Shown: one piece after another, positions 1 through 39,485 of the stretch | Layout of the letters: the number at the start of each line of letters is the position of its first letter | How positions within the stretch are numbered: the stretch's first letter is position 1 | IMG/VR virus record: IMGVR_UViG_2802429241_000009 | Direction: 5' to 3' (one strand) | From: a virus | Lineage: Duplodnaviria > Heunggongvirae > Uroviricota > Caudoviricetes | DNA: 39,485 nt | Notes under the pieces: model-generated | The model's database searches: none | What the model saw: the letters and a program-made list of their open reading frames with translations, nothing else | What the model was told of the DNA's origin: nothing | Program-made: the position numbers and the translations under genes

Positions 1-1251
1 GTGCTTACCGATACAAAATTAAAAAACCTCAAGCCGCAGGACAAACTGTACAAGGTCTCCGATCGTGACGGGCTGTATGTAGCTGTGCTTACGTCAGGCA
101 CGGTCTCGTTTCGTTATGACTACCGTATCAACGGTCGCCGCGAAACACTGGTAATCGGGCAGTATGGGCGTGACGGTATCAGCCTGGCAGAAGCGCGAGA
201 AGAACTGATTGCTGCAAAGAAGCTGCTTAAAGCAGGCCAGTCGCCGGCTGCGGCTAAACGTGACGGTATCAAAAAGATTCGTGGTGCCGAGACGTTTGCG
301 GTACATACCGACAGTTATATGAAACACGTCATCCTGGCTGACAGTACCCGCGCAATGAAGCAGGCGGTGATCGACCGTGACATACTTCCGGTTCTTGGCA
401 ACAAAATGATGGCTGAAATTACCACATCGATGGTTCGTGATTTGTGTGACCGGATTGTCGAACGCGGTGGTCGGGCAACAGCAGTACAGGCCAGGGAGAT
501 CATCAGCAGCGTATACCGTCACGCCAATGACCGTGGTCATGGTTTGTTTAATCCTGCGGCTGACATTAAACCTTCGTCTATCGCCATATTTAAACCACGA
601 GAGCGAACACTGACACCAGAAGAAATTGGCCTGTTCTTCCGCACGTTGGATGCCATTGGTGCTATGGGCACTATGAAAATGGCTTTAAAACTGGTGCTTA
701 TCACTATGGTTCGTAAGGGCGAATTCGCCAATGCAACGTGGGATGAAATAGATTTTAAAAAATGGACATGGACAATTCCTTCAGACCGCATGAAGGGAAG
801 CCGGGCGCATGTTATTTACCTGCCTAAACAGGCTCAGGATATATTGGTCGGGTTGCAGATGTGCGCTGGTGGAAGTGAATATCTGGTTCCTGGTCGTTAC
901 AATTTCAGGAAGCCATTATCTAATGCCGCGCTGAACTCTCTGATCGACAGAACGGTGAAAATAATAAACGAAGATGGTGAGCATATTCAGGACTTCACTG
1001 TACATGATATGCGCCGTACAGCCAGTACGTTGTTGCATGAGGCTGGTTATCCTTCAGACTGGATTGAAAAGGCTCTGGCACATGAGCAGAAAGGTGTGCG
1101 CGCCGTATATAACAAAGCGGAATACGCCAGACAGCGCGCCTACATGTTGCAGCAGTGGGCCGATATGATTGATTCCTGGATTAACGGGGAGCATACGGAT
1201 CTGATTCCGTTCTCCCCGTCGAAGTTTGAGAAGTGGATGGCGGGGGAATAA
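1..1251 (+). CDS. int: Tyrosine-type phage integrase; GTG start at window position 1, so the true 5' end may lie upstream
   Basis: 416-aa ORF; C-terminal HDMRRTAST...LAHEQKGVRAVYNKAEY resembles the tyrosine recombinase catalytic region (R..H..R..Y); N-terminus typical of prophage integrases. Confidence 0.9.
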   Translation: MLTDTKLKNLKPQDKLYKVSDRDGLYVAVLTSGTVSFRYDYRINGRRETLVIGQYGRDGISLAEAREELIAAKKLLKAGQSPAAAKRDGIKKIRGAETFAVHTDSYMKHVILADSTRAMKQAVIDRDILPVLGNKMMAEITTSMVRDLCDRIVERGGRATAVQAREIISSVYRHANDRGHGLFNPAADIKPSSIAIFKPRERTLTPEEIGLFFRTLDAIGAMGTMKMALKLVLITMVRKGEFANATWDEIDFKKWTWTIPSDRMKGSRAHVIYLPKQAQDILVGLQMCAGGSEYLVPGRYNFRKPLSNAALNSLIDRTVKIINEDGEHIQDFTVHDMRRTASTLLHEAGYPSDWIEKALAHEQKGVRAVYNKAEYARQRAYMLQQWADMIDSWINGEHTDLIPFSPSKFEKWMAGE

Positions 1252-1254
1252 CGT

Positions 1255-1449
1255 TTAATAGTTCTGCTGATTTTCTTCCATCTCTGCTTCTGCTGCCAGT
1301 GATTCAATTTTGTTTTCGAATATTGCTGACAGTGTTGCAAATTCAGCATCAGTGACAGCGGGAATTGGAACAAACCTGATCCCGCTGTGTGCAAGCATGT
1401 TTGCAGTTTCAAGGCATTTTCTTAAATCTGCTGGTGATGCCCTGTTCAT
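1255..1449 (-). CDS. Hypothetical small protein (64 aa), last gene of the leftward early operon
   Basis: ATG overlaps the stop of the upstream methylase gene (ATGA overlap at 1446-1449); acidic C-terminus; no recognisable domain. Confidence 0.4.
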   Translation of the reverse strand: MNRASPADLRKCLETANMLAHSGIRFVPIPAVTDAEFATLSAIFENKIESLAAEAEMEENQQNY

Positions 1450-2096
1450 GCAGCACGCTCCCGTCCCTGGTTGTCTGTTGGTGACAGCGGAGCATTGCTG
1501 AATGCATTTGTTAATCCGCCAATATCCAACGCGTATCCAGGGTGTAGTTGCACTGCCGGGTCTTCGCACTGATTACCCCAAACATCGAAGCCATGAGACG
1601 TCTGGCGGGCGAACAGTTCAATGCGAGAAACATCGCCTAATAATTGCACAAGTTTTTCACGAACGATATCTGGCTTTCTTGAATGCTCAAGCCGCGGTGC
1701 GGTAAATGACTGAACGATCCCTGCATTAATGCGCGTAGGTAGTTTTCCCTTTACCGCAAACAGGCAATCTTCACTATTGGCGCGAGTCATGTGTCCCATA
1801 CCCATAACAAGTTTATCTGGTTGTCGACTACCACATTTTATCCACGTGAAGCCCTTCATCGTCATCAGACGGAATCCCCAGGCTTCAACAACTTTTAGTG
1901 CTTCGAGTGGTTGTGTTGGCACCCACCACATGGCCAACAGACAGTTTTCATCGGCCAAATCCCACACAGGAAGGCGGCAGATATCCAGCACACTCATAAC
2001 CGGATATTTAAAACCGGCACCGCGATTACCATCTGCGGCTTTGTCCCGGTATACCCAGGGTGGATCTGCATAGATTAGTGTGTATTTCTTAGTCAT
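1446..2096 (-). CDS. MT-A70 family DNA N6-adenine methyltransferase
   Basis: N-terminal LIYADPPW motif; about 216 aa; start taken at the ATG giving MTKKYT (GTG at 2108 is an alternative). Confidence 0.8.
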   Translation of the reverse strand: MTKKYTLIYADPPWVYRDKAADGNRGAGFKYPVMSVLDICRLPVWDLADENCLLAMWWVPTQPLEALKVVEAWGFRLMTMKGFTWIKCGSRQPDKLVMGMGHMTRANSEDCLFAVKGKLPTRINAGIVQSFTAPRLEHSRKPDIVREKLVQLLGDVSRIELFARQTSHGFDVWGNQCEDPAVQLHPGYALDIGGLTNAFSNAPLSPTDNQGRERAA

Positions 2097-2340
2097 AAAC
2101 CACCCCACAACATCCTATGCCGCTATAGTCGCCACGGCGAAGGCCGTTACCTTTTGTGATACATTGGTCCCTGCGAACCGCGATCCTTGCACGCTCAACA
2201 TCACCAGAAGCAACATCCATACACTGAAGCCAAAGGTAGGCGGCAATTCGGAATTGCCCTTTTTGCTCTCTTTCAATCGCGCGTTTTTCGATCTCTATCG
2301 CCGCAGGAGTAACGGCAACAACCTTTGAAGGGCTGCGCAT
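2089..2340 (-). CDS. Hypothetical protein (83 aa)
   Basis: ORF with AAGG Shine-Dalgarno before the ATG at 2340; 3' end overlaps the methylase start; ORF could extend to 2388. Confidence 0.4.
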   Translation of the reverse strand: MRSPSKVVAVTPAAIEIEKRAIEREQKGQFRIAAYLWLQCMDVASGDVERARIAVRRDQCITKGNGLRRGDYSGIGCCGVVYD

Positions 2341-2497
2341 TGAAACCTTGTTCATGTGATATTTTTCAAGTCGGCTTAACTCTCTCACTTAATCCAACCC
2401 TCTCTGAAAATTAATGCCAGCAGATAAAGCCATGCTGAAACAGAGGCCAGGAATAAGTACCATCCTGACCATTTGCTCCAGTGCTTTAGCAGCACAC

Positions 2498-2746
2498 TCA
2501 TGCCGCGTTGCTCACAGGACGATATACACGTTGCTGAACAGGAGGTTTTTTACCTTGGAACTCTGCCGGGCTTGCTGCCTGACGTTCATCAAGCCAACGC
2601 TCAACTTCATCACGGTTCCATGCGCAGCGTTTGTCAGTGATATACCAGCGTTTAGGAAATTCCCCTGCGCGCTCCATACGGTCGATAGTGCTCCATGACA
2701 GTGGCACCACCGCCAGGAGTTCCTTCTTACCTAATGCACCTTTCAT
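2498..2746 (-). CDS. AlpA-family small HTH protein (excisionase / transcriptional regulator candidate)
   Basis: 82 aa; helix-turn-helix segment KKELLAVVPLSWSTIDRMERAGEFP; good SD (AGAGAGGT) before the ATG. Confidence 0.65.
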   Translation of the reverse strand: MKGALGKKELLAVVPLSWSTIDRMERAGEFPKRWYITDKRCAWNRDEVERWLDERQAASPAEFQGKKPPVQQRVYRPVSNAA

Positions 2747-2795
2747 AAATACCTCTCTTGGTTGCAGTGCGGCGCGTGTTGCGCCGCGGTGGTGG

Positions 2796-3677
2796 TTACA
2801 TAGATGTTTCGTTTAATTCTTCCCGACGAACGCTGTAAACGTCGGTGGCTTTTGCCAGCAGTTCGTCATCATCTGAAAGTTTTTGTGCAATGTATTTGTA
2901 AGCCTTATCCAGTTCGGAGACAGTGCTGTAATTCATCGCTGCGCTGGTAAAGGCCATCAGCATTTCTTCTGGCTCACGGCTATCCGCTTTACGCGTTTGC
3001 TCATCAGGCTTTTTCACTGATTTAGCGTTGATCAGACTGTTCATTCCCGCAGCCGTAGTCATTTGCGGAGTAATGTCTCGCTCAACGCGCGGTGCCGTTT
3101 CCTGTAATTCGTCAGGGGTGTAAACACCAAGAAGTACATCAGGAGCGTGCAGGCGAGCCCATCGTTTCGTGCAAAGATAGGCAAGTTGCTGGCGCGGATC
3201 CTGTTCCCACAATGGAGAGTTACGCACTCCGGCTTGCGCCATACTGATGGTAAGCTCACGTGGTTCTGCTTCTCCTTTAAGGACTGCTGACACAGTTACC
3301 GTCAGATTCGGTGATTTATCTGTTTTGCCGTTAACATTCGACCAGTCACCGCTCCAGCGATAATTCAGGCGTGTCGCTAGCAGGCTGGAAGAGGATACGA
3401 CCGCGTTTACCAACTGTGCTTCGTAGCCTAACGTTCCGTTTACCACATGCGTTTTCTGCGCCACGGCGAAAGGGTTCATTCCCCACTGTGCCGCCTGCAT
3501 GGTCACCGCCAGGCAATCGGCAGGTTTGCCTTCAAGATGTTTCGGTACAGTCACTTTGCTTTGTGACATCAACTCAGCGAAACGCACCAGTTGATTCATG
3601 CCCTCGGAGCTGAAGATTGCCGCAGCAGTGCCTACAGTTGTGCCTGGTTGTGATGTGATTGCGATATCATTGCTCAT
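2796..3677 (-). CDS. RecT/Red-beta family single-strand annealing protein
   Basis: 293 aa; segment PRVERDITP resembles the ERQPERDITPV region of lambda Bet as recalled; start overlaps the exonuclease stop (ATGA). Confidence 0.75.
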   Translation of the reverse strand: MSNDIAITSQPGTTVGTAAAIFSSEGMNQLVRFAELMSQSKVTVPKHLEGKPADCLAVTMQAAQWGMNPFAVAQKTHVVNGTLGYEAQLVNAVVSSSSLLATRLNYRWSGDWSNVNGKTDKSPNLTVTVSAVLKGEAEPRELTISMAQAGVRNSPLWEQDPRQQLAYLCTKRWARLHAPDVLLGVYTPDELQETAPRVERDITPQMTTAAGMNSLINAKSVKKPDEQTRKADSREPEEMLMAFTSAAMNYSTVSELDKAYKYIAQKLSDDDELLAKATDVYSVRREELNETSM

Positions 3678-4495
3678 ACGTACATATCCTGTTTACGTGC
3701 CCAGTCAGGGCGTTTAATAATTTCCACTCCGCCCCATTCATCGTTGATGCGGCATTCGTGATAGGTATTCAGATCCCGGCGGAACAGAGCGTGCCCGGCA
3801 TCGACATCTGGCGCATCCAGCTCGAACACGCGTACCGGATACCGACCACAATCAATGCTTTCGCTCACGGCAAGAAAGAAAAAACCATGCGGCTGACCAG
3901 TAACCCTCATTGCGCCTTCGCGGTACATTGCGTCCTGCACGTGGTAGCGGAATTCCTCGATGTGGCGTGCAAAACGGTCCATATCTGCAACCTTTTTCAC
4001 GTCGACGATCACGTTGTGCTCGTTCAGCCATTTGTCTGGACGAATGCGGCACAACTCACCAGTCTCTTCATCGTTCCAGTACATTGATGCTTCGCAGTAA
4101 CCAGGTGCTTCCAGCATCCAGCGTGCCGCCGGGTGAGCCATTGCGCTATCACGCATCAGCTCCAGTTTCCGCCACTGCTCGGCATCAAGTACCGTAATCC
4201 CCATATCCGCTACATCACGAAGAAATGCCCCTTCGTCAGCTTTACCTTGTTTTGTCCGACGATCGAATTTCGGTGAAACGATGAAGCGTTTGTCAAACTC
4301 TCCAGGTTCCAGAAGCAGACAGTGCAGAGCAGTACCCATGTCCAGTGCAGACTTCTTCTCTTCGTCTTCCGGAGCAGCCTTCACCCATTTCAGAAGGGCA
4401 GGGTTCTTAGCCACCATATCTAGCTGCGACTTACTCACGCCGTCACCGGCGTGGTAGTCCTCGTTGCTGATATCGAAATAAATTCCCGGATTCAT
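3674..4495 (-). CDS. Recombination exonuclease (RecE C-terminal-like PD-(D/E)XK nuclease), partner of the annealing protein
   Basis: 273 aa directly upstream of, and coupled to, the RecT-like gene; start overlaps the upstream stop. Confidence 0.65.
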   Translation of the reverse strand: MNPGIYFDISNEDYHAGDGVSKSQLDMVAKNPALLKWVKAAPEDEEKKSALDMGTALHCLLLEPGEFDKRFIVSPKFDRRTKQGKADEGAFLRDVADMGITVLDAEQWRKLELMRDSAMAHPAARWMLEAPGYCEASMYWNDEETGELCRIRPDKWLNEHNVIVDVKKVADMDRFARHIEEFRYHVQDAMYREGAMRVTGQPHGFFFLAVSESIDCGRYPVRVFELDAPDVDAGHALFRRDLNTYHECRINDEWGGVEIIKRPDWARKQDMYV

Positions 4496-4791
4496 GCCGC
4501 GTCCCTCTGCCCATCAATCTGATCAGCCAGATCCCAGCGGGCGATAATTGCCATTGCCTCGCGACGGTAGGCATCCATCAGTTCTTCGAACTCAGGGCTG
4601 TCTTTAGCAGCCTCCAGTACTTCCTGACGAACGCCTTTGCCTGTTACAACGTCGAAAGTTGAGGACAGTTGATGAAGTCGGATGCTCTCAATCAGTTCAA
4701 CTTGTCGGTCATATAGCTGTTCTGACAGGCGGTAGTCCTTGTCGAATGCCAGCATGATTTTTTGAAGATTTTTCTGCTGATTAACGTTCAT
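4492..4791 (-). CDS. Hypothetical early protein (99 aa)
   Basis: ORF coupled to the exonuclease gene (ATGA overlap); internal ATG giving MNVNQQ chosen because the upstream 50-aa ORF stop overlaps it. Confidence 0.5.
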   Translation of the reverse strand: MNVNQQKNLQKIMLAFDKDYRLSEQLYDRQVELIESIRLHQLSSTFDVVTGKGVRQEVLEAAKDSPEFEELMDAYRREAMAIIARWDLADQIDGQRDAA

Positions 4792-4793
4792 TA

Positions 4794-4946
4794 TCAGCCC
4801 TCCCATATCTCGTTATCGTTGGCCACATCGCGAGCTTCTTTGCTGACGAAAGCCCACTTAATGCCTTCCTGTAAGGTGCGGAACTTCCAGCTCATGAATC
4901 CGCATGCAGTAACGCAGTACCAACCGTTGATGATTTTCCACTGCAT
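4794..4946 (-). CDS. Hypothetical 50-aa protein, first gene of the leftward early operon
   Basis: Not in the ORF track (under 60 aa); ATG at 4946 preceded by GAGG; stop overlaps the next start; sits just downstream of the PL-like promoter and operator. Confidence 0.35.
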   Translation of the reverse strand: MQWKIINGWYCVTACGFMSWKFRTLQEGIKWAFVSKEARDVANDNEIWEG

Positions 4947-4965
4947 AACTTGTTACCTCGGTCTG

Positions 4966-4980
4966 TTACCGTTGAGGTAA
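4966..4980. promoter_or_regulatory. Operator-like palindrome TTACC-N5-GGTAA (left operator region, downstream of PL-like promoter)
   Basis: Exact 5+5 inverted repeat; an extra TTACC half-site at 4953..4957; 62 bp from the site at 5028. Confidence 0.55.
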
Positions 4981-5008
4981 TGATTATGCGTATCTGGTTT
5001 GGTGTCAA
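4981..5008 (-). promoter_or_regulatory. PL-like promoter candidate for the leftward early operon
   Basis: Perfect -35 TTGACA on the minus strand (plus-strand 5003..5008); weak -10 candidates (TAATCA at 16-bp spacing or CATAAT at 14 bp); bracketed by operator sites. Confidence 0.4.
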
Positions 5009-5027
5009 TAGATATGAGTTAAAAAAA

Positions 5028-5042
5028 TTACCCATAAGGTAA
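5028..5042. promoter_or_regulatory. Operator-like palindrome TTACC-N5-GGTAA (left operator region, upstream of PL-like -35)
   Basis: Exact inverted repeat between the repressor terminator and the TTGACA -35. Confidence 0.55.
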
Positions 5043-5052
5043 TCACATAGGC

Positions 5053-5077
5053 AATAAAAAAGCCGCCAGAAGGCGGC
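5053..5077 (-). terminator. Intrinsic terminator downstream of the repressor gene
   Basis: Minus-strand hairpin GCCGCC-TTCT-GGCGGC followed by TTTTTTATT. Confidence 0.75.
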
Positions 5078-5099
5078 TTACTTACTGAAAAGTATGATT

Positions 5100-5684
5100 T
5101 TATTGTTTGTTTTTTTCGTTCTGGTTGATGACAAATTCAATGTAACTTTCGATCTTTGCTTTCTCGGTTTCGGGTAACAATGCGTAGCGCGAGCGATCAT
5201 AGTTGATGGTCGCAGGGTCGTGCGGGTGAATCAGTAATTCATAGCCGTGACGCCCGAATGCGGATGCAACATTCTCCAGGGTGGAAATGGAAACGCTGAC
5301 CTCATTGTTTAACAGGCGGCTGATTGTCACCTGGGCGACGCCGGATGCGCGGTGTAGTTTTCCCTGCGTTGAAAGGTCGCGGCTTTCGCTCATCCAGCGT
5401 TCCAGGTTGTGAGCCGCCAGCTGACCAATGTCGCTAGGGCCGACAGGCTGAAAACCTTCCTGAGAAAGCGAGCGATCGATATCAAGCCAGTTACGGGGTT
5501 TATTGGCGGCAGCTTCAATTTTTCGCGCAACCTGGTCGCCGATAACCTTCTTGCCAAGAGCCCAGCGGTTTACCAGATTTGCCTGAGTTCCAAGTTTTTC
5601 AGCCATCCGCGTCTGAACACCATTGAATTCACGGTCGATCAAGTCGTTGAGATTTTGCCTGCGGACGTCCTGGATACTTTTCAT
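5100..5684 (-). CDS. Prophage repressor candidate (CI-like position, two HTH-like segments, no visible autocleavage module)
   Basis: 194 aa, divergent from the Cro-like gene; followed by an intrinsic terminator; no Ala-Gly/Cys-Gly plus Ser-Lys peptidase module recognised by eye. Confidence 0.65.
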   Translation of the reverse strand: MKSIQDVRRQNLNDLIDREFNGVQTRMAEKLGTQANLVNRWALGKKVIGDQVARKIEAAANKPRNWLDIDRSLSQEGFQPVGPSDIGQLAAHNLERWMSESRDLSTQGKLHRASGVAQVTISRLLNNEVSVSISTLENVASAFGRHGYELLIHPHDPATINYDRSRYALLPETEKAKIESYIEFVINQNEKNKQ

Positions 5685-5739
5685 TTTCTGGAAAATCGCC
5701 TCATATATGAATCAGTAGATGATTCAATTTAAAGCAATA

Positions 5740-5754
5740 TTACCCAACAGGTAA
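5740..5754. promoter_or_regulatory. Operator-like palindrome TTACC-N5-GGTAA (immunity region site 1)
   Basis: Exact inverted repeat between the divergent repressor and Cro-like genes. Confidence 0.6.
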
Positions 5755-5756
5755 AT

Positions 5757-5771
5757 GCACCCCATAGGTAA
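5757..5771. promoter_or_regulatory. Operator-like variant GCACC-N5-GGTAA (immunity region site 2)
   Basis: One half-site degenerate; 17 bp centre-to-centre from site 1. Confidence 0.4.
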
Positions 5772-5784
5772 CTATCCTTGATTT

Positions 5785-5813
5785 TTGTTACCTTATGGGT
5801 GAATATTTATTAT
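5785..5813 (+). promoter_or_regulatory. PR-like sigma70 promoter candidate for the Cro-like gene
   Basis: -35 TTGTTA (5785..5790), 17-bp spacer, -10 TATTAT (5808..5813); operator variant overlaps the -35. Confidence 0.5.
5788..5802. promoter_or_regulatory. Operator-like variant TTACC-N5-GGTGA (immunity region site 3), overlapping the PR-like -35
   Basis: One mismatch in the right half; overlaps TTGTTA -35 and spacer. Confidence 0.45.
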
Positions 5814-5838
5814 CTGAAATAAATATCAGGCAATAGCT

Positions 5839-6069
5839 ATGAGCGATAACGGACATTTCGATTTCAAAAAGCACTGGCTTGCACTTACTCCGGATGAGCG
5901 TGAAGCCTTCGCACAGGAAGCCGGAACGACGAGTCACTATATCCAGACTCACTTAACAGGTAAGCGCAAAATGCCAGGTAAGGTATTGATGAATGGGCTT
6001 TTTAAAGCCTGTAAAACAAGACAATGGCTGCGCTCAAAAGCAGAACTGGCATACTTCTTCTACTCATGA
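5839..6069 (+). CDS. Cro-like small HTH regulator
   Basis: 76 aa, divergent from the repressor across the operator cluster; LALTPDEREAFAQEAGTTSHYIQTHLTGKRKMP HTH-like segment. Confidence 0.65.
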   Translation: MSDNGHFDFKKHWLALTPDEREAFAQEAGTTSHYIQTHLTGKRKMPGKVLMNGLFKACKTRQWLRSKAELAYFFYS

Positions 6070-6090
6070 TATCCAGCCACAACCATCTGT

Positions 6091-6118
6091 AGACCGCCAT
6101 CCGGCGGTCTTTTCATAT
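6091..6118 (+). terminator. Intrinsic terminator downstream of the Cro-like gene (tR1-like position)
   Basis: AGACCGCC-ATCC-GGCGGTCT followed by TTTTCATATCT. Confidence 0.6.
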
Positions 6119-6124
6119 CTATTC

Positions 6125-6139
6125 GCACCTTAAAGGTAA
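6125..6139. promoter_or_regulatory. Operator-like variant GCACC-N5-GGTAA downstream of the Cro terminator
   Basis: Same variant as at 5757; followed by ATATGGTT. Confidence 0.3.
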
Positions 6140-6217
6140 TAAAAAACCAAATATGGTTGATCAAATTTTCCAATTGTGCAAAATAGCCAATATCAATAAC
6201 AAAAAGGGGCGGAAAAA

Positions 6218-6430
6218 TTGAAGATAGTAACCAGAATGGAGGCCGCAAAAGCCGGGTTAAATCGCTATTTCACAGGAAAGCGGTGCCGTCACGGCCATCT
6301 CTCTGAAAGGTATGTTCTGAACGGAACATGTGTTGAATGTGCAATGAATAGCGCCAACCGCCATCGTAATGAATTTGCTTGTGCACTAAAGAGTGCAAGA
6401 GGGGAAACCTATGGCAAGCAGCTGGATTAA
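6218..6430 (+). CDS. Small zinc-finger-like protein (putative early regulator)
   Basis: C-x-H-x-H ... C-x2-C spacing (CRHGH...CVEC); TTG start at 6218 with GGGG SD, or ATG at 6236. Confidence 0.45.
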   Translation: MKIVTRMEAAKAGLNRYFTGKRCRHGHLSERYVLNGTCVECAMNSANRHRNEFACALKSARGETYGKQLD

Positions 6431-7235
6431 GGTTGAAGTTATCACTCCTGATAAACCTGAAATTTTTCAGATAGCAGAAATTCTGGGTATTGATCCAGAT
6501 GCTGTTCTTGGAAAGCTGGTTCGTATATGGGCATGGGCTGACCAGCAAACAATAGACGGTAACGCTGGCAGCGTTACAAAAGGAGTACTTGATAGACTCG
6601 CTTTTATTACAGGATTTGCTGACGCCCTCATTAGCGTCGGATGGCTTGCTTATCATGACGGCAAACTAATCCTTCCAAACTTTGAGCGACATAATGGAGA
6701 ATCATCGAAAAAACGTGCACTTACGAATAGAAGAGTGGCAGAGCATCGAAAACGAGTAACGCAAAAAGTAACGCCAACAGCGTTACAAAAGGAGTTACCA
6801 GAGGAAGAGGAAGATATATATAAAACCCCACACATAGCGCACGTGCGCGATGGTGCTCCGACCAGTGAAGCGAACGGTATGCCGTTGCAGGTGGCTGAAC
6901 CTGAATTTCTGGATGGCCTGAGTGAACCCATCGGGAAATTTCCGATGACCGATGGCTGGCATCCGTCGCCGGATTTTCGACGGCGTGCTGCGCTGTGGGG
7001 AACGGCCCTGCCGGAACCGGAATTTACACCTGCTGAACTTGCTGCATTCCGGGATTACTGGATGGCTGAGGGCAAAGTGTTCACGCAGGTTCAGTGGGAA
7101 CAAAAATTCGCCAGGCACGTAAATCATATCAGGGGAAAATCAAAAAACGCCGGGAAAAGCGATGAGCTTGACTGGAATAACACTGACTGGATAGAAGGGG
7201 TGTGGGATGAAATCAACTCCAGAACTTCTCAATGA
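6411..7235 (+). CDS. Replication initiator / replisome organizer (lambda O-like position)
   Basis: 275 aa immediately upstream of the P-like gene; palindromic iteron-like repeats and an AT-rich tract lie inside the gene; start at ATG 6411 (GTG 6393 alternative). Confidence 0.65.
   Translation: MASSWIKVEVITPDKPEIFQIAEILGIDPDAVLGKLVRIWAWADQQTIDGNAGSVTKGVLDRLAFITGFADALISVGWLAYHDGKLILPNFERHNGESSKKRALTNRRVAEHRKRVTQKVTPTALQKELPEEEEDIYKTPHIAHVRDGAPTSEANGMPLQVAEPEFLDGLSEPIGKFPMTDGWHPSPDFRRRAALWGTALPEPEFTPAELAAFRDYWMAEGKVFTQVQWEQKFARHVNHIRGKSKNAGKSDELDWNNTDWIEGVWDEINSRTSQ
6559..6588. repeat. Iteron-like element 1 inside the replication initiator gene: GTAACGC-N5-GCGTTAC plus AAAAGGAGTAC
   Basis: Perfect 7-N5-7 palindrome; recurs about 209 bp downstream in a different reading frame. 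Confidence 0.55.
6768..6797. repeat. Iteron-like element 2: GTAACGC-N5-GCGTTAC plus AAAAGGAGTTAC, with an extra GTAACGC at 6756 and an AT-rich tract at 6811..6825
   Basis: Same palindrome and 3' extension as element 1 but in another codon frame, so conserved at DNA level. Confidence 0.55.
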
Positions 7236-7983
7236 GTACGATCGCTTACGTGAGCATGGTGTTGCTGTGCATGAAGAGCGGCGTGACAGCAATGGCAAAA
7301 AGGAGCAGGTTGCTAGAATTTTCAATGAACTATTTGTCCAGTTACAGGCTGCATTTCCTGCAAGCGTTTCGACCATAAGGGAGCAGAACAAACTTAATGA
7401 ATTCCGTAAGCAATGGATGCTTGCCTTTCTGGAGAATGGGATCACAACAATGGAACAGGTTAACGCTGGTATGCGCCACGCCCGCGCCAGTGAATCTCCG
7501 TTCTGGCCGTCGCCTGGGCAATTCATCAAGTGGTGTAAAGACAGCAAGATGGTTCTTGGCGTCACCATTGACGATGTGATGGCGGAGTTTCACCGGTACA
7601 GCAAGGAAAAAAGTTTATATCCAGGTGGTCCCGAAAGATTCCCGTGGCGGCATCCGGTTATGTACTGGGTCGTATGTGATACCCGCCGTGCAATGTATCA
7701 GCGCCAGCTTAGCGAGATTGAGGTTGAGAAACACGCGCGCAGGCTGCTCGATGATTGGGCGAAAAAGGTGGCTTCCGGACAGCAGATACCCGATCCGGTG
7801 ATCAGCATACAGGCAAAGCCAGAGCCCATGAGTACACCTCCGGACACAGGGAGAGGCGTTTACCATCCACCAGGGCGAAGTTTCGGGTGCATGCCTAACG
7901 CCGCCACCCTTGGGGGAATAACACCGGCGCAGTGGCTGATGGAGGAATACAGGCGGGGAAAGGCGGCAGGATTTATCAAGTAA
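7207..7983 (+). CDS. Lambda P-like replication protein (helicase loader)
   Basis: NGITTMEQVNAGMR and FPAS...QW segments match lambda P as recalled; overlaps the end of the upstream replication gene. Confidence 0.8.
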   Translation: MKSTPELLNEYDRLREHGVAVHEERRDSNGKKEQVARIFNELFVQLQAAFPASVSTIREQNKLNEFRKQWMLAFLENGITTMEQVNAGMRHARASESPFWPSPGQFIKWCKDSKMVLGVTIDDVMAEFHRYSKEKSLYPGGPERFPWRHPVMYWVVCDTRRAMYQRQLSEIEVEKHARRLLDDWAKKVASGQQIPDPVISIQAKPEPMSTPPDTGRGVYHPPGRSFGCMPNAATLGGITPAQWLMEEYRRGKAAGFIK

Positions 7984-7988
7984 TACCA

Positions 7989-8008
7989 GCGCGATAGCGC
8001 ATTTTTTT
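7989..8008 (+). terminator. Weak terminator-like hairpin after the P-like gene
   Basis: 4-bp GC stem (GCGC-GATA-GCGC) followed by a 7-T run. Confidence 0.35.
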
Positions 8009-8020
8009 ACGCCTCAATAA

Positions 8021-8035
8021 TTACCTGCCAGGTAA
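8021..8035. promoter_or_regulatory. Operator-like palindrome TTACC-N5-GGTAA (upstream member of a pair)
   Basis: Exact; 62 bp from the site at 8083, the same spacing as in the left operator region. Confidence 0.55.
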
Positions 8036-8054
8036 TAAAATATTCTAAACTCTA

Positions 8055-8083
8055 TTGATTTCGTGTCTTATGTGGTTTTTAAT
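8055..8083 (+). promoter_or_regulatory. Sigma70-like promoter candidate upstream of the gene at 8101
   Basis: -35 TTGATT, 17-bp spacer containing TTATGTGGTT, -10 TTTAAT; bracketed by operator sites 62 bp apart. Confidence 0.4.
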
Positions 8084-8097
8084 TACCTTAGAGGTAA
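8083..8097. promoter_or_regulatory. Operator-like palindrome TTACC-N5-GGTAA (downstream member, ends 4 nt before the ATG at 8101)
   Basis: Exact; overlaps the candidate -10 TTTAAT. Confidence 0.55.
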
Positions 8098-8100
8098 ATC

Positions 8101-8445
8101 ATGAGAAAACAGATACAGGCTCTTGGTCGACTCAAAACAGGCCAGATGAACAAAACAGAATCTGCGTATTGCCAGCACCTTGAGCAGCGTAAACGTGCAG
8201 GGGAAATCGCCTGGTATCGATTCGAGGGTATCAAGCTGCGGTTAGCTGACAACACGTTCTATACGCCCGATTTTGCTGTGATGCTCGCCACCGGAGAGAT
8301 GGAACTGCACGAAGTGAAAGGTTTCTGGACCGACGACGCCAGGGTGAAAACCAAAGTCGCCGCAGATCAGTATCCGTTCCGAATCATCGGGGTAACGGTT
8401 AAACCAAAGAAAGCAGGTGGTGGCTGGAACGTCGAAGAGTTCTGA
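8101..8445 (+). CDS. Small PD-(D/E)XK-motif nuclease-like protein (possible Holliday-junction resolvase type)
   Basis: 114 aa; TPDFAV ... ELHEVKG resembles a D...E.K nuclease motif; starts 4 nt after an exact operator palindrome. Confidence 0.45.
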   Translation: MRKQIQALGRLKTGQMNKTESAYCQHLEQRKRAGEIAWYRFEGIKLRLADNTFYTPDFAVMLATGEMELHEVKGFWTDDARVKTKVAADQYPFRIIGVTVKPKKAGGGWNVEEF

Positions 8446-8506
8446 ATCGACGATCTTTTTAGTTATCAATGTAATCAATAAGTTATGTGGATAAGCGAGG
8501 GTAAAG

Positions 8507-8986
8507 ATGGAAAGTAATATCAAAGGGTTAGTTTCCGCCGGGCATGAGATGGCTTCGGAACTGAAAGCAGAATGTGGTGCCGTTGATATGCGCAGTGTGG
8601 CAAAGCTGATCAGCGATTTGGCAACGCAACTGGAAGTGCAACTGGTGCGTGCTAATGCGCTGGCAGCGGAGAATGCGGGGCTGAAGGCTGCGCACCCTCA
8701 ACCATTCGGACATGAGATGATGAAGGCTCTTGATGCGTATGAGAAGCATCAGGATGAAGTGCCAGAGACTGGAATGCTCAATGCATTTTTCATCTTGCGC
8801 GACAGCATCCGTGTTGACACCCCAGCCACCGATGCTTTCCTGACTGAAATTGAACGCAAAGCAATCCGAAAGTTCATTAACAGCATTGAACACATCCTGC
8901 GTGACAAGCTGTCTCCGTATGACACCGAAGAGATGCTTGAGGCTATGCGTATTTTTCTGGAAGAACAGGGAGGTGAGCAAAAATGA
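8507..8986 (+). CDS. Hypothetical protein (159 aa)
   Basis: ORF with GAGGGT SD; no recognisable domain. Confidence 0.5.
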   Translation: MESNIKGLVSAGHEMASELKAECGAVDMRSVAKLISDLATQLEVQLVRANALAAENAGLKAAHPQPFGHEMMKALDAYEKHQDEVPETGMLNAFFILRDSIRVDTPATDAFLTEIERKAIRKFINSIEHILRDKLSPYDTEEMLEAMRIFLEEQGGEQK

Positions 8987-9972
8987 CGATCACAAAACAA
9001 CGGGTAGAAGAAATCATATCCCGCATTGAAATGTATGGGCATGGTGCAGGGTATACCGCCGAAGAGGTTTATGACCTGGCTGTACTGGCGCTGAATTTAT
9101 CAAATATCGCAAACCTGAAGCGATACGAGCTTGATATGGAAGGTTGCGACTCGTGCGGTCAGGATTGTGGCGCTGACATGACTGAAGATTCTGATGGCGA
9201 TTATGTCCTGTTTGATGACGTGGTTAAGTTGTTTGATTTTGATACAACCACTCAGAAGTTAGAAAGCCCAGCAAAGGAGGCAACCAGGGAGCAAGATGAT
9301 TATCAGGCACTGCGCGAGGCGGCAGAACGTGCAATTCCGGCAATGGAACGCCTGTTAATGTTGCCAGTTGATGATGATTTGTTAACTGAACAGGAACTTA
9401 AGGATTACGGTGTGGATATTGATGCGCTCAACGCCTTCAAATTTCTGGCCGGACCAGAAACCGTGCTGGCACTGCTGGATGAACGGGAAAGAAACCAGCA
9501 ATACATCAAACGCCGCGACCAGGAGAACGAGGAAATTGCGCTAACGGTAGGGAAGCTGCGTGTTGAGCTGGAAGGCAAAGACAGCAAAATAGCCAATCTT
9601 ACCGCCGAACGCGATGCTCTTCGTGAAGGTGAGATGGGCGACGCTAGGCATAGCAACACACGGGCCGCAGCTGATATCTACTTCCAACTGGTCGAGGAGT
9701 GCGAAATTCCTGCTGGCGGATCTCTGGTCGAGTACGTTGACGATATGCGCGAGAAGCTGGAAGCCGCAGAGAAGCGCATTGCAGAGTTAGAAAGTGGTTC
9801 TCAGGCACAAAAGTTAGTTGAAGCAATCATTGTTGCGATAGAAAACGAACAGGAAAGGCTTTTTGATGAAGATTACCTAATGGATTCGAAAGAATGCATT
9901 GACGTAATTCGTGAAGAAGTAAAGCGATGGAATGATTCCCGTGCCGCTGGCATTCGCATCAAAGGAGAGTGA
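8983..9972 (+). CDS. Hypothetical acidic coiled-coil protein (329 aa)
   Basis: Long ORF, start overlaps the upstream stop; acidic/coiled-coil composition. Confidence 0.55.
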   Translation: MTITKQRVEEIISRIEMYGHGAGYTAEEVYDLAVLALNLSNIANLKRYELDMEGCDSCGQDCGADMTEDSDGDYVLFDDVVKLFDFDTTTQKLESPAKEATREQDDYQALREAAERAIPAMERLLMLPVDDDLLTEQELKDYGVDIDALNAFKFLAGPETVLALLDERERNQQYIKRRDQENEEIALTVGKLRVELEGKDSKIANLTAERDALREGEMGDARHSNTRAAADIYFQLVEECEIPAGGSLVEYVDDMREKLEAAEKRIAELESGSQAQKLVEAIIVAIENEQERLFDEDYLMDSKECIDVIREEVKRWNDSRAAGIRIKGE

Positions 9973-9973
9973 G

Positions 9974-10165
9974 GTGGACGGACAAATATCAATTGTTCGA
10001 CCGGGAGCATGTGACGATAGCGAGATACGAATGATTATTCGTCTGGCGATGGGGAAAACAATAACCGCTCTCATTACTCCAGAAAATCTCGCATTAGCAT
10101 TAACCGGAAAGTCAGACCTACCAGTAGAGCTAAAGCTGCGAAATGTTGAGATTAAGGCGAAATAG
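9974..10165 (+). CDS. Hypothetical small protein
   Basis: GTG start preceded by AAAGGAGAG; short ORF, weak support. Confidence 0.3.
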   Translation: MDGQISIVRPGACDDSEIRMIIRLAMGKTITALITPENLALALTGKSDLPVELKLRNVEIKAK

Positions 10166-10166
10166 C

Positions 10167-10703
10167 ATGAATTCTATTACCAAAGAACGTATCGAATTAT
10201 CCATTAAAAATCCGCTTGAAAACGGGCTTACTCGTAGCGAACAAATGGAAGTGGCACGGATTGCACTGGCATCACTGGAAGCCGAACCTGTAAGCCAAAC
10301 TTACAAGTTGCCAGTTAATACACCTTGCCAAGATGCGCCAGTCAATATCTGGCTGCAAACGGCTGGAGTATGGCCAGAAGATGGCGAGTTAAGCGAATTA
10401 ACGTGGTGCAGCCACAATCAGCACCATGATGACACGCTATATGTTCGAGCTGACCTTGTAAATGGCAACTATCCGGTAACTCCGGATGGTTGGATAAGCT
10501 GTAGTGAGCGAATGCCTGAAATTAGACAAACAGTTATTGGATGGAATGGATATGCAGTTAGACAATGCGTATATACAAGGAATGAATATGCCAAGACACA
10601 GAAAGGCAGAGAGCCAAGGTTTGAAACCTTAACTGGTATATGGCATGGAGTAACCCACTGGATGCCGCTACCAGAACCGCCGCAGGAGGTTAACCGTGGC
10701 TAA
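10167..10703 (+). CDS. Hypothetical protein with a DUF551-like C-terminal segment
   Basis: 178 aa; C-terminal W..C..RMP...GW motif pattern typical of DUF551 phage proteins as recalled. Confidence 0.5.
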   Translation: MNSITKERIELSIKNPLENGLTRSEQMEVARIALASLEAEPVSQTYKLPVNTPCQDAPVNIWLQTAGVWPEDGELSELTWCSHNQHHDDTLYVRADLVNGNYPVTPDGWISCSERMPEIRQTVIGWNGYAVRQCVYTRNEYAKTQKGREPRFETLTGIWHGVTHWMPLPEPPQEVNRG

Positions 10704-10977
10704 CCTGCAACTTGCCGTCAAAGGTGAATACTTCGATGCCATGATTCGCGGGGAGAAAACGGAAGAGTATCGCTTGTGTAATGACTACTGGAATAAGCGA
10801 ATTATGTTCCGGGAGTATGACCGCCTGATTATCACAAAGGGATATCCGAAGCGCGACGACTTCAGTCGCAGAATTGACGTCCCGTATAACGGATATGAAA
10901 TAAAAACAATCACACATCCACACTTCGGTGATAAACCGGTAAAGGTATACGCGATAAAGGTAAATATTGATGGCTAA
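10696..10977 (+). CDS. Small ASCH/PUA-like domain protein
   Basis: 93 aa; GTG start after GGAGG; family assignment from recollection only. Confidence 0.45.
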   Translation: MANLQLAVKGEYFDAMIRGEKTEEYRLCNDYWNKRIMFREYDRLIITKGYPKRDDFSRRIDVPYNGYEIKTITHPHFGDKPVKVYAIKVNIDG

Positions 10978-11308
10978 ATCAGCAGCAGAGCGCAAAGCCG
11001 CTCAGAGAGCCAGACAAGCTGCATCTGGTGTGCGTAAGCTGGAAATTGTGCTTGATGCTCAGGAAATTGAAATGCTGGAGCGTAACTGTGCTACGCGTCG
11101 CCCCGGGCGTGCGCCTTACGAATTTGGTGAGTATATAGCGTTACTGATCCGCCAGGATGATGCACGCGTGCACGGGCGTATAAAATCGATCAGCAGAAAA
11201 CGTTGCGGTAAGTGCGGCGAGAGAGTTCCAGTTAATTCATGCCCGTGTAATGGTGACTCGCAATGCTGGGTGACTAAAGGCTGGCATGAAACGAAATTAA
11301 TAGTGTGA
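10970..11308 (+). CDS. Putative DNA-binding regulator: N-terminal ribbon-helix-helix-like segment plus C-terminal Cys cluster; candidate late-gene regulator
   Basis: RKLEIVLDAQEIEMLER resembles an RHH strand-helix; C-terminal C-x2-C-x8-C-x-C-x5-C; last gene before the terminator and terminase genes. Confidence 0.45.
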   Translation: MAKSAAERKAAQRARQAASGVRKLEIVLDAQEIEMLERNCATRRPGRAPYEFGEYIALLIRQDDARVHGRIKSISRKRCGKCGERVPVNSCPCNGDSQCWVTKGWHETKLIV

Positions 11309-11357
11309 CATGTTACGAGTAGATTATGCATGATGAATTTGATGGGTTTTGAATACT

Positions 11358-11384
11358 GCCGCCAACTATGGCGGCTTTATTTTG
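11358..11384 (+). terminator. Intrinsic terminator immediately upstream of the terminase small subunit gene
   Basis: GCCGCC-AACTAT-GGCGGC followed by TTTATTTTG. Confidence 0.65.
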
Positions 11385-11387
11385 CAT

Positions 11388-11419
11388 GGTACTATTACCA
11401 CAACGGTAACTATTACCAC
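11388..11419 (+). repeat. Tandem direct repeat GGTA(A)CTATTACCAC x2 between the terminator and the terminase small subunit start
   Basis: 14/15-bp units at 11388..11401 and 11405..11419; each contains the TTACC half-site, and the second forms GGTAA-CTA-TTACC. Confidence 0.5.
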
Positions 11420-11426
11420 GGTGGTT

Positions 11427-12023
11427 ATGATGCCTGCTGAACCTAAAACCTATAAACGCAAATCAACGCAATTTAAGCCGCTCACAGCAATGCAGGAGGC
11501 TTATTGCCAGTCATACATCAAAACGCCTGAAAACCAGACTCAGGCAGCGATTAACGCAGGATTCTCCCCAAATACAGCGGCAGTTAAAGCCAGTGTCATG
11601 ATGCGCGATGAACGCATTCAAAAACGGATTGCCGAGTTGATGGAGGAGCGCAACAAACGAATGCGCGTCAGTGCTGATTACGTTCTCATGCGCCTGGTGG
11701 AGATCGACCAGATGGACGTGATCGATATCCTCAACGACGATGGGAGCCTTAAACCAATCCGTGAGTGGCCGAAAATCTGGCGCACTACGCTTAGTGGCTT
11801 TGATCTGTCATCGACCATCATGAACATGAACGAGGATTCGATAGAGACAATCCTCAAAAAAATTAAATGGCCTGACAAGGTGAAGAACCTCGAACTGATT
11901 GGTAAGCACGTCGACGTCAACGCATTCAAAGAACGCCTGGATGTTAATGTGAATGTGACAATTGCTGATCGCATAGCGGCAGCCAGGAAGCGACTCAAAG
12001 AACGTCAGGATGGTAATCAGTGA
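11427..12023 (+). CDS. Terminase small subunit
   Basis: Immediately upstream of and overlapping the large terminase gene; start at ATG-ATG after GGTGG (upstream TTG start would cross a terminator hairpin). Confidence 0.65.
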   Translation: MMPAEPKTYKRKSTQFKPLTAMQEAYCQSYIKTPENQTQAAINAGFSPNTAAVKASVMMRDERIQKRIAELMEERNKRMRVSADYVLMRLVEIDQMDVIDILNDDGSLKPIREWPKIWRTTLSGFDLSSTIMNMNEDSIETILKKIKWPDKVKNLELIGKHVDVNAFKERLDVNVNVTIADRIAAARKRLKERQDGNQ

Positions 12024-13495
12024 CAGATACAGCGTTATCTCCTGAAGAGCAGTTGATCGAGGATATTGCAGGGTTCACTCACGATCCGCTTGGCTATGCC
12101 CTCTATGCGTTCCCGTGGGGGGAAGAGGGGACTGAATTAGCACATGCCACCGGTCCACGTCAGTGGCAGGCTGATGCGTTCCGAGAGATACGTGATCACC
12201 TGCAGAATCCAGAGACGCGCTATCAGCCGCTTATGCTGGCACGCGCTTCGGGTCACGGTATTGGTAAATCCGCATTCATCTCAATGCTGATCAACTGGGG
12301 CATGTCCACTTGCGAGGATTGTAAGGTCGTGGTGACCGCCAACACCGACAACCAGCTACGAACGAAGACCTGGCCGGAAATTATCAAGTGGTCGAACCTT
12401 GCTATCACGAAAGACTGGTTTACCTGTACCGCTACCGCGATGTACAGCAATGACCCTGGGCACGACAAGCGGTGGCGAGCTGACGCAATCCCCTGGTCTG
12501 AGCACAACACTGAGGCATTCGCCGGACTACACAACGAGCGCAAACGCATCATCGTGGTATTCGACGAAGCATCCAACATTGCCGATCTGGTGTGGGAGGT
12601 AGCAGAGGGTGCGCTGACGGACGAAGACACTGAGATTATCTGGGTGGCATTCGGAAACCCTACACGTAACACCGGGCGTTTCCGCGAATGTTTCCGCAAA
12701 TATAAACACCGCTGGAAAACTGCGCAGATTGACAGCCGGACGGTGGAAGGCACTAACAAACAGCAGTTGCAGAAATGGGTTGATGACTACGGGGAAGACA
12801 GCGACTTCGTTAAAATCCGTGTGCGCGGCATATTCCCGGATGCATCTGAATTGCAGTTTATCCCTACCGGCCTTACTGACGAGGCAATGAAACGGGTGGT
12901 AACCGCTGCGCAGGTTGCACATGCTCCGGTGATAATCGGCGTTGACCCGGCATACTCCGGCGTTGATGACGCTGTGATATACCTGCGGCAGGGGCTGCAC
13001 AGTAAGGTGCTGTGGACTGGCAACAAGACCACTGACGATCTGATTATGGCGAAGCGTATCGCTGACTTTGAAGACCAGTACCAGGCTGACGCGGTATTCA
13101 TCGACTTCGGTTACGGTACCGGTCTGAAGTCAATCGGTGACGGCTGGGGGCGTACATGGCAACTTGTTCCGTTCGGCGGTGCGTCCACTGACCCGCAGAT
13201 GCTTAACAAGCGTGGGGAGATGTTCAACTCATGTAAGACATGGCTGAGGCTGGGCGGCATGCTGGATGACCAGGAAACAGCGGACGACCTGTCGGCGGCA
13301 GAGTACAAAGTTCGCGTGGACGGTAAAATCGTTATCGAACCGAAGGAAGATATCAAGGAGCGGCTTGGGCGTTCTCCTGGTAAAGGCGATGCGCTATTGC
13401 TGACGTTTGCTTTCCCGGTGTCGAAGCGCCTGCGACTTCCCGGGCAGCAGAACCAGCAAGGCAAGGCCATTACAGATTACGATCCCTATGCTTAA
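12020..13495 (+). CDS. Terminase large subunit
   Basis: 491 aa; Walker A-like ARASGHGIGKS; position upstream of portal. Confidence 0.9.
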   Translation: MTDTALSPEEQLIEDIAGFTHDPLGYALYAFPWGEEGTELAHATGPRQWQADAFREIRDHLQNPETRYQPLMLARASGHGIGKSAFISMLINWGMSTCEDCKVVVTANTDNQLRTKTWPEIIKWSNLAITKDWFTCTATAMYSNDPGHDKRWRADAIPWSEHNTEAFAGLHNERKRIIVVFDEASNIADLVWEVAEGALTDEDTEIIWVAFGNPTRNTGRFRECFRKYKHRWKTAQIDSRTVEGTNKQQLQKWVDDYGEDSDFVKIRVRGIFPDASELQFIPTGLTDEAMKRVVTAAQVAHAPVIIGVDPAYSGVDDAVIYLRQGLHSKVLWTGNKTTDDLIMAKRIADFEDQYQADAVFIDFGYGTGLKSIGDGWGRTWQLVPFGGASTDPQMLNKRGEMFNSCKTWLRLGGMLDDQETADDLSAAEYKVRVDGKIVIEPKEDIKERLGRSPGKGDALLLTFAFPVSKRLRLPGQQNQQGKAITDYDPYA

Positions 13496-13623
13496 TCCGC
13501 TGGAGGGGATAATGACGAAGATATCCTCTGGCGAGGATAAAGCAAATCCAGTCTATGAGCTGGCTGTTTGTGACATGTCACGACATCAAAATGCATCGAA
13601 TTCGTATTTCATGATTCACAGCT

Positions 13624-13648
13624 TAAAAAAATGCCCGGCGAACCGGGC
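13624..13648 (-). terminator. Intrinsic terminator on the minus strand downstream of the tRNA gene
   Basis: Minus-strand hairpin GCCCGG-TTCG-CCGGGC followed by ATTTTTTT. Confidence 0.65.
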
Positions 13649-13811
13649 GAACTGGAAGCGATGAGTTATGCCTTCCGTGGCTGTACGGGTTTACAGCATG
13701 AAGTCATCGCAATGGCGTCCTGCTGTAAAAAGGGTGGTGATAGTCCTTCAAGGGAAACCATCACCGCCAAGCACCTGGAACTTCTGGCATCACGGTCCTT
13801 AGGCGTGATTC

Positions 13812-13888
13812 TGGCGTGGCATGCAGGATTCGAACCTGCGACCAACCGCTTAGAAGGCGGTTGCTCTGTCCGACTGAGCTAATGCCAC
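13812..13888 (-). tRNA. tRNA-Arg (anticodon UCU), phage-borne
   Basis: 77 nt with full cloverleaf: 7-bp acceptor GTGGCAT/ATGCCAC, D-stem GCTC/GAGC, anticodon stem ACCGC/GCGGT with loop CTTCTAA, T-arm GCAGG-TTCGAAT-CCTGC, encoded CCA; close to E. coli argU as recalled. Confidence 0.85.
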
Positions 13889-14210
13889 AACGCTGAGAGC
13901 ACTTAGCCTGTTAAGGCACCACACTTTGTTGCGGCTCCATAAATGCTCTCATCGTTGTACCCTCGTCTCTTCCGAGGCGTCACACCGAATCGCCAGGATG
14001 GTGAATCCCCGTGCGCGGAATAAAACCGCTCGACTTGCACATTCCGGCTACCTGGTTCGTTTGCCCGAGCAAGGGAGGGTGCCCCTTAAACGTATCCAGA
14101 CCGCTATCGTCGCATGTGCCATACGCCGTACTGCTCAAAATAAAAGCTCACTCCACCTGTTCAATTTAACGACAAGCCAGTCAGGTTAGTAACCGGAATG
14201 AACTTTTTGG

Positions 14211-14225
14211 TTACCTTAAAGGTAA
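14211..14225. promoter_or_regulatory. Operator-like palindrome TTACC-N5-GGTAA upstream of the portal-proximal genes
   Basis: Exact; in the noncoding region between the tRNA and the structural genes. Confidence 0.5.
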
Positions 14226-14315
14226 TAATTCGTGCGTTAAATGTCAACCATCTACGATAAATAAATCATATGTGGTTAAATTGGTAATAATTTAATTGCG
14301 TACGGAGTCATTGAT

Positions 14316-14522
14316 ATGTGCATGGGTAGCTCACCATCAGTGCCTGCAACACCAGAAGTTCAGGCAGCACCACAGGAGCAGGATGCCGCCGTTGTTGATG
14401 CCCGCGACGAAGAAACACGTCGCCGTCGCGCTGCTGCTGGTCGTAGTTCTACGCTGCTTACCGGTTCTCAGGGCGACACATCAACCGCTAATACCAGCGG
14501 TAAAACGCTGCTTGGTCAGTAA
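14316..14522 (+). CDS. Hypothetical small protein (68 aa) upstream of portal
   Basis: GGAG SD; shares a 12-bp initiation-region repeat with the portal gene; Ala/Pro/Arg-rich. Confidence 0.35.
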   Translation: MCMGSSPSVPATPEVQAAPQEQDAAVVDARDEETRRRRAAAGRSSTLLTGSQGDTSTANTSGKTLLGQ

Positions 14523-14536
14523 CCGGAGTCATTGAA

Positions 14537-16216
14537 ATGGCGGAAACAACTAAAGAGCGATTGAACAAACAGTTCGCACAACTTGAAAGCGAGCGTCAGT
14601 CGTTCGAGCCGCACTGGCGCGAGTTGAGTGATTACATCAACCCGCGTGGTTCCCGCTTTCTGACTTCTGAGGTCAACCGTAACGATAGACGCAATACACG
14701 AATTATTGATTCGACCGGGACTATGGCGGCGCGCACTCTCGCCAGCGGCATGATGTCAGGCATCACAAGCCCCGCGCGTCCGTGGTTTCGCCTGGCTACG
14801 CCAGATCCTGAAATGATGGATTATGGCCCTGTTAAGTTGTGGCTTGAGGCGGTGCAGAACCGCATGAACGATATGTTCAATAAGTCGAATCTCTACCAGT
14901 CTCTTCCGCAGTTATACGGAAGCCTCGGCACATACAGCACTGGTGCAATGGCGGTACTGGAGGATGACGAGGACATCATTCGCACAATGCCATTCCCTAT
15001 AGGCAGTTACTACCTGGCTAACTCACCTCGTGGCAGTGTGGACACCTGTTTTCGCAAGTTCTCTATGACTGTTCGTCAGCTTGTTCAGGAGTTCGGGCTA
15101 AATAACGTCAGCGAATCCGTAAAAAGCATGTGGGAAAGCGGCACCTACGAGAAGTGGATTGAGGTGATGCATTCGGTTTACCCGAACATTGACCGCGATA
15201 CATCGAAGCTGGATAGCAAGAACAAGCCATTCAAATCGGTTTATTACGAGGTTGGCGGCGATAACGACAAGTTGTTGCGTGAGTCCGGATTCGATGAGTT
15301 TCCAATTATGGCTCCGCGCTGGGAAGTTAACGGCGAAGATGTTTATGGATCATCATGCCCGGGTATGCTGGCGCTTGGACCTGTTAAGGCATTGCAGCTT
15401 CTCCAGAAGCGTAAGTCGCAGTTGATTGATAAAGCCACCAATCCGCCGATGGTTGCTCCGACTTCCCTCAAGAATCAGCGCGCATCCCTTCTTCCTGGCG
15501 ACATCACGTATATCGATCAGATTACTGGTCAGGATGGTTTCAGGCCTGCTTATCTGGTTAACCCCAGTACAGCAGATCTGGTAGCAGACATTCAGGACAC
15601 TCGCCAAATCATTAACAGCGCCTACTTTGTCGATCTGTTCATGATGTTGCACAACATCAATACCCGCTCGATGCCTGTTGAAGCAGTGATCGAAATGAAA
15701 GAAGAAAAACTTCTAATGTTGGGGCCGGTTCTGGAGCGTCTGAACGACGAATGTCTTAATCCTCTCATTGACCGCGCTTTCTCGATGATGGTGCGTAAAA
15801 ACATGCTGCCGCCACCGCCTGACGCGATGGAAGGCATGCCCCTGAAGGTCGAATACATTTCCGTCATGGCTCAGGCGCAGAAGTCTATCGGCCTGTCCAG
15901 TCTGGCGTCCACGGTTAACTTCATTGGTCAACTTGCGCAAGCGAAACCAGAAGCTCTCGACAAACTCAACGTTGATCAGGCGATCGATGCATTCGCTGAT
16001 ATGTCCGGAGTGTCTCCAACCGTCATTGTTCCGCAGGAACAGGTTGAGCAGGCTCGCCAGCAACGGGCACAGCAGCAACAGCAGCAACAAATGATGGCGA
16101 TGGGGATGGCGGCGGCACAGGGTGCCAAGACGCTAAGCGAAGCTAAAACTTCGGAGCCGAGTGTTTTGTCAGCCATGGCGAATGCAGTTAGTGGTCATGG
16201 TGGGCAATCACAATGA
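14537..16216 (+). CDS. Portal (head-to-tail connector) protein, T7 gp8-like
   Basis: 559 aa; Gln/Ala/Met-rich C-terminus resembles the T7 portal C-terminus as recalled; position after terminase and before scaffold and capsid. Confidence 0.75.
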   Translation: MAETTKERLNKQFAQLESERQSFEPHWRELSDYINPRGSRFLTSEVNRNDRRNTRIIDSTGTMAARTLASGMMSGITSPARPWFRLATPDPEMMDYGPVKLWLEAVQNRMNDMFNKSNLYQSLPQLYGSLGTYSTGAMAVLEDDEDIIRTMPFPIGSYYLANSPRGSVDTCFRKFSMTVRQLVQEFGLNNVSESVKSMWESGTYEKWIEVMHSVYPNIDRDTSKLDSKNKPFKSVYYEVGGDNDKLLRESGFDEFPIMAPRWEVNGEDVYGSSCPGMLALGPVKALQLLQKRKSQLIDKATNPPMVAPTSLKNQRASLLPGDITYIDQITGQDGFRPAYLVNPSTADLVADIQDTRQIINSAYFVDLFMMLHNINTRSMPVEAVIEMKEEKLLMLGPVLERLNDECLNPLIDRAFSMMVRKNMLPPPPDAMEGMPLKVEYISVMAQAQKSIGLSSLASTVNFIGQLAQAKPEALDKLNVDQAIDAFADMSGVSPTVIVPQEQVEQARQQRAQQQQQQQMMAMGMAAAQGAKTLSEAKTSEPSVLSAMANAVSGHGGQSQ

Positions 16217-16509
16217 CAGATTACGAAGATGATCAACTGAAAGAAGAAAACGCCCGTAAGCAATGTGACATGGCACAGCGTGAAATTGATGACATTCGCT
16301 TTGTCATGAGCAGTGAACAGGGGCGTCGCGTTGTCTGGTCGGTGCTGGAGAAAGGCCGTGTGTTTTCCGCTATCTCACCGATGGACGCTATGGCAATGGC
16401 ATTTAATGAGGGGCAACGCAATCTGGCGCTGGAACTGTTTCAGCGCGTTATGGCGCATTGCCCTGAACAGTATTTGAAGATGGCCAAAGAGGCCAGTGAA
16501 CAGGAGTGA
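16213..16509 (+). CDS. Hypothetical protein (98 aa)
   Basis: ORF overlapping the portal stop (ATGA). Confidence 0.5.
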   Translation: MTDYEDDQLKEENARKQCDMAQREIDDIRFVMSSEQGRRVVWSVLEKGRVFSAISPMDAMAMAFNEGQRNLALELFQRVMAHCPEQYLKMAKEASEQE

Positions 16510-16511
16510 TC

Positions 16512-17207
16512 ATGAATTTATTTGAGCGTTTGCTGTATCGCCGTCTTTGCAATGAGCAACCAGTCGATGGTGGAGCAGCTCCGGCTGCGTCAGAACCGTC
16601 AGCGCCTGCAGGTGATACCCCTGCTCCAGTTGGTGATCCATCACAACAGGAAGGTGATAAGCCACAACCTGTTGCTGATGGCGATAAACCTGCTGATGAC
16701 AAAAAGCCTGAAAACGATAAGCAGGATGGAAAAAAGGGCGGCGATAAACCAGAGGGTGCGCCTGAGAAGTACGAGTTTCAGGCTGCCGAAGGCGTAGATC
16801 TGGATACAGAAGCGTTGAAGGAATTCGAGCCGGTGGCGCGAGAACTTAACCTGACCAACGAGCAAGCGCAAAAGCTGGTTGATGCTTATCCGAAGATTCT
16901 GGCAGGTGTTCAGCAGCGCCAGGCAGAAGCCTGGCAGAAAACAACCGAGCAGTGGGCTGCGGATGTAAAAGCTGACAAAGAAATCGGTGGCGACAAGTTG
17001 ATTTCTAACCTTAGCGTCGCACAGCGTGCGCTTGACCAGTTCGGGACACCTGAACTCAAAGAATATCTGAACACCACCGGGCTGGGTAATCACCCTGATC
17101 TGGTCAAAACGTTCGTGAAAATCGGAAAGGCGATGTCTGAAGATGGCATGGTCACCGGTGGTAATGAAGGCCAGCGTAGTGCGGCCGAAGTGCTCTATGG
17201 CAAATAA
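16512..17207 (+). CDS. Scaffolding protein candidate
   Basis: Acidic, Pro/Ala/Asp/Lys-rich low-complexity N-terminus; between portal and capsid genes. Confidence 0.6.
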   Translation: MNLFERLLYRRLCNEQPVDGGAAPAASEPSAPAGDTPAPVGDPSQQEGDKPQPVADGDKPADDKKPENDKQDGKKGGDKPEGAPEKYEFQAAEGVDLDTEALKEFEPVARELNLTNEQAQKLVDAYPKILAGVQQRQAEAWQKTTEQWAADVKADKEIGGDKLISNLSVAQRALDQFGTPELKEYLNTTGLGNHPDLVKTFVKIGKAMSEDGMVTGGNEGQRSAAEVLYGK

Positions 17208-17215
17208 GAGAGGAA

Positions 17216-18208
17216 ATGACAATGGCTGTTAAAGGCTTAACTGCGCTAACGCTGGCTGACTGGGGTAAGCGCGTCGATCCAAACGGGAAAGTCGATAAGA
17301 TTATCGAGCTTCTCGGTCAAACTAACCCGATCCTTCAGGATATGCCTTTTGTCGAAGGGAACCTTCCTACCGGACACCGAACCACCATTCGTTCTGGTTT
17401 ACCTTCAGCTACCTGGCGTTTGCTGAACTATGGCGTACAGCCAAGCAAATCAACCACAGTGCAGGTAACCGATTCCGTTGGCATGCTGGAAACCTATGCT
17501 GAAGTCGATAAGTCACTGGCAGATCTGAACGGCAATACCGCCGAATTCCGCCTGTCTGAAGACCGCGCATTTATTGAAGCGATGAATCAGCAGATGGCGC
17601 AGACGCTGTTTTATGGTGATTCCAGCGTTAACCCTCAGCAATTTATGGGACTGTCCTCCCGCTATTCCAGCCTGTCTGCGGGTAATGCTCAGAACATCAT
17701 TGATGCTGGTGGCACGGGTACAGATAACACCTCAATCTGGTTAGTGGTGTGGGGCGAAAACACCGTGCATGGCATCTTCCCGAAAGGGCAGAAGGCTGGC
17801 ATCCAGATGGAAGATAAAGGCCAGGTGACACTGGAAGATGCTAATGGCGGCAAGTACGAAGGCTACCGTACCCATTACAAATGGGACAACGGACTTGCTC
17901 TGCGTGACTGGCGTTATGTTGTGCGCATTGCAAACATCGATGTCAGCAATCTTTCAGAACCTTCCTCTGCCGCAAATATTGCGAAGTTGATGGTTAAAGC
18001 ACTGCATCGCATTCCAAACCGTGGCATGGGTCGCCCGGTGTTCTACATGAACCGCACTGTAGGCCAGGCTCTTGATCTGCAGTCTCTGGAGAAAACATCT
18101 CTGGCTATCAGCGTAAAAGAGACAGAAGGCGAGTGGTGGACTTCATTCCGTGGTGTACCAATCCGTGAAACTGATGCGCTTCTGGAAACAGAAGCCCGCG
18201 TGGTGTAA
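17216..18208 (+). CDS. Major capsid protein candidate
   Basis: 330-aa ORF immediately after the scaffold gene; strong SD; position-based call. Confidence 0.7.
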   Translation: MTMAVKGLTALTLADWGKRVDPNGKVDKIIELLGQTNPILQDMPFVEGNLPTGHRTTIRSGLPSATWRLLNYGVQPSKSTTVQVTDSVGMLETYAEVDKSLADLNGNTAEFRLSEDRAFIEAMNQQMAQTLFYGDSSVNPQQFMGLSSRYSSLSAGNAQNIIDAGGTGTDNTSIWLVVWGENTVHGIFPKGQKAGIQMEDKGQVTLEDANGGKYEGYRTHYKWDNGLALRDWRYVVRIANIDVSNLSEPSSAANIAKLMVKALHRIPNRGMGRPVFYMNRTVGQALDLQSLEKTSLAISVKETEGEWWTSFRGVPIRETDALLETEARVV

Positions 18209-18259
18209 CGCCTGTTATTAACCTGTGGGTCGTAACAGACCCACTAATGGAGAAAGAAG

Positions 18260-18697
18260 ATGATCACCGACAAACTGTTGATGTTCTCCGAAGCACAGGC
18301 GGTAACTGATACCGCGGCTTCTACTGACGTAATCGATCTCGGTCCAATTGATGGAAACCATCGCGATATCGGCGTGGGTTACCCGCTTGAGTTTTGGGTG
18401 CTGGTTAACGCAGCCGCCGCGGCAAGCGGTGATGCAACTGTAAACATCCAGTTGCAGACGAGTGAGAATAACAGCTCATGGACCACTATTTATGATAGTG
18501 GCGCACTGGCAAAGACCGCCCTGACAGCAGGTAAACGAGTTGTTTCTGCAAAGGTGCCTGCCGGTGTTCAGCGATATCTGCGTGTTAACTACTCCGTCGC
18601 AACTGGCCCACTAACGGCTGGCGAATTCACTGCTGGTATCAGTCTTGATGTTGATGCCAATACGCCGTATCCGATCCGCTCAAAAGTAACTGGTTAA
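18260..18697 (+). CDS. Hypothetical virion protein (possible capsid decoration)
   Basis: 145 aa directly downstream of the capsid gene. Confidence 0.45.
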   Translation: MITDKLLMFSEAQAVTDTAASTDVIDLGPIDGNHRDIGVGYPLEFWVLVNAAAAASGDATVNIQLQTSENNSSWTTIYDSGALAKTALTAGKRVVSAKVPAGVQRYLRVNYSVATGPLTAGEFTAGISLDVDANTPYPIRSKVTG

Positions 18698-18707
18698 GGT
18701 GATATCG

Positions 18708-19043
18708 ATGTCAGGTGAGAAACCAAGATACCGCGTTCTGCGCCTCTCTCATATCCATAACACACTGTGGCCTGAGGGGGCAGAAATCGAATACGAAGGT
18801 GAGCCTGGTAGCGCACTGGAACCTGTTAACGATGCAGCCAGACAGGCAAAAGCAAAAGTTGCAGGAAAGGTGTCAATGGCAACAACCAGCACCAAAATCA
18901 TCAACGATGTGTCAGATGATGGTGAACTGGATAAGCTCCGTGAAGAGTACGAATTGCTCTTTAACGAGAAGCCACACCATAACGCCAAAGCCGAAACGCT
19001 CCGCGAGAAGATCGCAGATAAGCGTAAAGAACTGGGCGTGTAA
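18708..19043 (+). CDS. Hypothetical protein
   Basis: ATG after GGTG; followed by an intrinsic terminator. Confidence 0.45.
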   Translation: MSGEKPRYRVLRLSHIHNTLWPEGAEIEYEGEPGSALEPVNDAARQAKAKVAGKVSMATTSTKIINDVSDDGELDKLREEYELLFNEKPHHNAKAETLREKIADKRKELGV

Positions 19044-19059
19044 GCCTCGCGGATCAGAC

Positions 19060-19081
19060 AAGGGGCTTCGGCCCCTTTATT
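19060..19081 (+). terminator. Intrinsic terminator after the capsid-proximal gene block
   Basis: AGGGGC-TTCG-GCCCCT followed by TTATT. Confidence 0.6.
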
Positions 19082-19093
19082 GCAGGAGTGTAT

Positions 19094-19417
19094 ATGGAAC
19101 TCGTAAACCTCAAAACCGGCACTGACAGCTACCAGGATGAGAGCGGAGAAACCAGAACTCGCGATGAATACCCGTGGGGGCTGTGCATCACGCTTAATAA
19201 CGACACATTGAATAAGCTGAAGGCGCAACCTAAGGGCGTCGGAACAGAAGTAATGATAACTGCAAAGGCTGTTATTCGAGGCCTGTCTGCCAGAGAAACT
19301 GACGATGGCGTTAATCGCAGCGCCGATCTGCAGATCACTGATATGGCGATCGCTCCTGTTTCCGGGGATGTAGAAAAATCAGCGGCTGAAACTCTGTACG
19401 GCAATGGGGGTGAGTAA
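19094..19417 (+). CDS. Hypothetical virion protein
   Basis: ATG after GGAG; 108 aa. Confidence 0.45.
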   Translation: MELVNLKTGTDSYQDESGETRTRDEYPWGLCITLNNDTLNKLKAQPKGVGTEVMITAKAVIRGLSARETDDGVNRSADLQITDMAIAPVSGDVEKSAAETLYGNGGE

Positions 19418-20022
19418 TGGCCTCTGTAGTAGAGATCTGCAATCGTGCGCTGTCCAATATTGGCAATAGCCGCAGCATTAACAGCCTGACGGAAGCCAGC
19501 AAGGAAGCTGGGGAATGTTCGCTGCACTTTGAGGCCTGCCGTGATGCTGTTCTTTCTGATTTTGACTGGAACTTTGCTACCAAACGCGTGGCGCTTGCAG
19601 ATACGAGCAATCCACCGCCTGACTGGGAATATGCGTACCAGTACCCGTCCGATTGTCTGCGCATTACTGAAATTATGCTTCTTGGTGTACGCAATCCAAC
19701 AGCAGCAATGCGCGTTCAGTACGAAGTTGGTGCAGACACCAACGGAACAGGAAAGTTGATCTACACAGACCAGCCGCAGGCATGGCTCAAGTATGTATCT
19801 CGCGTTTCAGATGTGAACATGTTTGATGCCATTTTTATGGAGGCGTTGGCCTGGCGTCTTGCGGCAGCTATTAACATGGCGCTGACTGGGAATGCAGACC
19901 TCGGTACGTTTGCCCTCAATATGTACAATCGCGTGATTCTTAGTGCTGGCTCGCATAGCCAGAATGAATCACAGGAACCACAGCCACCGGTTGACGAGTT
20001 TACCATTGCGAGGTTGTCCTGA
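19417..20022 (+). CDS. Tail tubular protein A-like (adaptor), T7 gp11-like position
   Basis: 201 aa; N-terminal pattern loosely resembles T7 gp11 as recalled; gene order. Confidence 0.5.
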   Translation: MASVVEICNRALSNIGNSRSINSLTEASKEAGECSLHFEACRDAVLSDFDWNFATKRVALADTSNPPPDWEYAYQYPSDCLRITEIMLLGVRNPTAAMRVQYEVGADTNGTGKLIYTDQPQAWLKYVSRVSDVNMFDAIFMEALAWRLAAAINMALTGNADLGTFALNMYNRVILSAGSHSQNESQEPQPPVDEFTIARLS

Positions 20023-22493
20023 TGGCTATCAGTTGGATCCAGCCCAGCTTTGCCGGTGGTGAGATTGGACCGTCGTTGTACGGTCGTATCGACATGGCGA
20101 AGTACCAGGTGGCATTGCGCAAGTGCGATAACTTTATCGTGCGGCAGTATGGCGGCGTTGAGAATCGACCTGGTACGCGTTTTGTCGGTGCCGCCAAATA
20201 CCCAAATCGGAAATGCCGCCTGATCCCGTTCCAGTTCTCGACGGTTCAGACTTATGCTCTGGAGTTCGGACACCAGTACATGCGCGTTATCAAAGATGGT
20301 GCGTTGGTGCTGAACAGCAGCAATGTTATTTATGAAATTGCCACGCCATATACTGAAGCCGATCTGTTCCGAATTAAATTCACGCAAAGCGCAGACGTGC
20401 TTACGCTGGTTCATCCGGCATACCCGCCGAAAGAGTTGCGCCGCTATGCGCATGACAACTGGCAACTGGTTGATGTGGTAACGAAGAACGGGCCATTTGA
20501 AGATATCAATATTGACGAGTCAGTGACGGTTTATGCCAGCGCCAGCACCGGGACAATTACGTTAACGGCAAGCGCCTCTATTTTTGGCGCGGAGCAGGTA
20601 GGCAAATTGTTCTATCTGGAACAGCCTGCAGTGGATTCTGTTCCGGTATGGGAAACCAGTAAGAGTACGTCGATTGGCGATATTCGCCGTGCAGACAGTA
20701 ACTACTATCGCGCCGTTACAGCAGGCAAAACAGGCACTTTGCGCCCTTCGCATACAGAAGGCACATCATGGGATGGCTGGGGCGGATCCGGTGATGATGA
20801 TACCGGCATTGAGTGGGAGTATCTGCACAGTGGTTTTGGCATTGCCCGTATCTCTGCTGCAAATGGAACTACTGCAACTGCCGAGGTGATTTCCTATATC
20901 CCTTCGCAGGTTGTTGGCGAGGATAATGCCAGCTACAAATGGGCTAAATATGCCTGGAACAGTATTAACGGTTATCCTGGCACTGTTGTTTATTATCAAC
21001 AACGTCTTTACTTCGCCGCATCGACTGCGTTCCCTCAGACTATCTGGGCCAGCCGTACTGGGGATTATAAGGATTTTGGCAAAAGCAATCCTACGCAGGA
21101 TGACGACAGAATTATCTACACCTATGCCGGGCGTCAGGTTAATGAGATCCGCCACCTGATTGATGTTGGTTCGCTGGTGGCGCTGACTTCTGGAGGTGAG
21201 TACGTCATCACCGGCGACCAGAACAAAGTATTAACTCCATCATCATTTGCATTCAGCTCTCAGGGATCAAATGGTTCGAGCAATGTCCCACCAATTGCCG
21301 TGGCGAATATTGCTCTGTTCGTCCAGGAGAAAGGCAGTGTTGTCCGTGATCTGGCCTACTCATTCGATGTTGACGGCTATCAGGGGAACGACCTTACTAT
21401 CCTTGCCAATCATCTTTTTCAGAAGCACAGCATTGTTGACTGGTGCTTCTCGATTGTCCCTTACTCCAGTGCCTTCTGCATTCGTGATGACGGTAAATTA
21501 CTGGTGATGACCTATTTGCGTGATCAGCAGGTTTTTGCATGGGCACCACAATCCAGTACCGGAAAATATGAAAGCACATGCAGTATCAGCGAAGGCAATG
21601 AAGATGCGGTGTATTTCGTCGTTAACAGAACCGTTAACGGGCAAACAGTGAGATACATCGAGAGACTGTCCAGCCGTTTATTTACCAGCGATGAAGATGC
21701 TTTCTTTGTTGATTCTGGCCTTAGCTATGATGGAAGAAATACGTCTGACAGAACGATGACCATCACTGGTGGTTCTGGTGAATGGGATTACCACGCGGAA
21801 TATACAATCAGTGTTTCTGGTGGTGCGTACTTCACCAGTAGTGATGTTGGTGCGCAACTACAGTTCCCTTATACCGGAGCTGATCCTGATACTGGCGATG
21901 AAGTGTCAAAAGAATTACGTTGCGACATTATTTCTGTAACCAGCAATACCGCAGTAGTGGTTCGTGCTAACAGGAACGTCCCGCCATCCCTCAGGAATGT
22001 GGCCACCACGAACTGGCAGATGGCGCGCCGGACATTTGGCGGCTTGTCTCATCTTGAAGGCCAGACCGTAAACATCCTCTCTGATGCGAACGTGGAACCA
22101 CAAAAAGTGGTTTCCGGAGGTGCCGTCACGCTGGAATCACCGGGGGCTGTTGTGCACATCGGCCTGCCAATAACTGCTGAATTCGAAACACTGGATATCA
22201 ACATTAACGGACAGGAAACGCTGCTGGACAAAAAACAGGTGATCCCGTCCGTTACTCTGGTTGTGAATGCCAGTCGCGGCATCTGGGCGACTACGCCCGG
22301 CGGTAAATGGTACGAATATCCACAGCGTGAATTCGAGTTCTACGATGATCCTGTTGATGATGCTACCGGAAAAGTAGAAGTGAAACTGGACAGTAACTGG
22401 GGCAAAAACGGGCGTGTAAAAATCCGTCAGCTTGACCCGTTGCCGCTGTCTGTTCTTGCCGTTATTCCTCGCCTTACTGTTGGGGGATTCTGA
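20022..22493 (+). CDS. Tail tubular protein B-like (nozzle), T7 gp12-like position
   Basis: 823 aa following the adaptor-like gene; size and order. Confidence 0.55.
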   Translation: MAISWIQPSFAGGEIGPSLYGRIDMAKYQVALRKCDNFIVRQYGGVENRPGTRFVGAAKYPNRKCRLIPFQFSTVQTYALEFGHQYMRVIKDGALVLNSSNVIYEIATPYTEADLFRIKFTQSADVLTLVHPAYPPKELRRYAHDNWQLVDVVTKNGPFEDINIDESVTVYASASTGTITLTASASIFGAEQVGKLFYLEQPAVDSVPVWETSKSTSIGDIRRADSNYYRAVTAGKTGTLRPSHTEGTSWDGWGGSGDDDTGIEWEYLHSGFGIARISAANGTTATAEVISYIPSQVVGEDNASYKWAKYAWNSINGYPGTVVYYQQRLYFAASTAFPQTIWASRTGDYKDFGKSNPTQDDDRIIYTYAGRQVNEIRHLIDVGSLVALTSGGEYVITGDQNKVLTPSSFAFSSQGSNGSSNVPPIAVANIALFVQEKGSVVRDLAYSFDVDGYQGNDLTILANHLFQKHSIVDWCFSIVPYSSAFCIRDDGKLLVMTYLRDQQVFAWAPQSSTGKYESTCSISEGNEDAVYFVVNRTVNGQTVRYIERLSSRLFTSDEDAFFVDSGLSYDGRNTSDRTMTITGGSGEWDYHAEYTISVSGGAYFTSSDVGAQLQFPYTGADPDTGDEVSKELRCDIISVTSNTAVVVRANRNVPPSLRNVATTNWQMARRTFGGLSHLEGQTVNILSDANVEPQKVVSGGAVTLESPGAVVHIGLPITAEFETLDININGQETLLDKKQVIPSVTLVVNASRGIWATTPGGKWYEYPQREFEFYDDPVDDATGKVEVKLDSNWGKNGRVKIRQLDPLPLSVLAVIPRLTVGGF

Positions 22494-22957
22494 TGATCGA
22501 TGTTCAAATTATTCCCGCTACCGAAGAGCATCTTCAGATGATTTTGCCGGATGTTCGTCAGGCTGATATTGACGAACTGTATGCGGTATCGCTGATGACT
22601 ACCGAAGATGCGCTGCGCGTTGGTCTTCGCACTGCGACTATGGCCTGGTCAGGGTTCGCGAACGGAGAACTGGTAACCATGTTTGGTGTATCTCCGGCGT
22701 CAATGATCGGTGGCAATGGTACGCCCTGGCTGGTAGGAACCAGCCGTATTGAAAAATATCAGAAGACATTTCTGCGCCACTGCCGCCCTGTATTGCAGCA
22801 GATGCTGGCAGTTTATCCGCGCCTGGAAAACTACGTCGACGAGCGAAACCATGTTGCCAAAGCATGGCTGCACTGGCTTGGATTCAGGCTTGAAGAAGCC
22901 GCGCCTTATGGTGCTCTTGGTCTTAATTTCCACAGATTTCACATGGAGAGAAAATAA
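22493..22957 (+). CDS. Internal virion protein (T7 gp13-like position)
   Basis: 154 aa; ATGA overlap with the upstream gene. Confidence 0.45.
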   Translation: MIDVQIIPATEEHLQMILPDVRQADIDELYAVSLMTTEDALRVGLRTATMAWSGFANGELVTMFGVSPASMIGGNGTPWLVGTSRIEKYQKTFLRHCRPVLQQMLAVYPRLENYVDERNHVAKAWLHWLGFRLEEAAPYGALGLNFHRFHMERK

Positions 22958-23502
22958 TGTGCGATCCGGTTATTGCTGGTGGCGCAATGCTCGCCATGAG
23001 TGGCATTCAGGCATACACCCAGTACCAACAGGGAAAGTATGCCTCGAAGGTTGCAGAAGCGAACGCAGATATAGCCACAGCTCAGGCAAATGATGCAATA
23101 AACAGAGGTAACGCTGAAGCTGAGCAACGACGCAGAGAGACCCGACAGCGGCTTGGTACACAGGCGGCGACAATGGGGGCTACCGGCGCTGATTTATCTA
23201 CAGGTAACGCGCTGGATATATTTGGCGACACTGCCCAGTTTGGCGCTCTTGATTCGCTGACGACGGTGAATAACGCGCAACGCGAGGCTTACGGTTATCA
23301 GGTTCAGGCTGCCAACTATAAAGCAGAAGCCAGTTCAGCCCGTAAACAGGGGAATGTGGGAGCAGCAACAACATTGCTCACTGCGCCTCTGAAGGCATAC
23401 GGTGCGTACCAGATGTTTGGTGGGACGTGGAGTCCGTTTACTCAAAGCACTCCTGCGCCAATCGGGGCAGCAGCAGGAACCAGATTACCCGGAGGATTAT
23501 AA
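22957..23502 (+). CDS. Internal virion protein B-like (T7 gp14-like position)
   Basis: 181 aa, Ala/Gln-rich; gene order. Confidence 0.45.
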   Translation: MCDPVIAGGAMLAMSGIQAYTQYQQGKYASKVAEANADIATAQANDAINRGNAEAEQRRRETRQRLGTQAATMGATGADLSTGNALDIFGDTAQFGALDSLTTVNNAQREAYGYQVQAANYKAEASSARKQGNVGAATTLLTAPLKAYGAYQMFGGTWSPFTQSTPAPIGAAAGTRLPGGL

Positions 23503-26015
23503 TGCCAGTCGTACCAACAGTATCCGGACGTCAGGTTGAGAGTCGTGGAGTTCAGTCAGCAGGCTTGCAGACGTTTTCTCAGCAAGGTATTGGTGATGCT
23601 TTTGTTCGGGCAGGGACAGAGGCAATTGATGTTTTGGGGCAGGCAAAACAGCGTGCCAATATCGCTCTGGCTCAGGAGGCATCTCTTAACCTCAGTCAGA
23701 TAAGCAGCGATCTGCTGAATAATCCTGAAACAGGATTGCTTAACCTGAAAGGGAAAAATGCTATTGAAAAAGGCCATGAGTATACGCAGCAGTTTGATGC
23801 TCAGGTCGAACAACTGGCTATGTCGCTGCCGGATGAACAGGCTCGTAATGCTTTCATGCAGCAGGCGCAGCAGCAGCGCATTCAGTTCACTACGCAGGCC
23901 GGGCGACACGAGATAGGGCAAATTAATGCCTACGAAGAAGGCCAGTTTCAGGCGACACTGCTGAACAATGGTAAAAATGCCGCAGCATTGTATGGCGACA
24001 ACGCCGCATACGTATTGGCTAACAAGCAAACTTTCCAGCAAATTGAGGAGTACGGTGTTGCACATGGCTGGAGCGACGAGCAAATCCAGGCCAAGAAAAT
24101 CGAGTTTAAAGAGAAGGTTGCTGATGCCGCATTGTCCCAGTGGTCGGCAAACAATGCGACCGCATTCATCCAAAGTAATGGCGAGTTAAGTGATACTGCT
24201 GCTGGAGCTCGCCGTGCTGTAGCAGATAGTGACTCTTCCGAGCGTGCCCGTGGCATACGCAACAATAACCCAGGAAATCTCGAATACAGCAAAACTAATC
24301 CGTGGGTAGGCCAGACCGGTGATGATGGTCGATTTGCTAAATTCGAAACACCTGAACACGGGATTCGTGCATTAGGGCGGAACCTGATGTCGTATCAGAG
24401 GCAGGGTATTGATACCGTCAGCGAGATAATTAATCGCTGGGCACCGCCTACTGATAAAAATGACACTATGTCGTATATCAAAGCAGTGTGCGAACAACTT
24501 GGCGTTTCTGCTGATGAGCCTCTCGATGCATCTAATCCTGATACCCTGAAGGCGCTTTGTGCAGCCATTATCCATCATGAGAACGGTAGCCAGCCATACA
24601 GTGATCAGCAGTTAACTGCTGGTGTCAGTGCAGCACTTGGTTTATCAACAATTCCAACCAACACCAAACGCTATACCGGTAATGCAGCATTCGATGCGGC
24701 ATCTCCTGAGGCGCAGGCAAGTTTTATGCGACAGGCGGATCAACTGCGTCGGCAGCAGCAGGCTGAATATAAAACGATGATTGACAGCCAGGTTCGCGAT
24801 GCGACAGCTGCGTATATGCGTGGCGTTGAATTTCCTAACCCACCTGGTGAGGCTGATTTTATTGCAGCTTATGGAGTCAGAGAAGGAAACCTGCGATATA
24901 CCGAGTTCAGAAATACGCAAATCGCCGGACAGTATATAGGCTCTTTCCGCAACATGCCGACAAGCAGCATTACAGCATATGTTGAGCAATTACGCCCGGA
25001 TACTGGTGAGACAGGGGAGGGTTATGCGGCACGAGCCGCTCTTTATGACAACGTTGTGTCGGCTGCAAGTCAGGTGATAAAGCAGCGACAGGCTGATCCT
25101 GTACAGTTCTCTCTTGCCGCCGGACAGGCAAAGCCTATCGACATGAGCAATAAGGATAACTTTGGACAGAGCGTTGCCTTGCGTGCTGCTCAGGTCAGTG
25201 ACATTGCTAAGTCATATGGCACTCCACTGACGTTCTTTTCCAAAGATGAGGCCAATCAGATCGGTGTTTTCTTTCGTGATGCGCCCGTTTCCCAACAGGC
25301 AGCATATCTCGATACCATCAGGCAGAGCACTGGTGGTGGGCAGGTGTATATGTCAGCACTACAGCAGATCAGTGCCAACGCTCCATCTGCTGCCGTTGCC
25401 GGGATACTGATGGATAAGCCAGGTGGTATTTTGGCAGAAAAAAACTGGTTTAATCCGGATGTTTCCGTGTCTCCTGAAACCGCTGCGCAGACAATTCTTG
25501 CTGGCGCGGCGGCTCGTAAAGGTACTGATGACGCGAAAGGTATTCCGATGCCTAAAGATGCTGATCTTCGCCTTGAGTTTTCTGACATGGTGAAGGATGC
25601 ATTTGCTGGTGACGCTCAGGGGGCATCAATGGCATACGAGATCGCAAAGGATTATTACGCTGGTGTGATGGCGAAAAAAGGCGTGGTATCAGGCGAAATT
25701 GACAATGATGTCTGGAAACAGGCTGTTAACGTAGCTACAGGTGGCGTGCATGACTATAACGGAATGGGGAATGTCCTTTTGCCGTGGGGAATGTCTGCAG
25801 AGCAATTCGATAAGCAGGTTAATCAGGCTTGGAATGAACAAGTTGTCGGCTCCGGGATAAAAACACCGCCTGGTCAGTATGGTTTGCAAAGTTACGGCGA
25901 TAGTCAGTACCTGGTGAAACTTGGTACTGGTTATCTGCTGAAAGACGATGGTTCTCCCGTTGTTCTTAATCTGACACAGAAGCGTCAGAGATTCTCCGGA
26001 GATATTCCTCAATGA
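23502..26015 (+). CDS. Internal virion / ejection protein (T7 gp15-like position)
   Basis: 837 aa from the ATG after GGAGG (TAATG overlap with the upstream stop). Confidence 0.6.
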   Translation: MPVVPTVSGRQVESRGVQSAGLQTFSQQGIGDAFVRAGTEAIDVLGQAKQRANIALAQEASLNLSQISSDLLNNPETGLLNLKGKNAIEKGHEYTQQFDAQVEQLAMSLPDEQARNAFMQQAQQQRIQFTTQAGRHEIGQINAYEEGQFQATLLNNGKNAAALYGDNAAYVLANKQTFQQIEEYGVAHGWSDEQIQAKKIEFKEKVADAALSQWSANNATAFIQSNGELSDTAAGARRAVADSDSSERARGIRNNNPGNLEYSKTNPWVGQTGDDGRFAKFETPEHGIRALGRNLMSYQRQGIDTVSEIINRWAPPTDKNDTMSYIKAVCEQLGVSADEPLDASNPDTLKALCAAIIHHENGSQPYSDQQLTAGVSAALGLSTIPTNTKRYTGNAAFDAASPEAQASFMRQADQLRRQQQAEYKTMIDSQVRDATAAYMRGVEFPNPPGEADFIAAYGVREGNLRYTEFRNTQIAGQYIGSFRNMPTSSITAYVEQLRPDTGETGEGYAARAALYDNVVSAASQVIKQRQADPVQFSLAAGQAKPIDMSNKDNFGQSVALRAAQVSDIAKSYGTPLTFFSKDEANQIGVFFRDAPVSQQAAYLDTIRQSTGGGQVYMSALQQISANAPSAAVAGILMDKPGGILAEKNWFNPDVSVSPETAAQTILAGAAARKGTDDAKGIPMPKDADLRLEFSDMVKDAFAGDAQGASMAYEIAKDYYAGVMAKKGVVSGEIDNDVWKQAVNVATGGVHDYNGMGNVLLPWGMSAEQFDKQVNQAWNEQVVGSGIKTPPGQYGLQSYGDSQYLVKLGTGYLLKDDGSPVVLNLTQKRQRFSGDIPQ

Positions 26016-27814
26016 GTTACTTTGGCCTTAATCCAGTAAACCAGAATCAGCAGCTTGACGAAGCAGCATCAAATCCAGCTGGCTTTAACAGCGATGTTGG
26101 TTTTTTCGACAATGCTGTAGGAGCGGCATTGTCTGGTTTGTACTCCGGGCTGGTGGCAAAGCCAGATCAGTTGCTATGGGCAGGGATGGATAAAATCGTA
26201 TCCCCGATTGCTCAGTTTGTTAACGAAAACACCTCGCTCAATGACACTTCAGTTTCATACATTGCTGAGCAGAGAAAACTAGCAGAGCAGCAGGTTAAGC
26301 GGCTGACGCCTGATGCCGCGACAACCGGAACCGCCGGGCAGGTTCTTTATGGGTTGTTCGATATGGGCGGGCAGGCTGTTGTCGGTACAACGCTCGGTGG
26401 TCCTGTCGGAGGTGCAGCGGCGGTAACTTCGCTACAGGGTTTTTCTGAGTTTGAACGGCTGACAGCACAGGGTGTTGATTTCAGGACGGCGCAGGAAGCG
26501 GGATTAGTGCAGGGCATTACTGCTGGTGCCGGAACACTGATCCCTATGAGCCTCGGGTTACGTGCTGGTGGTGCGCTGGCGGAAGGTGTGGCGGCTCAGC
26601 TTGCGCGGACGGGTGAGAGTTCAGTGCGACGCGCCGCAGCAACAGCAGTACGTGCAACGCCAGATATTGCCTATGCCGCAGGTACAAATATTGCGTTCGG
26701 TATGGCACAGCGTGGGCTTACTGCAAAAACGCTTCGTGATGGTGGCTATAGCGAAATGGCTAACCAGTATGATGTGTTGGATCGACAGGCAATTGCTATT
26801 GATGCTGTTCTTGGGGTGGCGTTTGGTGGTGTCGGCAGATTTATTAACTCTCGCGGCGAGTCTACAAGCGCACCAAATTTTTCACCAGTTGATATCGATG
26901 CTGCACTGGCGGCGAATGCCGCTCATCATGCTGAAATTGATATTGCTCCCGGCGTTCCGATCAACGTGCTTTCGCGTAATTCGCACATTCAGGCTCTGCG
27001 AAAAGCCATGTCTGATGTTAGCCAGGGGAGACCTGTAGACGTTGCCAGCATTGTTGAGTCTGCATCTTTCAGTGAAATTCCTGGGCGCAAGAGTCTGCTG
27101 TCTCAGGCAGTTAATGAGGCTCTGTCATCTGTAGATGATGGAGTAACGGCGCGCGCTATAGAAAATCGGTTGCTTGAAGAACAGGCCGCGCAGCTTTTGC
27201 CGCGTGGCGATAGACAGGTTTACCAGTCTGAAATCGCTAATAGCCAACGAATTATTGAAAATCTCACTGAACAGCGCGCACAAATTCTTGCAGAAGAGCC
27301 AACCGGTAGCGGTAAGGCTTTATCTCGTGCTCGATCAGATAAACAGGCCAGACTTCGCGATATTGACCAACGAATCCGGCAGGCACAAGAACGCCTGGAA
27401 TTTTCTCGTAACGCGTTTGCACCGCATGAGCCTGGCGGTCAGTTTTTTGAAGCTCGAGCAGAACTGGCTCGGAGACAGCAGGCAGAAAGTGAACTTAATG
27501 CTCAGGCTGTTTCATTCTATAAAACAGCAGAGGTCAGGACGCCAGACGAAGTAGCTCCTTTTGAGCCTGATAAAATATTGCAACAGGCAGAACAAAAAAT
27601 GATGTCAGATCAGGCAGGAGATATTGATCTGCGCATAGCTGAAGACTCGCTGCTTGAATCACCTGACATGATAATCACCGTGCTGGATGATGATGGTAAT
27701 CCACAATCGCGCAGTGCGCGTGAAGTACTGGATGAAGCGAACAGGGAAAGTGAGCAGGCAATACAGGATTCCAGCCTGTTTGATGTCGCTGTGGCGTGTT
27801 TCTTGAGAGGTTAA
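26012..27814 (+). CDS. Internal virion / ejection protein
   Basis: 600 aa; ATGA overlap with the upstream gene. Confidence 0.55.
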   Translation: MSYFGLNPVNQNQQLDEAASNPAGFNSDVGFFDNAVGAALSGLYSGLVAKPDQLLWAGMDKIVSPIAQFVNENTSLNDTSVSYIAEQRKLAEQQVKRLTPDAATTGTAGQVLYGLFDMGGQAVVGTTLGGPVGGAAAVTSLQGFSEFERLTAQGVDFRTAQEAGLVQGITAGAGTLIPMSLGLRAGGALAEGVAAQLARTGESSVRRAAATAVRATPDIAYAAGTNIAFGMAQRGLTAKTLRDGGYSEMANQYDVLDRQAIAIDAVLGVAFGGVGRFINSRGESTSAPNFSPVDIDAALAANAAHHAEIDIAPGVPINVLSRNSHIQALRKAMSDVSQGRPVDVASIVESASFSEIPGRKSLLSQAVNEALSSVDDGVTARAIENRLLEEQAAQLLPRGDRQVYQSEIANSQRIIENLTEQRAQILAEEPTGSGKALSRARSDKQARLRDIDQRIRQAQERLEFSRNAFAPHEPGGQFFEARAELARRQQAESELNAQAVSFYKTAEVRTPDEVAPFEPDKILQQAEQKMMSDQAGDIDLRIAEDSLLESPDMIITVLDDDGNPQSRSAREVLDEANRESEQAIQDSSLFDVAVACFLRG

Positions 27815-27819
27815 ATTAA

Positions 27820-30294
27820 ATGAGACAGGAATGTATACAAGCGGTCCAGCAGGCGGCGCAGCGCACGTTAACGGCGCGAGAAATACAGAACATTGAAGAC
27901 CGCATTTATCGCAATATGCGCTCCATTGCTCGTGATGACCCTATGTCGTGGCGACAACTTTCCGAGTCAGAGCGGCTGTATCGTGCAGCACAATTGGCAT
28001 CTGAAGAATTACAGCGAGAAGCGGCATTAAAGAAACGTCGTGTGGCTCTCACTATAGCCGCACGTCAGAGATTGGATAAATTTATCAATAGCTATCAAGG
28101 GGCTGATGGGAAACTTGGCGCTCTTAACCGTACTATTGCTTTTAATGCAGACGGTAAATCGAATTTCCTCTCTGTTGAGTCCAGAACAAAAGCCACTCGT
28201 GATTATGCATTGAGTCAATTGCAGGAGGCATTCGAAGCAGTTGATCCTCGCTTTTTTGGCCTGTTTGAAGATGAAGCGGGCGTGCGTGACCTGGTATATG
28301 AAATGCGAGGGCAAAATACTGGCAATGCTAAAGCAAGAAAAGGTGCTAAGGCGTGGAGAGAAGTGACAGATCTACTCCGCCGCCGGTTTAATGATGCTGG
28401 TGGGGACATTGGCTATCTCGAAAACTGGGGGATCCCTCAACATCATTCTATGGAAAAGGTTGGGGCGGTATCAAAGGATAAGTGGGTTAGCGATGTTATA
28501 GGTAAGCTGGATCGCAAATATTATATCCGAGCCGATGGACAACTGATGAATGATGCCGAGTTGTCTGCATTTCTTGGAGAGGCTTATAACACGATCGCTA
28601 CTGGTGGGCTGAATAAGCTTACTGATACCGGAATGCGAATTTCCGGCGCACGTGCTAACCGTGGTAATGCATCACGACAGATACATTTCAAAGATGCAGA
28701 TTCCTATCTCCAATATCAACAACTTTATGGCGATCGCTCTCTATGGGAAATCATGGTCGGTCACCTGGAAGGGATCAGTAAAGATATTGCTCTGGTGGAA
28801 ACATATGGCCCAAACCCCGATCATGTTTTCCGTTCCCTTCTTGATCAGGTGAAGGCTGAAACGGCAACAGCTAACCCGAGTAAAACCGGTAGCGTTGAGC
28901 GGCTGGCGAACAAAACAGAGAACCTGTACAACTTTATTTCCGGAAAGACACAGCCTGTAGCTAATCCGCACATCGCGCGATGGTCTGACAATATCCGCAA
29001 CTGGCTGGTTGCCAGCAGACTCGGATCCGCGTTGCTGTCATCGTTCTCTGATCTTGGAACCATGTATCTGTCTGCGAAGGTTACCAACCTTCCAATGAAC
29101 CAGTTATTCCGCAACCAGCTTGAAGCTATGGACCCAACGAACCGTACTGAGCTTGCGCGGGCGCGCCGAGCTGGTCTGGCGATGGAATCTCTACTTGGCA
29201 GCGTTAACCGCTGGGCGATGGATAATATGGGGCCGTCTGTGTCTCGTTGGGCGGCAACGGCGGTAATGCGTGCCAGTGGGCTTACAGCATGGTCAGATGC
29301 GCACAAGCGCGCCTATGGCGTAACTATGATGGGAAGCCTGGGAGAAGTAGTGTCACGGACACCAGACCTTCGTAGCCTCGATGACTCTGATTTTCGTATC
29401 CTGAAAAGCAAAGGGATTACTGACACAGACTGGAGCGTATGGAAGCTGGCGCAACAGGAGGACTGGGGGAACGGTAATAATACGATGCTGACACCGGAAA
29501 GCATTATGCGTATCCCTGATTCAGCAGTTAAACATCTTGGTGAGCCTGAACGTGTGAAATTTGAGGCAATGCGTAAACTGCTCGGTGCCGTAACTGAAGA
29601 AGTTGATATGGCTGTTATTACACCGGGCGCACGTGAACAGATGTTCGTAGGGTCTGGTCTTCAGCGTGGAACATGGAAAGGTGAATTAACGAGAAGTGTT
29701 TTCCTGTTTAAATCGTTCCCTATCTCGGTAGTTATGCGTCACTGGCATAGAGCTATGGGGATGCCGTCTGCTGGTGGGCGTGCGGCATATATAGCAACGT
29801 TTTTAGCAAGCACAACCATGCTTGGTGCTCTTTCCATGCAGATTACTGATCTTATTAATGGGAGAAATCCAAAAGAAATGACCGGTGACAACATGGTTAA
29901 ATTCTGGATAAATGCATTTTTAAAAGGTGGTGGGGCAGGGTTGTATGGTGATTTTCTTTTCTCTGACCACACCAGGTACGGGAGCGGCGCACTAGCGTCG
30001 ATGCTTGGCCCGGTAGCTGGTCTGGTTGATGACGTAGTGAAGATTGCTCAGGGCATACCGTTAAATGCTGTGGAAGGGAAGAATGAGCAGACTGGTGGTG
30101 ATCTGGTTAAGCTTGGGAAAGGTTTGATGCCTGGTGCGAATCTCTGGTACTTGAAGGCGGCTCTCGATCACATGATCTTTAACCAGATGCAGGAGTATTT
30201 TTCACCAGGCTATTTGCGTAAAATGGAGCAACGTTCGAAGAAAGAGTTTAATCAGACATACTGGTGGCGACCTCAGGATGTCACTCCGCAATAA
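27820..30294 (+). CDS. Internal virion / ejection protein (T7 gp16-like position)
   Basis: 824 aa; GAGAGG SD. Confidence 0.55.
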   Translation: MRQECIQAVQQAAQRTLTAREIQNIEDRIYRNMRSIARDDPMSWRQLSESERLYRAAQLASEELQREAALKKRRVALTIAARQRLDKFINSYQGADGKLGALNRTIAFNADGKSNFLSVESRTKATRDYALSQLQEAFEAVDPRFFGLFEDEAGVRDLVYEMRGQNTGNAKARKGAKAWREVTDLLRRRFNDAGGDIGYLENWGIPQHHSMEKVGAVSKDKWVSDVIGKLDRKYYIRADGQLMNDAELSAFLGEAYNTIATGGLNKLTDTGMRISGARANRGNASRQIHFKDADSYLQYQQLYGDRSLWEIMVGHLEGISKDIALVETYGPNPDHVFRSLLDQVKAETATANPSKTGSVERLANKTENLYNFISGKTQPVANPHIARWSDNIRNWLVASRLGSALLSSFSDLGTMYLSAKVTNLPMNQLFRNQLEAMDPTNRTELARARRAGLAMESLLGSVNRWAMDNMGPSVSRWAATAVMRASGLTAWSDAHKRAYGVTMMGSLGEVVSRTPDLRSLDDSDFRILKSKGITDTDWSVWKLAQQEDWGNGNNTMLTPESIMRIPDSAVKHLGEPERVKFEAMRKLLGAVTEEVDMAVITPGAREQMFVGSGLQRGTWKGELTRSVFLFKSFPISVVMRHWHRAMGMPSAGGRAAYIATFLASTTMLGALSMQITDLINGRNPKEMTGDNMVKFWINAFLKGGGAGLYGDFLFSDHTRYGSGALASMLGPVAGLVDDVVKIAQGIPLNAVEGKNEQTGGDLVKLGKGLMPGANLWYLKAALDHMIFNQMQEYFSPGYLRKMEQRSKKEFNQTYWWRPQDVTPQ

Positions 30295-30303
30295 GGAAGT
30301 GTT

Positions 30304-30477
30304 GTGTTTTTAATTATTTTGAGTGTGATAATTTCTGGTGGGTTGTTATTTATTGACCGCTACAAATATTTTCTTAACCCTCAGACTCAAGCTATTTGCT
30401 GGTTCATCTTTGTTGTGCAGGGAATAGTTCTTGTTGCAAGCCTTATTGAGGGGAGGCCTCTGATTTTTACTGGGTAA
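30304..30477 (+). CDS. Small hydrophobic membrane protein (57 aa, two predicted TM segments)
   Basis: Not in the ORF track; GTG start after AAGGAAG; VFLIILSVIISGGLLFI and ICWFIFVVQGIVLVASLI hydrophobic stretches. Confidence 0.3.
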   Translation: MFLIILSVIISGGLLFIDRYKYFLNPQTQAICWFIFVVQGIVLVASLIEGRPLIFTG

Positions 30478-30489
30478 ATAGGTGACTAC

Positions 30490-30786
30490 ATGCAAGCGAT
30501 AGGATTCATTGTTTATATCGTCGTTGGCCTTTTTCAGTTGGCAGCAATTATGGCTGGGCTTGAATCAAGGTGGGGATTGCACTGGATAATTGCAGCCCCC
30601 ATTGCTTTCATCGTGAGCTATATTCCATTTGTTGGAGCGATTGTTGGTATGGTTGGTGCTGTGGATGTATGGCGGTGGGAGTGGTGGCAGGCTGGCCTTC
30701 TCTTCTTTGGTGGGATCATCTTTGCTATTGTCTGCGGTGGAATGTCATCATTTTTCGAACGGCTATCATTCAGAAAAGGAACGTGA
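30490..30786 (+). CDS. Small integral membrane protein (98 aa, about 3 TM segments)
   Basis: Strongly hydrophobic ORF; GGTGA SD; followed by a hairpin plus T-run terminator. Confidence 0.5.
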   Translation: MQAIGFIVYIVVGLFQLAAIMAGLESRWGLHWIIAAPIAFIVSYIPFVGAIVGMVGAVDVWRWEWWQAGLLFFGGIIFAIVCGGMSSFFERLSFRKGT

Positions 30787-30794
30787 CATGTCAC

Positions 30795-30819
30795 AGGCCG
30801 CTTTCGCGGCCTTGTTTTT
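30795..30819 (+). terminator. Intrinsic terminator after the 98-aa membrane protein gene
   Basis: AGGCCGC-TTTC-GCGGCCT followed by TGTTTTTA; lies between convergent genes. Confidence 0.65.
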
Positions 30820-30979
30820 AACGAATGCCACCGCCACCCGGGCGGGAATCCGCAGAACGCCCACCGCAGCGGGAGCCGTCAGCGGCAGTATCGCTGTCGT
30901 GCTGACAACGACCGGCAAAAGCCTGAGTTGAAGCTACCAGAGACAACAAAACGAACAGTGCAGCAAATGCTTTTTTCAT
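30818..30979 (-). CDS. Signal-peptide microprotein (53 aa; mature peptide about 31 aa with 2 Cys)
   Basis: MKKAFAALFVLLSLVASTQAFA looks like a Sec signal peptide with an AFA cleavage site; convergent with the upstream + gene; competing + ORF 30788..30931 crosses the terminator. Confidence 0.35.
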   Translation of the reverse strand: MKKAFAALFVLLSLVASTQAFAGRCQHDSDTAADGSRCGGRSADSRPGGGGIR

Positions 30980-31051
30980 TGTGAAATTTCCATCCATAAG
31001 CCACCTCAATGTGGCGTCAATGAGTGTAGCACTGACTTTTGTTTCGTCCAC

Positions 31052-31074
31052 AAAAAAAGCCCGCAGCGCTGGCT
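31052..31074 (-). terminator. Intrinsic terminator at the 3' end of the 179-aa membrane protein gene
   Basis: Minus-strand imperfect hairpin overlapping the stop codon followed by TTTTTTTG. Confidence 0.5.
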
Positions 31075-31613
31075 TACCAAAACTTGTACCACGGGGATTT
31101 ATCCTTCAATGGGCAATCCTTCCATCGTGTGGCCAACCATTCATATTCTTTAAAATATGTGTTTATGTTTTCTTTTTCTCTAATGGCTTGTATAAGAGGT
31201 AGCGCAATCTGATAGTTATTTACAACGGAGCTGTAAAATACTTCCTTAATCATGGTCTCATCATAAGTTTTCCGCTTCACGCTCACAGCCATGCGTTCGT
31301 AGAAACCTAGACAGTAAATTATTTCTCTCTTCTCTGTCTTTTCTTCATCCGTAAGATCAGCCTGCCCATTGCTTGGATACATATAAGAGCGGAATGATTT
31401 GTTCGATTCGTGAATGCGGCGCATAGTAGATAGGCCTTTCTTATAATCTACATCAAACCTGCTTTCACCAAGGAATACTGAAGTGTGTACTTTTCTCGCT
31501 GTATTTACATTATAAATAATAGTAGCGATAGCTATGAACAAGCCAAGCGAAACCGCGACTGCACTTACGATTTGAGCCACAGCCATGGCAAATTGCATTT
31601 CTTCACTTAACAC
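31074..31613 (-). CDS. Membrane-anchored hypothetical protein (179 aa), AT-rich gene; candidate superinfection-exclusion or defence protein
   Basis: GTG start after GGAGA; N-terminal TM (AMAVAQIVSAVAVSLGLFIAIATIIY); visibly lower GC than neighbours; hairpin/U-run structures at both ends. Confidence 0.55.
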   Translation of the reverse strand: MLSEEMQFAMAVAQIVSAVAVSLGLFIAIATIIYNVNTARKVHTSVFLGESRFDVDYKKGLSTMRRIHESNKSFRSYMYPSNGQADLTDEEKTEKREIIYCLGFYERMAVSVKRKTYDETMIKEVFYSSVVNNYQIALPLIQAIREKENINTYFKEYEWLATRWKDCPLKDKSPWYKFW

Positions 31614-31630
31614 AAACTGTCTCCAGACAT

Positions 31631-31653
31631 GAAAACGGGGCCTAATGGCCCCG
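31631..31653 (-). terminator. Hairpin plus short U-run between the antirepressor gene and the 179-aa gene (terminator or attenuator)
   Basis: Minus-strand CGGGGCC-ATTA-GGCCCCG followed by TTTTC, ending about 20 nt before the GTG start of the 179-aa gene. Confidence 0.45.
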
Positions 31654-31822
31654 TCATTAAACTATCCGAATGTTAAACGCCTTCGTACTCGTCAAATTTT
31701 CTCATGTGGGCTCCTCCTGTATCGGTGCATAATCGCTATGGATCACCCGTGAGGTAATAGTAAGCTATTCACCTGCAATCTGTACAGAATTATTTAAAGG
31801 CACATCCCTGTGCCGCCGCTCG

Positions 31823-32509
31823 TCAGAAGAACCCTGCCTTGTCGTTGATGTACTCCGCGTGCGTCTGGATATCACGCAGGCATTTGCTCACACCGACGAT
31901 GTAGCAGAACATGGTGGTCAACTCCGCCGCCGCGCCCGATACGTCGTGCCCGTCTTCCTGTAACTGGTTCAGCAGATTCATCAGCAGTGAGTTCTCCGTC
32001 AGGCCGAGAACACCAGACGGCGAGTGAATCAGGCTGCGGTAGCCTGGCTTCAGCGGGGCGCTGTAGGTTTTGTTCTCTATCTTCATCGCCTGCATCACTG
32101 CTGACGCCGTGGCGTTGGCTACCTGGTCGGCAACCATCTTTATGCGTTCTTCCTGCGGGAGCGAGTTTTTAATGTAACTTCCGGTGCGGCGGATCTGAGG
32201 AAGAACCTCACCTGTAACCCATTTACGAAAGCGGTAGGGGATAGTGCCTGGTGTCACCGCATCGCGGCAGCGGAGGATCAGTGTGTAGAGGCCTGACTCG
32301 CTGATAATATTGGTTTCGCCTTGACGACCTAAGTTAAATTTAGCCCTTTCATCATCATCAAGAGATTTGATTGACATGGTGGGGTTTGTCAGTTGAAGAG
32401 CTTTAATAACGTCTTTGGCAACAAACCAAGGATTTCCATCAATAACAATGGCTCGAATGGTTGCTTCTGATTCAAAATGAAAAACAGATGGGGTTACGTT
32501 AGCAGTCAT
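31823..32509 (-). CDS. BRO-N domain antirepressor-like protein
   Basis: N-terminal SVFHFESEATIRAIVIDGNPWFVAKDVIKALQL resembles the BRO-N signature; AGGTG SD before the ATG; long structured leader upstream. Confidence 0.7.
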   Translation of the reverse strand: MTANVTPSVFHFESEATIRAIVIDGNPWFVAKDVIKALQLTNPTMSIKSLDDDERAKFNLGRQGETNIISESGLYTLILRCRDAVTPGTIPYRFRKWVTGEVLPQIRRTGSYIKNSLPQEERIKMVADQVANATASAVMQAMKIENKTYSAPLKPGYRSLIHSPSGVLGLTENSLLMNLLNQLQEDGHDVSGAAAELTTMFCYIVGVSKCLRDIQTHAEYINDKAGFF

Positions 32510-32667
32510 GGCAATCACCTTTTAGTATGGTTAATCACCACCTGAGGTGCAAATCTCGTTGGTGGTGAGACGTACAGGGTTTGCACTACCGGCTAAAAGG
32601 ACCCGGCGCACCTTTCGGTGCCCCTGCACGTCCCACCATAATTCTGGCATGACTGTGCTATACGCAT

Positions 32668-32690
32668 AAAAAAACCACGTCTGGCGTGGT
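32668..32690 (-). terminator. Intrinsic terminator inside the antirepressor upstream region (attenuator or 3' end of a short RNA)
   Basis: Minus-strand ACCACG-CCAGA-CGTGGT followed by TTTTTTTAT. Confidence 0.6.
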
Positions 32691-32750
32691 ATGCGCCTTT
32701 TAGTAATCCGGGGTGCAAATCCCGGCACTGGATTTTGCCAGTGCTCGATT

Positions 32751-32779
32751 ACTATGGCACAAGAGGAGTGCGATGTAAA
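32751..32779 (-). promoter_or_regulatory. Candidate leftward promoter of a short structured RNA / antirepressor leader
   Basis: Minus-strand -35 TTTACA (plus 32774..32779), 17-bp spacer, -10 CATAGT (plus 32751..32756); predicted start near 32744. Confidence 0.3.
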
Positions 32780-32780
32780 T

Positions 32781-32795
32781 TTACCGCAAAGGTAA
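32781..32795. promoter_or_regulatory. Operator-like palindrome TTACC-N5-GGTAA adjacent to a candidate leftward promoter of the antirepressor leader
   Basis: Exact; abuts the candidate -35 (TTTACA on the minus strand). Confidence 0.5.
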
Positions 32796-32873
32796 TGATA
32801 AACGCTGATAAATATAAAAATCAACCGTATTTGGTTGATTGCGTTTAACGCTTGATCACCTGAAAGCAAGATA

Positions 32874-32888
32874 TTACCTTTAAGGTAA
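32874..32888. promoter_or_regulatory. Operator-like palindrome TTACC-N5-GGTAA just upstream of the zinc-ribbon protein gene
   Basis: Exact; overlaps the alternative ATG at 32888. Confidence 0.5.
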
Positions 32889-32908
32889 TGTTATTGTGGG
32901 GAAAAGCA

Positions 32909-33637
32909 ATGGAAGTTTTCTGGATAGTTGTTGGTGTGGTTGCGGTGATTATTTACGTTATCAACCAGAACAAGACTAAGATCTCTGATCGTACGGTCGT
33001 TAATCATAACAAAACGATAAAGACCGAAGATGGGGAGATAACGATTAATCGTACACAGGTGATAGAACACACCTCTACTCAGTTTCAAAAAACTGGAGGT
33101 AATGCGCCTAATATTTCCGCACCTCCTGCTTATGATAGTGCGGTAATCCAGACATATTATAAACAGCAGGAGTTAGCAAAAGAGAGGCAACTGATTCAGC
33201 CAAAGCCGTTTACAGCTGAGCTTCCACCTGGAGTGTCAACGCGTCCGGCATATCATGGAAGATTCCCTGGTGATGACATATCGTCTCAGTCATCTAAAAA
33301 AGCACCTCAGGCAGTATCAGAGCCAGCAAGAATACCTTCTGTATCGCCGCCAAAAGAAGAATCAGCTAACAGAGTTTCAAGTGGTAGCAAGCAGTGCTTG
33401 CGATGCAGAATAAACCTTCCATATGAAAAATTCAGGAAATCGTCAAAAAATCCAGATGGATTGACTAAGTGGTGTGCAAGGTGTCTCGATGGCCCAAAGA
33501 ATACACGCCATATGAAGTGGTGCCCAATTTGTAATGTCCGCAGAAAACGAACCAGTTTTTACCCTAATAATCAAAATGCGGATGGCTTAATGGCATGGTG
33601 CAAAACGTGCTGGGACGAGCACAAAGCGAAACGATAG
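32909..33637 (+). CDS. Membrane-anchored protein with a tandem C-terminal zinc-ribbon-like repeat
   Basis: N-terminal TM (VFWIVVGVVAVIIYVI); Ser/Pro-rich linker; two repeats of C-x2-C-x(17-20)-DGL-x3-WC-x2-C; ATG at 32888 is an alternative start. Confidence 0.55.
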   Translation: MEVFWIVVGVVAVIIYVINQNKTKISDRTVVNHNKTIKTEDGEITINRTQVIEHTSTQFQKTGGNAPNISAPPAYDSAVIQTYYKQQELAKERQLIQPKPFTAELPPGVSTRPAYHGRFPGDDISSQSSKKAPQAVSEPARIPSVSPPKEESANRVSSGSKQCLRCRINLPYEKFRKSSKNPDGLTKWCARCLDGPKNTRHMKWCPICNVRRKRTSFYPNNQNADGLMAWCKTCWDEHKAKR

Positions 33638-33660
33638 GCCGCTCTTGCGGCCTTTTCTTT
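33637..33660 (+). terminator. Intrinsic terminator after the zinc-ribbon protein gene, between convergent genes
   Basis: GGCCGC-TCTT-GCGGCC followed by TTTTCTTT. Confidence 0.65.
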
Positions 33661-33916
33661 ATGTGGTTTGTTTTCGTAGTTGTTCGGCACAATAGTCGAG
33701 ATGTGTTTGCAGATCCTGCATAGACATCTGTGAGCTGGTGACGTAGTTAATCAGTGCAGTCAGTTCGGCAAGTGGGCCATCGACATTAAATCCATCCTTA
33801 TCGAGATCCCGGAGTAATTTCATCAAGTGCGATCCCTCCACCAGTGATCTGACGCCTCCCGGCGTGTGAATCCTTTCGGTAAATCCGTCTTCCAGTGGAT
33901 AGTGATACCGCTGCAT
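33659..33916 (-). CDS. Small antirepressor-domain protein (85 aa), putatively LexA-controlled
   Basis: Homologous by eye to the C-terminal about 80 aa of the BRO-N protein at 31823..32509 (shared IH.P.GV, LM.LL, DG..V.G..AELT, D.QTH..Y); GGAGAAG SD; LexA-box-like site 21 nt upstream. Confidence 0.55.
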   Translation of the reverse strand: MQRYHYPLEDGFTERIHTPGGVRSLVEGSHLMKLLRDLDKDGFNVDGPLAELTALINYVTSSQMSMQDLQTHLDYCAEQLRKQTT

Positions 33917-33935
33917 CTTATCTTCTCCATGTAAT

Positions 33936-33955
33936 AACTGTATATTTATACAGTA
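33936..33955. promoter_or_regulatory. LexA box (SOS box) candidate
   Basis: AACTGTATATTTATACAGTA: CTGT-N8-ACAG with an all-A/T spacer, 18 of 20 matches to TACTGTATATATATACAGTA as recalled; 21 nt upstream of the ATG of the minus-strand gene 33659..33916. Confidence 0.7.
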
Positions 33956-33992
33956 TCAAATAATTTGTTTGCTATCCAGCACGTTTTGCAAA

Positions 33993-34007
33993 TTACCTGA
34001 AAGGTAA
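33993..34007. promoter_or_regulatory. Operator-like palindrome TTACC-N5-GGTAA in the divergent region between the small antirepressor-domain gene and the tailspike
   Basis: Exact inverted repeat. Confidence 0.5.
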
Positions 34008-34111
34008 TATCTATTCGTATTCACAGTCTTTCTATCCATATGTGGTTTTTCAGGTAATAGAATAACCAGATATGCGGCGCAACGGGTGCTGCGACTATCT
34101 GGAGATTTAAC

Positions 34112-36244
34112 ATGACGGTCTCAACCGAAGTTGACCACAACGAATACACCGGTAACGGCGTTACGACATCATTTCCGTATACCTTCCGTATTTTCAAAAA
34201 ATCCGACCTGGTTGTTCAGGTGTCTGACCTGAACGGGAACGTAACAGAATTGGTTCTGGATACCGGTTATACGGTAACAGGGGCGGGCACTTATAGTGGC
34301 GGTTCTGTGGTTCTTCCGTCTCCGCTTGCTACTGGATGGCGAATTACGATAGATCGTGTGCTTGATGTAGTGCAAGAGACAGACCTTCGCAATCAGGGAA
34401 AGTTTTTTCCCGAAGTGCATGAAGATGCCTTTGACTATCTGACGATGCTGATCCAGCAATGTTTTGGATGGTTCAGACGTGCATTGATGAAACCCACGTT
34501 GCTTGCAAAATATTATGATGCAAAGCAAAACAGAATTTCTAACCTTGCAGATCCATCATTTGAGCAGGACGCTGTAAATAATCGCTCAATGCGTAATTAT
34601 GTCGATGCTGCAATCGCCGGGGTTGTTGGTGGTTTTGGCTGGTTTATTCAGTATGGTTCTGGGGCAGTATACAGAACGTTCCAGGATAAGATGCGAGATA
34701 CCGTCAGTGTTCGCGATTTTGGGGCGAAGGGGGATGGTTTTAGTGATGATACCCCATATATTCAGCAAGCAAATGATACAGCCACATCAATTGGTGCCAC
34801 ATTACATTTCCCAAGAGGGGTTTACGTTTGTACTGATGGGATTGATAAAACGTGCGAGTGGACTGGTGTTGGTGCGGCAAAAATAGGTGTATTTCCACTA
34901 AACGATGATAAAGTTTATATGGTTCCAGGAAATAAGCACAAATTGCCTGGAACTTGCCTCTTATTCAAAGGTACGGGTAGTAAGGTATTTACTACAGGAA
35001 GAAGTGATAAATTCTCATCTATGCGTTATTGTATCCGTAATATCGGTCGAAAAGATAAAGGGCTCACTGCATTTGGTAGGGATTTTTCTGTCGTTTGCGA
35101 TTTTGACTTTAAAGATCAAGATGGAAACATAACGCAACCTAATAATGATAATTCTGCGGATTATGATGTTGGGTTGATACTTGACAATACCGATTTGTCA
35201 GGACCAGTTAATGTTACTGTTGGTGGTTACTTTAAAAAATCTGGAATTGTACACATGGGGCAGGATCCCGATGGTTGTACAATTATCAATACACGCACAA
35301 TGGGGAACATTGGTCTTGCTATTATTGGTGATCAAACAGGAACTAACAGTGCATTCAATATGCACGGTGGCGCTATTTTTGGCAATGATCACCATAGTCG
35401 AAACACCGAACAAGGTGTTGAAAAATGGGGTGAGCATGCACTTTACATTGATATTCCATCATCGTCAGGAAACGGTTCTAGAAACGGTATTTCTTTTTAC
35501 GGAACCTGGTTAGCGACTAAGTTGGATGTTCCTGTAAAATATGACAGATGTGGAGCCGTTCAGTATTTTGGTGTGGTGTTTGAGAATGCAACACAAGCAG
35601 GTAGCCAACAAGCTGGAGGTATTAAAAAACAAATTGGAACCAGTAATACAGGTGATATAGGTTTCTTTGGGTGCAGATTTAATTCAGACCAGATACGTAT
35701 TTCTGGTGCCTTATTGGAGACTGCGACGGAATCGACAGTGATCGTTTCTGGAAGTAATGCTGGATATGGTGTTGAATTTTGGAAAGGAAAGGTTGGAGGG
35801 CGTTTTACAGGAAGCAAAAATCAAACAAATATTCAACTAACGGATGATCCAACAAAAACAACTAGTGGTATTGTTCTTCGTCGTGACAATACAGGAAATT
35901 TCCATGTAATGAAAGATAATGACATTAAATTATCAGTTGATGATAAAGGCATTATCACTAGATCATCTTATACAGTTGTTACTGTTTCTGCTGGAGAAAT
36001 TACTGTTACCAGAAACTTTCATAGATTATCTGGAGGGGCGCAAGAGTTATCTACTATTAATGGTGGTAATGAAGGAATGAGGGTAATTCTTACACGTAAT
36101 ACATCAGCGGATGACATAACATTGAAGAATCAGATAGGAAACCTTCGTATCAATGGTGATTTCATGTTAGGTGCTTTTGACACCATCGAATTGATCTACA
36201 TCGGAGGATACTGGAATGAGATTTCACGTGTAAATCGCTCTTAA
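34112..36244 (+). CDS. Tailspike / tail fiber with beta-helix depolymerase-like central domain
   Basis: N-terminus MTVSTEVDHNEYTGNGVTTSFPYTF resembles the conserved podovirus tail-fiber anchor domain; VRDFGAKGDGFSDDTPYIQQA resembles pectate-lyase-type beta-helix starts; distal part AT-rich. Confidence 0.8.
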   Translation: MTVSTEVDHNEYTGNGVTTSFPYTFRIFKKSDLVVQVSDLNGNVTELVLDTGYTVTGAGTYSGGSVVLPSPLATGWRITIDRVLDVVQETDLRNQGKFFPEVHEDAFDYLTMLIQQCFGWFRRALMKPTLLAKYYDAKQNRISNLADPSFEQDAVNNRSMRNYVDAAIAGVVGGFGWFIQYGSGAVYRTFQDKMRDTVSVRDFGAKGDGFSDDTPYIQQANDTATSIGATLHFPRGVYVCTDGIDKTCEWTGVGAAKIGVFPLNDDKVYMVPGNKHKLPGTCLLFKGTGSKVFTTGRSDKFSSMRYCIRNIGRKDKGLTAFGRDFSVVCDFDFKDQDGNITQPNNDNSADYDVGLILDNTDLSGPVNVTVGGYFKKSGIVHMGQDPDGCTIINTRTMGNIGLAIIGDQTGTNSAFNMHGGAIFGNDHHSRNTEQGVEKWGEHALYIDIPSSSGNGSRNGISFYGTWLATKLDVPVKYDRCGAVQYFGVVFENATQAGSQQAGGIKKQIGTSNTGDIGFFGCRFNSDQIRISGALLETATESTVIVSGSNAGYGVEFWKGKVGGRFTGSKNQTNIQLTDDPTKTTSGIVLRRDNTGNFHVMKDNDIKLSVDDKGIITRSSYTVVTVSAGEITVTRNFHRLSGGAQELSTINGGNEGMRVILTRNTSADDITLKNQIGNLRINGDFMLGAFDTIELIYIGGYWNEISRVNRS

Positions 36245-36338
36245 CTTCTTATCGAAAATAGAGGTTATTTTTATTCATATATGGTTTATGTATCATAAAG
36301 CCACCAGTTAATTGGTTACACACTTAAAAGGTGGTTTT

Positions 36339-36743
36339 ATGATAGCTCATCCAACAAGTGAGTCTTTAAATCAATGGCTTAGCATGGGGTCTCTTGCTGC
36401 TGTTATTGCTGGGGTTCCTCCGGAGGTGGCTCTTGGTGCTTTATCTGGCGCGGTGATTTTTGTTACCTCAGCTGTAGAGTATCCGATCCGCCGTCGGGTG
36501 CTACTGTCGATGCTCAGCTTTCTTTGCGGCCTTCTCTTCTACAAACCAGCAGCATCAATTCTTATCGGCATAGCCAGCCTGATCCCTACCATCACGCAGG
36601 ACTCTTTTGAAAAAGGGATTGTTTTCTCTGCTGGCGCATTCGTGTCAGCAATTGTCGCCGTGCGTATTGGTATATGGCTCTATCACCGTTCCGATAATCC
36701 ACGCGAGTTAATTCCGGGGAGAAAAGACGATGGTAACGCATGA
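36339..36743 (+). CDS. Holin/antiholin-like multi-pass membrane protein
   Basis: Hydrophobic ORF at the start of the lysis cassette; ATG after AAAGGTGG (track ORF starts at TTG 36312). Confidence 0.5.
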   Translation: MIAHPTSESLNQWLSMGSLAAVIAGVPPEVALGALSGAVIFVTSAVEYPIRRRVLLSMLSFLCGLLFYKPAASILIGIASLIPTITQDSFEKGIVFSAGAFVSAIVAVRIGIWLYHRSDNPRELIPGRKDDGNA

Positions 36744-37038
36744 TTTTTTTTTGCTTATCACCAATGCAGTTATTTGCACTGGCATAGCAATTCGCGTTGT
36801 CACATTCCGGCGTAACGGCTCTCAACACCGAAGGTGGGGAGGATGGCTTGCTTATTTCCTGATTGTTGCTGCGGCCAGTATTCCTGTTCGTGTCGCCTAT
36901 GCAATCTGGTTACGTACGCCAATGGCTGTGGATTTATCTGAGGTCATTATCAACGCTGTCATGCTAGCTGCGGTTATTAAAACGCGCGGTAACGTCGTTC
37001 AAATTTTCAAAGTATCGAGGTCTAAATATGGAGATTAA
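36730..37038 (+). CDS. Holin-like membrane protein (about 3 TM segments)
   Basis: 102 aa hydrophobic protein immediately upstream of the endolysin. Confidence 0.55.
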
Positions 37039-37657
37039 ACAATTCCAGCGAGCTGCTGGTATTAGCGAGGCGTTGGCCTCACGCTGGTTCTCGCATATAA
37101 CTTCTGCGATGAAAGAGTTTGGTATCAGCAAACCCGAAGATCAGGCAATGTTTATTGCTCAGGTCGGGCATGAGTCTGGGGGCTTCACCCGGTTGCAGGA
37201 AAATTTCAACTACAGCGTCACCGGACTGGCTAACTTCGTTCGGGCTGGGCGTCTCACTCAGGGACAGGCCAACGCATTGGGGCGCCGTGCTGGTGAACCA
37301 CCATTGCCACTTGATCGCCAGAGAGCGATCGCCAATCTGGTGTACAGCAAACGCATGGGGAACAATGCCTCTGGTGATGGCTGGAATTACCGTGGCCGCG
37401 GACTTATCCAGATTACCGGTTTGAATAACTATCGTGATTGCGGAAACGGCCTGAAAGTGGACCTGCTGGAGAATCCTGAACTGTTGGCGCAGGACGAATA
37501 TGCGGCTCGTAGCGCGGCGTGGTTCTTCGCCAGCAAAGGATGCATGAAGTATACCGGCGATATTGCACGTGTAACTCTGATTATCAATGGTGGCCGGAAC
37601 GGCATCGACGACCGGCGCGCGCGGTACATCACTGCCAGTAAGGTGCTGGCGGTATGA
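37028..37657 (+). CDS. Endolysin, glycoside hydrolase family 19-like
   Basis: [15 protein letters not shown] resembles the GH19 signature; GHESGGF segment; position between holin and Rz. Confidence 0.8.
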
Positions 37658-38136
37658 TCTGGGCATTCGCAAAAGCATACTGGAAACAGTTGGTTATCAT
37701 GGCGATGCTTGCTGTTCTGGTCATATCAGGAGTTGTTGCCTGGAATGTACACGGTAGCCGTCAGTACGACGCCGGGTATGCACAGGCGAAGGAAGACCGC
37801 AAAGCTGAAGATGAGAGAGTTCGTCAGCACTACGAACAGGAGAAAGCGACCAATGAACGTGAAGCTCAGCAGAGGATCGACCAGGCGCGCAATGATGCTC
37901 TTGATGCTGCCGCTCGCGCTGGCCGGTTGCAGCAACAACTCTTTGCCATCCGTGAGCAGCTCAGGCAGTATAACGCCATTGTCGGCGCTGGGACGTCAGC
38001 CGCAGACACCGGAGTTTTGCTTGCCGACGTGCTCAGCAAATCTCTCGAGAGAAACAGACAACTGGCAGAGTATGCTGACCGGGCATCCGAAGCCGGAAGA
38101 GTCTGCGAAAAACAGTACGACACTCTGACCAGATAG
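37654..38136 (+). CDS. Rz-like inner-membrane spanin
   Basis: N-terminal TM then coiled-coil, Arg/Gln-rich periplasmic domain; ATGA overlap with the endolysin stop; contains an embedded +1-frame lipoprotein ORF. Confidence 0.7.
37853..38128 (+). CDS. Rz1-like outer-membrane lipoprotein spanin (embedded in Rz, different frame)
   Basis: ATG after AGGAGA; lipobox LPLALAGC; Pro/Ser-rich mature part; entirely within the Rz gene. Confidence 0.55.
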   Translation: MNVKLSRGSTRRAMMLLMLPLALAGCSNNSLPSVSSSGSITPLSALGRQPQTPEFCLPTCSANLSRETDNWQSMLTGHPKPEESAKNSTTL

Positions 38137-38321
38137 CATGGCATTTTTCATGGTACTGATTTCCGGTGACGGTATATAAAACGGTACTAGAAAAATGAAG
38201 TTTTGGAAAAACGTTATCACTCAATTGGTTATGATTGTCGTAAATAATTGAGTGGGAATAAACCCGAACACTAAATGCTGAGGTTTTCTATTCGTACGAG
38301 GCTTCAGCATATTTTGGTAAC

Positions 38322-38354
38322 AAAACCCTCTGTTCATCCACTGGAGGGTTTTTT
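38322..38354 (+). terminator. Intrinsic terminator after the lysis cassette (A-run / hairpin / T-run, potentially bidirectional)
   Basis: AAAACCCTC ... GAGGGTTTTTT with a 13-nt loop; a second hairpin at 38275..38310 precedes it. Confidence 0.65.
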
Positions 38355-38411
38355 ATGCAATTAAAAAGCCCATAATCCTCACGAATTACAGGCCTGGTAG
38401 TGGAAAGACGA

Positions 38412-38954
38412 TTAATTAAACCAACTGTCTGATTTATTCTCTTCTGCTTTACCCACGCTTTTCATCAAATCACGACCACCTTCAGTCATATTCCTGTTAG
38501 CGTCAGCTTCAGATTGTACAACATCGGTTTGCGCTGCTTTGTGTTTCAGTTCCTGATCGATAAATTCGTTCTCACGCTTAACGCGCGCTTCTTCTTTTGC
38601 CAGCGCCAGTTTTTGCTTCTGAATCTCTAAGTTGCGCAGCTCATCTTCATAACTTTGATCGCGCTTTTTATCCGCAGTGAATTCGGCGTCCCGTTTATCC
38701 TGGCGAGCTTTTTTATCCGCTGCTGCTGCTGCCGCTCTTTTATTCGCTGCGGCCTGAGCGTTTGCGCGCCGTTGCTTCTCTTGCTGGATTTCCCTGTTGC
38801 GCTCCGCAACCCATTCGTCATGCTGCCTTTGTTCTTCATTTTTGCCTTGCTGTTCAGCTTCTGCGACCGCAGAGAGTTGATCCTGTAATGAAGAGGCGAA
38901 AGCCGGGCTACTAACAGCAGCTAATATGGCGGCGCAAAGAAAAACTTTCTTCAT
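38412..38954 (-). CDS. Exported coiled-coil protein (signal peptide, Lys/Ala/Glu/Arg-rich); host flank or prophage cargo
   Basis: MKKVFLCAAILAAVSSPAFA signal peptide; charged low-complexity mature region. Confidence 0.6.
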   Translation of the reverse strand: MKKVFLCAAILAAVSSPAFASSLQDQLSAVAEAEQQGKNEEQRQHDEWVAERNREIQQEKQRRANAQAAANKRAAAAAADKKARQDKRDAEFTADKKRDQSYEDELRNLEIQKQKLALAKEEARVKRENEFIDQELKHKAAQTDVVQSEADANRNMTEGGRDLMKSVGKAEENKSDSWFN

Positions 38955-38969
38955 GAGTCCTCCTGATAG

Positions 38970-39485
38970 TTAGCTCTTTTCAGGACATTTTGTATTTGGC
39001 TGAATACGCGTTTCGTTATAAGTGGTGGTAATAACAACGGCTAAACCCGTTGTGAACTGGCATTCTTTACCCACCTGGGTGGAGGTGTACACTTTGGTGC
39101 CTTCCTTATAAGTTAAAGAGACACCTTCCACTAAGGTTTTATCATTCACCATAGTACCCGCTGCCGCGCCTACAGCTCCGCCACCAACTGCACCAGCCGT
39201 TGTTCCGGAGTTACTACCAGATCCAACGTTATGGCCGATAACGCCGCCTGCGACAGCGCCAATAAGTGCGCCAAAGGCTTGCGCATTCCGTTTATTTTGT
39301 GAGTTATCTACGGCAACTTTTGCGGGAAGAATGGAGATAATATTAACGGTTTTAGTTTCTTGCTTTGTATTCAGTTGATCGGTTTGATAGACATCGGCGG
39401 CATGGTCGTCAGCATTTGACTGGCATCCTGCCAGGGTGAATGACGCTAAAATTGCCACAGGCAGAAAACATTTTTTAAATTTCAT
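38970..39485 (-). CDS. Glycine-zipper outer-membrane lipoprotein (YcfJ-like); host flank or prophage cargo
   Basis: Lipobox LAGC; GALIGAVAGGVIGHNVGSG glycine-zipper segment resembling E. coli YcfJ as recalled; start codon is the last three bases of the window. Confidence 0.6.
   Translation of the reverse strand: MKFKKCFLPVAILASFTLAGCQSNADDHAADVYQTDQLNTKQETKTVNIISILPAKVAVDNSQNKRNAQAFGALIGAVAGGVIGHNVGSGSNSGTTAGAVGGGAVGAAAGTMVNDKTLVEGVSLTYKEGTKVYTSTQVGKECQFTTGLAVVITTTYNETRIQPNTKCPEKS

Follow-up and report, generated by a model that had tools for sequence, protein, structure and literature searches.

The leader that precedes the antirepressor gene ant in the window (the whole stretch of viral DNA analysed here, 39,485 nucleotides long) raises the question of how expression of this gene is held in check. 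An initial annotation had described hairpins, a terminator and a repeated loop motif on the minus strand, and had read them as attenuation or small-RNA control. The leader is a previously described RNA immunity module of the P1/P4 type, in which a short IsrK RNA is followed by a C4 antisense RNA. With good confidence, we regard the locus as an immI-type secondary immunity module of an ε15-like E. coli prophage, in which C4 silences the antirepressor by pairing with its ribosome-binding site.

Full-length matches to the Rfam families isrK and C4 both lie on the minus strand, upstream of the BRO-N antirepressor gene (Table 1). The isrK match scores 67.4 bits (gathering score 50, E = 1.8e-12) and covers model positions 1-77 of 77; the C4 match, 86 nt long, scores 77.8 bits (gathering score 45, E = 1e-13) and covers positions 1-87 of 87. 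Fold prediction, one of the checks that the initial annotation had proposed, gave the 245-nt minus-strand leader a z-score of −5.66, with none of 200 shuffled sequences folding as well, and recovered the two IsrK hairpins. The module is flanked by the DNA-injection genes and the tailspike. The same order, isrK and then C4, co-directional with an ant-like gene downstream, is present in 20 of 20 loci fetched from phage records (four of them picked up by C4 similarity alone), with a spacer of 23-26 nt in 19 of these and of 35 nt in 569R5; P1, P4 and Gifsy-1 have the layout of the window too. The set used for comparison below comprises 22 related loci, from ε15-like, Stx, APSE and N15-like phages and from Gifsy-1.

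Table 1. Features of the isrK-C4-ant locus, in order of transcription; positions are those of the window.
Feature	Position	Strand	Basis or remark
Operator-like palindrome ATTACCTTTGCGGTAAA (minus-strand reading)	32780..32796		Adjoins the -35 of the isrK promoter
Candidate promoter, sigma-70 type	32751..32779	-	Consensus scan, 9/12 matches
-35 TTTACA	32779-32774	-	17-nt spacer to the -10
-10 CATAGT, TG-extended	32756-32751	-	Consensus-level match only
IsrK-family RNA, 77 nt	32668..32744	-	Rfam RF01394
IsrK hairpin 1	32744-32725	-	Folding
IsrK hairpin 2	32724-32709	-	Folding
a1 box UUUGCAC, loop of IsrK hairpin 2	32713..32719	-	Complementary to a' of C4
b1 box CUAAAAGG in IsrK	32696..32703	-	Complementary to the b' loop
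Outer helix, 32696-32691 with 32667-32662, around terminator and U-tract	32662..32696	-	Minimum-energy fold
Intrinsic terminator (candidate), stem 32690-32674 and U7 ending at 32668	32668..32690	-	Terminator scan, consensus level
C4 antisense RNA, 17-bp basal stem and two inner hairpins	32558..32643	-	Rfam RF01695
b' CCUUUUAG, loop of C4 hairpin 2	32593..32600	-	Partner of b1 and b2
a' GUGCAAA, single strand between C4 hairpin 2 and the 3' basal strand	32580..32586	-	Partner of a1 and a2
Alternative (leader) hairpin, UCACCACC (32568-32561) with GGUGGUGA (32542-32535)	32535..32568	-	a2 in the loop
a2 box UUUGCAC, 8 nt past the predicted C4 3' end	32547..32553	-	Read from sequence
b2 box CUAAAAGG (32525-32518), overlapping the ant Shine-Dalgarno AAGGUGA (32521-32515)	32515..32525	-	Read from sequence
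Antirepressor gene ant, 228 codons, ATG 32509, N-terminal BRO-N	31823..32509	-	Pfam, PHROG

The first part of the module has the architecture of isrK, with two 5' hairpins, a candidate Rho-independent terminator and a candidate promoter of its own. Both promoter hexamers named by the initial annotation were found again at consensus level, with a 17-nt spacer and an extended -10; its two adjacent hairpins near the RNA start were confirmed by folding, and its canonical terminator was recovered by the scan, closing a 77-nt unit equivalent to isrK positions 1-77. The predicted terminated RNA agrees end to end with the isrK model, and transcription is predicted to start at G32744, judging from model position 1 and the equivalent layout in Gifsy-1. 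In hairpin 1, six of the seven pairs are compensatory across the 22 loci. The outer helix, which encloses the terminator, can form on read-through transcripts only. Local, alignment-free folding recovers both it and the terminator in 21 of 23 loci, P1 and Gifsy-1 included, and the outer helices differ in sequence. Pair counts from a MAFFT alignment (53-59% paired for terminator and outer helix) were set aside because this indel-rich region is misaligned.

Next to the -35 hexamer lies an operator-like palindrome of the type ATTACC-N5-GGTAAT, the sole pattern searched for at the promoter region. The window has 15 copies of the motif where 1.0 would be expected, and the same half-sites are found at the same position, with a differing spacer sequence, in phiV10, TL-2011b, ZX5 and Tyrion. 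Sites of this type also flank the gene for a helix-turn-helix (HTH) protein at 5100-5684. The palindrome by the -35 may be a repressor site.

The C4 fold occupies the centre of the leader. By register with P1 C4 (12344-12420), the mature RNA is predicted to span 32637-32561, which is 77 nt; at this size the fold has an energy of −48.5 kcal/mol (z = −6.0). All three helices are paired in 100% of the 22 loci, with 15 compensatory pairs, distributed over the helices as nine, five and one. At the 3' end, both CC pairs of the CCACC sequence are invariant and the A occurs in 90% or more of the 22 loci. The C4 precursor was reportedly described by Hartmann in 1995 as a substrate of RNase P. The initial annotation had missed the 86-nt fold at 32643-32558: the three hairpins that it cast as the actors are real features, but the regulator, C4, went unrecognised and these central 86 nt were taken for spacer.

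Pairing between C4 and its targets involves two short boxes, each present twice outside C4, with matches of 7 nt (a) and 8 nt (b) at both target sites. The repeated 10-mer pointed out by the initial annotation, GGTGCAAATC, has exact copies at 32546 and 32712 and contains the two a boxes, a1 in the loop of IsrK hairpin 2 and a2 just past C4. The near-complement between the repeats (GUGCAAAC, minus strand, 32586-32579) is equally real and is the a' region of C4. A second repeated box, CUAAAAGG at 32703-32696 and 32525-32518, had escaped notice. Hits to this 10-mer with at most one mismatch number four, against 3.5 expected, so that the repeat is not significant by itself; the repeat is meaningful because the boxes covary in relatives.

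This covariation, a second check that the initial annotation had proposed, is seen across the 22 loci in the boxes as well as in the C4 helices. Eleven types of a' and 16 types of b' loop occur, in 19 combinations, and each type finds its match in both target boxes of its own locus. The cognate a1:a' match is 7/7 in 21 of the 22 loci and the a2:a' match is 7/7 in all 22; for a1:a', six of the seven pairs have changed on both sides, with 96% of cells paired. The complementary runs of b1 average 8.7 nt with the cognate loop and 5.0 nt with non-cognate ones. For none of the four box-target pairings did any of 10,000 permutations equal the observed value. All-against-all RNAduplex energies between the C4 core and IsrK or leader (means of −33 kcal/mol for cognate and −22 kcal/mol for non-cognate pairs) were dropped as a measure in favour of box run lengths, because conserved CCGG stems and the 21-nt a2-b2 gap confound them. 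The b2 boxes of relatives, too, are joined to a GAGG, GGAGG or AGG upstream of the ATG, and in every locus the partner of the Shine-Dalgarno (SD) sequence is the loop of C4 hairpin 2. Membership of the two families, the box complementarities, the overlap of b2 with the SD and the three-way covariation are shown directly by the sequences. The b box of the window is that of the ε15-like relatives phiV10, TL-2011b and ZX5, and its a box is that of the lambdoid phages PhiR12_2 and Stx2_14040, changed concertedly at all three sites.

The protein encoded downstream matches Pfam Bro-N (E = 1.5e-19) and PHROG 130, "anti-repressor Ant" (E = 1.6e-56); a PADLOC scan of Ant and three neighbouring proteins matched nothing. 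The 8-bp hairpin that the initial annotation had placed shortly before the gene is partly borne out. Folded in isolation it reaches −16.1 kcal/mol (z = −3.85), and it is conserved across loci, with 96.6% of cells paired and three of its eight pairs compensatory. However, what serves as its 5' arm is also the 3' strand in the basal stem of C4, a stem with which the hairpin is mutually exclusive, and the hairpin does not appear when the full leader is folded to minimum energy. The further suggestion that the arms UCACCACC/GGUGGUGA mask the SD finds no support: the SDs of relatives are mostly GAGG or GGAGG and unable to pair with that arm, and folding of the processed leader by itself is not significant (z = −0.70).

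Judged from sequence, the relation of the locus to P1 c4 is one of homology rather than mere analogy, and small-RNA control of the antirepressor as in P1, which the initial annotation had offered as a comparison, is upheld by the C4 match and by the shared order of elements. P1 and the window alike have a promoter, a1, b1, a terminator-like hairpin, C4, a2 and b2 with the ribosome-binding site; in both, the second 5' hairpin carries a1 in its loop, a2 is in the same relative position and b2 is beside a start codon. The nearly invariant CCACC at the 3' end of C4 is a further shared feature. The P1 RefSeq record annotates a1, b1, C4, a2 and b2 in this order, with b2 10 nt before the icd ATG. P1 C4 scores 68.8 bits; the P1 5' leader scores 35.1 bits with the isrK model, which is below threshold, unlike the leader of the window. 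At the promoter, P1 has the repressor operator Oc4 where the window has its operator-like palindrome. The box sequences of P1 are unlike those of the window. P1 has icd, whereas the C4-to-ant interval of the window contains no open reading frame, hence no icd equivalent coupled to ant, and b2 overlaps the SD of ant itself. No homology was detected by BLASTP between the Ant of the window and P1 Ant1 (E = 0.11).

Gifsy-1 provides the experimental counterpart. Its isrK (79.3 bits) and C4 (69 bits) precede an antirepressor-like gene with the spacing of the window, and short and read-through isoforms arise from one promoter, as predicted for the window. Supplying IsrK in trans increases the translation of anrP 139-fold, and the mutations G28A and G31A on this IsrK abolish the activation; the double mutants G28A/C162U and G31A/C159U regain the single wild-type conformation, as judged by native gels (Hershko-Shalev et al. 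2016, PMC4825925). These positions, G28/C162 and G31/C159, coincide exactly with a1:a' in the Gifsy-1 IsrK and C4 as delimited by Rfam, a pairing whose counterpart in the window matches 7/7. This mapping supports reading the Gifsy-1 "orf45" as C4 RNA. A processed RNA of about 80 nt, STnc1160, arises from read-through; its constitutive expression failed to relieve IsrK toxicity, and in the authors' view activation comes from opening up the orf45 ribosome-binding site, not from titration of a processed antisense RNA (PMC4825925). The two loci also differ: orf45 is open across C4 with an AUGA overlap, as opposed to a frame of 17 codons in the window; the a' box is ACGCCAA instead of GUGCAAA; the Gifsy-1 module lies downstream of Q, a setting unlike that in the window; and AnrP is unrelated to the Ant of the window (E = 4.4). 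The window thus differs from both P1 and Gifsy-1 in having no coupling ORF of the icd or orf45 kind and in its non-homologous Ant protein.

The APSE phages of Hamiltonella share the three-part arrangement of the window, with isrK, C4 and, at the end, a BRO-N gene, and likewise no icd (Rouïl et al. 2020, PMC7313666). In the public APSE records, annotation of isrK, C4, a', b' and the BRO-N gene is already in place; there a' denotes the loop and b' the single strand, opposite to the P1 naming followed here. Nucleotide identity to the window is about 73%, the boxes differ (GUCUCAA / CCUUGUUAG), and the BRO-N proteins match with E = 3e-4. At the N15/phiKO2 anti-immunity locus, isrK (66.8 bits) and C4 (71.8 bits) of phiKO2 lie upstream of the ant genes and the boxes covary likewise; icd, antA/antB and the linear plasmid-prophage context set this locus apart from the window. 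The comparison with P22 sar, which the initial annotation had also drawn, does not hold. The biological goal is shared, an RNA that limits antirepressor synthesis in an immI region beside the tailspike gene, but sar is an opposite-strand transcript across the ant start, while C4 and its target are transcribed from one and the same strand, and no sar match (Rfam RF00262) reaches the gathering threshold anywhere in the window. TL-2011b has a sar match elsewhere (L002 5807-5874).

The most likely reading of the locus is that processed C4 blocks ant translation and that IsrK and the a1b1 leader are decoy or autoregulatory targets. One leftward promoter would serve IsrK, C4 and ant in that order. 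The majority of transcripts would end at the IsrK terminator, yielding the 77-nt IsrK RNA, while read-through transcripts would bear the C4 fold, from which RNase P and 3' trimming may release a stable C4 of about 77 nt, by homology with P1. The b' loop and a' strand of C4 would then pair with b2 and a2 on the ant leader and, because b2 overlaps the SD, would block translation of ant, whether from the resident prophage or from an incoming phage with the same boxes. As a1 and b1 in IsrK or the 5' leader would bind C4 too, an excess of these RNAs could titrate it and permit ant translation, or termination feedback could result. The conserved palindrome at the -35 suggests that the promoter itself is under a phage repressor. 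Processing of C4, the translational block and decoy action would carry over from experiments in homologues; the decoy step is our own reading of the Gifsy-1 data and differs from that of its authors. The mechanisms of P1 and Gifsy-1 are not transferable step for step, because the window has no upstream coupling ORF.

A possible but clearly less favoured alternative is control as in P4, where the seqA leader (isrK family, 60.8 bits) and the CI RNA (C4 family, 74.9 bits) show the same two-box complementarity as the window and work by antisense-dependent termination (PMC4825925; PMC3632133). The link of IsrK-C4 to P4 seqA/CI, P1 and N15 has been stated before (PMC3632133), and the homology to P4 also in PMC4825925. 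Pairing of C4 with a1/b1, and with a2/b2, on the nascent RNA would cause premature termination, at the IsrK terminator or at downstream Rho-dependent sites, and the ribosome-site block would be secondary. The end of b1 is 5 nt ahead of the terminator stem, and in the window, keeping a1 and b1 unpaired takes the computed probability of this stem from 0.56 to 0.97. The effect is not conserved, however: blocking a1/b1 favours the terminator in the window and six other loci and has no effect in 13 of 20, where the probability is already at least 0.8 unblocked, and we do not use it as support. In P4, the arrangement (seqA, CI RNA/seqB, seqC) controls a replication operon through premature transcription termination, not an antirepressor, and the IsrK-C4 spacer is 107 nt, against 24 nt in the window. 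The fusion of b2 to the SD in relatives is predicted by a translational block and unneeded by pure termination. The two modes are not mutually exclusive.

The Gifsy-1 model taken literally, with a cis-paired mRNA opened by IsrK in trans, ant coupled to orf45 and a processed antisense RNA unnecessary, is very improbable here. The window has the IsrK family match, and its two folds, which resemble the published structures A and B (PMC4825925), are nearly isoenergetic: −103.6 kcal/mol for separate IsrK and C4 (245 nt) and −98.7 kcal/mol for cis a1b1:a'b' pairing (238 nt). The frame equivalent to orf45, from the conserved AUG at 32639, nevertheless stops after 17 codons within C4, 77 nt short of the ant ATG, making translational coupling impossible in the window. 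Among 23 loci, the length of this frame varies from 14 codons up to an in-frame fusion with the downstream gene, the AUGA overlap with the antirepressor start is found in Gifsy-1 only, and orf45 is conserved in nucleotides, not in amino acids (PMC4825925).

We give just as little credence to a purely cis-acting attenuator, a structured 5' untranslated region with alternative folding and no trans-acting RNA; it would account for a candidate intrinsic terminator near the promoter and for a C4 3' strand with two alternative partners, the C4 5' strand and GGUGGUGA, but leaves unexplained both the covariation of two short boxes at three sites amid constant stems and the homology to trans-acting RNAs of P1, P7, P4 and Gifsy-1. 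That IsrK is chiefly an Hfq-dependent sRNA acting in trans on host mRNAs, its place before ant being incidental, is suggested by the Rfam family name, "isrK Hfq binding RNA", and is hardly to be expected given that C4 and an ant-like gene follow IsrK in every locus examined and that the variable loop of IsrK tracks the a' box of its own locus.

Returning to processed C4 as the translational repressor, we tentatively put forward an extension: a three-RNA switch with a combinatorial address, in which the ratio of terminated IsrK (decoy) to read-through-derived C4 (antisense) would decide Ant synthesis and the window would represent a new immunity specificity. If this is true, two boxes that reassort independently would set the specificity, that of the window could partially cross-react with two otherwise unrelated phage groups, and the switch would act directly on the ant SD, without a coupling ORF.

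At least 15 complete E. coli genomes carry the module sequence with 100% identity, and versions of it are present in 474 of 5,426 E. coli genomes; 187 phage records also have a match. The identical sequence is found, for instance, in E. coli FDAARGOS_1303 (NZ_CP070045). In the RefSeq annotation of 18 E. coli genomes with the sequence at 99% identity or more, none of these RNAs is annotated, only the BRO-N gene. Several phage records place protein-coding genes across the C4 RNA. The main value of the results is in annotation; they leave the current understanding of the IsrK/C4 system unchanged. The catalogue of boxes provides a ready set of natural compensatory variants. For the prophage, the IsrK/C4 identity would explain how an ε15-like prophage restrains its antirepressor, and predicts with which phages, co-resident or incoming, it shares RNA immunity.

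The leader upstream of ant belongs to a known system, and is a further member of the IsrK/C4 class that includes the P1 immI and P4 immunity regions. Scans and folds recover the promoter, hairpins, terminator, repeat and GUGCAAAC just where the initial annotation had placed them, and the 77-nt transcript it proposed is IsrK, since a full-length Rfam isrK match occupies that stretch. The supposed spacer holding a near-complement does contain the complement (GUGCAAAC at 32586-32579), but by its Rfam match it is not a spacer but the C4 RNA. The observation was thus correct and careful, but of a system already known. At gathering thresholds, Rfam has three matches in the whole window: isrK, C4 and a tRNA, the last a prophage-encoded tRNA-Arg (anticodon UCU, 13812-13888, minus strand; also found by ARAGORN). 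The 245-nt leader folds far more strongly than its shuffles (z = -5.66). C4 consists of a 17-bp basal stem with two inner hairpins, and at its predicted mature length has a folding energy of -48.5 kcal/mol (z = -6.0).

Positions of leader features, pairing boxes, palindromes and overlapping gene calls (window coordinates unless a record is named)
Feature	Position	Strand	Description
Promoter, sigma-70-like	32779-32751	-	TTTACA, 17-nt spacer, TG-extended CATAGT; consensus scan
Hairpin 1	32744-32725	-	fold
Hairpin 2	32724-32709	-	adjoins hairpin 1; fold
Terminator	stem 32690-32674, U7 to 32668	-	terminator scan and fold
isrK RNA	32744-32668	-	full-length; Rfam 67.4 bits (threshold 50)
C4 antisense RNA	32643-32558	-	full-length; Rfam 77.8 bits (threshold 45)
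ant	ATG 32509, stop 31823	-	BRO-N protein; PHROG 130 'anti-repressor Ant'
a1	32719-32713	-	UUUGCAC; loop of IsrK hairpin 2
b1	32703-32696	-	CUAAAAGG; IsrK, 5 nt upstream of terminator stem
b'	32600-32593	-	CCUUUUAG; loop of C4 hairpin 2
a'	32586-32580	-	GUGCAAA; single strand 3' of C4 hairpin 2
a2	32553-32547	-	UUUGCAC; 8 nt past predicted C4 3' end
b2	32525-32518	-	CUAAAAGG; ant leader
17-nt palindromes (starts)	4965, 5027, 5739, 8020, 8082, 11394, 11412, 14210, 23484, 31742, 32780, 32873, 33992, 36682, 38385		ATTACC-N5-GGTAAT
CDS across C4, ZX5	L004 561-674		'ash family protein'
CDS across C4, phiKO2	L013 558-734		'transcriptional repressor'
CDS across C4, two other fetched phage loci	L007 157-990, L010 157-995		long 'regulatory protein' / 'antirepressor'
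CDS across C4, P4	L023 1169-1585		'cI gene product'

Boxes are named by the P1 convention (P1 RefSeq record), a being the 5' box and b the 3' box adjoining the ribosome site; a' and b' are the C4 segments complementary to them. Box b2 overlaps the ant Shine-Dalgarno sequence AAGGUGA (32521-32515). The 10-mer GGTGCAAATC, reported earlier as an exact repeat, is indeed present on the minus strand at 32546 and 32712, and taken alone is at chance level (4 hits at up to 1 mismatch versus 3.5 expected). The a set had been recognised, but the b set, the one touching the ribosome site, was missed.

As a blastn query, the 301-nt region has matches in 187 phage records. Twenty diverse loci were fetched (the ε15-like phiV10, TL-2011b, ZX5 and Tyrion, several Stx and other lambdoid phages, APSE-1, APSE-7 and phiKO2), and Gifsy-1, P1 and P4 were added as references. 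All 20 fetched loci, including the four retrieved by C4 similarity alone, have Rfam matches to isrK and then C4 on the strand that carries an ant-like gene; the spacer between the two RNAs is 23-26 nt in 19 and 35 nt in 569R5. Both RNAs are also matched in Gifsy-1 and P4 (spacer 107 nt in P4), while P1 matches C4, with isrK sub-threshold at 35 bits. In some loci, the Rfam family c4-a1b1 (RF03163) overlaps isrK in its 5' portion.

Across 22 related loci, there are 11 a' heptamers and 16 b' loops in 19 combinations, and in every one the locus's own a1, a2, b1 and b2 are the matching complements. The mean cognate run of the a boxes is 7.0 nt versus about 3.9 nt for non-cognate pairs; for b1 and b2, cognate runs are 8.7 and 9.6 nt versus 5.0 and 6.1 nt. 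None of 10,000 permutations equalled the observed run sum in any of the four box-target comparisons. On a MAFFT alignment, six of the seven a1:a' pairs are changed on both sides (96% of cells paired), and pairing in the three C4 helices is complete (100%), 15 of their pairs being compensatory. These cognate runs, permutations and compensatory pairs are strong comparative evidence for base-pairing of C4 with its two target regions and for specificity residing in the boxes.

In Gifsy-1, short IsrK is produced by termination, and the read-through transcript, isrK-orf45-anrP, is the source of a processed species of ~80 nt, STnc1160 (PMC4825925). IsrK in trans raises anrP translation 139-fold, G28A or G31A in the supplied IsrK abolishes the activation, and G28A/C162U and G31A/C159U double mutants regain the single wild-type conformation on native gels (PMC4825925). 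Numbered from the Rfam isrK start, a1 (AUUGGCGU) spans nt 25-32 and contains G28 and G31, and a' (ACGCCAA), within the Rfam C4 match, spans nt 158-164 and contains C159 and C162; the verified Gifsy-1 pairing is therefore a1:a'. The orf45 start codon (A107) coincides with the AUG that is conserved in the 5' stem of C4. Its reading frame is not conserved, having 14-17 codons in the window, P1, both APSE phages, Tyrion and PhiR12_2 and 31-58 in six other loci, and forming an in-frame fusion with the downstream gene in 10 of 23; the AUGA overlap at its end occurs only in Gifsy-1. Barquist et al. 2013 (PMC3632133) and the Gifsy-1 paper, in its discussion (PMC4825925), had already stated the homology of IsrK-C4, P4 seqA-CI, P1, P7 and N15, and APSE records annotate a matching isrK, C4 and BRO-N arrangement (also PMC7313666). 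The window Ant is unrelated to both P1 Ant1 and Gifsy-1 AnrP. Unlike P1 (icd) and Gifsy-1 (orf45), the window has no coupling ORF; C4 would therefore act directly on the ant Shine-Dalgarno sequence, like in APSE.

Transposing these systems to the window, the isrK promoter would fire and most transcripts would stop at 32668 as IsrK, to judge from the terminator and Gifsy-1. Processing of read-through RNA would then release C4, for which the P1 register and a conserved CCACC predict the span 32637-32561; in that motif neither CC pair varies and the A is kept in at least 90% of the 22 loci. C4 is complementary to a2 and b2, and this complementarity overlaps the Shine-Dalgarno sequence; pairing would cover the ribosome site, as expected from P1, whose RefSeq record gives a2 and b2 as the C4 target sites repressing icd and ant translation. 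IsrK, or leader RNA bearing a1 and b1, would compete for C4, and a promoter burst or IsrK excess would, following the Gifsy-1 data, free ant translation. We infer this decoy action from our own reading of those data. C4 may also possibly affect termination, as in P4, but a fold-based test of such an effect on the terminator gave results that differ between loci.

The third hairpin of the initial annotation would pair 32568-32561 with 32542-32535. This potential helix is conserved: 96.6% of cells are paired across loci, and three of the eight pairs are compensatory. Because the C4 basal stem uses the hairpin's 5' arm as its own 3' strand, the two are mutually exclusive, and in the full-leader fold C4 prevails; on unprocessed transcripts the hairpin would display a2 in its loop. 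A conserved outer helix (32696-32691 with 32667-32662) encloses the terminator and U-tract, and local folding recovers it, with differing sequences, in 21 of 23 loci. The minimum-energy fold of 32507-32744 (minus strand) depends on where the folded sequence stops on its 3' side: the 245-nt input gives separate IsrK and C4 folds (-103.6 kcal/mol), and the 238-nt input gives cis pairing of a1b1 to a'b' (-98.7 kcal/mol). These two folds resemble the two native-gel conformers of Gifsy-1 (PMC4825925).

The palindrome ATTACC-N5-GGTAAT has 15 sites in the window at up to 2 mismatches, versus 1.0 expected; none of 100 shuffles had more than 4. Of the 12 with at most 1 mismatch, 11 are inter-ORF and one lies just within the small-terminase ORF. 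The site at 32780-32796 adjoins the isrK -35 hexamer and is kept in four relatives; this conservation, with the 15-fold enrichment of the motif, suggests repressor control of the isrK promoter. The sites look like scattered operators for a single repressor, as with P1 C1, and the P1 RefSeq record places the c4 promoters under a C1 operator. A candidate for the primary repressor and target of Ant is a 194-aa Cro/C1-type HTH protein (5100-5684, minus strand; Pfam HTH_3, E = 1.2e-9; PHROG 8), bracketed by sites 4965, 5027 and 5739.

An 85-aa minus-strand ORF (33659-33916; phrog_450) upstream of the isrK promoter is, by sequence, a stand-alone copy of the C-terminal domain of Ant (40% identity to residues 147-224, E = 1e-19), with counterparts in phiV10 (p24) and ε15 (gp19). 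Divergent from the promoter, a 249-aa ORF (32888-33637, plus strand) has a hydrophobic N-terminus, a Cys-rich C-terminus and a weak, below-threshold Stc1 match; a perfect palindrome (32873-32889) lies at its start and a terminator-like site (33636-33653) near its end. It is absent from phiV10, bears no more than a 'similar to hypothetical protein' mark in TL-2011b, and looks like an inserted moron. Just downstream of ant, and preceded by palindrome 31742, is a DUF4760 protein (31074-31613, minus strand; E = 8e-31), with no match in a PADLOC scan. Some 3 kb away from its IsrK/C4 module, TL-2011b also has an Rfam sar match (L002 5807-5874; 44.8 bits, threshold 43), so one phage bears both RNA types; sar has no counterpart in the window at Rfam gathering thresholds.

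The practical value of these results lies in annotation, and their specialist interest is low. The identical sequence occurs in complete E. coli genomes with the RNAs unannotated, and several public phage records call protein-coding genes directly across C4, sometimes IsrK too; these calls are probably mis-annotated RNA genes.

The RNA module shares only 81-84% identity with its ε15-like relatives; a wider 1.4-kb query spanning ant gives best-covered phage hits 90-94% identical. The window has the b box of the ε15-like relatives and the a box of PhiR12_2 and Stx2_14040, with the change present at each of the three sites. Because of this combination, the module probably represents a distinct RNA-immunity specificity.

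Follow-up and report, generated by a model that had tools for sequence, protein, structure and literature searches.

Why does an epsilon15/TL-2011b-like E. coli prophage carry, beside its antirepressor operon, a gene whose relatives are all annotated as hypothetical, and what could the product of such a gene do? We analyzed the whole 39,485-nucleotide stretch of phage DNA in which this gene lies, hereafter the window. The open reading frames of the window include one at 32888..33637 (plus strand), of which residues 8-249 of 249 aligned with positions 1-242 of the 242 in the PHROG 6762 profile (E 1.2e-150, 501 bits), a family annotated as function unknown. In 41/41 homologues the start falls at the Met equivalent to ATG 32909 (MEVFW...), and because this is the true start, the protein has 242 residues and not 249. 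The upstream ATG at 32888 was rejected as the start, with a 7-residue extension found in no homologue, a codon lying within an operator, and a badly spaced Shine-Dalgarno sequence.

32909..33637, plus strand: coding sequence, 242 aa plus stop, member of PHROG 6762 (profile match, homologue starts)
32898..32902, plus strand: Shine-Dalgarno sequence GGGGA, 6 nt 5' of ATG 32909

The gene is real and conserved, an uncharacterised gene of prophages. The dN/dS ratio against close relatives was 0.25-0.43 in five of six comparisons; the remaining one, with 13 nucleotide differences, gave 0.94. The copy in TL-2011b was considered as a pseudogene and rejected, its 5' end being identical save for one Shine-Dalgarno base (GAGGA where the window has GGGGA); the gene is only unannotated there. 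No PADLOC defence or exclusion model matched the window protein at E<=0.1, and no NCBIfam model matched it. The family accessions are named in no paper, and the literature on the Stc1 domain with phage and on membrane-tethered DNA-binding defence held nothing specific to the family.

We examined the N-terminal half of the protein for its position relative to the membrane. The first-pass annotation had described an N-terminal transmembrane helix and a Ser/Pro-rich linker, and both were recovered, with a conserved segment after the helix.

32915..32968, plus strand: transmembrane anchor, residues 3-20, predicted N-out/C-in (AF2 helix with pLDDT ~90; charge bias)
32969..33088, plus strand: juxtamembrane segment, residues 21-60 (NQNKT...KTIKTEDGEI...), conserved, predicted beta-hairpin (alignment, AF2)
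33194..33373, plus strand: Pro/Ser-rich linker, residues 96-155, disordered in the model (composition, pLDDT <50)

Lys and Arg residues near the helix numbered 0 on the N-terminal side and 3-5 within 15 residues on the C-terminal side in 24 of the 25 sequences scored, the exception being P0033, in which an annotated N-terminal extension confuses the count. Following the positive-inside rule, the anchor is predicted to be a single pass of the inner membrane, N-out/C-in, leaving only Met-Glu outside and the remainder of the protein in the cytoplasm. A periplasmic, disulfide-bonded C-terminus was ruled out by the charge bias together with homology to cytoplasmic zinc units. The juxtamembrane segment, in which N21, T23, T39, G42, and E43 are invariant or nearly so in the family alignment and a beta-hairpin is predicted by AF2 at residues 26-55 with low confidence, may serve oligomerisation or partner binding. 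The linker contains 11 Pro and 9 Ser in 60 residues, and its length differs greatly from homologue to homologue.

The C-terminal domain carries two Cys4 units, at residues 163-192 and 205-234 in the 242-aa numbering. Both follow exactly the motif C-x2-C-x16-D-G-L-x2-W-C-x2-C; the two C-x2-C...DGL...WC-x2-C repeats of the first-pass annotation are therefore both present, but with spacings of x16 and x2, not x17-20 and x3.

33389..33493, plus strand: predicted Zn unit 1, residues 161-195, with Cys163, 166, 189, and 192 (invariant residues, pLDDT ~90, PacI match)
33515..33619, plus strand: predicted Zn unit 2, residues 203-237, with Cys205, 208, 231, and 234, and RRKR at residues 212-215

The 2 units are alike at 12 of 35 positions. 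Across 28 homologues, the most distant at 28% identity, every one of the 8 Cys is invariant, as are both Asp and both Trp, and in unit 1 the invariant residues of the family alignment include K161, K180, D183, G184, and W188 along with the Cys. The core of the earlier reading, a membrane-tethered protein with two putative metal-binding Cys4 repeats, is supported. The domain is strongly basic, with 20 K/R against 6 D/E and a pI of 9.9, and its basic stretch is conserved. It had been called zinc-ribbon-like, which is only approximate. In a classical zinc ribbon, both CxxC knuckles lie in beta-hairpins of a three-stranded sheet, whereas in the structure model the second CxxC of each unit sits at the N-terminus of a helix, as in treble-clef or beta-beta-alpha folds. 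This is the Cys4 unit of beta-beta-alpha-Me/HNH/endonuclease VII nucleases, with one CxxC in hairpin 1 and the other where a strand ends and a helix begins.

The domain, left unrecognised at first, can thus be assigned to this nuclease-type unit, with matches to Hpy99I, PacI, and Stc1. HMM search of PDB sequences matched unit 1 to the N-terminal Zn site of PacI, and structure prediction gave unit 1 a pLDDT of ~90. In BFVD, 41 matches were obtained at E<=1e-3, mostly HNH, endonuclease VII, bba-Me REase, Stc1, or Zn-finger proteins, and the PHROG matches land on N-terminal parts of endonuclease VII, HNH, and primase families. Pfam Stc1 (PF12898) was matched by the window protein at 20.9-21.0 bits (E 5e-4), below its gathering cut-off of 24.8, and by 21 of 28 family members at E<=0.1 (best E 1.2e-4); the module is related to Stc1 without being one of its curated members. 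Searching with a profile of the module gave 6579 protein clusters at E<=1e-3, of which many carry 3-11 repeats and some are fused to SF1/SF2 helicases, HEAT repeats, or wHTH domains. About 45 of the top 150 clusters (50% identity) are TM-anchored. The window family shares with Stc1 and the soluble multi-finger proteins the repeat signature K-x-C-x2-C...F...K...DG...C-x2-C, but differs in having exactly two units behind a transmembrane anchor.

In Hpy99I, both Cys4 repeats touch DNA and only the second is catalytic, through D148, H149, and N165 (PMC2699513). The window protein lacks the catalytic His and metal-binding Asn of Hpy99I, PacI, and T4 endonuclease VII-type enzymes: the invariant D183 and D225 are each followed by Gly, giving D-G for D-H, the second CxxC is followed by Leu193 or by Trp/Met, and there is no conserved His in the 28 aligned sequences. 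Nuclease activity was therefore ruled out. The protein also differs from these enzymes in being held at the membrane by a helix and long linker. We read the units as putatively nuclease-derived and non-catalytic, a DNA-binding module and not a nuclease; most probably the module binds nucleic acid without cutting it, and DNA is the likeliest predicted ligand.

Treble-clef, Stc1, and LIM-like fingers can bind proteins too, which weighs against the exclusion reading set out below. A protein-protein adaptor, in the manner of Stc1 or LIM domains, would draw a host or phage protein from the cytoplasm to the membrane, its ligand not being nucleic acid. We consider it improbable, since the best structure and sequence matches are DNA-contacting nuclease units and nuclease-associated fingers, the module is very highly positively charged and its basic stretch is conserved, and soluble relatives carry helicase or wHTH fusions. 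A Lar-like anti-restriction protein, shielding the DNA of the phage itself from type I restriction enzymes at the membrane, is suggested by the match of unit 2 to PHROG 5558 ('Lar-like restriction alleviation protein', E 2.9e-9), and early repressor-controlled expression would suit it. That match covers only a generic Cys4 unit, however, Pfam Lar is absent among the 25 most frequent of the 27 families matched by 28 members at E<=0.1, nuclease-associated fingers match more strongly, and the membrane anchoring of an anti-restriction protein would be left without explanation; we regard this reading as very improbable indeed.

We analyzed the region upstream of the gene and the sites related to it across the window. 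The first-pass annotation had placed the start of the gene at an exact operator palindrome. The palindrome is exact and its core, TTACC-N5-GGTAA at 32874-32888, lies within a 17-bp palindrome with 8-nt arms and occurs 13 times in the window, where chance would give 0.66. With translation starting at 32909, however, the operator falls short of the first codon and belongs to the promoter and 5' UTR.

32852..32857, plus strand: -35-like hexamer TTGATC of the predicted promoter, 17 bp 5' of TACCTT
32873..32889, unstranded: predicted operator of the CI-like repressor (ATTACCTTTAAGGTAAT), containing the -10-like TACCTT at 32875-32880
33636..33663, plus strand: intrinsic terminator overlapping the stop codon, stem 33636-33653 followed by TTTCTTTATG (terminator scan)
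32819..32840, unstranded: inverted repeat AATCAACC...GGTTGATT between the divergent promoters (terminator-like score, minus strand)
32781..32795, unstranded: second predicted CI operator, at the divergent antirepressor promoter TTGATT-18-TATCAT (minus strand)
32668-32744, minus strand: isrK
32558-32643, minus strand: C4 RNA
31823-32518, minus strand: ant, a Bro-N antirepressor
5100..5684, minus strand: CI-like repressor gene, 194 aa with two HTH domains (PHROG repressor families, Pfam HTH_3)

The layout TTGAnC-17-TACCTT was also identified 5' of the homologue at five other loci (L003, L063, L066, L067, and L069) and at 14211 (minus strand) of the window, 5' of a tRNA-Arg gene. Homologous loci encoding proteins of 50-63% identity keep an operator equally far from the start codon. 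The repressor gene has operators on both sides, two at 4966 and 5028 and two more at 5740 and 5788, and we infer that the operator at our gene belongs to this CI-like repressor of the prophage and lies over the -10 element. As it covers the -10, the gene is predicted to be repressed in the lysogen. Its transcription is predicted to begin near 32886-32888. CI as an activator was rejected, the operator centre being only 28 nt from the ATG, so that activation would put the transcription start inside the reading frame. A LexA box is absent from the zinc-finger gene; the sole canonical box lies at a neighbouring small antirepressor-like gene of 85 aa.

At the other end, the terminator that had been noted was recovered by the scan, with a 7-bp stem containing 6 GC pairs, a loop of 4, and a folding energy of -15.2 kcal/mol (z = -4.25); the zinc-finger gene is a single-gene transcription unit. 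The inverted repeat between the promoters gave -9 to -10 kcal/mol with z ~-4 on both strands. The divergence from the antirepressor promoter held as described, with ant, the C4 RNA, and isrK forming the minus-strand operon. The S24 peptidase domain was not detected in the 194-aa repressor, and the control logic comprises this two-HTH repressor, read as non-cleavable, 13 scattered operators, the 85-aa gene with its LexA box, and a C4/isrK-controlled antirepressor. In a stable lysogen, the gene would be off under the CI-like repressor, and with the repressor absent or inactivated, on infection or induction, it would be switched on together with the divergent C4/isrK-antirepressor operon.

The immI region of P1 and P7 holds a C4 antisense RNA-controlled antirepressor operon, and C1 operators are scattered over the genome. 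The window resembles this arrangement in its neighbouring C4-controlled antirepressor operon under a phage repressor and in its 13 operators spread over the genome. It differs in belonging to an epsilon15/TL-2011b-like podovirus, with a symmetric TTACC-N5-GGTAA palindrome and a two-HTH CI-like protein, and P1 has no known counterpart of the zinc-finger gene.

The gene was found in 133 of 5426 complete E. coli genomes (2.5%) and is intact in 129 of them, and phage records show it in only four phages (TL-2011b, Yersinia YeP4-6, Aeromonas phiARM81mr). A scan of genome contigs with narrow patterns identified at least 12 loci. The family is sporadic and confined to temperate phages, and the gene is missing from most relatives with the same replication and packaging machinery. 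In phiARM81mr, p22 begins 19 nt after cI with its own Shine-Dalgarno sequence and a terminator downstream; at L094, the homologue begins 18 nt after an HTH_3+S24 cI gene. An island between cI and the recombination (PL-side) genes houses the homologue at L134, where it is directly behind cI, and at L139 and L101, and at L102 and L103, it is convergent with cI. At L092/L093 and L100, the homologue follows an Arc-family gene divergent from arc and a KilA-N antirepressor. Antirepressors of the KilA-N or Bro-N type adjoin the gene in the window and at L003, L136, and L141, and at L131, a TIR-domain protein is encoded two genes away. No conserved partner gene is apparent, since downstream neighbours vary between loci. 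In the loci examined, homologues occupy accessory or immunity slots and never lie with replication genes.

Two further readings, genome anchoring and host take-over, were considered. The phi29 protein p16.7 has an N-terminal transmembrane anchor, a spacer, and a cytoplasmic C-terminal DNA-binding domain, and it organises phage DNA replication. The predicted design of the window protein is the same, and its predicted expression without repressor, alongside other early functions, would also agree with anchoring of the phage's own genome to the membrane for replication, transcription, or packaging. We nevertheless think this improbable, to about the degree of the protein adaptor: most relatives sharing the replication and packaging machinery lack the gene, it sits in accessory and immunity slots and never beside replication genes, and cotranscription with cI in several phages would mean production in lysogens, where no such replication takes place. 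Further, the DNA-binding fold of p16.7 is unrelated to the module, no p16.7-like match was obtained in the profile search of PDB sequences, and p16.7 belongs to a replication operon, whereas the window gene is sporadic and of accessory or immunity context.

The second is a host take-over or 'kil'-type function, in which the nucleoid would be tethered to the membrane after induction, blocking division, segregation, or transcription. A precedent is MalF-TM-Fis, an artificial DNA binder tethered to the membrane, which pulls DNA there and proves toxic at strong expression (PMC13190303); tight operator control with a weak -10 would fit a toxic product. Yet at least 3 lineages translate the gene from a cI or mnt-like transcript, implying constant production in healthy lysogens, and the count of intact copies in E. 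coli genomes given above also argues against this reading, so that we hold this function to be very unlikely.

The position beside repressors also raises the question of whether the protein is a component of the lysis-lysogeny switch itself, its tethered fingers sequestering or sensing a regulator at the membrane and so tuning induction or the establishment of lysogeny. The partner could be the repressor, the antirepressor, their mRNAs, the C4/isrK RNAs, or a host factor, for example a protease substrate. In almost every lineage examined, the gene adjoins cI, Mnt/Arc-type repressors, or antirepressors; in the window, it shares one control region and one repressor with the C4/isrK-ant operon, and placement behind cI and repression by CI would both permit expression early after infection, when the decision is made. 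A core part of the switch would not be expected in so sporadic a family, with only four phages among phage records, nor without a conserved partner gene, and genes of core regulators are seldom separate cassettes with their own terminator. Slots beside cI usually hold exclusion genes and not regulators, as with lambda rexAB behind cI and P22 sieA behind mnt, and this too counts against the switch, which we judge unlikely.

The likeness to these exclusion loci is one of position. Homologues occupy the rexAB slot directly behind cI in phiARM81mr, L094, and L134, with a membrane protein as product, and the sieA slot, behind an Arc/Mnt-type gene divergent from arc-ant, at L092/L093 and L100. Sequence similarity of RexAB or SieA to the window protein is not detectable, and the window protein differs in its predicted single-pass topology with a cytoplasmic zinc module and in the predicted repression of its gene by CI in place of coexpression with cI.

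Because a sporadic, temperate-only family sits in classical exclusion-gene slots, behind cI, behind an Mnt-like repressor, or beside antirepressors, the reading that we favour, tentatively and at well under even confidence, is that the protein serves superinfection exclusion or defence by acting on DNA as it reaches the membrane from outside. A DNA-binding head on a Pro/Ser-rich leash would stand at the cytoplasmic face of the inner membrane, where the genome of a competing phage would be bound or trapped on its way in; in the window phage, exclusion would act during the repressor-free period. The DNA binding, zinc binding, topology, and promoter activity on which this builds are properties that we infer.

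[quoted passage not shown] Like the window protein as predicted here, it has a single transmembrane helix near the N-terminus, N-out, and a positively charged cytoplasmic DNA-binding domain (PMC13190303). The SNIPE domains DUF4041 and GIY-YIG nuclease were not found by Pfam in the window protein or its family, and the window gene differs in being phage-encoded and repressor-controlled.

Several points count against exclusion. The protein lacks an effector domain, nuclease or otherwise. Prophage exclusion genes of the classical kind are expressed in lysogens, and this weighs against the favoured reading in the window phage in particular: the predicted regulatory regimes disagree on timing, the CI operator here keeping the gene off in the lysogen and the homologues elsewhere being cotranscribed with cI. 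Known Sie proteins may meet the incoming tail or ejection complex from outside; with only two residues predicted to be periplasmic, the window protein would make no such contact.

Its link to the lysogeny repressor, seen in this phage and in others unrelated to it, makes the gene a good candidate for a new factor in phage exclusion or in the switch. Stated in full, with more doubt than confidence, the proposal is that the family serves exclusion or defence in a way not described before, or else provides the lysogeny switch with an input from the membrane. The protein would be a DNA binder with tandem zinc fingers, leashed to the membrane, free of nuclease activity, and descended from units of HNH/endonuclease VII nucleases; it would act on entering DNA from the cytoplasmic side of the inner membrane, and its gene has repeatedly been wired to the master repressors of unrelated temperate phages, behind cI, behind mnt, or under a CI operator.

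Whatever its function, the gene offers a clean and easily testable case, one gene with no apparent partner and with a predicted promoter, operator, and terminator, and the control logic around it would be useful as a model of a P1-like scattered regulon in a podovirus. Should the favoured reading hold, a catalytically dead nuclease-type zinc module on a flexible leash would represent a new mechanism in superinfection exclusion or defence, and the family would form a counterpart, without an effector, of SNIPE, a membrane nuclease described only recently. An unrecognised handling of DNA at the inner membrane would then be common to temperate phages from Enterobacterales, Acinetobacter, Aeromonas, and marine gamma-proteobacteria.

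The first-pass annotation described a membrane-anchored protein with two zinc-ribbon-like repeats, and its open reading frame was identified at 32888..33637 (+), with the start corrected to the ATG at 32909 on the basis of homologue starts and a Shine-Dalgarno sequence, GGGGA (32898-32902, +), 6 nt upstream. A search of 5.8 billion proteins recovered 41 relatives, all annotated as hypothetical, and the start Met (MEVFW...) was equivalent to ATG 32909 in all 41. The ATG at 32888 lies within a palindrome, is without homologue support, and was rejected; the protein is thus 242 aa long. PHROG 6762 (unknown function) matched over its full length (E 1e-150). The hosts of the relatives' prophages include Escherichia, Superficieibacter, Enterobacter, Citrobacter, Salmonella, Serratia, Providencia, and others. 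Around the gene, the window is ~97% identical to Escherichia phage TL-2011b, whose copy of the gene is intact yet annotated only as a misc_feature; this single feature (JQ011317.1 34153-35241, locus L001), "similar to hypothetical protein," covers the gene and the C4/isrK region, and the record has no CDS or RNA gene annotation in that interval. Of 5426 complete E. coli genomes, 133 have the locus, in every case on the chromosome. Five of 6 comparisons with close relatives gave a dN/dS of 0.25-0.43; the remaining pair, differing at only 13 nt, gave 0.94. The gene is real and under selection. Of 50,697 phage records, those of TL-2011b, Yersinia YeP4-6, and phiARM81mr alone carried the gene, and a scan of genome contigs for homologous loci, with narrow patterns, gave 12 loci. 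The family is accessory and restricted to temperate phages.

Agreement between an alignment of 28 homologues (A1) and an AlphaFold model defined the layout of the protein:

aa 3-20, transmembrane (TM) helix (AlphaFold pLDDT ~90)
aa 21-60, conserved juxtamembrane segment NQNKT...KTIKTEDGEI..., a beta-hairpin in a low-confidence prediction
aa 77-95, short helix (alignment and AlphaFold model)
aa 96-155, disordered linker of variable length, with 11 Pro and 9 Ser in 60 residues
aa 156-242, C-terminal module, confidently modeled (pLDDT 88-94)

Alignment and model concur with the N-terminal TM helix and Ser/Pro-rich linker first read from the sequence. [quoted passage not shown] Both units of the module (aa 163-192 and aa 205-234) carry the motif C-x2-C-x16-D-G-L-x2-W-C-x2-C; the CxxC, DGL, and WCxxC elements had been recognized from the start, with spacings slightly off from the exact x16 and x2. 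None of the 8 Cys, two Asp, or two Trp varies in homologues down to 28% identity, and the module is basic (20 K/R vs. 6 D/E, pI 9.9).

The domain had been called unrecognized, but HMM searches and structure prediction place both units with nuclease-type Cys4 zinc units. The sole Pfam match was Stc1 (PF12898), also matched in 21 of 28 family members; at 21 bits it falls below the cut-off of 24.8, so Stc1 membership fails. In PHROGs, the units aligned with the N-terminal regions of endonuclease VII, HNH endonuclease, and primase families, as well as with a "Lar-like" family; a Lar-like anti-restriction role, to which only a generic finger match points, is highly improbable. In Hpy99I, two beta4-alpha2 repeats each bind a Cys4 zinc through the CxxC of hairpin 1 and the CxxC of helix 1, and both contact DNA, with the catalytic Asp148, His149, and Asn165 in the second only (PMC2699513). 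Both units of our model have the same Cys4 layout, but here the conserved Asp precedes Gly, and Leu or Trp follows the second CxxC. Since, in addition, no conserved His was identified in the module across the 28-homologue alignment, sequence and model point to a non-catalytic derivative of nuclease-type zinc units. Membership in a nuclease family fails, as the catalytic residues are absent, and membership in SNIPE and in PADLOC families fails as well; PADLOC and NCBIfam searches with the protein gave 0 matches each, and Foldseek of the full-length model against the PDB was uninformative. A module profile search returned 6579 protein clusters at E<=1e-3, an extensive repeat family of which Pfam captures little; most are soluble with 2-11 repeats, some carry fused SF1/SF2 helicases, HEAT repeats, or wHTH domains, and ~45 of the best 150 clusters were TM-anchored two-finger proteins like the studied one. 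The large soluble proteins P0043, P0172, P0076, and P0171 have up to 11 copies of the unit, and Pfam identified fusions to ResIII/DEAD helicase, SF1 helicase (AAA_11/12), and HEAT repeats in such multicopy proteins; P0171 looks, by eye, to have a J-domain. Nucleic acid, probably DNA, is the inferred ligand of the module.

The following elements bear on control of the gene:

4966, 5028, 5740, 5788, 8021, 8083, 11395, 11413, 14211, 31743, 32781, 32874, and 33993, operator copies
5100-5684 (-), CI-like repressor gene, 194 aa, two HTH domains
32852-32857 (+), -35-like TTGATC of the studied gene, 17 bp from TACCTT
32875-32880 (+), -10-like TACCTT of the studied gene, within operator 32873-32889
overlapping the stop codon, terminator (-15.2 kcal/mol, z -4.25)

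The palindrome had been proposed as an operator at which the gene begins. Its core, TTACC-N5-GGTAA, is present in 13 copies in the window vs. 0.66 expected, and 4 of them flank the CI-like repressor gene, which argues that the palindrome is the operator of this repressor; the gene, however, starts at 32909, and the operator covers its -10. Other copies precede the genes for a RusA-like resolvase, tRNA-Arg, and a DUF4760 protein, sit where the small terminase gene starts, or lie at the operon of the Bro-N antirepressor gene ant and between an 85-aa gene and the tailspike gene, a scatter that would amount to a P1 C1-like regulon in an epsilon15/TL-2011b-like podovirus. The repressor has a YdaS/Cro-like match (aa 21-61), an HTH_3 match (aa 106-147), and weak similarity to RstR. 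The search for an S24 peptidase domain in it was negative; it presumably escapes RecA-dependent cleavage and would be inactivated by antirepressors. Repressor bound at the studied gene would occlude the -10 and the transcription start; activation was rejected, as an operator centered only 28 nt from the ATG makes the geometry impossible. The gene's own terminator, also claimed earlier, was found as a strong hairpin. With the operator over the -10 and the terminator at the stop, the gene is therefore predicted to be a one-gene operon silent in the lysogen. The phage tRNA-Arg(tct) (13812-13888, -) has the same design, preceded by a perfect TTGACA-17-TACCTT promoter with the -10 within operator 14211-14225 (-), and appears to be repressor-controlled.

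The expected divergence from the antirepressor promoter region was confirmed, with these neighbors:

31823-32518 (-), Bro-N antirepressor gene, ant
32558-32643 (-), C4 antisense RNA (78 bits)
32668-32744 (-), isrK-like Hfq-binding sRNA (67 bits)
32781-32795, second operator, at the divergent ant promoter, adjoining TTGATT-18-TATCAT
32819-32840, inverted repeat AATCAACC...GGTTGATT, at the place equivalent to a palindrome of other loci
33659-33916 (-), 85-aa gene (PHROG 450), a homologue of the last ~85 residues of the Bro-N antirepressor
33936-33955, canonical LexA box TAACTGTATATTTATACAGTAT, ~20 nt upstream of the 85-aa gene

The predicted promoter TTGATT-18-TATCAT drives the isrK-like sRNA and C4 RNA, in tandem as the leader of ant, and ant itself; the leader resembles a P1/P7 immI-type control module plus a Gifsy-type IsrK element. 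The 85-aa gene, on the other side of the studied gene and with another operator at 33993, is probably an SOS-controlled small antirepressor that triggers induction in the manner of 186 Tum, Gifsy, and N15 AntC. Downstream of ant, a DUF4760 membrane protein gene (PHROG 2284, unknown function; 31074-31613, -) has an upstream operator-like site with one mismatch (31743-31757); it is a further accessory gene of this island and possibly also a member of the CI regulon. A perfect palindrome, TGTGACATGTCACA, ~50 nt upstream of the homologue's -35 in L002 and L062-L067 (Superficieibacter, Enterobacter, and Citrobacter-type loci), differs from the window's inverted repeat; its role might be to bind a second regulator or to terminate antisense transcription.

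Comparison of homologous loci shows that the operator wiring is conserved in epsilon15-like prophages, with the same operator at unchanged spacing from the start codon in L002, L003, and L062-L070, where homologues are only 50-63% identical and neighboring genes differ. The -35/17/TACCTT geometry is also kept in L003, L062-L067, and L069/L070; a canonical -35 is absent at the L002 homologue. Lineages of other immunity specificity have other palindromes at this place, e.g., TTAACCTACTGGGTTAA in L071 and L076. In Aeromonas phage phiARM81mr, the homologue lies 19 nt after cI with its own Shine-Dalgarno sequence, followed by a terminator and the leftward early region, and in L094 it is placed likewise behind an HTH_3+S24 cI gene; co-transcription with cI disfavors a kil-like nucleoid tether, which we consider very unlikely. 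The homologue lies in an island between cI and recombination genes in L134, L139, and L101. In L102 and L103 it converges with cI and diverges from the leftward early genes, and in L102 the repeats of the cI-cro region recur upstream of it. An Arc-family gene, divergent from arc and a KilA-N antirepressor gene, precedes it in L092/L093 and L100, an arrangement resembling the P22 immI layout, and KilA-N or Bro-N antirepressors adjoin it in L003, L136, and L141. In the metagenomic locus L131, a TIR-domain protein (1224-3190, -; TIR_2, E 1e-30) is encoded two genes away, with a 361-aa ORF between, a setting that looks like a defense island. Because downstream neighbors vary among the loci compared, no conserved partner gene is apparent.

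The zinc unit itself is known as an HNH/endonuclease VII-associated, Stc1-like finger, and PHROG 6762 is catalogued yet uncharacterized. Literature searches by accession and by topic gave no matches on the family, and no description was found of a protein that joins a TM anchor and leash to two dead nuclease-type fingers and is wired again and again to the immunity switch. Computationally, the protein is a single-pass N-out/C-in anchor with a flexible leash and a basic tandem Cys4 module that belongs to the DNA-contacting nuclease type but is without catalytic residues, encoded with the operator of the prophage's own repressor over its -10 and recurrently linked to cI, mnt, and ant modules. 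This architecture could also serve a protein adaptor, an unlikely role, or anchor the phage's own genome as phi29 p16.7 does, which is equally doubtful.

Exclusion genes occupy immunity slots in other phages, with lambda rexAB behind cI and P22 sieA behind mnt. SNIPE, anchored N-out by a single TM and with its DNA-binding domain in the cytoplasm, acts on phage DNA during injection (PMC13190303); the studied protein shares the N-out single TM and cytoplasmic domain, with DNA binding inferred. Against exclusion, the protein has no effector domain and almost no part in the periplasm, and the prediction for the window gene is silence in the lysogen, whereas homologues linked to cI should be expressed there. 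Because these expression regimes overlap only in early infection and establishment, a role in the lysis-lysogeny decision stays alive, though with rather low probability. Since homologues sit in exclusion-gene slots and the family is accessory and confined to temperate phages, we tentatively favor superinfection exclusion or defense, in which the zinc-finger head would bind DNA at the cytoplasmic face of the inner membrane, and incoming DNA would be bound or trapped.

Follow-up and report, generated by a model that had tools for sequence, protein, structure and literature searches.

The stretch of DNA analysed here (hereafter, the window) is 39,485 nt long, and the element it carries is a phiV10/epsilon15-like prophage (genus Uetakevirus) of E. 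coli. At the locus under study lies ant, a short gene for an 85-aa protein that is preceded by a LexA (SOS) box and is divergent from the tailspike gene; the repressor gene rep and a gene for a larger antirepressor paralogue, a BRO-N::Ant-like fusion, are located elsewhere in the window (Table 1). The ant region shares 95–99% DNA identity with phiV10-like E. coli phages (TL-2011b, ZX5, phiV10 and the O157 typing phages); with epsilon15-like Salmonella and Enterobacter phages, the figure is about 77%. In all relatives, ant is divergent from the tailspike gene and ends the block of virion and injection genes. Between the injection-protein gene and ant, the window contains the BRO-N paralogue, a DUF4760 gene and a convergent 249-aa Cys-rich gene, and the hairpin that separates the latter from ant resembles a terminator, probably one acting in both directions. 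The attP core of ZX5 and phiV10, ATTGAGTGGGAATGATT, was not found in the window.

The product of ant is 88% identical over 85 aa to SPC32H_020, a protein of the same length that is annotated as "ant: anti-repressor protein". It matches chain E ("Anti-repressor protein") of PDB entry 5D50 over residues 2–85 (88% identity, E = 3e-47) and PHROG 450 (E = 2e-47); 5D50 and 5D4Z are the entries for the SPC32H Ant/Rep antirepression system. No Pfam or NCBIfam model matches Ant, and because of this the protein is called "hypothetical" in most records, the RefSeq rows listed for ant labelling the product "hypothetical protein". In Pfam, the 85-aa protein has neither a Bro-N (PF02498) nor a KilAC domain. 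Judged by these homologies, Ant is a stand-alone antirepressor of the SPC32H type and not a BRO-N/KilAC antirepressor.

Searching 50,697 phage records with Ant (tblastn) gave just 35 with a match, which belong to phages of Escherichia, Salmonella, Enterobacter and Klebsiella plus one further phage; those with taxonomy inspected are Uetakevirus or unclassified, and SPC32H and SPC32N are among the 35. In the protein-database search, no relative below 70% identity was reached, and nearly all of those found are stand-alone proteins of 85–86 aa. Within E. coli, the ant locus is present in 531 of 5,426 complete genomes (about 10%).

Table 1. Genes, control elements and Rep regions discussed in the text (positions are those of the window, except for Rep, where residues are given)
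Feature	Position	Strand	Basis or remark
ant, 85-aa antirepressor, SPC32H Ant orthologue	33659..33916	-	ATG start; homology
LexA (SOS) box AACTGTATATTTATACAGTA	33936..33955		matrix score, conservation
Candidate ant promoter	33950..33978	-	inferred; conserved layout
Shine-Dalgarno GGAG, 8 nt ahead of ant ATG	33925..33928	-	sequence; GGAG columns conserved in 10-phage alignment
GC-rich hairpin between the convergent ant and 249-aa genes	33636..33653		terminator-like on + strand
Tailspike gene	34112..36244	+	divergent from ant
rep, 194-aa prophage repressor, presumed Ant target	5100..5684	-	phiV10-type; homology
BRO-N::Ant-like fusion, larger antirepressor paralogue	31823..32509	-	228 aa from ATG 32509; GTG 32518 also possible
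BRO-N gene leader: isrK-like sRNA, C4 antisense RNA, 39-codon upstream ORF	32558..32744	-	Rfam
Palindromes	4965, 5027		downstream of rep, ahead of leftward early genes
Palindrome	5739		between rep and rightward gene
Palindromes	8020/8082, 11394/11412, 14210		ATTACC-N5-GGTAAT scan
Palindrome, 1 mismatch	32780..32796		abuts -35 of candidate isrK promoter
Perfect palindrome ATTACCTTTAAGGTAAT	32873..32889		just upstream of 249-aa gene
Palindrome ATTACCTGAAAGGTAAT, predicted repressor operator	33992..34008		between ant and tailspike gene; invariant in 10 phages
Rep N-terminal region	residues 1-70		54% identity to SPC32H Rep; 33/70 invariant across six Rep types
Rep linker	residues 71-88		17% identity to SPC32H Rep; 0/18 invariant across six Rep types
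Rep middle HTH_3 domain	residues 89-157		33% identity to SPC32H Rep; 20/69 invariant across six Rep types
Rep last 33 residues	residues 158-190		51.5% identity to SPC32H Rep; 13/33 invariant across six Rep types

The LexA box and the candidate ant promoter

The LexA box upstream of ant is the 20-mer AACTGTATATTTATACAGTA, which reads TACTGTATAAATATACAGTT on the ant strand; in AACTGTATATTTATACAGTA, the arms CTGT (33938–33941) and ACAG (33950–33953) enclose an A/T-only spacer, ATATTTAT, and the box differs at two positions from the E. coli consensus TACTGTATATATATACAGTA. The gap to the ant ATG is 19 nt when counted from the 20-mer and 21 nt when counted from the CTGT core, and the gap to the tailspike ATG is 156 nt. 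The first-pass annotation had described a CTGT-N8-ACAG motif with an A/T-only spacer 21 nt upstream of the ATG, and had given it as the only LexA-like box in the intergenic regions it examined; the motif can be read directly in the sequence, the distance is that from the core, and the uniqueness now holds for the entire window. This latter statement relies on an approximate, symmetrised weight matrix derived from 20 E. coli LexA boxes, with which the training sites score 13.1–26.4 bits and the consensus 29.8 bits. The ant box reaches 27.6 bits, the next best 20-mer in the 39.5-kb window 10.7 bits, and the maximum over 200 shuffled windows is 20.1 bits, so that the site at 33936..33955, which scores above every shuffle, is the sole LexA-box-grade site in the whole window. 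The bare core CTGT-N8-ACAG, on the other hand, is about as frequent as expected (16 sites with at most one mismatch, four of them exact, versus 14 expected) and, thus, shows no enrichment; its count is uninformative and only the full 20-mer matrix discriminates, which is why the matrix was used.

Conservation of the box was followed by aligning the 200-nt upstream regions of ant in the window and in nine phages of Escherichia, Salmonella, Enterobacter and Klebsiella hosts; in this alignment, which has a mean column identity of 75%, the box is among the best-conserved blocks. In all nine other phages, covering these four host genera, it lies 18–20 nt from the ant ATG and scores 17.7–27.9 bits, with 22.4–27.9 bits for the six from Escherichia, Salmonella and Enterobacter and 17.7–18.9 bits for the three from Klebsiella, which have ATGT in place of CTGT in one arm. 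A second set, comprising 80 near-identical IMG/VR contigs (98–100% identical, E. coli), is useful for counts rather than for diversity; 76 of the 77 contigs with enough upstream sequence have a box of at least 24.5 bits at 18–20 nt from the ATG. Four spacer variants occur among these contigs, and both the CTGT and the ACAG arm are intact. Intact arms, a variable spacer and a fixed position together make up the pattern that would be expected of selection for LexA binding.

The candidate ant promoter consists of a -35 element, TGGATA (33978..33973), a 17-nt spacer and an extended -10 element, TGaTACTGT (33958..33950), the hexamer of which is formed by the first six nucleotides of the LexA box on the ant strand. 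A default sigma-70 scan reported no ant promoter; a relaxed scan allowing for an extended -10 element recovered a promoter-like arrangement at the same position in 7 of the 10 aligned phages, and both CTGGA.A and TG.TA are invariant columns in the upstream alignment. We infer that the ant promoter is positioned as given in Table 1, with the LexA box lying over its extended -10 element. An alternative -35 element, TTGCAA, located beside the palindrome, was dropped, since it has no conserved -10 partner.

The Rep repressor and operator-like palindromes

With SPC32H Rep as a query, one homologue is found in the window, the product of rep (42% identity over 196 aa, E = 8e-42). This protein is 100% identical to the phiV10 repressor and matches chain A of PDB 5D50 over residues 1–190 (E = 4e-42) as well as the Rep(92-198) fragment of 5D4Z. 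It contains two HTH-like regions, and Pfam assigns HTH_3 only; no Peptidase_S24 autocleavage domain was detected with Pfam, which agrees with the earlier remark that the repressor lacks an evident autocleavage module. It is a full-length homologue of the non-cleavable SPC32H Rep, but, at 42% identity, it represents a different immunity type.

While the C-terminal half of Rep is 37% identical to that of SPC32H Rep, its best-conserved part is the last 33 residues. By position, these correspond to the segment for tetramerisation and Ant contact, termed "CAD", as described in PMC9986798. It is, thus, plausible that a conserved Ant recognises a conserved Rep tail, despite identities of 88% for Ant versus 42% for Rep. 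The segment NLVNRW in the N-terminal region of Rep does not vary between Rep types, in agreement with an operator common to them.

A candidate for such an operator is the palindrome ATTACC-N5-GGTAAT, which occurs at 15 sites in the window when up to two mismatches are allowed, versus 1.0 expected. In SPC32H, the same palindromes are found at equivalent positions ahead of the same operons (12 sites with at most one mismatch versus 0.08 expected), and the epsilon15 GenBank record annotates the equivalent of the ant-tailspike site as "protein_bind: repressor, lysogeny". These palindromes are, thus, predicted to be Rep operators. The palindrome in the ant-tailspike interval has its centre about 57 nt ahead of the start site inferred for ant and, given this distance, more probably serves the divergent tailspike promoter.

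The BRO-N paralogue and its RNA leader

Alignment by eye had suggested that Ant resembles the last 80 or so residues of the BRO-N protein, and this is borne out by pairwise alignment, in which Ant and residues 150–227 of the larger protein are 40% identical over 78 aa without a gap (E = 1e-15). The Pfam Bro-N domain is contained in the larger protein only (residues 21–107), and the two proteins share just the C-terminal Ant-like domain. In the BRO-N protein this domain also matches PHROG 450, and 21 positions are invariant across eight stand-alone Ants and the fusion. The BRO-N protein is 83% identical to ORF4 of phage ZX5, overexpression of which has been reported to lower lysogeny about 1000-fold (PMC9782041). 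Full-length homologues of the fusion are present in only 18 phage records.

The BRO-N gene is preceded by an RNA leader. It comprises a match to isrK (32668..32744, minus strand; 67.4 bits, Rfam gathering score 50), a match to the C4 antisense RNA (32558..32643, minus strand; 77.8 bits, Rfam gathering score 45) and a 39-codon upstream ORF (32651..32531) that overlaps C4. A candidate isrK promoter, TTTACA-17-(TG)CATAGT, lies at 32779..32751 on the minus strand, and its inferred transcription start (about 32744) is the first base of the isrK match. TL-2011b, phiV10, Tyrion and Klebsiella phage ST512-KPC3phi13.3 have the same isrK and C4 cassette ahead of their BRO-N genes; it was not found in the SPC32H region searched, and SPC32H is also devoid of the BRO-N paralogue under isrK/C4 control, the DUF4760 gene and the 249-aa Cys-rich gene of the window. 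In phiV10 and Tyrion, the cassette is located directly downstream of ant on the same strand; in the window, the convergent 249-aa gene parts ant from the isrK/C4 and BRO-N cassette.

The layout of the BRO-N leader resembles the c4-icd-ant arrangement in immI of phages P1 and P7. A further counterpart is the Gifsy-1 locus with the order PisrK-isrK-orf45-anrP (PMC4825925), which is shared with the BRO-N paralogue and not with the small ant gene; in the window, the BRO-N gene follows an isrK-like sRNA that has a terminator of its own, a C4-type RNA and a short upstream ORF. Unlike in Gifsy-1, the BRO-N protein of the window has a C-terminal domain like SPC32H Ant, and a palindrome resembling the Rep operators abuts the candidate isrK promoter. 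This paralogue behind an isrK/C4 leader and operator-like palindromes is the less familiar part of the system. Taken together, the prophage appears to possess two antirepressor genes that have in common one Rep-binding-type domain and are under different controls.

The proposed induction switch and its relatives

For SPC32H, a LexA-Ant-Rep antirepression system has reportedly been described by Kim and Ryu in 2013 and by Kim et al. in 2016. This phage belongs to the same genus, Uetakevirus, exhibits the same divergence of ant and the tailspike gene, and has a LexA box (TACTGTATGTTTATACAGTG, 25.3 bits) at the same distance to the ant ATG as in the window. According to the reports cited, the SOS/LexA-controlled Ant of SPC32H inhibits the repressor via protein-protein contact (PMC7380047); Rep binds DNA as a tetramer, which is broken when an Ant tetramer binds two Rep dimers (PMC9638917); and Ant interacts with Rep at the same C-terminal domain, "CAD", through which Rep tetramerises (PMC9986798). 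All features of this module that can be tested at the sequence level recur in the window, namely, Ant homology, the LexA box, a Rep without S24, and synteny. Since Ant is 88% identical and both the box and the synteny are conserved, the SPC32H mechanism is the best explanation here, and the induction switch of the window is very probably an SPC32H-type antirepression module.

Such a switch would operate as follows. In the lysogen, Rep would occupy the ATTACC-N5-GGTAAT operators ahead of the lytic operons, and host LexA would bind to the single SOS box, covering the extended -10 element and the transcription start of ant; with both of these occluded, Ant would not be made. Upon DNA damage, RecA-stimulated self-cleavage of LexA would free the ant promoter and Ant would accumulate, bind to the conserved C-terminal tetramerisation segment of Rep and split the DNA-binding Rep tetramer into dimers, leading to derepression of the prophage. 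That this Ant binds this diverged phiV10-type Rep, we infer by analogy with SPC32H.

Induction data are available for close relatives. The Rep of phage ZX5 is identical and its Ant 99% identical to that of the window, and treatment with mitomycin C raised its titre from about 1e7 to 1e9 PFU/mL; the study in question examined the BRO-N antirepressor only, never mentioned LexA and made no link to the small ant gene (PMC9782041). In a study that included DNA-damaging bacteriocins, one of these, the microcin Mcc1229, gave 21- to 47-fold induction of prophages of the phiV10 species; here, too, no link to the small ant gene was drawn (bioRxiv 10.64898/2026.05.26.727859). Both data sets fit an SOS-type trigger. 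Considering that the repressor is non-cleavable, inducibility by mitomycin C would necessitate a factor like Ant. The proposal made in the first-pass annotation, SOS induction through a LexA-controlled small antirepressor, is, thus, supported by orthology to SPC32H, by the conserved box and by a repressor without S24.

The same annotation had likened the circuit to that of coliphage 186 Tum and of Gifsy-type prophages; while the likeness to the 186 circuit stands, the closest relative of Ant is SPC32H Ant and not Tum or the Gifsy antirepressors. In coliphage 186, a LexA-repressed small antirepressor acts against a non-cleavable repressor, as is proposed here. The annotated SOS promoter p95 of 186 has almost the layout of the candidate ant promoter: its -10 element, TACTGT (29044–29049), follows TGc and is formed by the first six nucleotides of the LexA box (29044–29063). 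This box, TACTGTATGTTTATACAGTA, has exactly the sequence found ahead of ant in epsilon15 and lies 18 nt from the tum start codon, compared with 19 nt between the box and the ant ATG in the window. Unlike Ant, Tum is a protein of 146 aa from a P2-like myovirus and acts on 186 CI. Homology of Ant to Tum was rejected, as one pairwise BLASTP comparison gave 17 bits (E = 0.05); on this comparison, the likeness between the two is one of circuit and of candidate promoter architecture and not of protein family.

In immI of the temperate podovirus P22, an antirepressor gene is found between the injection-protein genes and the tailspike gene, making it a positional analogue of ant. P22 Ant is controlled by Mnt, Arc and sar, whereas the small Ant of the window has a LexA box; neither mnt or arc genes nor a sar RNA match were found in the window. 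A P22 ant mutant stays SOS-inducible (PMC7380047).

Other readings of the locus have to be weighed against a LexA-controlled Ant as the inducer. If the BRO-N::Ant-like protein were the real inducer, the small Ant would be only a modulator (e.g., by forming mixed oligomers), comparable to the truncated Tum products that, according to the phage 186 record, "modulate SOS induction"; the effect of the overexpressed ZX5 protein on lysogeny and the Ant-like domain with its 21 invariant positions would be in line with this. We regard it as improbable, though, given that the whole-window matrix scan found no LexA box at the BRO-N gene and that this gene is absent from SPC32H and epsilon15, both of which have the small Ant alone. 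Moreover, the BRO-N cassette is accessory, being present in 47 of the 80 IMG/VR contigs, while the small Ant is constant, and the BRO-N protein of phiV10 has no detectable Ant-like C-terminus, with tblastn giving a single Ant-like place in that record.

Alternatively, Ant made in the SOS response might spare its own diverged Rep and be directed chiefly, in trans, at other resident prophages or at a different target. The unequal conservation of Ant and Rep (88% versus 42%) would agree with this, as would the antirepressor crosstalk that has been documented for Gifsy prophages (PMC7380047). It is, however, very unlikely in view of the Rep segment matching the Ant-contact position, which is the best-conserved part of the C-terminal half, of the pairing of ant and rep, which is preserved in every relative examined, and of the need for such a factor in a mitomycin C-inducible phage with a non-cleavable repressor. 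Finally, the A/T-rich, LexA-like palindrome might have arisen by chance, be a relic or belong to the divergent tailspike promoter, but this reading can practically be dismissed: the core alone is not enriched and the intergenic region is common to ant and the tailspike gene, but the score (27.6 bits) exceeds the shuffle maximum (20.1 bits), phages of four host genera keep the box at a fixed distance to the ant ATG with the arms conserved and the spacer varying, and the box is much farther from the tailspike ATG (156 nt) than from the ant ATG (19 nt).

Based on the LexA-controlled Ant as the preferred inducer, a more tentative and, in our opinion, rather doubtful extension is that phiV10-type prophages use one Rep-binding domain in an antirepressor circuit of two tiers, together with a generalist small Ant. 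The LexA-gated small Ant would then be the SOS trigger. The BRO-N fusion, which is located behind an isrK/C4 leader flanked by predicted Rep operators, would not be made until Rep had begun to fail, or else upon superinfection, and could either lock induction in a feed-forward manner or counteract immunity in trans. Since Ant keeps 88% identity between Rep immunity types that share only 42%, and its contact is presumed to be with the conserved Rep tail, a generalist Ant is possible, and the small Ant may co-induce heteroimmune Uetakevirus prophages.

The antirepression system as such is already known from SPC32H and, conceptually, the LexA-antirepressor paradigm gains nothing new. What is new is an E. 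coli orthologue that is paired with a diverged Rep immunity type and is encoded by an unannotated gene in a very common prophage group, to which the known induction mechanism would, thus, be extended. Prophages of the phiV10 type have a repressor devoid of an autocleavage domain; the LexA-Ant model would explain their response to mitomycin C and to a bacteriocin from work on DNA damage, and it would do so through the very gene that the ZX5 study left aside. Deletion of ant or mutation of its LexA box would provide a handle to stabilise or trigger phiV10-type prophages. Derivatives of phiV10 serve as reporter phages for O157, where control over induction could be of help.

Probable promoter architecture and distribution of the ant locus

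The region upstream of the gene for Ant, the 85-aa, probably LexA-controlled small antirepressor (33916..33978), is of the same construction as the p95-tum promoter of phage 186 (record L095, 29020..29085), from which the LexA-controlled antirepressor Tum is expressed. Both combine a TGn element with TACTGT, a hexamer that opens the LexA box and is the -10 in phage 186 and the candidate -10 of ant; in both, 18-19 nt separate the box from the start codon. The LexA box of phage 186 is, moreover, identical to that of epsilon15 ant. Despite this common layout, the similarity between the Tum and Ant proteins is not significant. Of the 5,426 complete E. coli genomes in RefSeq, 531 contain the ant/LexA-box locus (e.g., NZ_CP025573.1, 3095342..3095862). 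Among the RefSeq records listed, Ant is labelled "hypothetical protein", and no Pfam or NCBIfam model covers its fold, although a crystal structure exists.

Operator-like palindromes and the BRO-N leader

The palindrome ATTACC-N5-GGTAAT, which is annotated as a repressor site in the epsilon15 record, is about 15-fold over-represented in the window and lies upstream of the majority of transcription units, among them the accessory genes from 30300 to 33650. SPC32H, the Salmonella phage with a characterised LexA-Ant-Rep system, shows an equal enrichment of the motif, although Rep, the prophage repressor, is only 42% identical to its SPC32H counterpart.

The leader of the gene for the larger BRO-N antirepressor contains Rfam-grade matches to isrK (67.4 bits) and the C4 antisense RNA (77.8 bits), together with a 39-codon upstream ORF, and thereby mirrors the PisrK-isrK-orf45-anrP arrangement of Gifsy-1. 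The isrK/C4 cassette also precedes the BRO-N genes of TL-2011b, phiV10, Tyrion and one Klebsiella phage; it was not found in the region of SPC32H that was searched. TL-2011b (record L003) is the closest full-length relative of the antirepressor region. Farther along its accessory region, this phage carries a match to the P22-type sar antisense RNA (9223..9290; 44.8 bits, gathering score 43), and the Rfam scan of the window returned no sar match.

Coordinates of features in the window
Feature	Position	Strand	Remark
416-aa integrase	1..1251	+	left window edge
Rep	5100..5684	-	
tRNA gene	13815..13888	-	73 bits; between terminase and portal operons
Small membrane-protein ORFs	30304..30786	+	
DUF4760 protein gene	31074..31613	-	E 8e-31
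39-codon upstream ORF	32651..32531	-	in BRO-N leader
BRO-N gene leader	32558..32744	-	isrK and C4 elements
249-aa protein gene	32888..33637	+	PHROG 6762, function-unknown family
Ant	33659..33916	-	
Two lipoprotein-like ORFs	38137..38411		right end, after Rz-like gene
ATTACC-N5-GGTAAT 17-mers	4965, 5027, 5739, 8020, 8082, 11394, 11412, 14210, 31742, 32780, 32873, 33992		palindrome

Accessory genes and prophage ends

Between ant and the isrK cassette, the window holds the gene of a 249-aa protein with a transmembrane-like N-terminal segment and C-terminal Cys-rich repeats weakly resembling Stc1/endonuclease VII/HNH zinc motifs; at this position in phiV10, the gene is absent. Translation of this protein probably begins at the ATG at 32906 instead, since the listed start overlaps with a perfect operator-like palindrome. 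The accessory region that separates the gene of the 824-aa injection-type protein from the antirepressor genes is taken up by the DUF4760 gene, with the palindrome at 31742 upstream of it, and by the small membrane-protein ORFs, whereas the corresponding stretch of SPC32H holds only a 46-aa membrane protein. At the position matching the tRNA gene, SPC32H carries a tRNA-Arg.

No copy of ATTGAGTGGGAATGATT, the guaA-type attP core described for ZX5, phiV10 and epsilon15, was found in the window, and the prophage therefore probably uses an integration site different from theirs. The lipoprotein-like ORFs at the right end have the appearance of chromosomal genes.

Conservation of Ant and of the repressor tail

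While the repressors have diverged to the extent stated, Ant and its SPC32H counterpart share 88% identity. Conservation of Rep is concentrated at both ends, with 54% identity over the N-terminal 70 aa and 51.5% over the last 33 aa, where 13 of the 33 positions are invariant among six Rep types. As judged from these sequence comparisons, this pattern suggests that the conserved tail is what Ant recognises, and Ant might act across immunity types.

Follow-up and report, generated by a model that had tools for sequence, protein, structure and literature searches.

The tailspikes of P22, Sf6 and HK620, of K1E, K1-5 and K1F, and the "Swiss-army-knife" set of phi92 follow a modular plan, in which a conserved particle-binding domain is combined with exchangeable receptor modules (beta-helices or other enzymes) that are transferred horizontally across phage families. 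The question raised by the locus described here, a gene in a stretch of viral DNA of 39,485 nucleotides (the window), is whether it is a mosaic of this kind, as an earlier note had proposed, and if so where the exchange took place and what the acquired part might do. The explanation that accounts best for the whole of the data, and that we consider very probable, is that the gene codes for the single tailspike of a Uetakevirus, with an anchor that belongs to the lineage and a receptor-binding module imported by recombination.

The tailspike gene and its anchor

The open reading frame has exactly the coordinates of the earlier note (34112-36244, + strand, ATG start, 710 aa), and an identical CDS is found in RefSeq (WP_096271702.1, product "glycosyl hydrolase family 28-related protein"). 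Sequence comparison identifies it as the tailspike of an E. coli prophage that belongs to the epsilon15/phiV10-like phages (Uetakevirus). It is located directly upstream of the holin-endolysin cassette, the same genomic place that the tailspike occupies in the members of the genus compared, and its flanks are 94–97% identical to those of two phages assigned to Uetakevirus, ZX5 and phiv142-3. The right arm, with lysis genes at 36312-38136, gave Pfam matches to PF16931, PF05449, PF00182 and PF10721. The protein would serve as the only tailspike of a temperate podovirus of the Uetakevirus type, integrated as a prophage between guaA and yfgH/yfgI of E. coli, and would be made of two units (Table 1). 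The first (aa 1 to ~196) would be a lineage-specific anchor, i.e., a tail-docking beta-sandwich, a coiled-coil neck and a short linker, that co-evolves with the virion. The second (aa ~197-710) would be a portable receptor-binding module formed by a beta-helix and a C-terminal beta domain.

We compared the Uetakevirus tailspikes epsilon15 gp20, phiV10, phiv142-3 Orf6, vB_EcoP_ZX5, EC.W1-9 and PAS61. The N-terminus is of the epsilon15/phiV10 type, with 68–72% aa identity to both over aa 1-165 (68.5–71.5%) and 91–94% to the E. coli Uetakevirus phages over aa 1 to ~196 (with these E. coli members the stretch shared at this level reaches aa ~200-240). Of the PHROG tail families, at least 14 have matches confined to this end, from aa 1 to 166-225. 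[quoted passage not shown] Among solved structures, the anchor comes closest to that of Dpo31, the tailspike of the marine podovirus Carin-1 (PDB 28lx/28mg; 8ck1), whose residues 1-183 (D1 and D2) align with aa 1-179 (E 3e-31). Dpo31 consists of a virion-attachment beta-sandwich (D1), a coiled coil (D2) and a beta-helix depolymerase (D3); the sequence relation of its beta-helix body to the module found here is limited to the first-turn motif, and its autocleaved D4 chaperone domain is absent from our tailspike. The resemblance to a conserved particle-binding domain that the earlier note had seen is therefore real, but the "100 or so codons" assigned to it fell short of an anchor of ~196 aa. 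Helices are predicted for the neck, yet with low pLDDT, and the N-terminal 175 residues of the structure model are of low confidence. The tailspike presumably assembles as a trimer; the model is a monomer with N-terminal pLDDT <50. PF03906 (Phage_T7_tail) reached only 15.3 bits against a gathering cutoff of 25.2 (E 0.016, aa 135-161), and the likeness of the anchor to the N-terminal domain of T7 gp17 would be one of functional analogy, without Pfam-level membership.

Break points of the exchange

The clearest evidence of exchange comes from the comparison with the sister phages EC.W1-9, ZX5 and phiv142-3. In BLASTN alignments a nucleotide identity of 95–97% extends from 33637/33659 to 34699-34752, is lost, and is back at 36344/36345. 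Binned every 30 nt, identity falls from ~97% to the level of random DNA within ~60 nt, the linker being the last stretch still at ~97%. Identity to the Uetakevirus relatives remains random past nucleotide ~660 of the gene, and their distal modules, endosialidase-like, SGNH or other beta-helices, are unrelated to the one found here. The replaced cassette covers ~34700-36343, high identity resuming at the holin gene, and homology to the tail protein gp023 of phage alia starts at 34715 and ends at 36222. This abrupt loss and regain of identity, together with the presence of the module on other N-termini, bears out the horizontal exchange of the distal part suggested in the earlier note, and the uniform composition and whole-protein homology to a single tailspike family that would have spoken against it were not observed. 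The distal switch, which the note had placed near 34900, is also real, but its position has to be corrected, since the homology breakpoint (34700-34752) lies ~150 nt upstream of the change in composition that had been seen.

The DFGAKGDG motif (aa 202-209, positions 34715-34738) is also kept in the cassettes of EC.W1-9, ZX5 and phiv142-3, which are unrelated in other respects. We propose that the module was imported by recombination together with ~100 nt of downstream spacer, in which case one crossover would have occurred in or adjoining the widely conserved first-turn motif (V)SV(R/K)DFGAKGD..DDT and the other a short distance ahead of the holin gene. The spacer (36245-36343) showed no homology to the sister Uetakevirus phages or to alia. 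A terminator or the conserved downstream "motif three" of lytic-phage RBPs was considered at the end of the gene and discarded, as no terminator-like site was found in 36245-36343 and these motifs are absent from Uetakevirus prophages (Pas et al.; PMC10408124).

Table 1. Features of the tailspike locus (positions in the window).
Feature	Position	Strand	Evidence
Conserved left arm, including an 85-aa ORF, 33659-33916 (-)	33637..34111	.	95–97% identity to EC.W1-9, ZX5 and phiv142-3
Tailspike (receptor-binding protein) gene, 710 aa	34112..36244	+	ORF listing; identical RefSeq CDS; PHROG tail/tail spike/tail fiber matches
Anchor, aa 1-165: virion-attachment beta-sandwich (~aa 8-100) and helical coiled-coil neck (helices 105-172)	34112..34606	+	epsilon15/phiV10 identity; Dpo31 D1+D2 match; predicted helices
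Linker, aa 166-196 (AAIAGVVGGFGWFIQYGSGAVYRTFQDKMRD)	34607..34699	+	30-nt binned identity; BLASTN ends 34699-34752
Recombination junction, aa 197-215 (TVSVRDFGAKGDGFSDDTP)	34700..34756	+	Uetakevirus homology ends 34699-34752; alia homology starts 34715
Right-handed parallel beta-helix, aa 197-530; putative glycan-binding/-cleaving body	34700..35701	+	
DPD motif, aa 385-387; D387 invariant, P386 nearly invariant	35264..35272	+	Alignment A1
NDHHSR motif, aa 425-430; D426, H427, H428 and R430 invariant; candidate active site	35384..35401	+	Alignment A1
E491, invariant acidic residue, one rung past NDHHSR	35582..35584	+	Alignment A1
C-terminal beta-rich domain(s), aa 531-710	35702..36241	+	All-strand secondary structure, pLDDT ~90
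Intergenic tail of the exchanged cassette	36245..36343	.	Uetakevirus match resumes 36344/36345; alia match ends 36222
Conserved right arm, lysis cassette: two holins, GH19 endolysin, DUF2514 spanin-like protein	36344..38196	+	94% identity to EC.W1-9, ZX5 and phiv142-3

The same module behind other N-termini

The nearest relative of the module was found in alia, a phi92-like myovirus (Justusliebigvirus) whose gp023 (YP_009985126.1; also in vB_Eco_J-01) is 73.7% identical in nucleotides over 34715-36222 and 77% in amino acids over aa 188-710, which takes in the whole module and amounts to 74% of the protein. With a threshold for receptor-binding domain (RBD) subtypes of at least 30% identity and at least 60% RBD coverage (Pas et al., 2023; PMC10408124), the module belongs to the alia-type subtype. 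Both proteins have the first-turn motif, the NDHHSR, DPD and E residues and a similarly low GC3. However, gp023 has a short N-terminus of the myovirus type (~50-60 aa) instead of the ~196-aa Uetakevirus anchor, and it is one of several tailspikes and fibers of a 147-kb lytic phage, whereas the 39-kb temperate podovirus has no RBP other than the one with this module. At only 74% DNA identity alia is not the donor; the source would be an AT-rich pool of phage receptor-binding cassettes of which gp023 is now the nearest sequenced member.

More divergent versions (47–52% aa identity over aa ~180-701) are present in the tail fibers of the T7-like Berlinvirus P151 and Rahnella phage Sarma103 and in the metagenomic proteins P0008-P0013. 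The T7-like fibers, to which the replaced cassette is 47–48% identical in amino acids, have a T7 gp17-type N-terminus (PF03906), and in the T7-type P0008 and in P0033 the module is likewise preceded by the linker motif of aa 166-196. The module also stands behind PF09008 (P22 head-binding) and short myovirus N-termini, and in front of PF13884 chaperone ends. Altogether 190 cluster representatives were retrieved at E<=1e-30, and the offset of the module varies widely among them. The anchor, for its part, was detected in 497 of 5,426 E. coli genomes and the whole gene in only 7; the distal ends behind the anchor carry various annotations, among them endosialidase, SGNH hydrolase and beta-helix. 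Conservation of the Uetakevirus anchor with exchange of RBDs across genera is on record (PMC10408124; PMC11522302), and Pas et al. (2023) had already described this modularity as well as relatives of the alia RBP in prophages. The mosaic is thus real but of a well-documented kind, genomically textbook and published for the alia-type RBD subtype.

Carriers of the gene and the receptor

The seven complete E. coli genomes that carry the gene have five different O-antigen clusters. The allele with at least 99% identity is found in O23 (twice), O7 and O2/O50 backgrounds and the 91% allele in O146 (twice) and O153/O178, so that no O-serogroup is common to all carriers. Relatives of the alia RBP had been found before in prophages of O7, O23 and O146 strains (PMC10408124; PMC11522302). 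With five cluster types among the carriers, a single O-antigen is improbable as the receptor, and the module might recognize a serogroup-independent glycan. A classical O-antigen-specific endoglycosidase tuned to the O-antigen of the lysogen, as in epsilon15, phiV10 (O157) or PAS61 (O146), is what the genus would lead one to expect, since the tailspikes of Uetakevirus are as a rule specific for an O-antigen and the RBPs of prophages mostly fit the host serogroup (PMC10408124; PMC11522302), and the pairs of O23 and O146 carriers would agree with it. We nevertheless regard it as unlikely, although far from negligible, given the spread over five clusters, the same reason for which Pas et al. left the alia subtype out of their serogroup-specific set (PMC10408124). 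In addition, the gene is present in only 2 of 19 O23 and 2 of 17 O146 genomes, the O146-directed RBD of PAS61 is a different module (the match is limited to aa 1-165) and alia was isolated on rough K-12. No receptor for this module emerged from recent publications on receptor prediction or on the BASEL collection. The NGR glycan was considered and rejected, because NGR binding in Justusliebigvirus is assigned to a different fiber with a deacetylase domain.

Fold and candidate active site

The central domain is a beta-helix in the structure model, and its beginning, including DFGAKGDG, matches PF12708 (Pect-lyase_RHGA_epim; 38.3 bits over a cutoff of 27, E 1.6e-9, aa 198-256). Where the earlier note had taken this motif and the beta-helix start as signs of a depolymerase, the motif, the Pfam match and the modelled fold all hold, and depolymerase activity is what they would suggest. 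The C-terminal part (aa 531-710) is the most AT-rich of the gene (GC 0.376, GC3 0.256), and its last ~100 aa appear as tandem repeats in other proteins. Invariant residues were identified in an alignment of 36 sequences (A1), in which NDHHSR is kept also in the free-standing secreted bacterial homologs P0020-P0028; one secreted bacterial homolog sits between sulfatase genes. To judge from their spacing of ~30-43 residues alone, the invariant residues would fall on one face of consecutive rungs.

In the mechanism that we envisage, a surface polysaccharide would be bound and cut in a groove of the beta-helix lined by D346, D387, D426/H427/H428/R430 and E491, which would let the virion reach the outer membrane. 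PDB searches with the single protein and with the 36-sequence profile found no solved relative of the module body, the matches being the Dpo31 anchor and the first-turn motif; polygalacturonases in the PDB match the family profile in this motif only (profile positions ~76-130). As no solved structure extends beyond the first-turn motif at the sequence level, the catalytic residues and the choice between hydrolase and lyase are guesses, unlike in P22 and the other paradigm tailspikes, which have defined substrates and solved catalytic sites. The GH28 catalytic domain (PF00295) gave no match at E<=1, placing the protein outside that family, and the "GH28-related" of the RefSeq name reads as a generic label and not as a family assignment. 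A 43-residue match to the NCBIfam rhamnogalacturonidase model was far below threshold (23 bits, cutoff 500) and uninformative.

A role in receptor binding alone, as an adhesin or fiber without enzymatic activity like the beta-helix adhesin PfbA, seems to us improbable. D387, D426, H427, H428, R430 and E491 persist across homologs that are 28–77% identical and include free secreted bacterial proteins adjoining sulfatases, and the highest-ranking structural neighbours are for the most part active depolymerases, epimerases or lyases. More tentatively, an enzymatic module could be the first recognizable member of an uncharacterized depolymerase family, with ~190 clusters at 50% identity and with DPD, NDHHSR and E as its invariant residues, that acts on a glycan common to E. 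coli of many serogroups and not on a serogroup-specific O-antigen, a possibility to which we would give well below even weight; this glycan may be a common capsule or another conserved exopolysaccharide.

Base composition

The AT-richness of the distal part relative to the N-terminal part and the structural module, pointed out in the earlier note, was confirmed by calculation. GC is 0.458 (GC3 0.40-0.43) at 34112-34900, with 0.453 and 0.436 for aa 1-165 of the anchor, and 0.383 (GC3 0.266) at 34901-36244, while the structural genes have GC 0.49-0.55 and GC3 0.41-0.62, compared to the GC3 of 0.27 of the module. The maximum-likelihood change-point is at 34879, with a likelihood ratio reached in 4 of 500 codon shuffles, and the AT-rich segment of ~1.3 kb, the AT-richest stretch of this length in the window, is within the lowest 0.5% GC of equal-sized windows across the 39.5 kb. 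First and second codon position GC also goes down somewhat, from 0.55/0.43 to 0.46/0.42. The drop is strongest at third positions and so is not merely an effect of amino acid composition. The alia homolog (GC3 0.29) is in line with its neighbouring genes (0.23-0.28), and that of P151 (GC3 0.485) has been brought to the level of its 0.48-GC genome, indicating that the fold does not force a low GC. As the distal cassettes of EC.W1-9 and phiv142-3 are AT-rich too (GC3 0.25), low GC may be a general property of such modules and not the mark of a specific donor; it is composition alone that would hint at the direction of transfer. Vertical inheritance of the whole gene, with AT-richness imposed by functional or amino acid constraints on beta-helix bodies (N, T, S, I, K, D) or by local mutation bias, would fit the differences at first and second positions and the AT-rich sister cassettes, but is extremely improbable in view of the larger drop at third positions, the P151 homolog, the collapse of identity within ~60 nt with its return at the holin gene, and the 77% aa identity to a myovirus without any further similarity to the gene.

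Implications of the exchange

Tailspike modules set the strain range of a phage or of an engineered tailocin. Here, the imported cassette is common to a temperate podovirus, phi92-like myoviruses and T7-like phages, and its crossover points can be given at base level (34700-34756 and ~36344). Recognition of a serogroup-independent glycan, if true, would be useful for the design of broad-range phages and depolymerases, and would mean a serogroup-independent entry route for the temperate podovirus and the phi92-like myoviruses.

Setting of the tailspike gene

The open reading frame that the earlier note took for a tailspike gene is present, with a product of 710 aa. Complete E. coli genomes carry the same sequence, annotated "glycosyl hydrolase family 28-related protein" (WP_096271702.1), within a prophage inserted between guaA and yfgI/yfgH, and the window is a prophage of that type. 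Two phages placed in Uetakevirus (the epsilon15/phiV10 group), vB_EcoP_ZX5 and phiv142-3, match the flanks of the gene at 94–97% identity. In the prophage of strain F719 (NZ_OY754392.1), otherwise nearly identical to the window, the tailspike is 100% identical, yet the two differ in tail-gene ORF boundaries and in the accessory region, where F719 lacks the 249-aa ORF and has a YafO toxin gene in its place. The same tailspike cassette is thus found in at least two Uetakevirus backbones.

Features of the prophage and of the tailspike gene
Feature	Coordinates	Strand	Remarks
Integrase gene	left end of the window		
Terminase, portal, capsid and tail genes	after integrase		
tRNA-Arg (anticodon tct)	13812-13888	-	inside the prophage, between terminase and portal genes
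Variable accessory region	30300-34111		between tail genes and tailspike
DUF4760 gene	31074-31613	-	accessory region
Bro-N anti-repressor-like gene	31823-32518	-	accessory region
249-aa ORF	32888-33637	+	N-terminal membrane segment; C-terminal Cys-rich zinc-ribbon-like repeats
Tailspike gene	34112-36244	+	
GGFGWFIQxGxGAVxRTFQDKMR linker	34607-34699		
Stretch of decaying identity	34700-34756		encodes TVSVRDFGAKGDGFSDDTP
Exchanged cassette	~34700-36343		module plus 99 nt spacer
DFGAKGDG motif	34715-34738		
Match to alia gp023	34715-36222		73.7% nt identity
C-terminal unit	~35940-36241		aa ~610-710; profile positions 504-601
Two holins, GH19 endolysin, DUF2514 protein	after tailspike gene		

Homology break points

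By BLASTN, the window is 95–97% identical to the sister phages EC.W1-9, ZX5 and phiv142-3 from 33637/33659 to 34699–34752, has no match to them beyond this point until 36344/36345, and from there regains 94% identity to all three through the lysis genes. In 30-nt bins, 26–30 of the 30 positions are identical up to nt ~570–600 of the gene (aa ~196, ...FQDKMRD); identity then decays over nt 600–660 and is random beyond. The decaying stretch includes DFGAKGDG, a first-turn motif that is kept even among unrelated distal modules, and the left crossover lies in it. The distal part instead matches gp023, a tail protein of the 147-kb Justusliebigvirus (i.e., phi92-like) alia, with 77% protein identity over aa 188–710. 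The loss and recovery of identity to the sister phages, together with the match to alia, delimit the exchanged cassette. The proposal of a mosaic tailspike with an exchanged distal part is therefore supported, although its boundary had to be moved to the break at 34699–34752.

The allele of the O146 strain JNEC-KY171 (L015:3001-5133) is only 79–87% identical to nt 1–450 of the gene, 97–100% over nt 451–810 (linker and junction) and 82–94% over the remainder. This pattern suggests a second mosaic layer within the same tailspike subtype, in which anchor alleles would have undergone later homologous exchange around the shared junction. In an alignment of module homologs (A1), a T7-type fiber (P0008) and another homolog (P0033) likewise have the linker ahead of the module; in some lineages the portable unit may thus begin ~25 residues before the DFGAKGD motif.

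Base composition and direction of transfer

The AT-richness noted from about 34900 onward was confirmed by calculation, GC falling from 0.458 (GC3 0.40) over 34112–34900 to 0.383 (GC3 0.266) over 34901–36244; the whole window has a GC of 0.489 and the virion genes of 0.49–0.55 (GC3 0.41–0.62). A likelihood change-point search placed the shift at 34879, with a likelihood ratio matched in only 4 of 500 codon shuffles, and the AT-rich segment is within the lowest 0.5% for GC among all windows of its length across the 39.5 kb. The drop is concentrated at synonymous positions, indicating a nucleotide-level signature that amino-acid usage does not account for by itself.

The module fits the composition of the resident genome in alia (GC3 0.29, neighboring genes 0.23–0.28) and in the fiber of Berlinvirus P151 (module GC3 0.485, genome GC 0.48), but not in this prophage, where its GC3 is 0.27 over a backbone of about 0.5. 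From this contrast, the simplest reading is that the Uetakevirus lineage acquired the module from a pool of low-GC phages and that the module has yet to ameliorate. The divergence of alia is too great for it to have been the donor. The cassettes that EC.W1-9 and phiv142-3 carry on the same anchor are equally AT-rich, indicating that the low-GC pool is general.

Independent reuse of anchor and module

Anchor and module are reused independently. For at least 14 PHROG tail families the match is confined to aa 1 to 166–225. Of the 5,426 complete genomes of E. coli, 497 have the anchor but only seven the full gene; annotations of the proteins behind the partial hits include endosialidase, SGNH/GDSL hydrolase, beta-helix and head-binding types, among others. 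Relatives of aa 185–710, in turn, are found behind T7-type N-termini (PF03906), a P22-type head-binding domain (PF09008, in the homolog P0019), the short N-terminus of alia and other N-termini of 800-aa proteins, as well as in ~550-aa proteins with signal-peptide-like N-termini; some are joined to C-terminal S74 chaperone domains. When all 1.84 billion representatives were scanned with HMMER, 190 clusters matched the module at E<=1e-30, and in these it starts anywhere from residue ~10 to ~1100.

Architecture and probable function

Dpo31, a tailspike of known structure from podovirus Carin-1, aligns to aa 1–179 (E 3e-31), in support of a conserved particle-binding N-terminus, which extends to aa ~196 and not over only some 100 codons as first thought. 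[quoted passage not shown] From aa ~190 to 710 the model has pLDDT >90 and shows a right-handed beta-helix that ends near aa 530; the C-terminal region beyond it is all-beta. Foldseek comparison agrees with this fold, bearing out the beta-helix start suggested at DFGAKGDG, while at the sequence level solved structures have only this first-turn motif in common with the module.

Among 36 homologs, down to 28% identity, D387, D426, H427, H428, R430 and E491 are invariant and D265, D266, D346 and D447 nearly so, with a spacing of ~30–43 residues that would fit successive rungs of one face. A secreted bacterial homolog (33% identical) sits between two sulfatase genes in a metagenome contig (L012:3043-4701), a context that fits a glycan-degrading enzyme. 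Given the beta-helix model, the invariant residues and this context, the function that we favor for the predicted tailspike, and hold to be quite probable, is that of a trimeric polysaccharide depolymerase. The RefSeq label "GH28-related" is unsupported as a family assignment, since the Pfam search gave no match to PF00295 (GH28). Free-standing bacterial homologs of ~550 aa (P0020–P0028), among them the one beside the sulfatase genes, are 32–34% identical and have signal-peptide-like N-termini. The last ~100 residues recur as five to eight tandem copies in unrelated long proteins (P0171, P0179, P0181, P0186 and P0196), indicating a self-contained unit that can be repeated and may be a carbohydrate-binding domain.

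Serogroups of the carriers

We typed the O-antigen gene cluster in all seven complete genomes with the full gene. Tailspike alleles at least 99% identical were in O23 (F719 and LR882057), O7 (Ec-RL2-1X, 99.4%, one aa difference) and O2/O50 (EFF60, 99.4%) strains, and alleles of ~91% in O146 (JNEC-KY171 and 2013C-3033) and O153/O178 (STEC1585). The gene was present in only 2 of 19 O23 genomes and 2 of 17 O146 genomes, and the O146-directed tailspike of Uetakevirus PAS61 has the anchor alone in common with this one (PMC11522302). Pas et al. (2023) had found prophage relatives of the alia receptor-binding protein (>=75.7% identity) in O7, O23 and O146 strains and suggested a receptor common to several serogroups, e.g., a K-antigen (PMC10408124); our typing reproduces and extends their remark. 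Since other alia and Justusliebigvirus proteins are assigned to colanic acid and to the NGR glycan, neither is a likely target. In JNEC-KY171 an IS2 splits an rfbA-like gene of the O146 cluster (L010:19137-21351), and ISAs1 copies are found in the O2/O50 cluster of EFF60 (L009:7623-10054), so that full O-antigen may not be expressed in these two strains.

Overall, the observation of the earlier note was confirmed and its interpretation supported, with corrected boundaries. The modularity of Uetakevirus anchors and receptor-binding domains, and the horizontal transfer of the latter among Uetakevirus, Justusliebigvirus, Kuttervirus and other genera, had already been published (PMC10408124; PMC11522302), and the alia-type subtype had been mentioned in prophages (PMC10408124). 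The phenomenon is known, and the finding is an ordinary one that will not surprise specialists. What we add are base-level crossover coordinates, the location of the left crossover on the DFGAKGDG first-turn motif, a composition-based argument for the direction of transfer, the conserved DPD/NDHHSR/E signature of an otherwise unstudied module family and a wider serogroup spread of its carriers.

Follow-up and report, generated by a model that had tools for sequence, protein, structure and literature searches.

Genes and features at the two ends of the window

The window analysed here, the whole 39,485-nt stretch of a Caudoviricetes record (IMGVR_UViG_2802429241_000009), begins with an integrase gene and ends with two genes on the minus strand. 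An earlier note, made from the letters alone, had drawn attention to these two genes for exported proteins past the lysis cassette, and both are indeed present, at 38412..38954 and 38970..39485. The features of the two ends are as follows.

1..1251, plus strand: tyrosine integrase of the P4 type, 416 aa long with a GTG start, at the left prophage end (open reading frame)
37654..38136, plus strand: Rz-like spanin, last phage gene (Pfam DUF2514, E = 8e-44; same position as phiV10 p30)
37853..38128, plus strand: Rz1 lipoprotein, embedded, 91 aa, lipobox LAGC (translation)
38137..38246, plus strand: P arm of the phage attP, with which the phage DNA ends on the right (homology to phages, none to empty sites)
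38165..38175, plus strand: candidate arm-type integrase site GGTGACGGTAT (suggested by repeats in the P' arm)
38247..38259, plus strand: att core, attR copy, 13 bp, ATTGAGTGGGAAT (sole stretch common to attP, attB, attL and attR)
38260..38411, no strand: host guaA–yfgI intergenic region (identity to empty-site E. marmotae)
38275..38310, plus strand: host hairpin 1, first terminator-like hairpin after guaA (fold; unchanged in empty-site genomes)
38322..38352, both strands: host hairpin 2, predicted bidirectional guaA/yfgI terminator (folds on both strands, with a T-run on both)
38366..38395, minus strand: host hairpin 3, proximal terminator-like hairpin of yfgI (terminator scan; 13-pair stem in the fold)
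38412..38954, minus strand: yfgI, host gene, exported protein of 180 aa (Pfam DUF5384, PF17358, E = 4.8e-60)
38970..39485, minus strand: yfgH, host gene, SlyB-like glycine-zipper outer-membrane lipoprotein of 171 aa (Pfam PF05433, E = 8.8e-8)

Most of the window is phage DNA of a well-known type. Identity of the prophage to ZX5, HEMP4 and phiV10 amounts to about 98%, and in the case of ZX5 and phiV10 it extends over the greater part of the prophage. Positions 1..25000 displayed 97.9% identity to vB_EcoP_ZX5 with a coverage of 92%, and positions 25001..38259 displayed 96.2% identity to HEMP4 with a coverage of 73%. Outside the junction region, identity to Uetakevirus genomes is 95-98%, and the comparisons with ZX5 and HEMP4 place the prophage within the genus Uetakevirus by genome-wide similarity. 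It differs from phiV10, which carries an O-antigen acetyltransferase gene between tailspike and holin, in that this gene is lacking here. The integrase gene has the same length as that of phiV10, and the Pfam domains Arm-DNA-bind_3, Phage_int_M and Phage_integrase were found on a protein identical to the window integrase. The earlier note had considered this gene to be cut at position 1; in fact, the window opens exactly on the GTG start and the reading frame is complete, so that attL alone, which the note rightly described as unseen, lies out of view.

At the other end, the embedded Rz1 gene occupies the same position relative to Rz as the Rz1-like gene p30a of phiV10, and a non-coding stretch of 275 bp separates the Rz stop from the two minus-strand genes. 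A small reading frame of 18 aa within this stretch (38195..38251, MKFWKNVITQLVMIVVNN), which ends in the core, was rejected as a gene: in the prophage of CP173213 a 1-nt indel disrupts the frame and the ATG is missing, and phage SPN1S has no start codon at the matching position.

YfgI has a Sec-type signal peptide (MKKVFLCAAILAAVSSPAFA) followed by a charged, repetitive body, and it matches the PF17358 profile over its full length (positions 1-145 of 145), while searches of NCBIfam and of PDB sequences returned no match for it. YfgH, on whose start codon the window ends, carries the lipobox LAGC at residues 18-21 and scores above the cut-off for PF05433. It was also matched nearly over its full length to SlyB (PDB 7ojf; E = 2.6e-9, residues 11-163 against 8-154), a stress-induced outer-membrane lipoprotein with which it has the lipobox and glycine-zipper architecture in common. 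Given this match, "SlyB-like" is a better label for the lipoprotein than the "YcfJ-like" of the earlier note, though YfgH is a paralogue of SlyB and not SlyB itself. In literature, YfgH has been described as a SlyB-family lipoprotein with a predicted role in outer-membrane integrity, yfgI mutants as sensitive to DNA damage (nalidixic acid), and the orthologues in Salmonella Typhi (srgIL) as being under SdiA regulation (PMC11619404).

Both genes are ordinary residents of the chromosome. A search with 38137..39485 gave matches in 5419 of 5426 complete E. coli genomes, all chromosomal and with a median of one place per genome; the matching genes are annotated as yfgI (DUF5384) and yfgH (outer-membrane lipoprotein) and are 89-92% identical to those of the window. 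In E. coli K-12, the order at the prophage-free site is pdeF-yfgG-yfgH-yfgI, followed by the convergent guaA-guaB. The yfgH-yfgI pair of the window has the same gene order as that of K-12 (b2505, b2506), and its synteny convergent with guaA is present in K-12 as well as in E. marmotae. The proteins belong to the same families in K-12 and in the window, while the DNA is about 90.5% identical, which corresponds to species-level alleles.

The att core and the position of the junction

Base composition offers no useful marker of the junction, as the prophage has a GC content of 49.0% and the flank one of 46.2%. In the phage collection, 27 records matched 38137..39485, and 25 of these, including phiV10, O157 typing phages, ZX5, HEMP4, phiv142-3, SPN1S and other Uetakevirus-type phages, matched positions 38137..38259 only (query 1..123). 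The same stretch is 96.7% identical to phiV10 and 99.2% identical to the prophage of E. coli Eco_23-2678. The P arm (38137..38246) revealed no homology to the empty sites compared, and homology to empty sites of E. coli begins at 38244 or 38250 (query base 108 or 114). The stretch common to phage and host homologies is thus no longer than about 10-16 bases, a pattern that marks an att core.

Within this overlap lies the 13-bp core ATTGAGTGGGAAT (38247..38259), whose start is found about 110 bp past the Rz stop at 38136, in a layout like that of phiV10. It encodes the last codons of guaA, ATT GAG TGG GAA T.., i.e., I-E-W-E followed by the first stop-codon base, and represents the first 13 bases of the published 17-bp core attgagtgggaatgatt. 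In the study on ZX5, this core was located 190 bp 5' of the phage integrase and at the 3' end of host guaA, was verified at attB, attL and attR through PCR and Sanger sequencing, and was stated to be the proven attP of phiV10 and epsilon15, too (PMC9782041). The system found here agrees with that of phiV10, epsilon15 and ZX5 in the core sequence, in the target (the last codons of guaA), in the neighbour yfgI and in the placement of the core, which follows Rz and precedes a P4-type integrase by 190 bp. At the junction of the window, 13 of the 17 published bases are present and the last four are of host type (AAAC), as expected.

The missing left end could be read from contig PTSM01000011.1 (L028), which was found by the exact integrase protein and is 100% identical to window positions 1..7000; being identical over the 7 kb compared, it probably, but not provably, derives from the same genome. 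On this contig, guaB and guaA lie directly upstream of int, 194 bp separate the end of the 13-bp core from the start of int, and the full 17 bases of attgagtgggaatgatt are present at attL. The gene guaA (4231..5808) ends with ...ATT GAG TGG GAA TGA, the direct core repeat restoring the reading frame. Upstream of the window integrase itself, guaA is accordingly expected to end with ...ACTATTGAGTGGGAATGATT, 190 bp before int. The direct repeat upstream of the integrase that the earlier note had suggested looking for is thereby found. The four sites compare as follows.

attB, E. marmotae CP072689 (L032): ...ccagctact ATTGAGTGGGAAT AAACccgaac...
attP, phiV10: ...cgtaaata ATTGAGTGGGAAT GATTaacagc...
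attL, PTSM01000011.1 (L028): ...ccagctact ATTGAGTGGGAAT GATTaacagc... (host left, phage right)
attR, window: ...cgtaaata ATTGAGTGGGAAT AAACccgaac... (phage left, host right)

The junction is therefore defined to the base: phage DNA extends to 38246, the core covers 38247..38259, and the host sequence takes over at 38260. Over its whole 1226 bp, the DNA beyond the core (38260..39485) is 100% identical to CP072689, in which the site is empty, and to CP173213. Since both genomes have been reported as E. marmotae (PMC12826111, PMC12017327), the host species is E. marmotae, which also explains why the flank is only about 90% identical to E. coli (89-92%), E. whittamii and E. ruysiae, and 78% identical to E. 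albertii. A scan of species-representative genomes with YfgI found none with more than 96% identity at the protein level or more than 91% at the DNA level. The exact YfgI protein lay with guaA directly adjacent and no prophage in between at six of the eight places shown, including CP072689. Excision in silico, joining positions 5601..5806 of the L028 contig to window positions 38260..38459, yielded a sequence of 406 bp that is found exactly (406/406) in the prophage-free CP072689.

Taken together, region 38137..39485 is almost certainly the attR of a phiV10/epsilon15-type (Uetakevirus) prophage, joined to the chromosome of Escherichia marmotae. Within this reading, the position of the junction, the identities of the genes and the exact rebuilding of the empty site are direct observations. 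Comparison with prophage-free genomes of this host species, a check that the earlier note had proposed, places the junction inside its predicted interval (38137..38411), and the note's preferred reading of a host flank is thus borne out, the two genes being core chromosomal yfgI and yfgH. In itself, the junction is an ordinary one, already known for Uetakevirus phages. Its one peculiarity lies in the attB of E. marmotae: K-12 has all 17 core bases in common with attP, E. marmotae no more than the first 13, with AAAC in place of GATT. This shows that a core identity of 13 bp is enough for integration, which is shorter than described for E. coli and adds a nuance to the published core without contradicting it.

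Right ends of this type are widespread. The query 38100..38259, which spans the final part of Rz, the P arm and the core, matched 508 of the 5426 complete E. coli genomes, so that prophages with such a right end can be regarded as common. The 481 E. coli genomes in which 80% or more of the query 38137..39485 is covered are not readable as a prophage count, because this figure mixes occupied sites with empty sites that carry a long intergenic variant.

Cargo, host flank and the hairpins

The earlier note had left room for the two genes being prophage cargo, i.e., morons or lysogenic conversion genes modifying the host envelope. Their products are envelope proteins, like many conversion factors, and phage TL-2011b provides an apparent precedent, as both its GenBank and its RefSeq record (JQ011317 and NC_019445) hold yfgI and yfgH downstream of Rz; it is the only phage with these genes among the matching records, the other 25 of which lack them. 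The genes do occur inside a related phage genome on paper, but only because this record overruns its own attR. TL-2011b was reported to be inserted in guaA (PMC3293862), and its record is prophage-derived, assembled from the chromosome of EHEC O103:H25. It begins with TAACAGC..., directly after the attL core, and contains a complete ATTGAGTGGGAATGATT at 41251..41267 (L002 4111..4127), ahead of the two genes. Past this attR core it runs on for 3.5 kb through yfgI, yfgH, yfgG and a small ORF into the beginning of pdeF, in the gene order of the K-12 chromosome. The presence of yfgI and yfgH in the TL-2011b record is thus leftover host flank, a boundary artefact and not cargo. In the window, too, both genes lie to the right of the att core and not between attL and attR, they remain in place upon excision in silico, and they occupy the same locus in prophage-free K-12 and prophage-free E. 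marmotae, besides being chromosomal in nearly every E. coli genome searched. We consider a role as cargo to be extremely improbable; the envelope proteins YfgH and YfgI have nothing to do with the phage.

A boundary placed elsewhere, either at the hairpins or past yfgH, with the 13-bp match being coincidental or the flank having been co-transferred by specialised transduction, deserves hardly any more credence. It could be argued for by the shortness of the core shared with the host (13 bp) and by the flank, which at 89-92% identity to E. coli looks foreign at first sight. The divergence, however, is simply that between species, as the flank is identical to E. marmotae genomes both with and without the prophage. 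On the other side, the left flank of the L028 contig is 99.7% identical to CP072689 and CP173213 over 5.8 kb. Both flanks therefore match E. marmotae, which means that both are native. Furthermore, the core occurs as a single exact copy in the window, where only 0.10 chance matches would be expected even at up to one mismatch.

The two hairpins noticed earlier near 38275..38310 and 38322..38354 are present, the second being mapped by folding to 38322..38352. The 49-nt segment 38270..38318, containing hairpin 1, folds with -16.2 kcal/mol (z = -4.3; 0 of 200 shuffles fold as well), and the 45-nt segment 38318..38362, containing hairpin 2, with -12.7 kcal/mol (z = -2.9). A consensus terminator scan missed both, since their loops exceed its 8-nt limit, and folding was used for their confirmation. 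The third hairpin, absent from the earlier account, stands just after the yfgI stop. In empty-site genomes, hairpin 1 follows directly after the guaA stop, and the counterpart of hairpin 2 in E. coli K-12 is AAAACCCTCTGTTACTACAGAGGGTTTTTT. The hairpins at 38275..38395 are host DNA, which at the empty site is predicted to terminate the convergent transcripts of guaA and yfgHI. That those at 38275..38352 are instead phage-encoded terminators of the late or lysis operon is suggested by their stable folds within 140-220 bp of Rz/Rz1, but they lie to the right of the core, recur base for base after guaA in prophage-free genomes and were not found in free phage genomes in the search of the phage collection, while the phage has a terminator of its own on the opposite side of attP, which comes to lie at attL, so that this assignment has next to no chance of being correct.

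Since the host flank of TL-2011b is present in the databases, a naive search of phage databases will mislabel these host genes as phage genes; the affected records, including RefSeq NC_019445, carry about 3.5 kb of E. coli chromosome, with yfgI, yfgH, yfgG and part of pdeF. Although the junction result in itself matters little, a right boundary that is exact to the base removes two ordinary host genes from lists of candidate phage cargo.

Integration at guaA and putative arm-type sites

P4-type tyrosine integrases with an N-terminal arm-binding domain follow the standard core-exchange mechanism. In line with its type, the integrase of the prophage recombined the core of the phage attP, which is placed about 110 bp past the Rz stop and precedes int by about 190 bp, with its identical counterpart at the guaA 3' end; strand exchange takes place inside the common core, and arm-type sites on both sides are expected to assemble the intasome. 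At the left end, the last codons of guaA are rebuilt from the core, so that GuaA still ends with IEWE and is intact in the lysogen. As the attB of E. marmotae has only the first 13 core bases, the stop codon of guaA changes from the native TAA to the TGA of the phage. At the right end, the P arm (38137..38246) and the core are followed by untouched host DNA, comprising the terminator hairpins of guaA/yfgI and the convergent yfgH-yfgI operon.

The host hairpins now stand between the phage lysis operon and yfgI and probably stop read-through. Terminators and coding regions of yfgHI are untouched, their promoter lying beyond the window, and expression of yfgHI is likely to be unaffected by the integration. 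For ZX5, integration at the guaA site was reported to be without phenotypic effect (PMC9782041). In the lysogen, guaA is followed by the phage hairpin AACCCTCTGTTTTTACAGAGGGTTTTT, which is annotated as a terminator in phiV10 and is contained in a 61-nt stretch that folds with -17.4 kcal/mol. This phage terminator beside the core has a 9-bp stem (CCCTCTGT-loop-ACAGAGGG) that is the same as in the guaA/yfgI terminator of E. coli.

Repeats in the arms point to putative binding sites of the integrase. The 11-mer GGTGACGGTAT of the P arm recurs once in direct orientation in the P' arm at attL, where its 9-bp core TGACGGTAT is also present once in inverted orientation; the 9-mer occurs six times in the window, compared to 0.17 expected. 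The GGTGACGGTAT site is kept in phiV10, TL-2011b and SPN1S. The first 50 bases of the P arm are nearly identical in Salmonella phage SPN1S (47/50) and the remainder diverges; the P-arm and P'-arm blocks are perfectly conserved in this phage, while the surrounding arm DNA has diverged. Judged from these repeats, the GGTGACGGTAT copies are candidate arm-type sites.

In addition, the int reading frame has three copies of (G)TGACGGTAT, all within its first 520 bases (171, 261 and 513). It is conceivable, though we regard it as rather unlikely, that the attP of this phage group is larger and more host-mimicking than described, comprising intragenic arm sites and a replacement terminator. If so, arm binding by the integrase might reach into its own gene and autoregulate int, and the common 9-bp stem would mean that the phage supplies a replacement for the terminators that become separated from guaA.

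The guaA site of E. marmotae is thus occupied by guaA-targeting Uetakevirus prophages, too, with a core identity of 13 bp versus 17 bp. The spacer between guaA and yfgI has a length of 152 bp and an extra hairpin in E. marmotae, and likewise in some E. coli such as TB06052, versus 92 bp in K-12. Different elements with different cargo use the same hot spot. GIsul2 is reported as another island at the 3' end of guaA (PMC9376610), and E. coli TB06052 harbours an island with a DUF262 gene, whose junction ATCGAGTGGGAATAAAC stands directly before the intergenic region on the yfgI side.

Repeated 9-mer and further sequence features around the attachment site

The 9-mer TGACGGTAT was found in six copies against 0.17 expected (count over the window), and L028 (contig PTSM01000011.1), which supplies attL, has two further copies in the P' arm, beyond those in the window.

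Copies of TGACGGTAT around att and int
Window 171..179, plus strand, in the int ORF
Window 261..269, plus strand, in the int ORF
Window 513..521, minus strand, in the int ORF
Window 38167..38175, plus strand, in the P arm
L028 5936, plus strand, in the P' arm at attL
L028 5965, minus strand, in the P' arm at attL

Three copies fall in the first 520 bases of the int ORF, two of which encode RDGI. phiV10 and TL-2011b share every att- and int-proximal copy, and SPN1S retains them except for the one at 513. These copies are candidate arm-type integrase sites that would reach into int. A 9-bp inverted repeat, CACTCAATT / AATTGAGTG, is present at window 38218..38226 and 38246..38254; it is confined to the phage side, its right arm overlaps the att core, and it may represent a core-type or accessory-protein site. 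An 18-codon ORF (MKFWKNVITQLVMIVVNN, window 38195..38251) ends in the core and was rejected as a gene, probably being none because neither its frame nor its start codon is conserved in the CP173213 prophage and SPN1S. A copy of the core with one mismatch, ATTGAGTGGGAGT, is located at 20808..20820 within an 823-aa structural gene (20022..22493) and is probably due to chance.

The guaA 3' end and its terminators

Directly 3' of the attP core lies a phage terminator, AACCCTCTGTTTTTACAGAGGGTTTTT (phiV10, L003 2672..2704; L028 about 5855..5885), whose stem is essentially identical to that of the bidirectional host guaA/yfgI terminator in its E. coli form, AAAACCCTCTGTTACTACAGAGGGTTTTTT (compared regions: K-12, L004 6867..6958; window 38322..38352). 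Upon integration, the phage terminator takes the place of the host terminators behind guaA, and it could be captured host sequence or a case of mimicry.

In E. coli TB06052 (L001 1..3023), this site is occupied by an island of another kind, which has a pair of DUF262-domain genes and terminates in ATCGAGTGGGAATAAAC immediately ahead of the intergenic region on the yfgI side. Separate elements thus share the guaA 3' end as an integration hot spot. GIsul2 also appears to use it (PMC9376610).

Differences among related prophages and the TL-2011b record

Some other genomes encoding the identical YfgI carry related prophages in the same attB, with differing tailspikes.

Loci in related prophages
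L036 (E. marmotae F12YCO47, CP173213), 8923..12042
L035 (CP056165), 9023..11998

The CP173213 tailspike contains the endosialidase domains End_N_terminal, End_beta_propel, End_tail_spike, and Peptidase_S74, which suggests a K1-capsule-specific variant. The tailspike end in the window (36000..36299) is AT-rich, with 35% GC. No O-antigen acyltransferase gene is present at window 36245..36311, the gap separating the tailspike (34112..36244) from the first holin-like gene (36312..36743), whereas at this position phiV10 carries the serotype-conversion gene oac, the E. coli Eco_23-2678 prophage an acyltransferase (serotype conversion), and SPN1S the serotype-conversion gene GtrA.

The public record of phage TL-2011b (JQ011317.1 / NC_019445.1) continues past its own attR core into roughly 3.5 kb of chromosomal DNA from E. 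coli.

Host stretch in the TL-2011b record
About 41268..44784 (L002 4128..7644): yfgI, yfgH, yfgG, a small ORF, and the beginning of pdeF

In the RefSeq copy, which also has this host stretch, the yfgH region is labelled 'DNA methyltransferase'.
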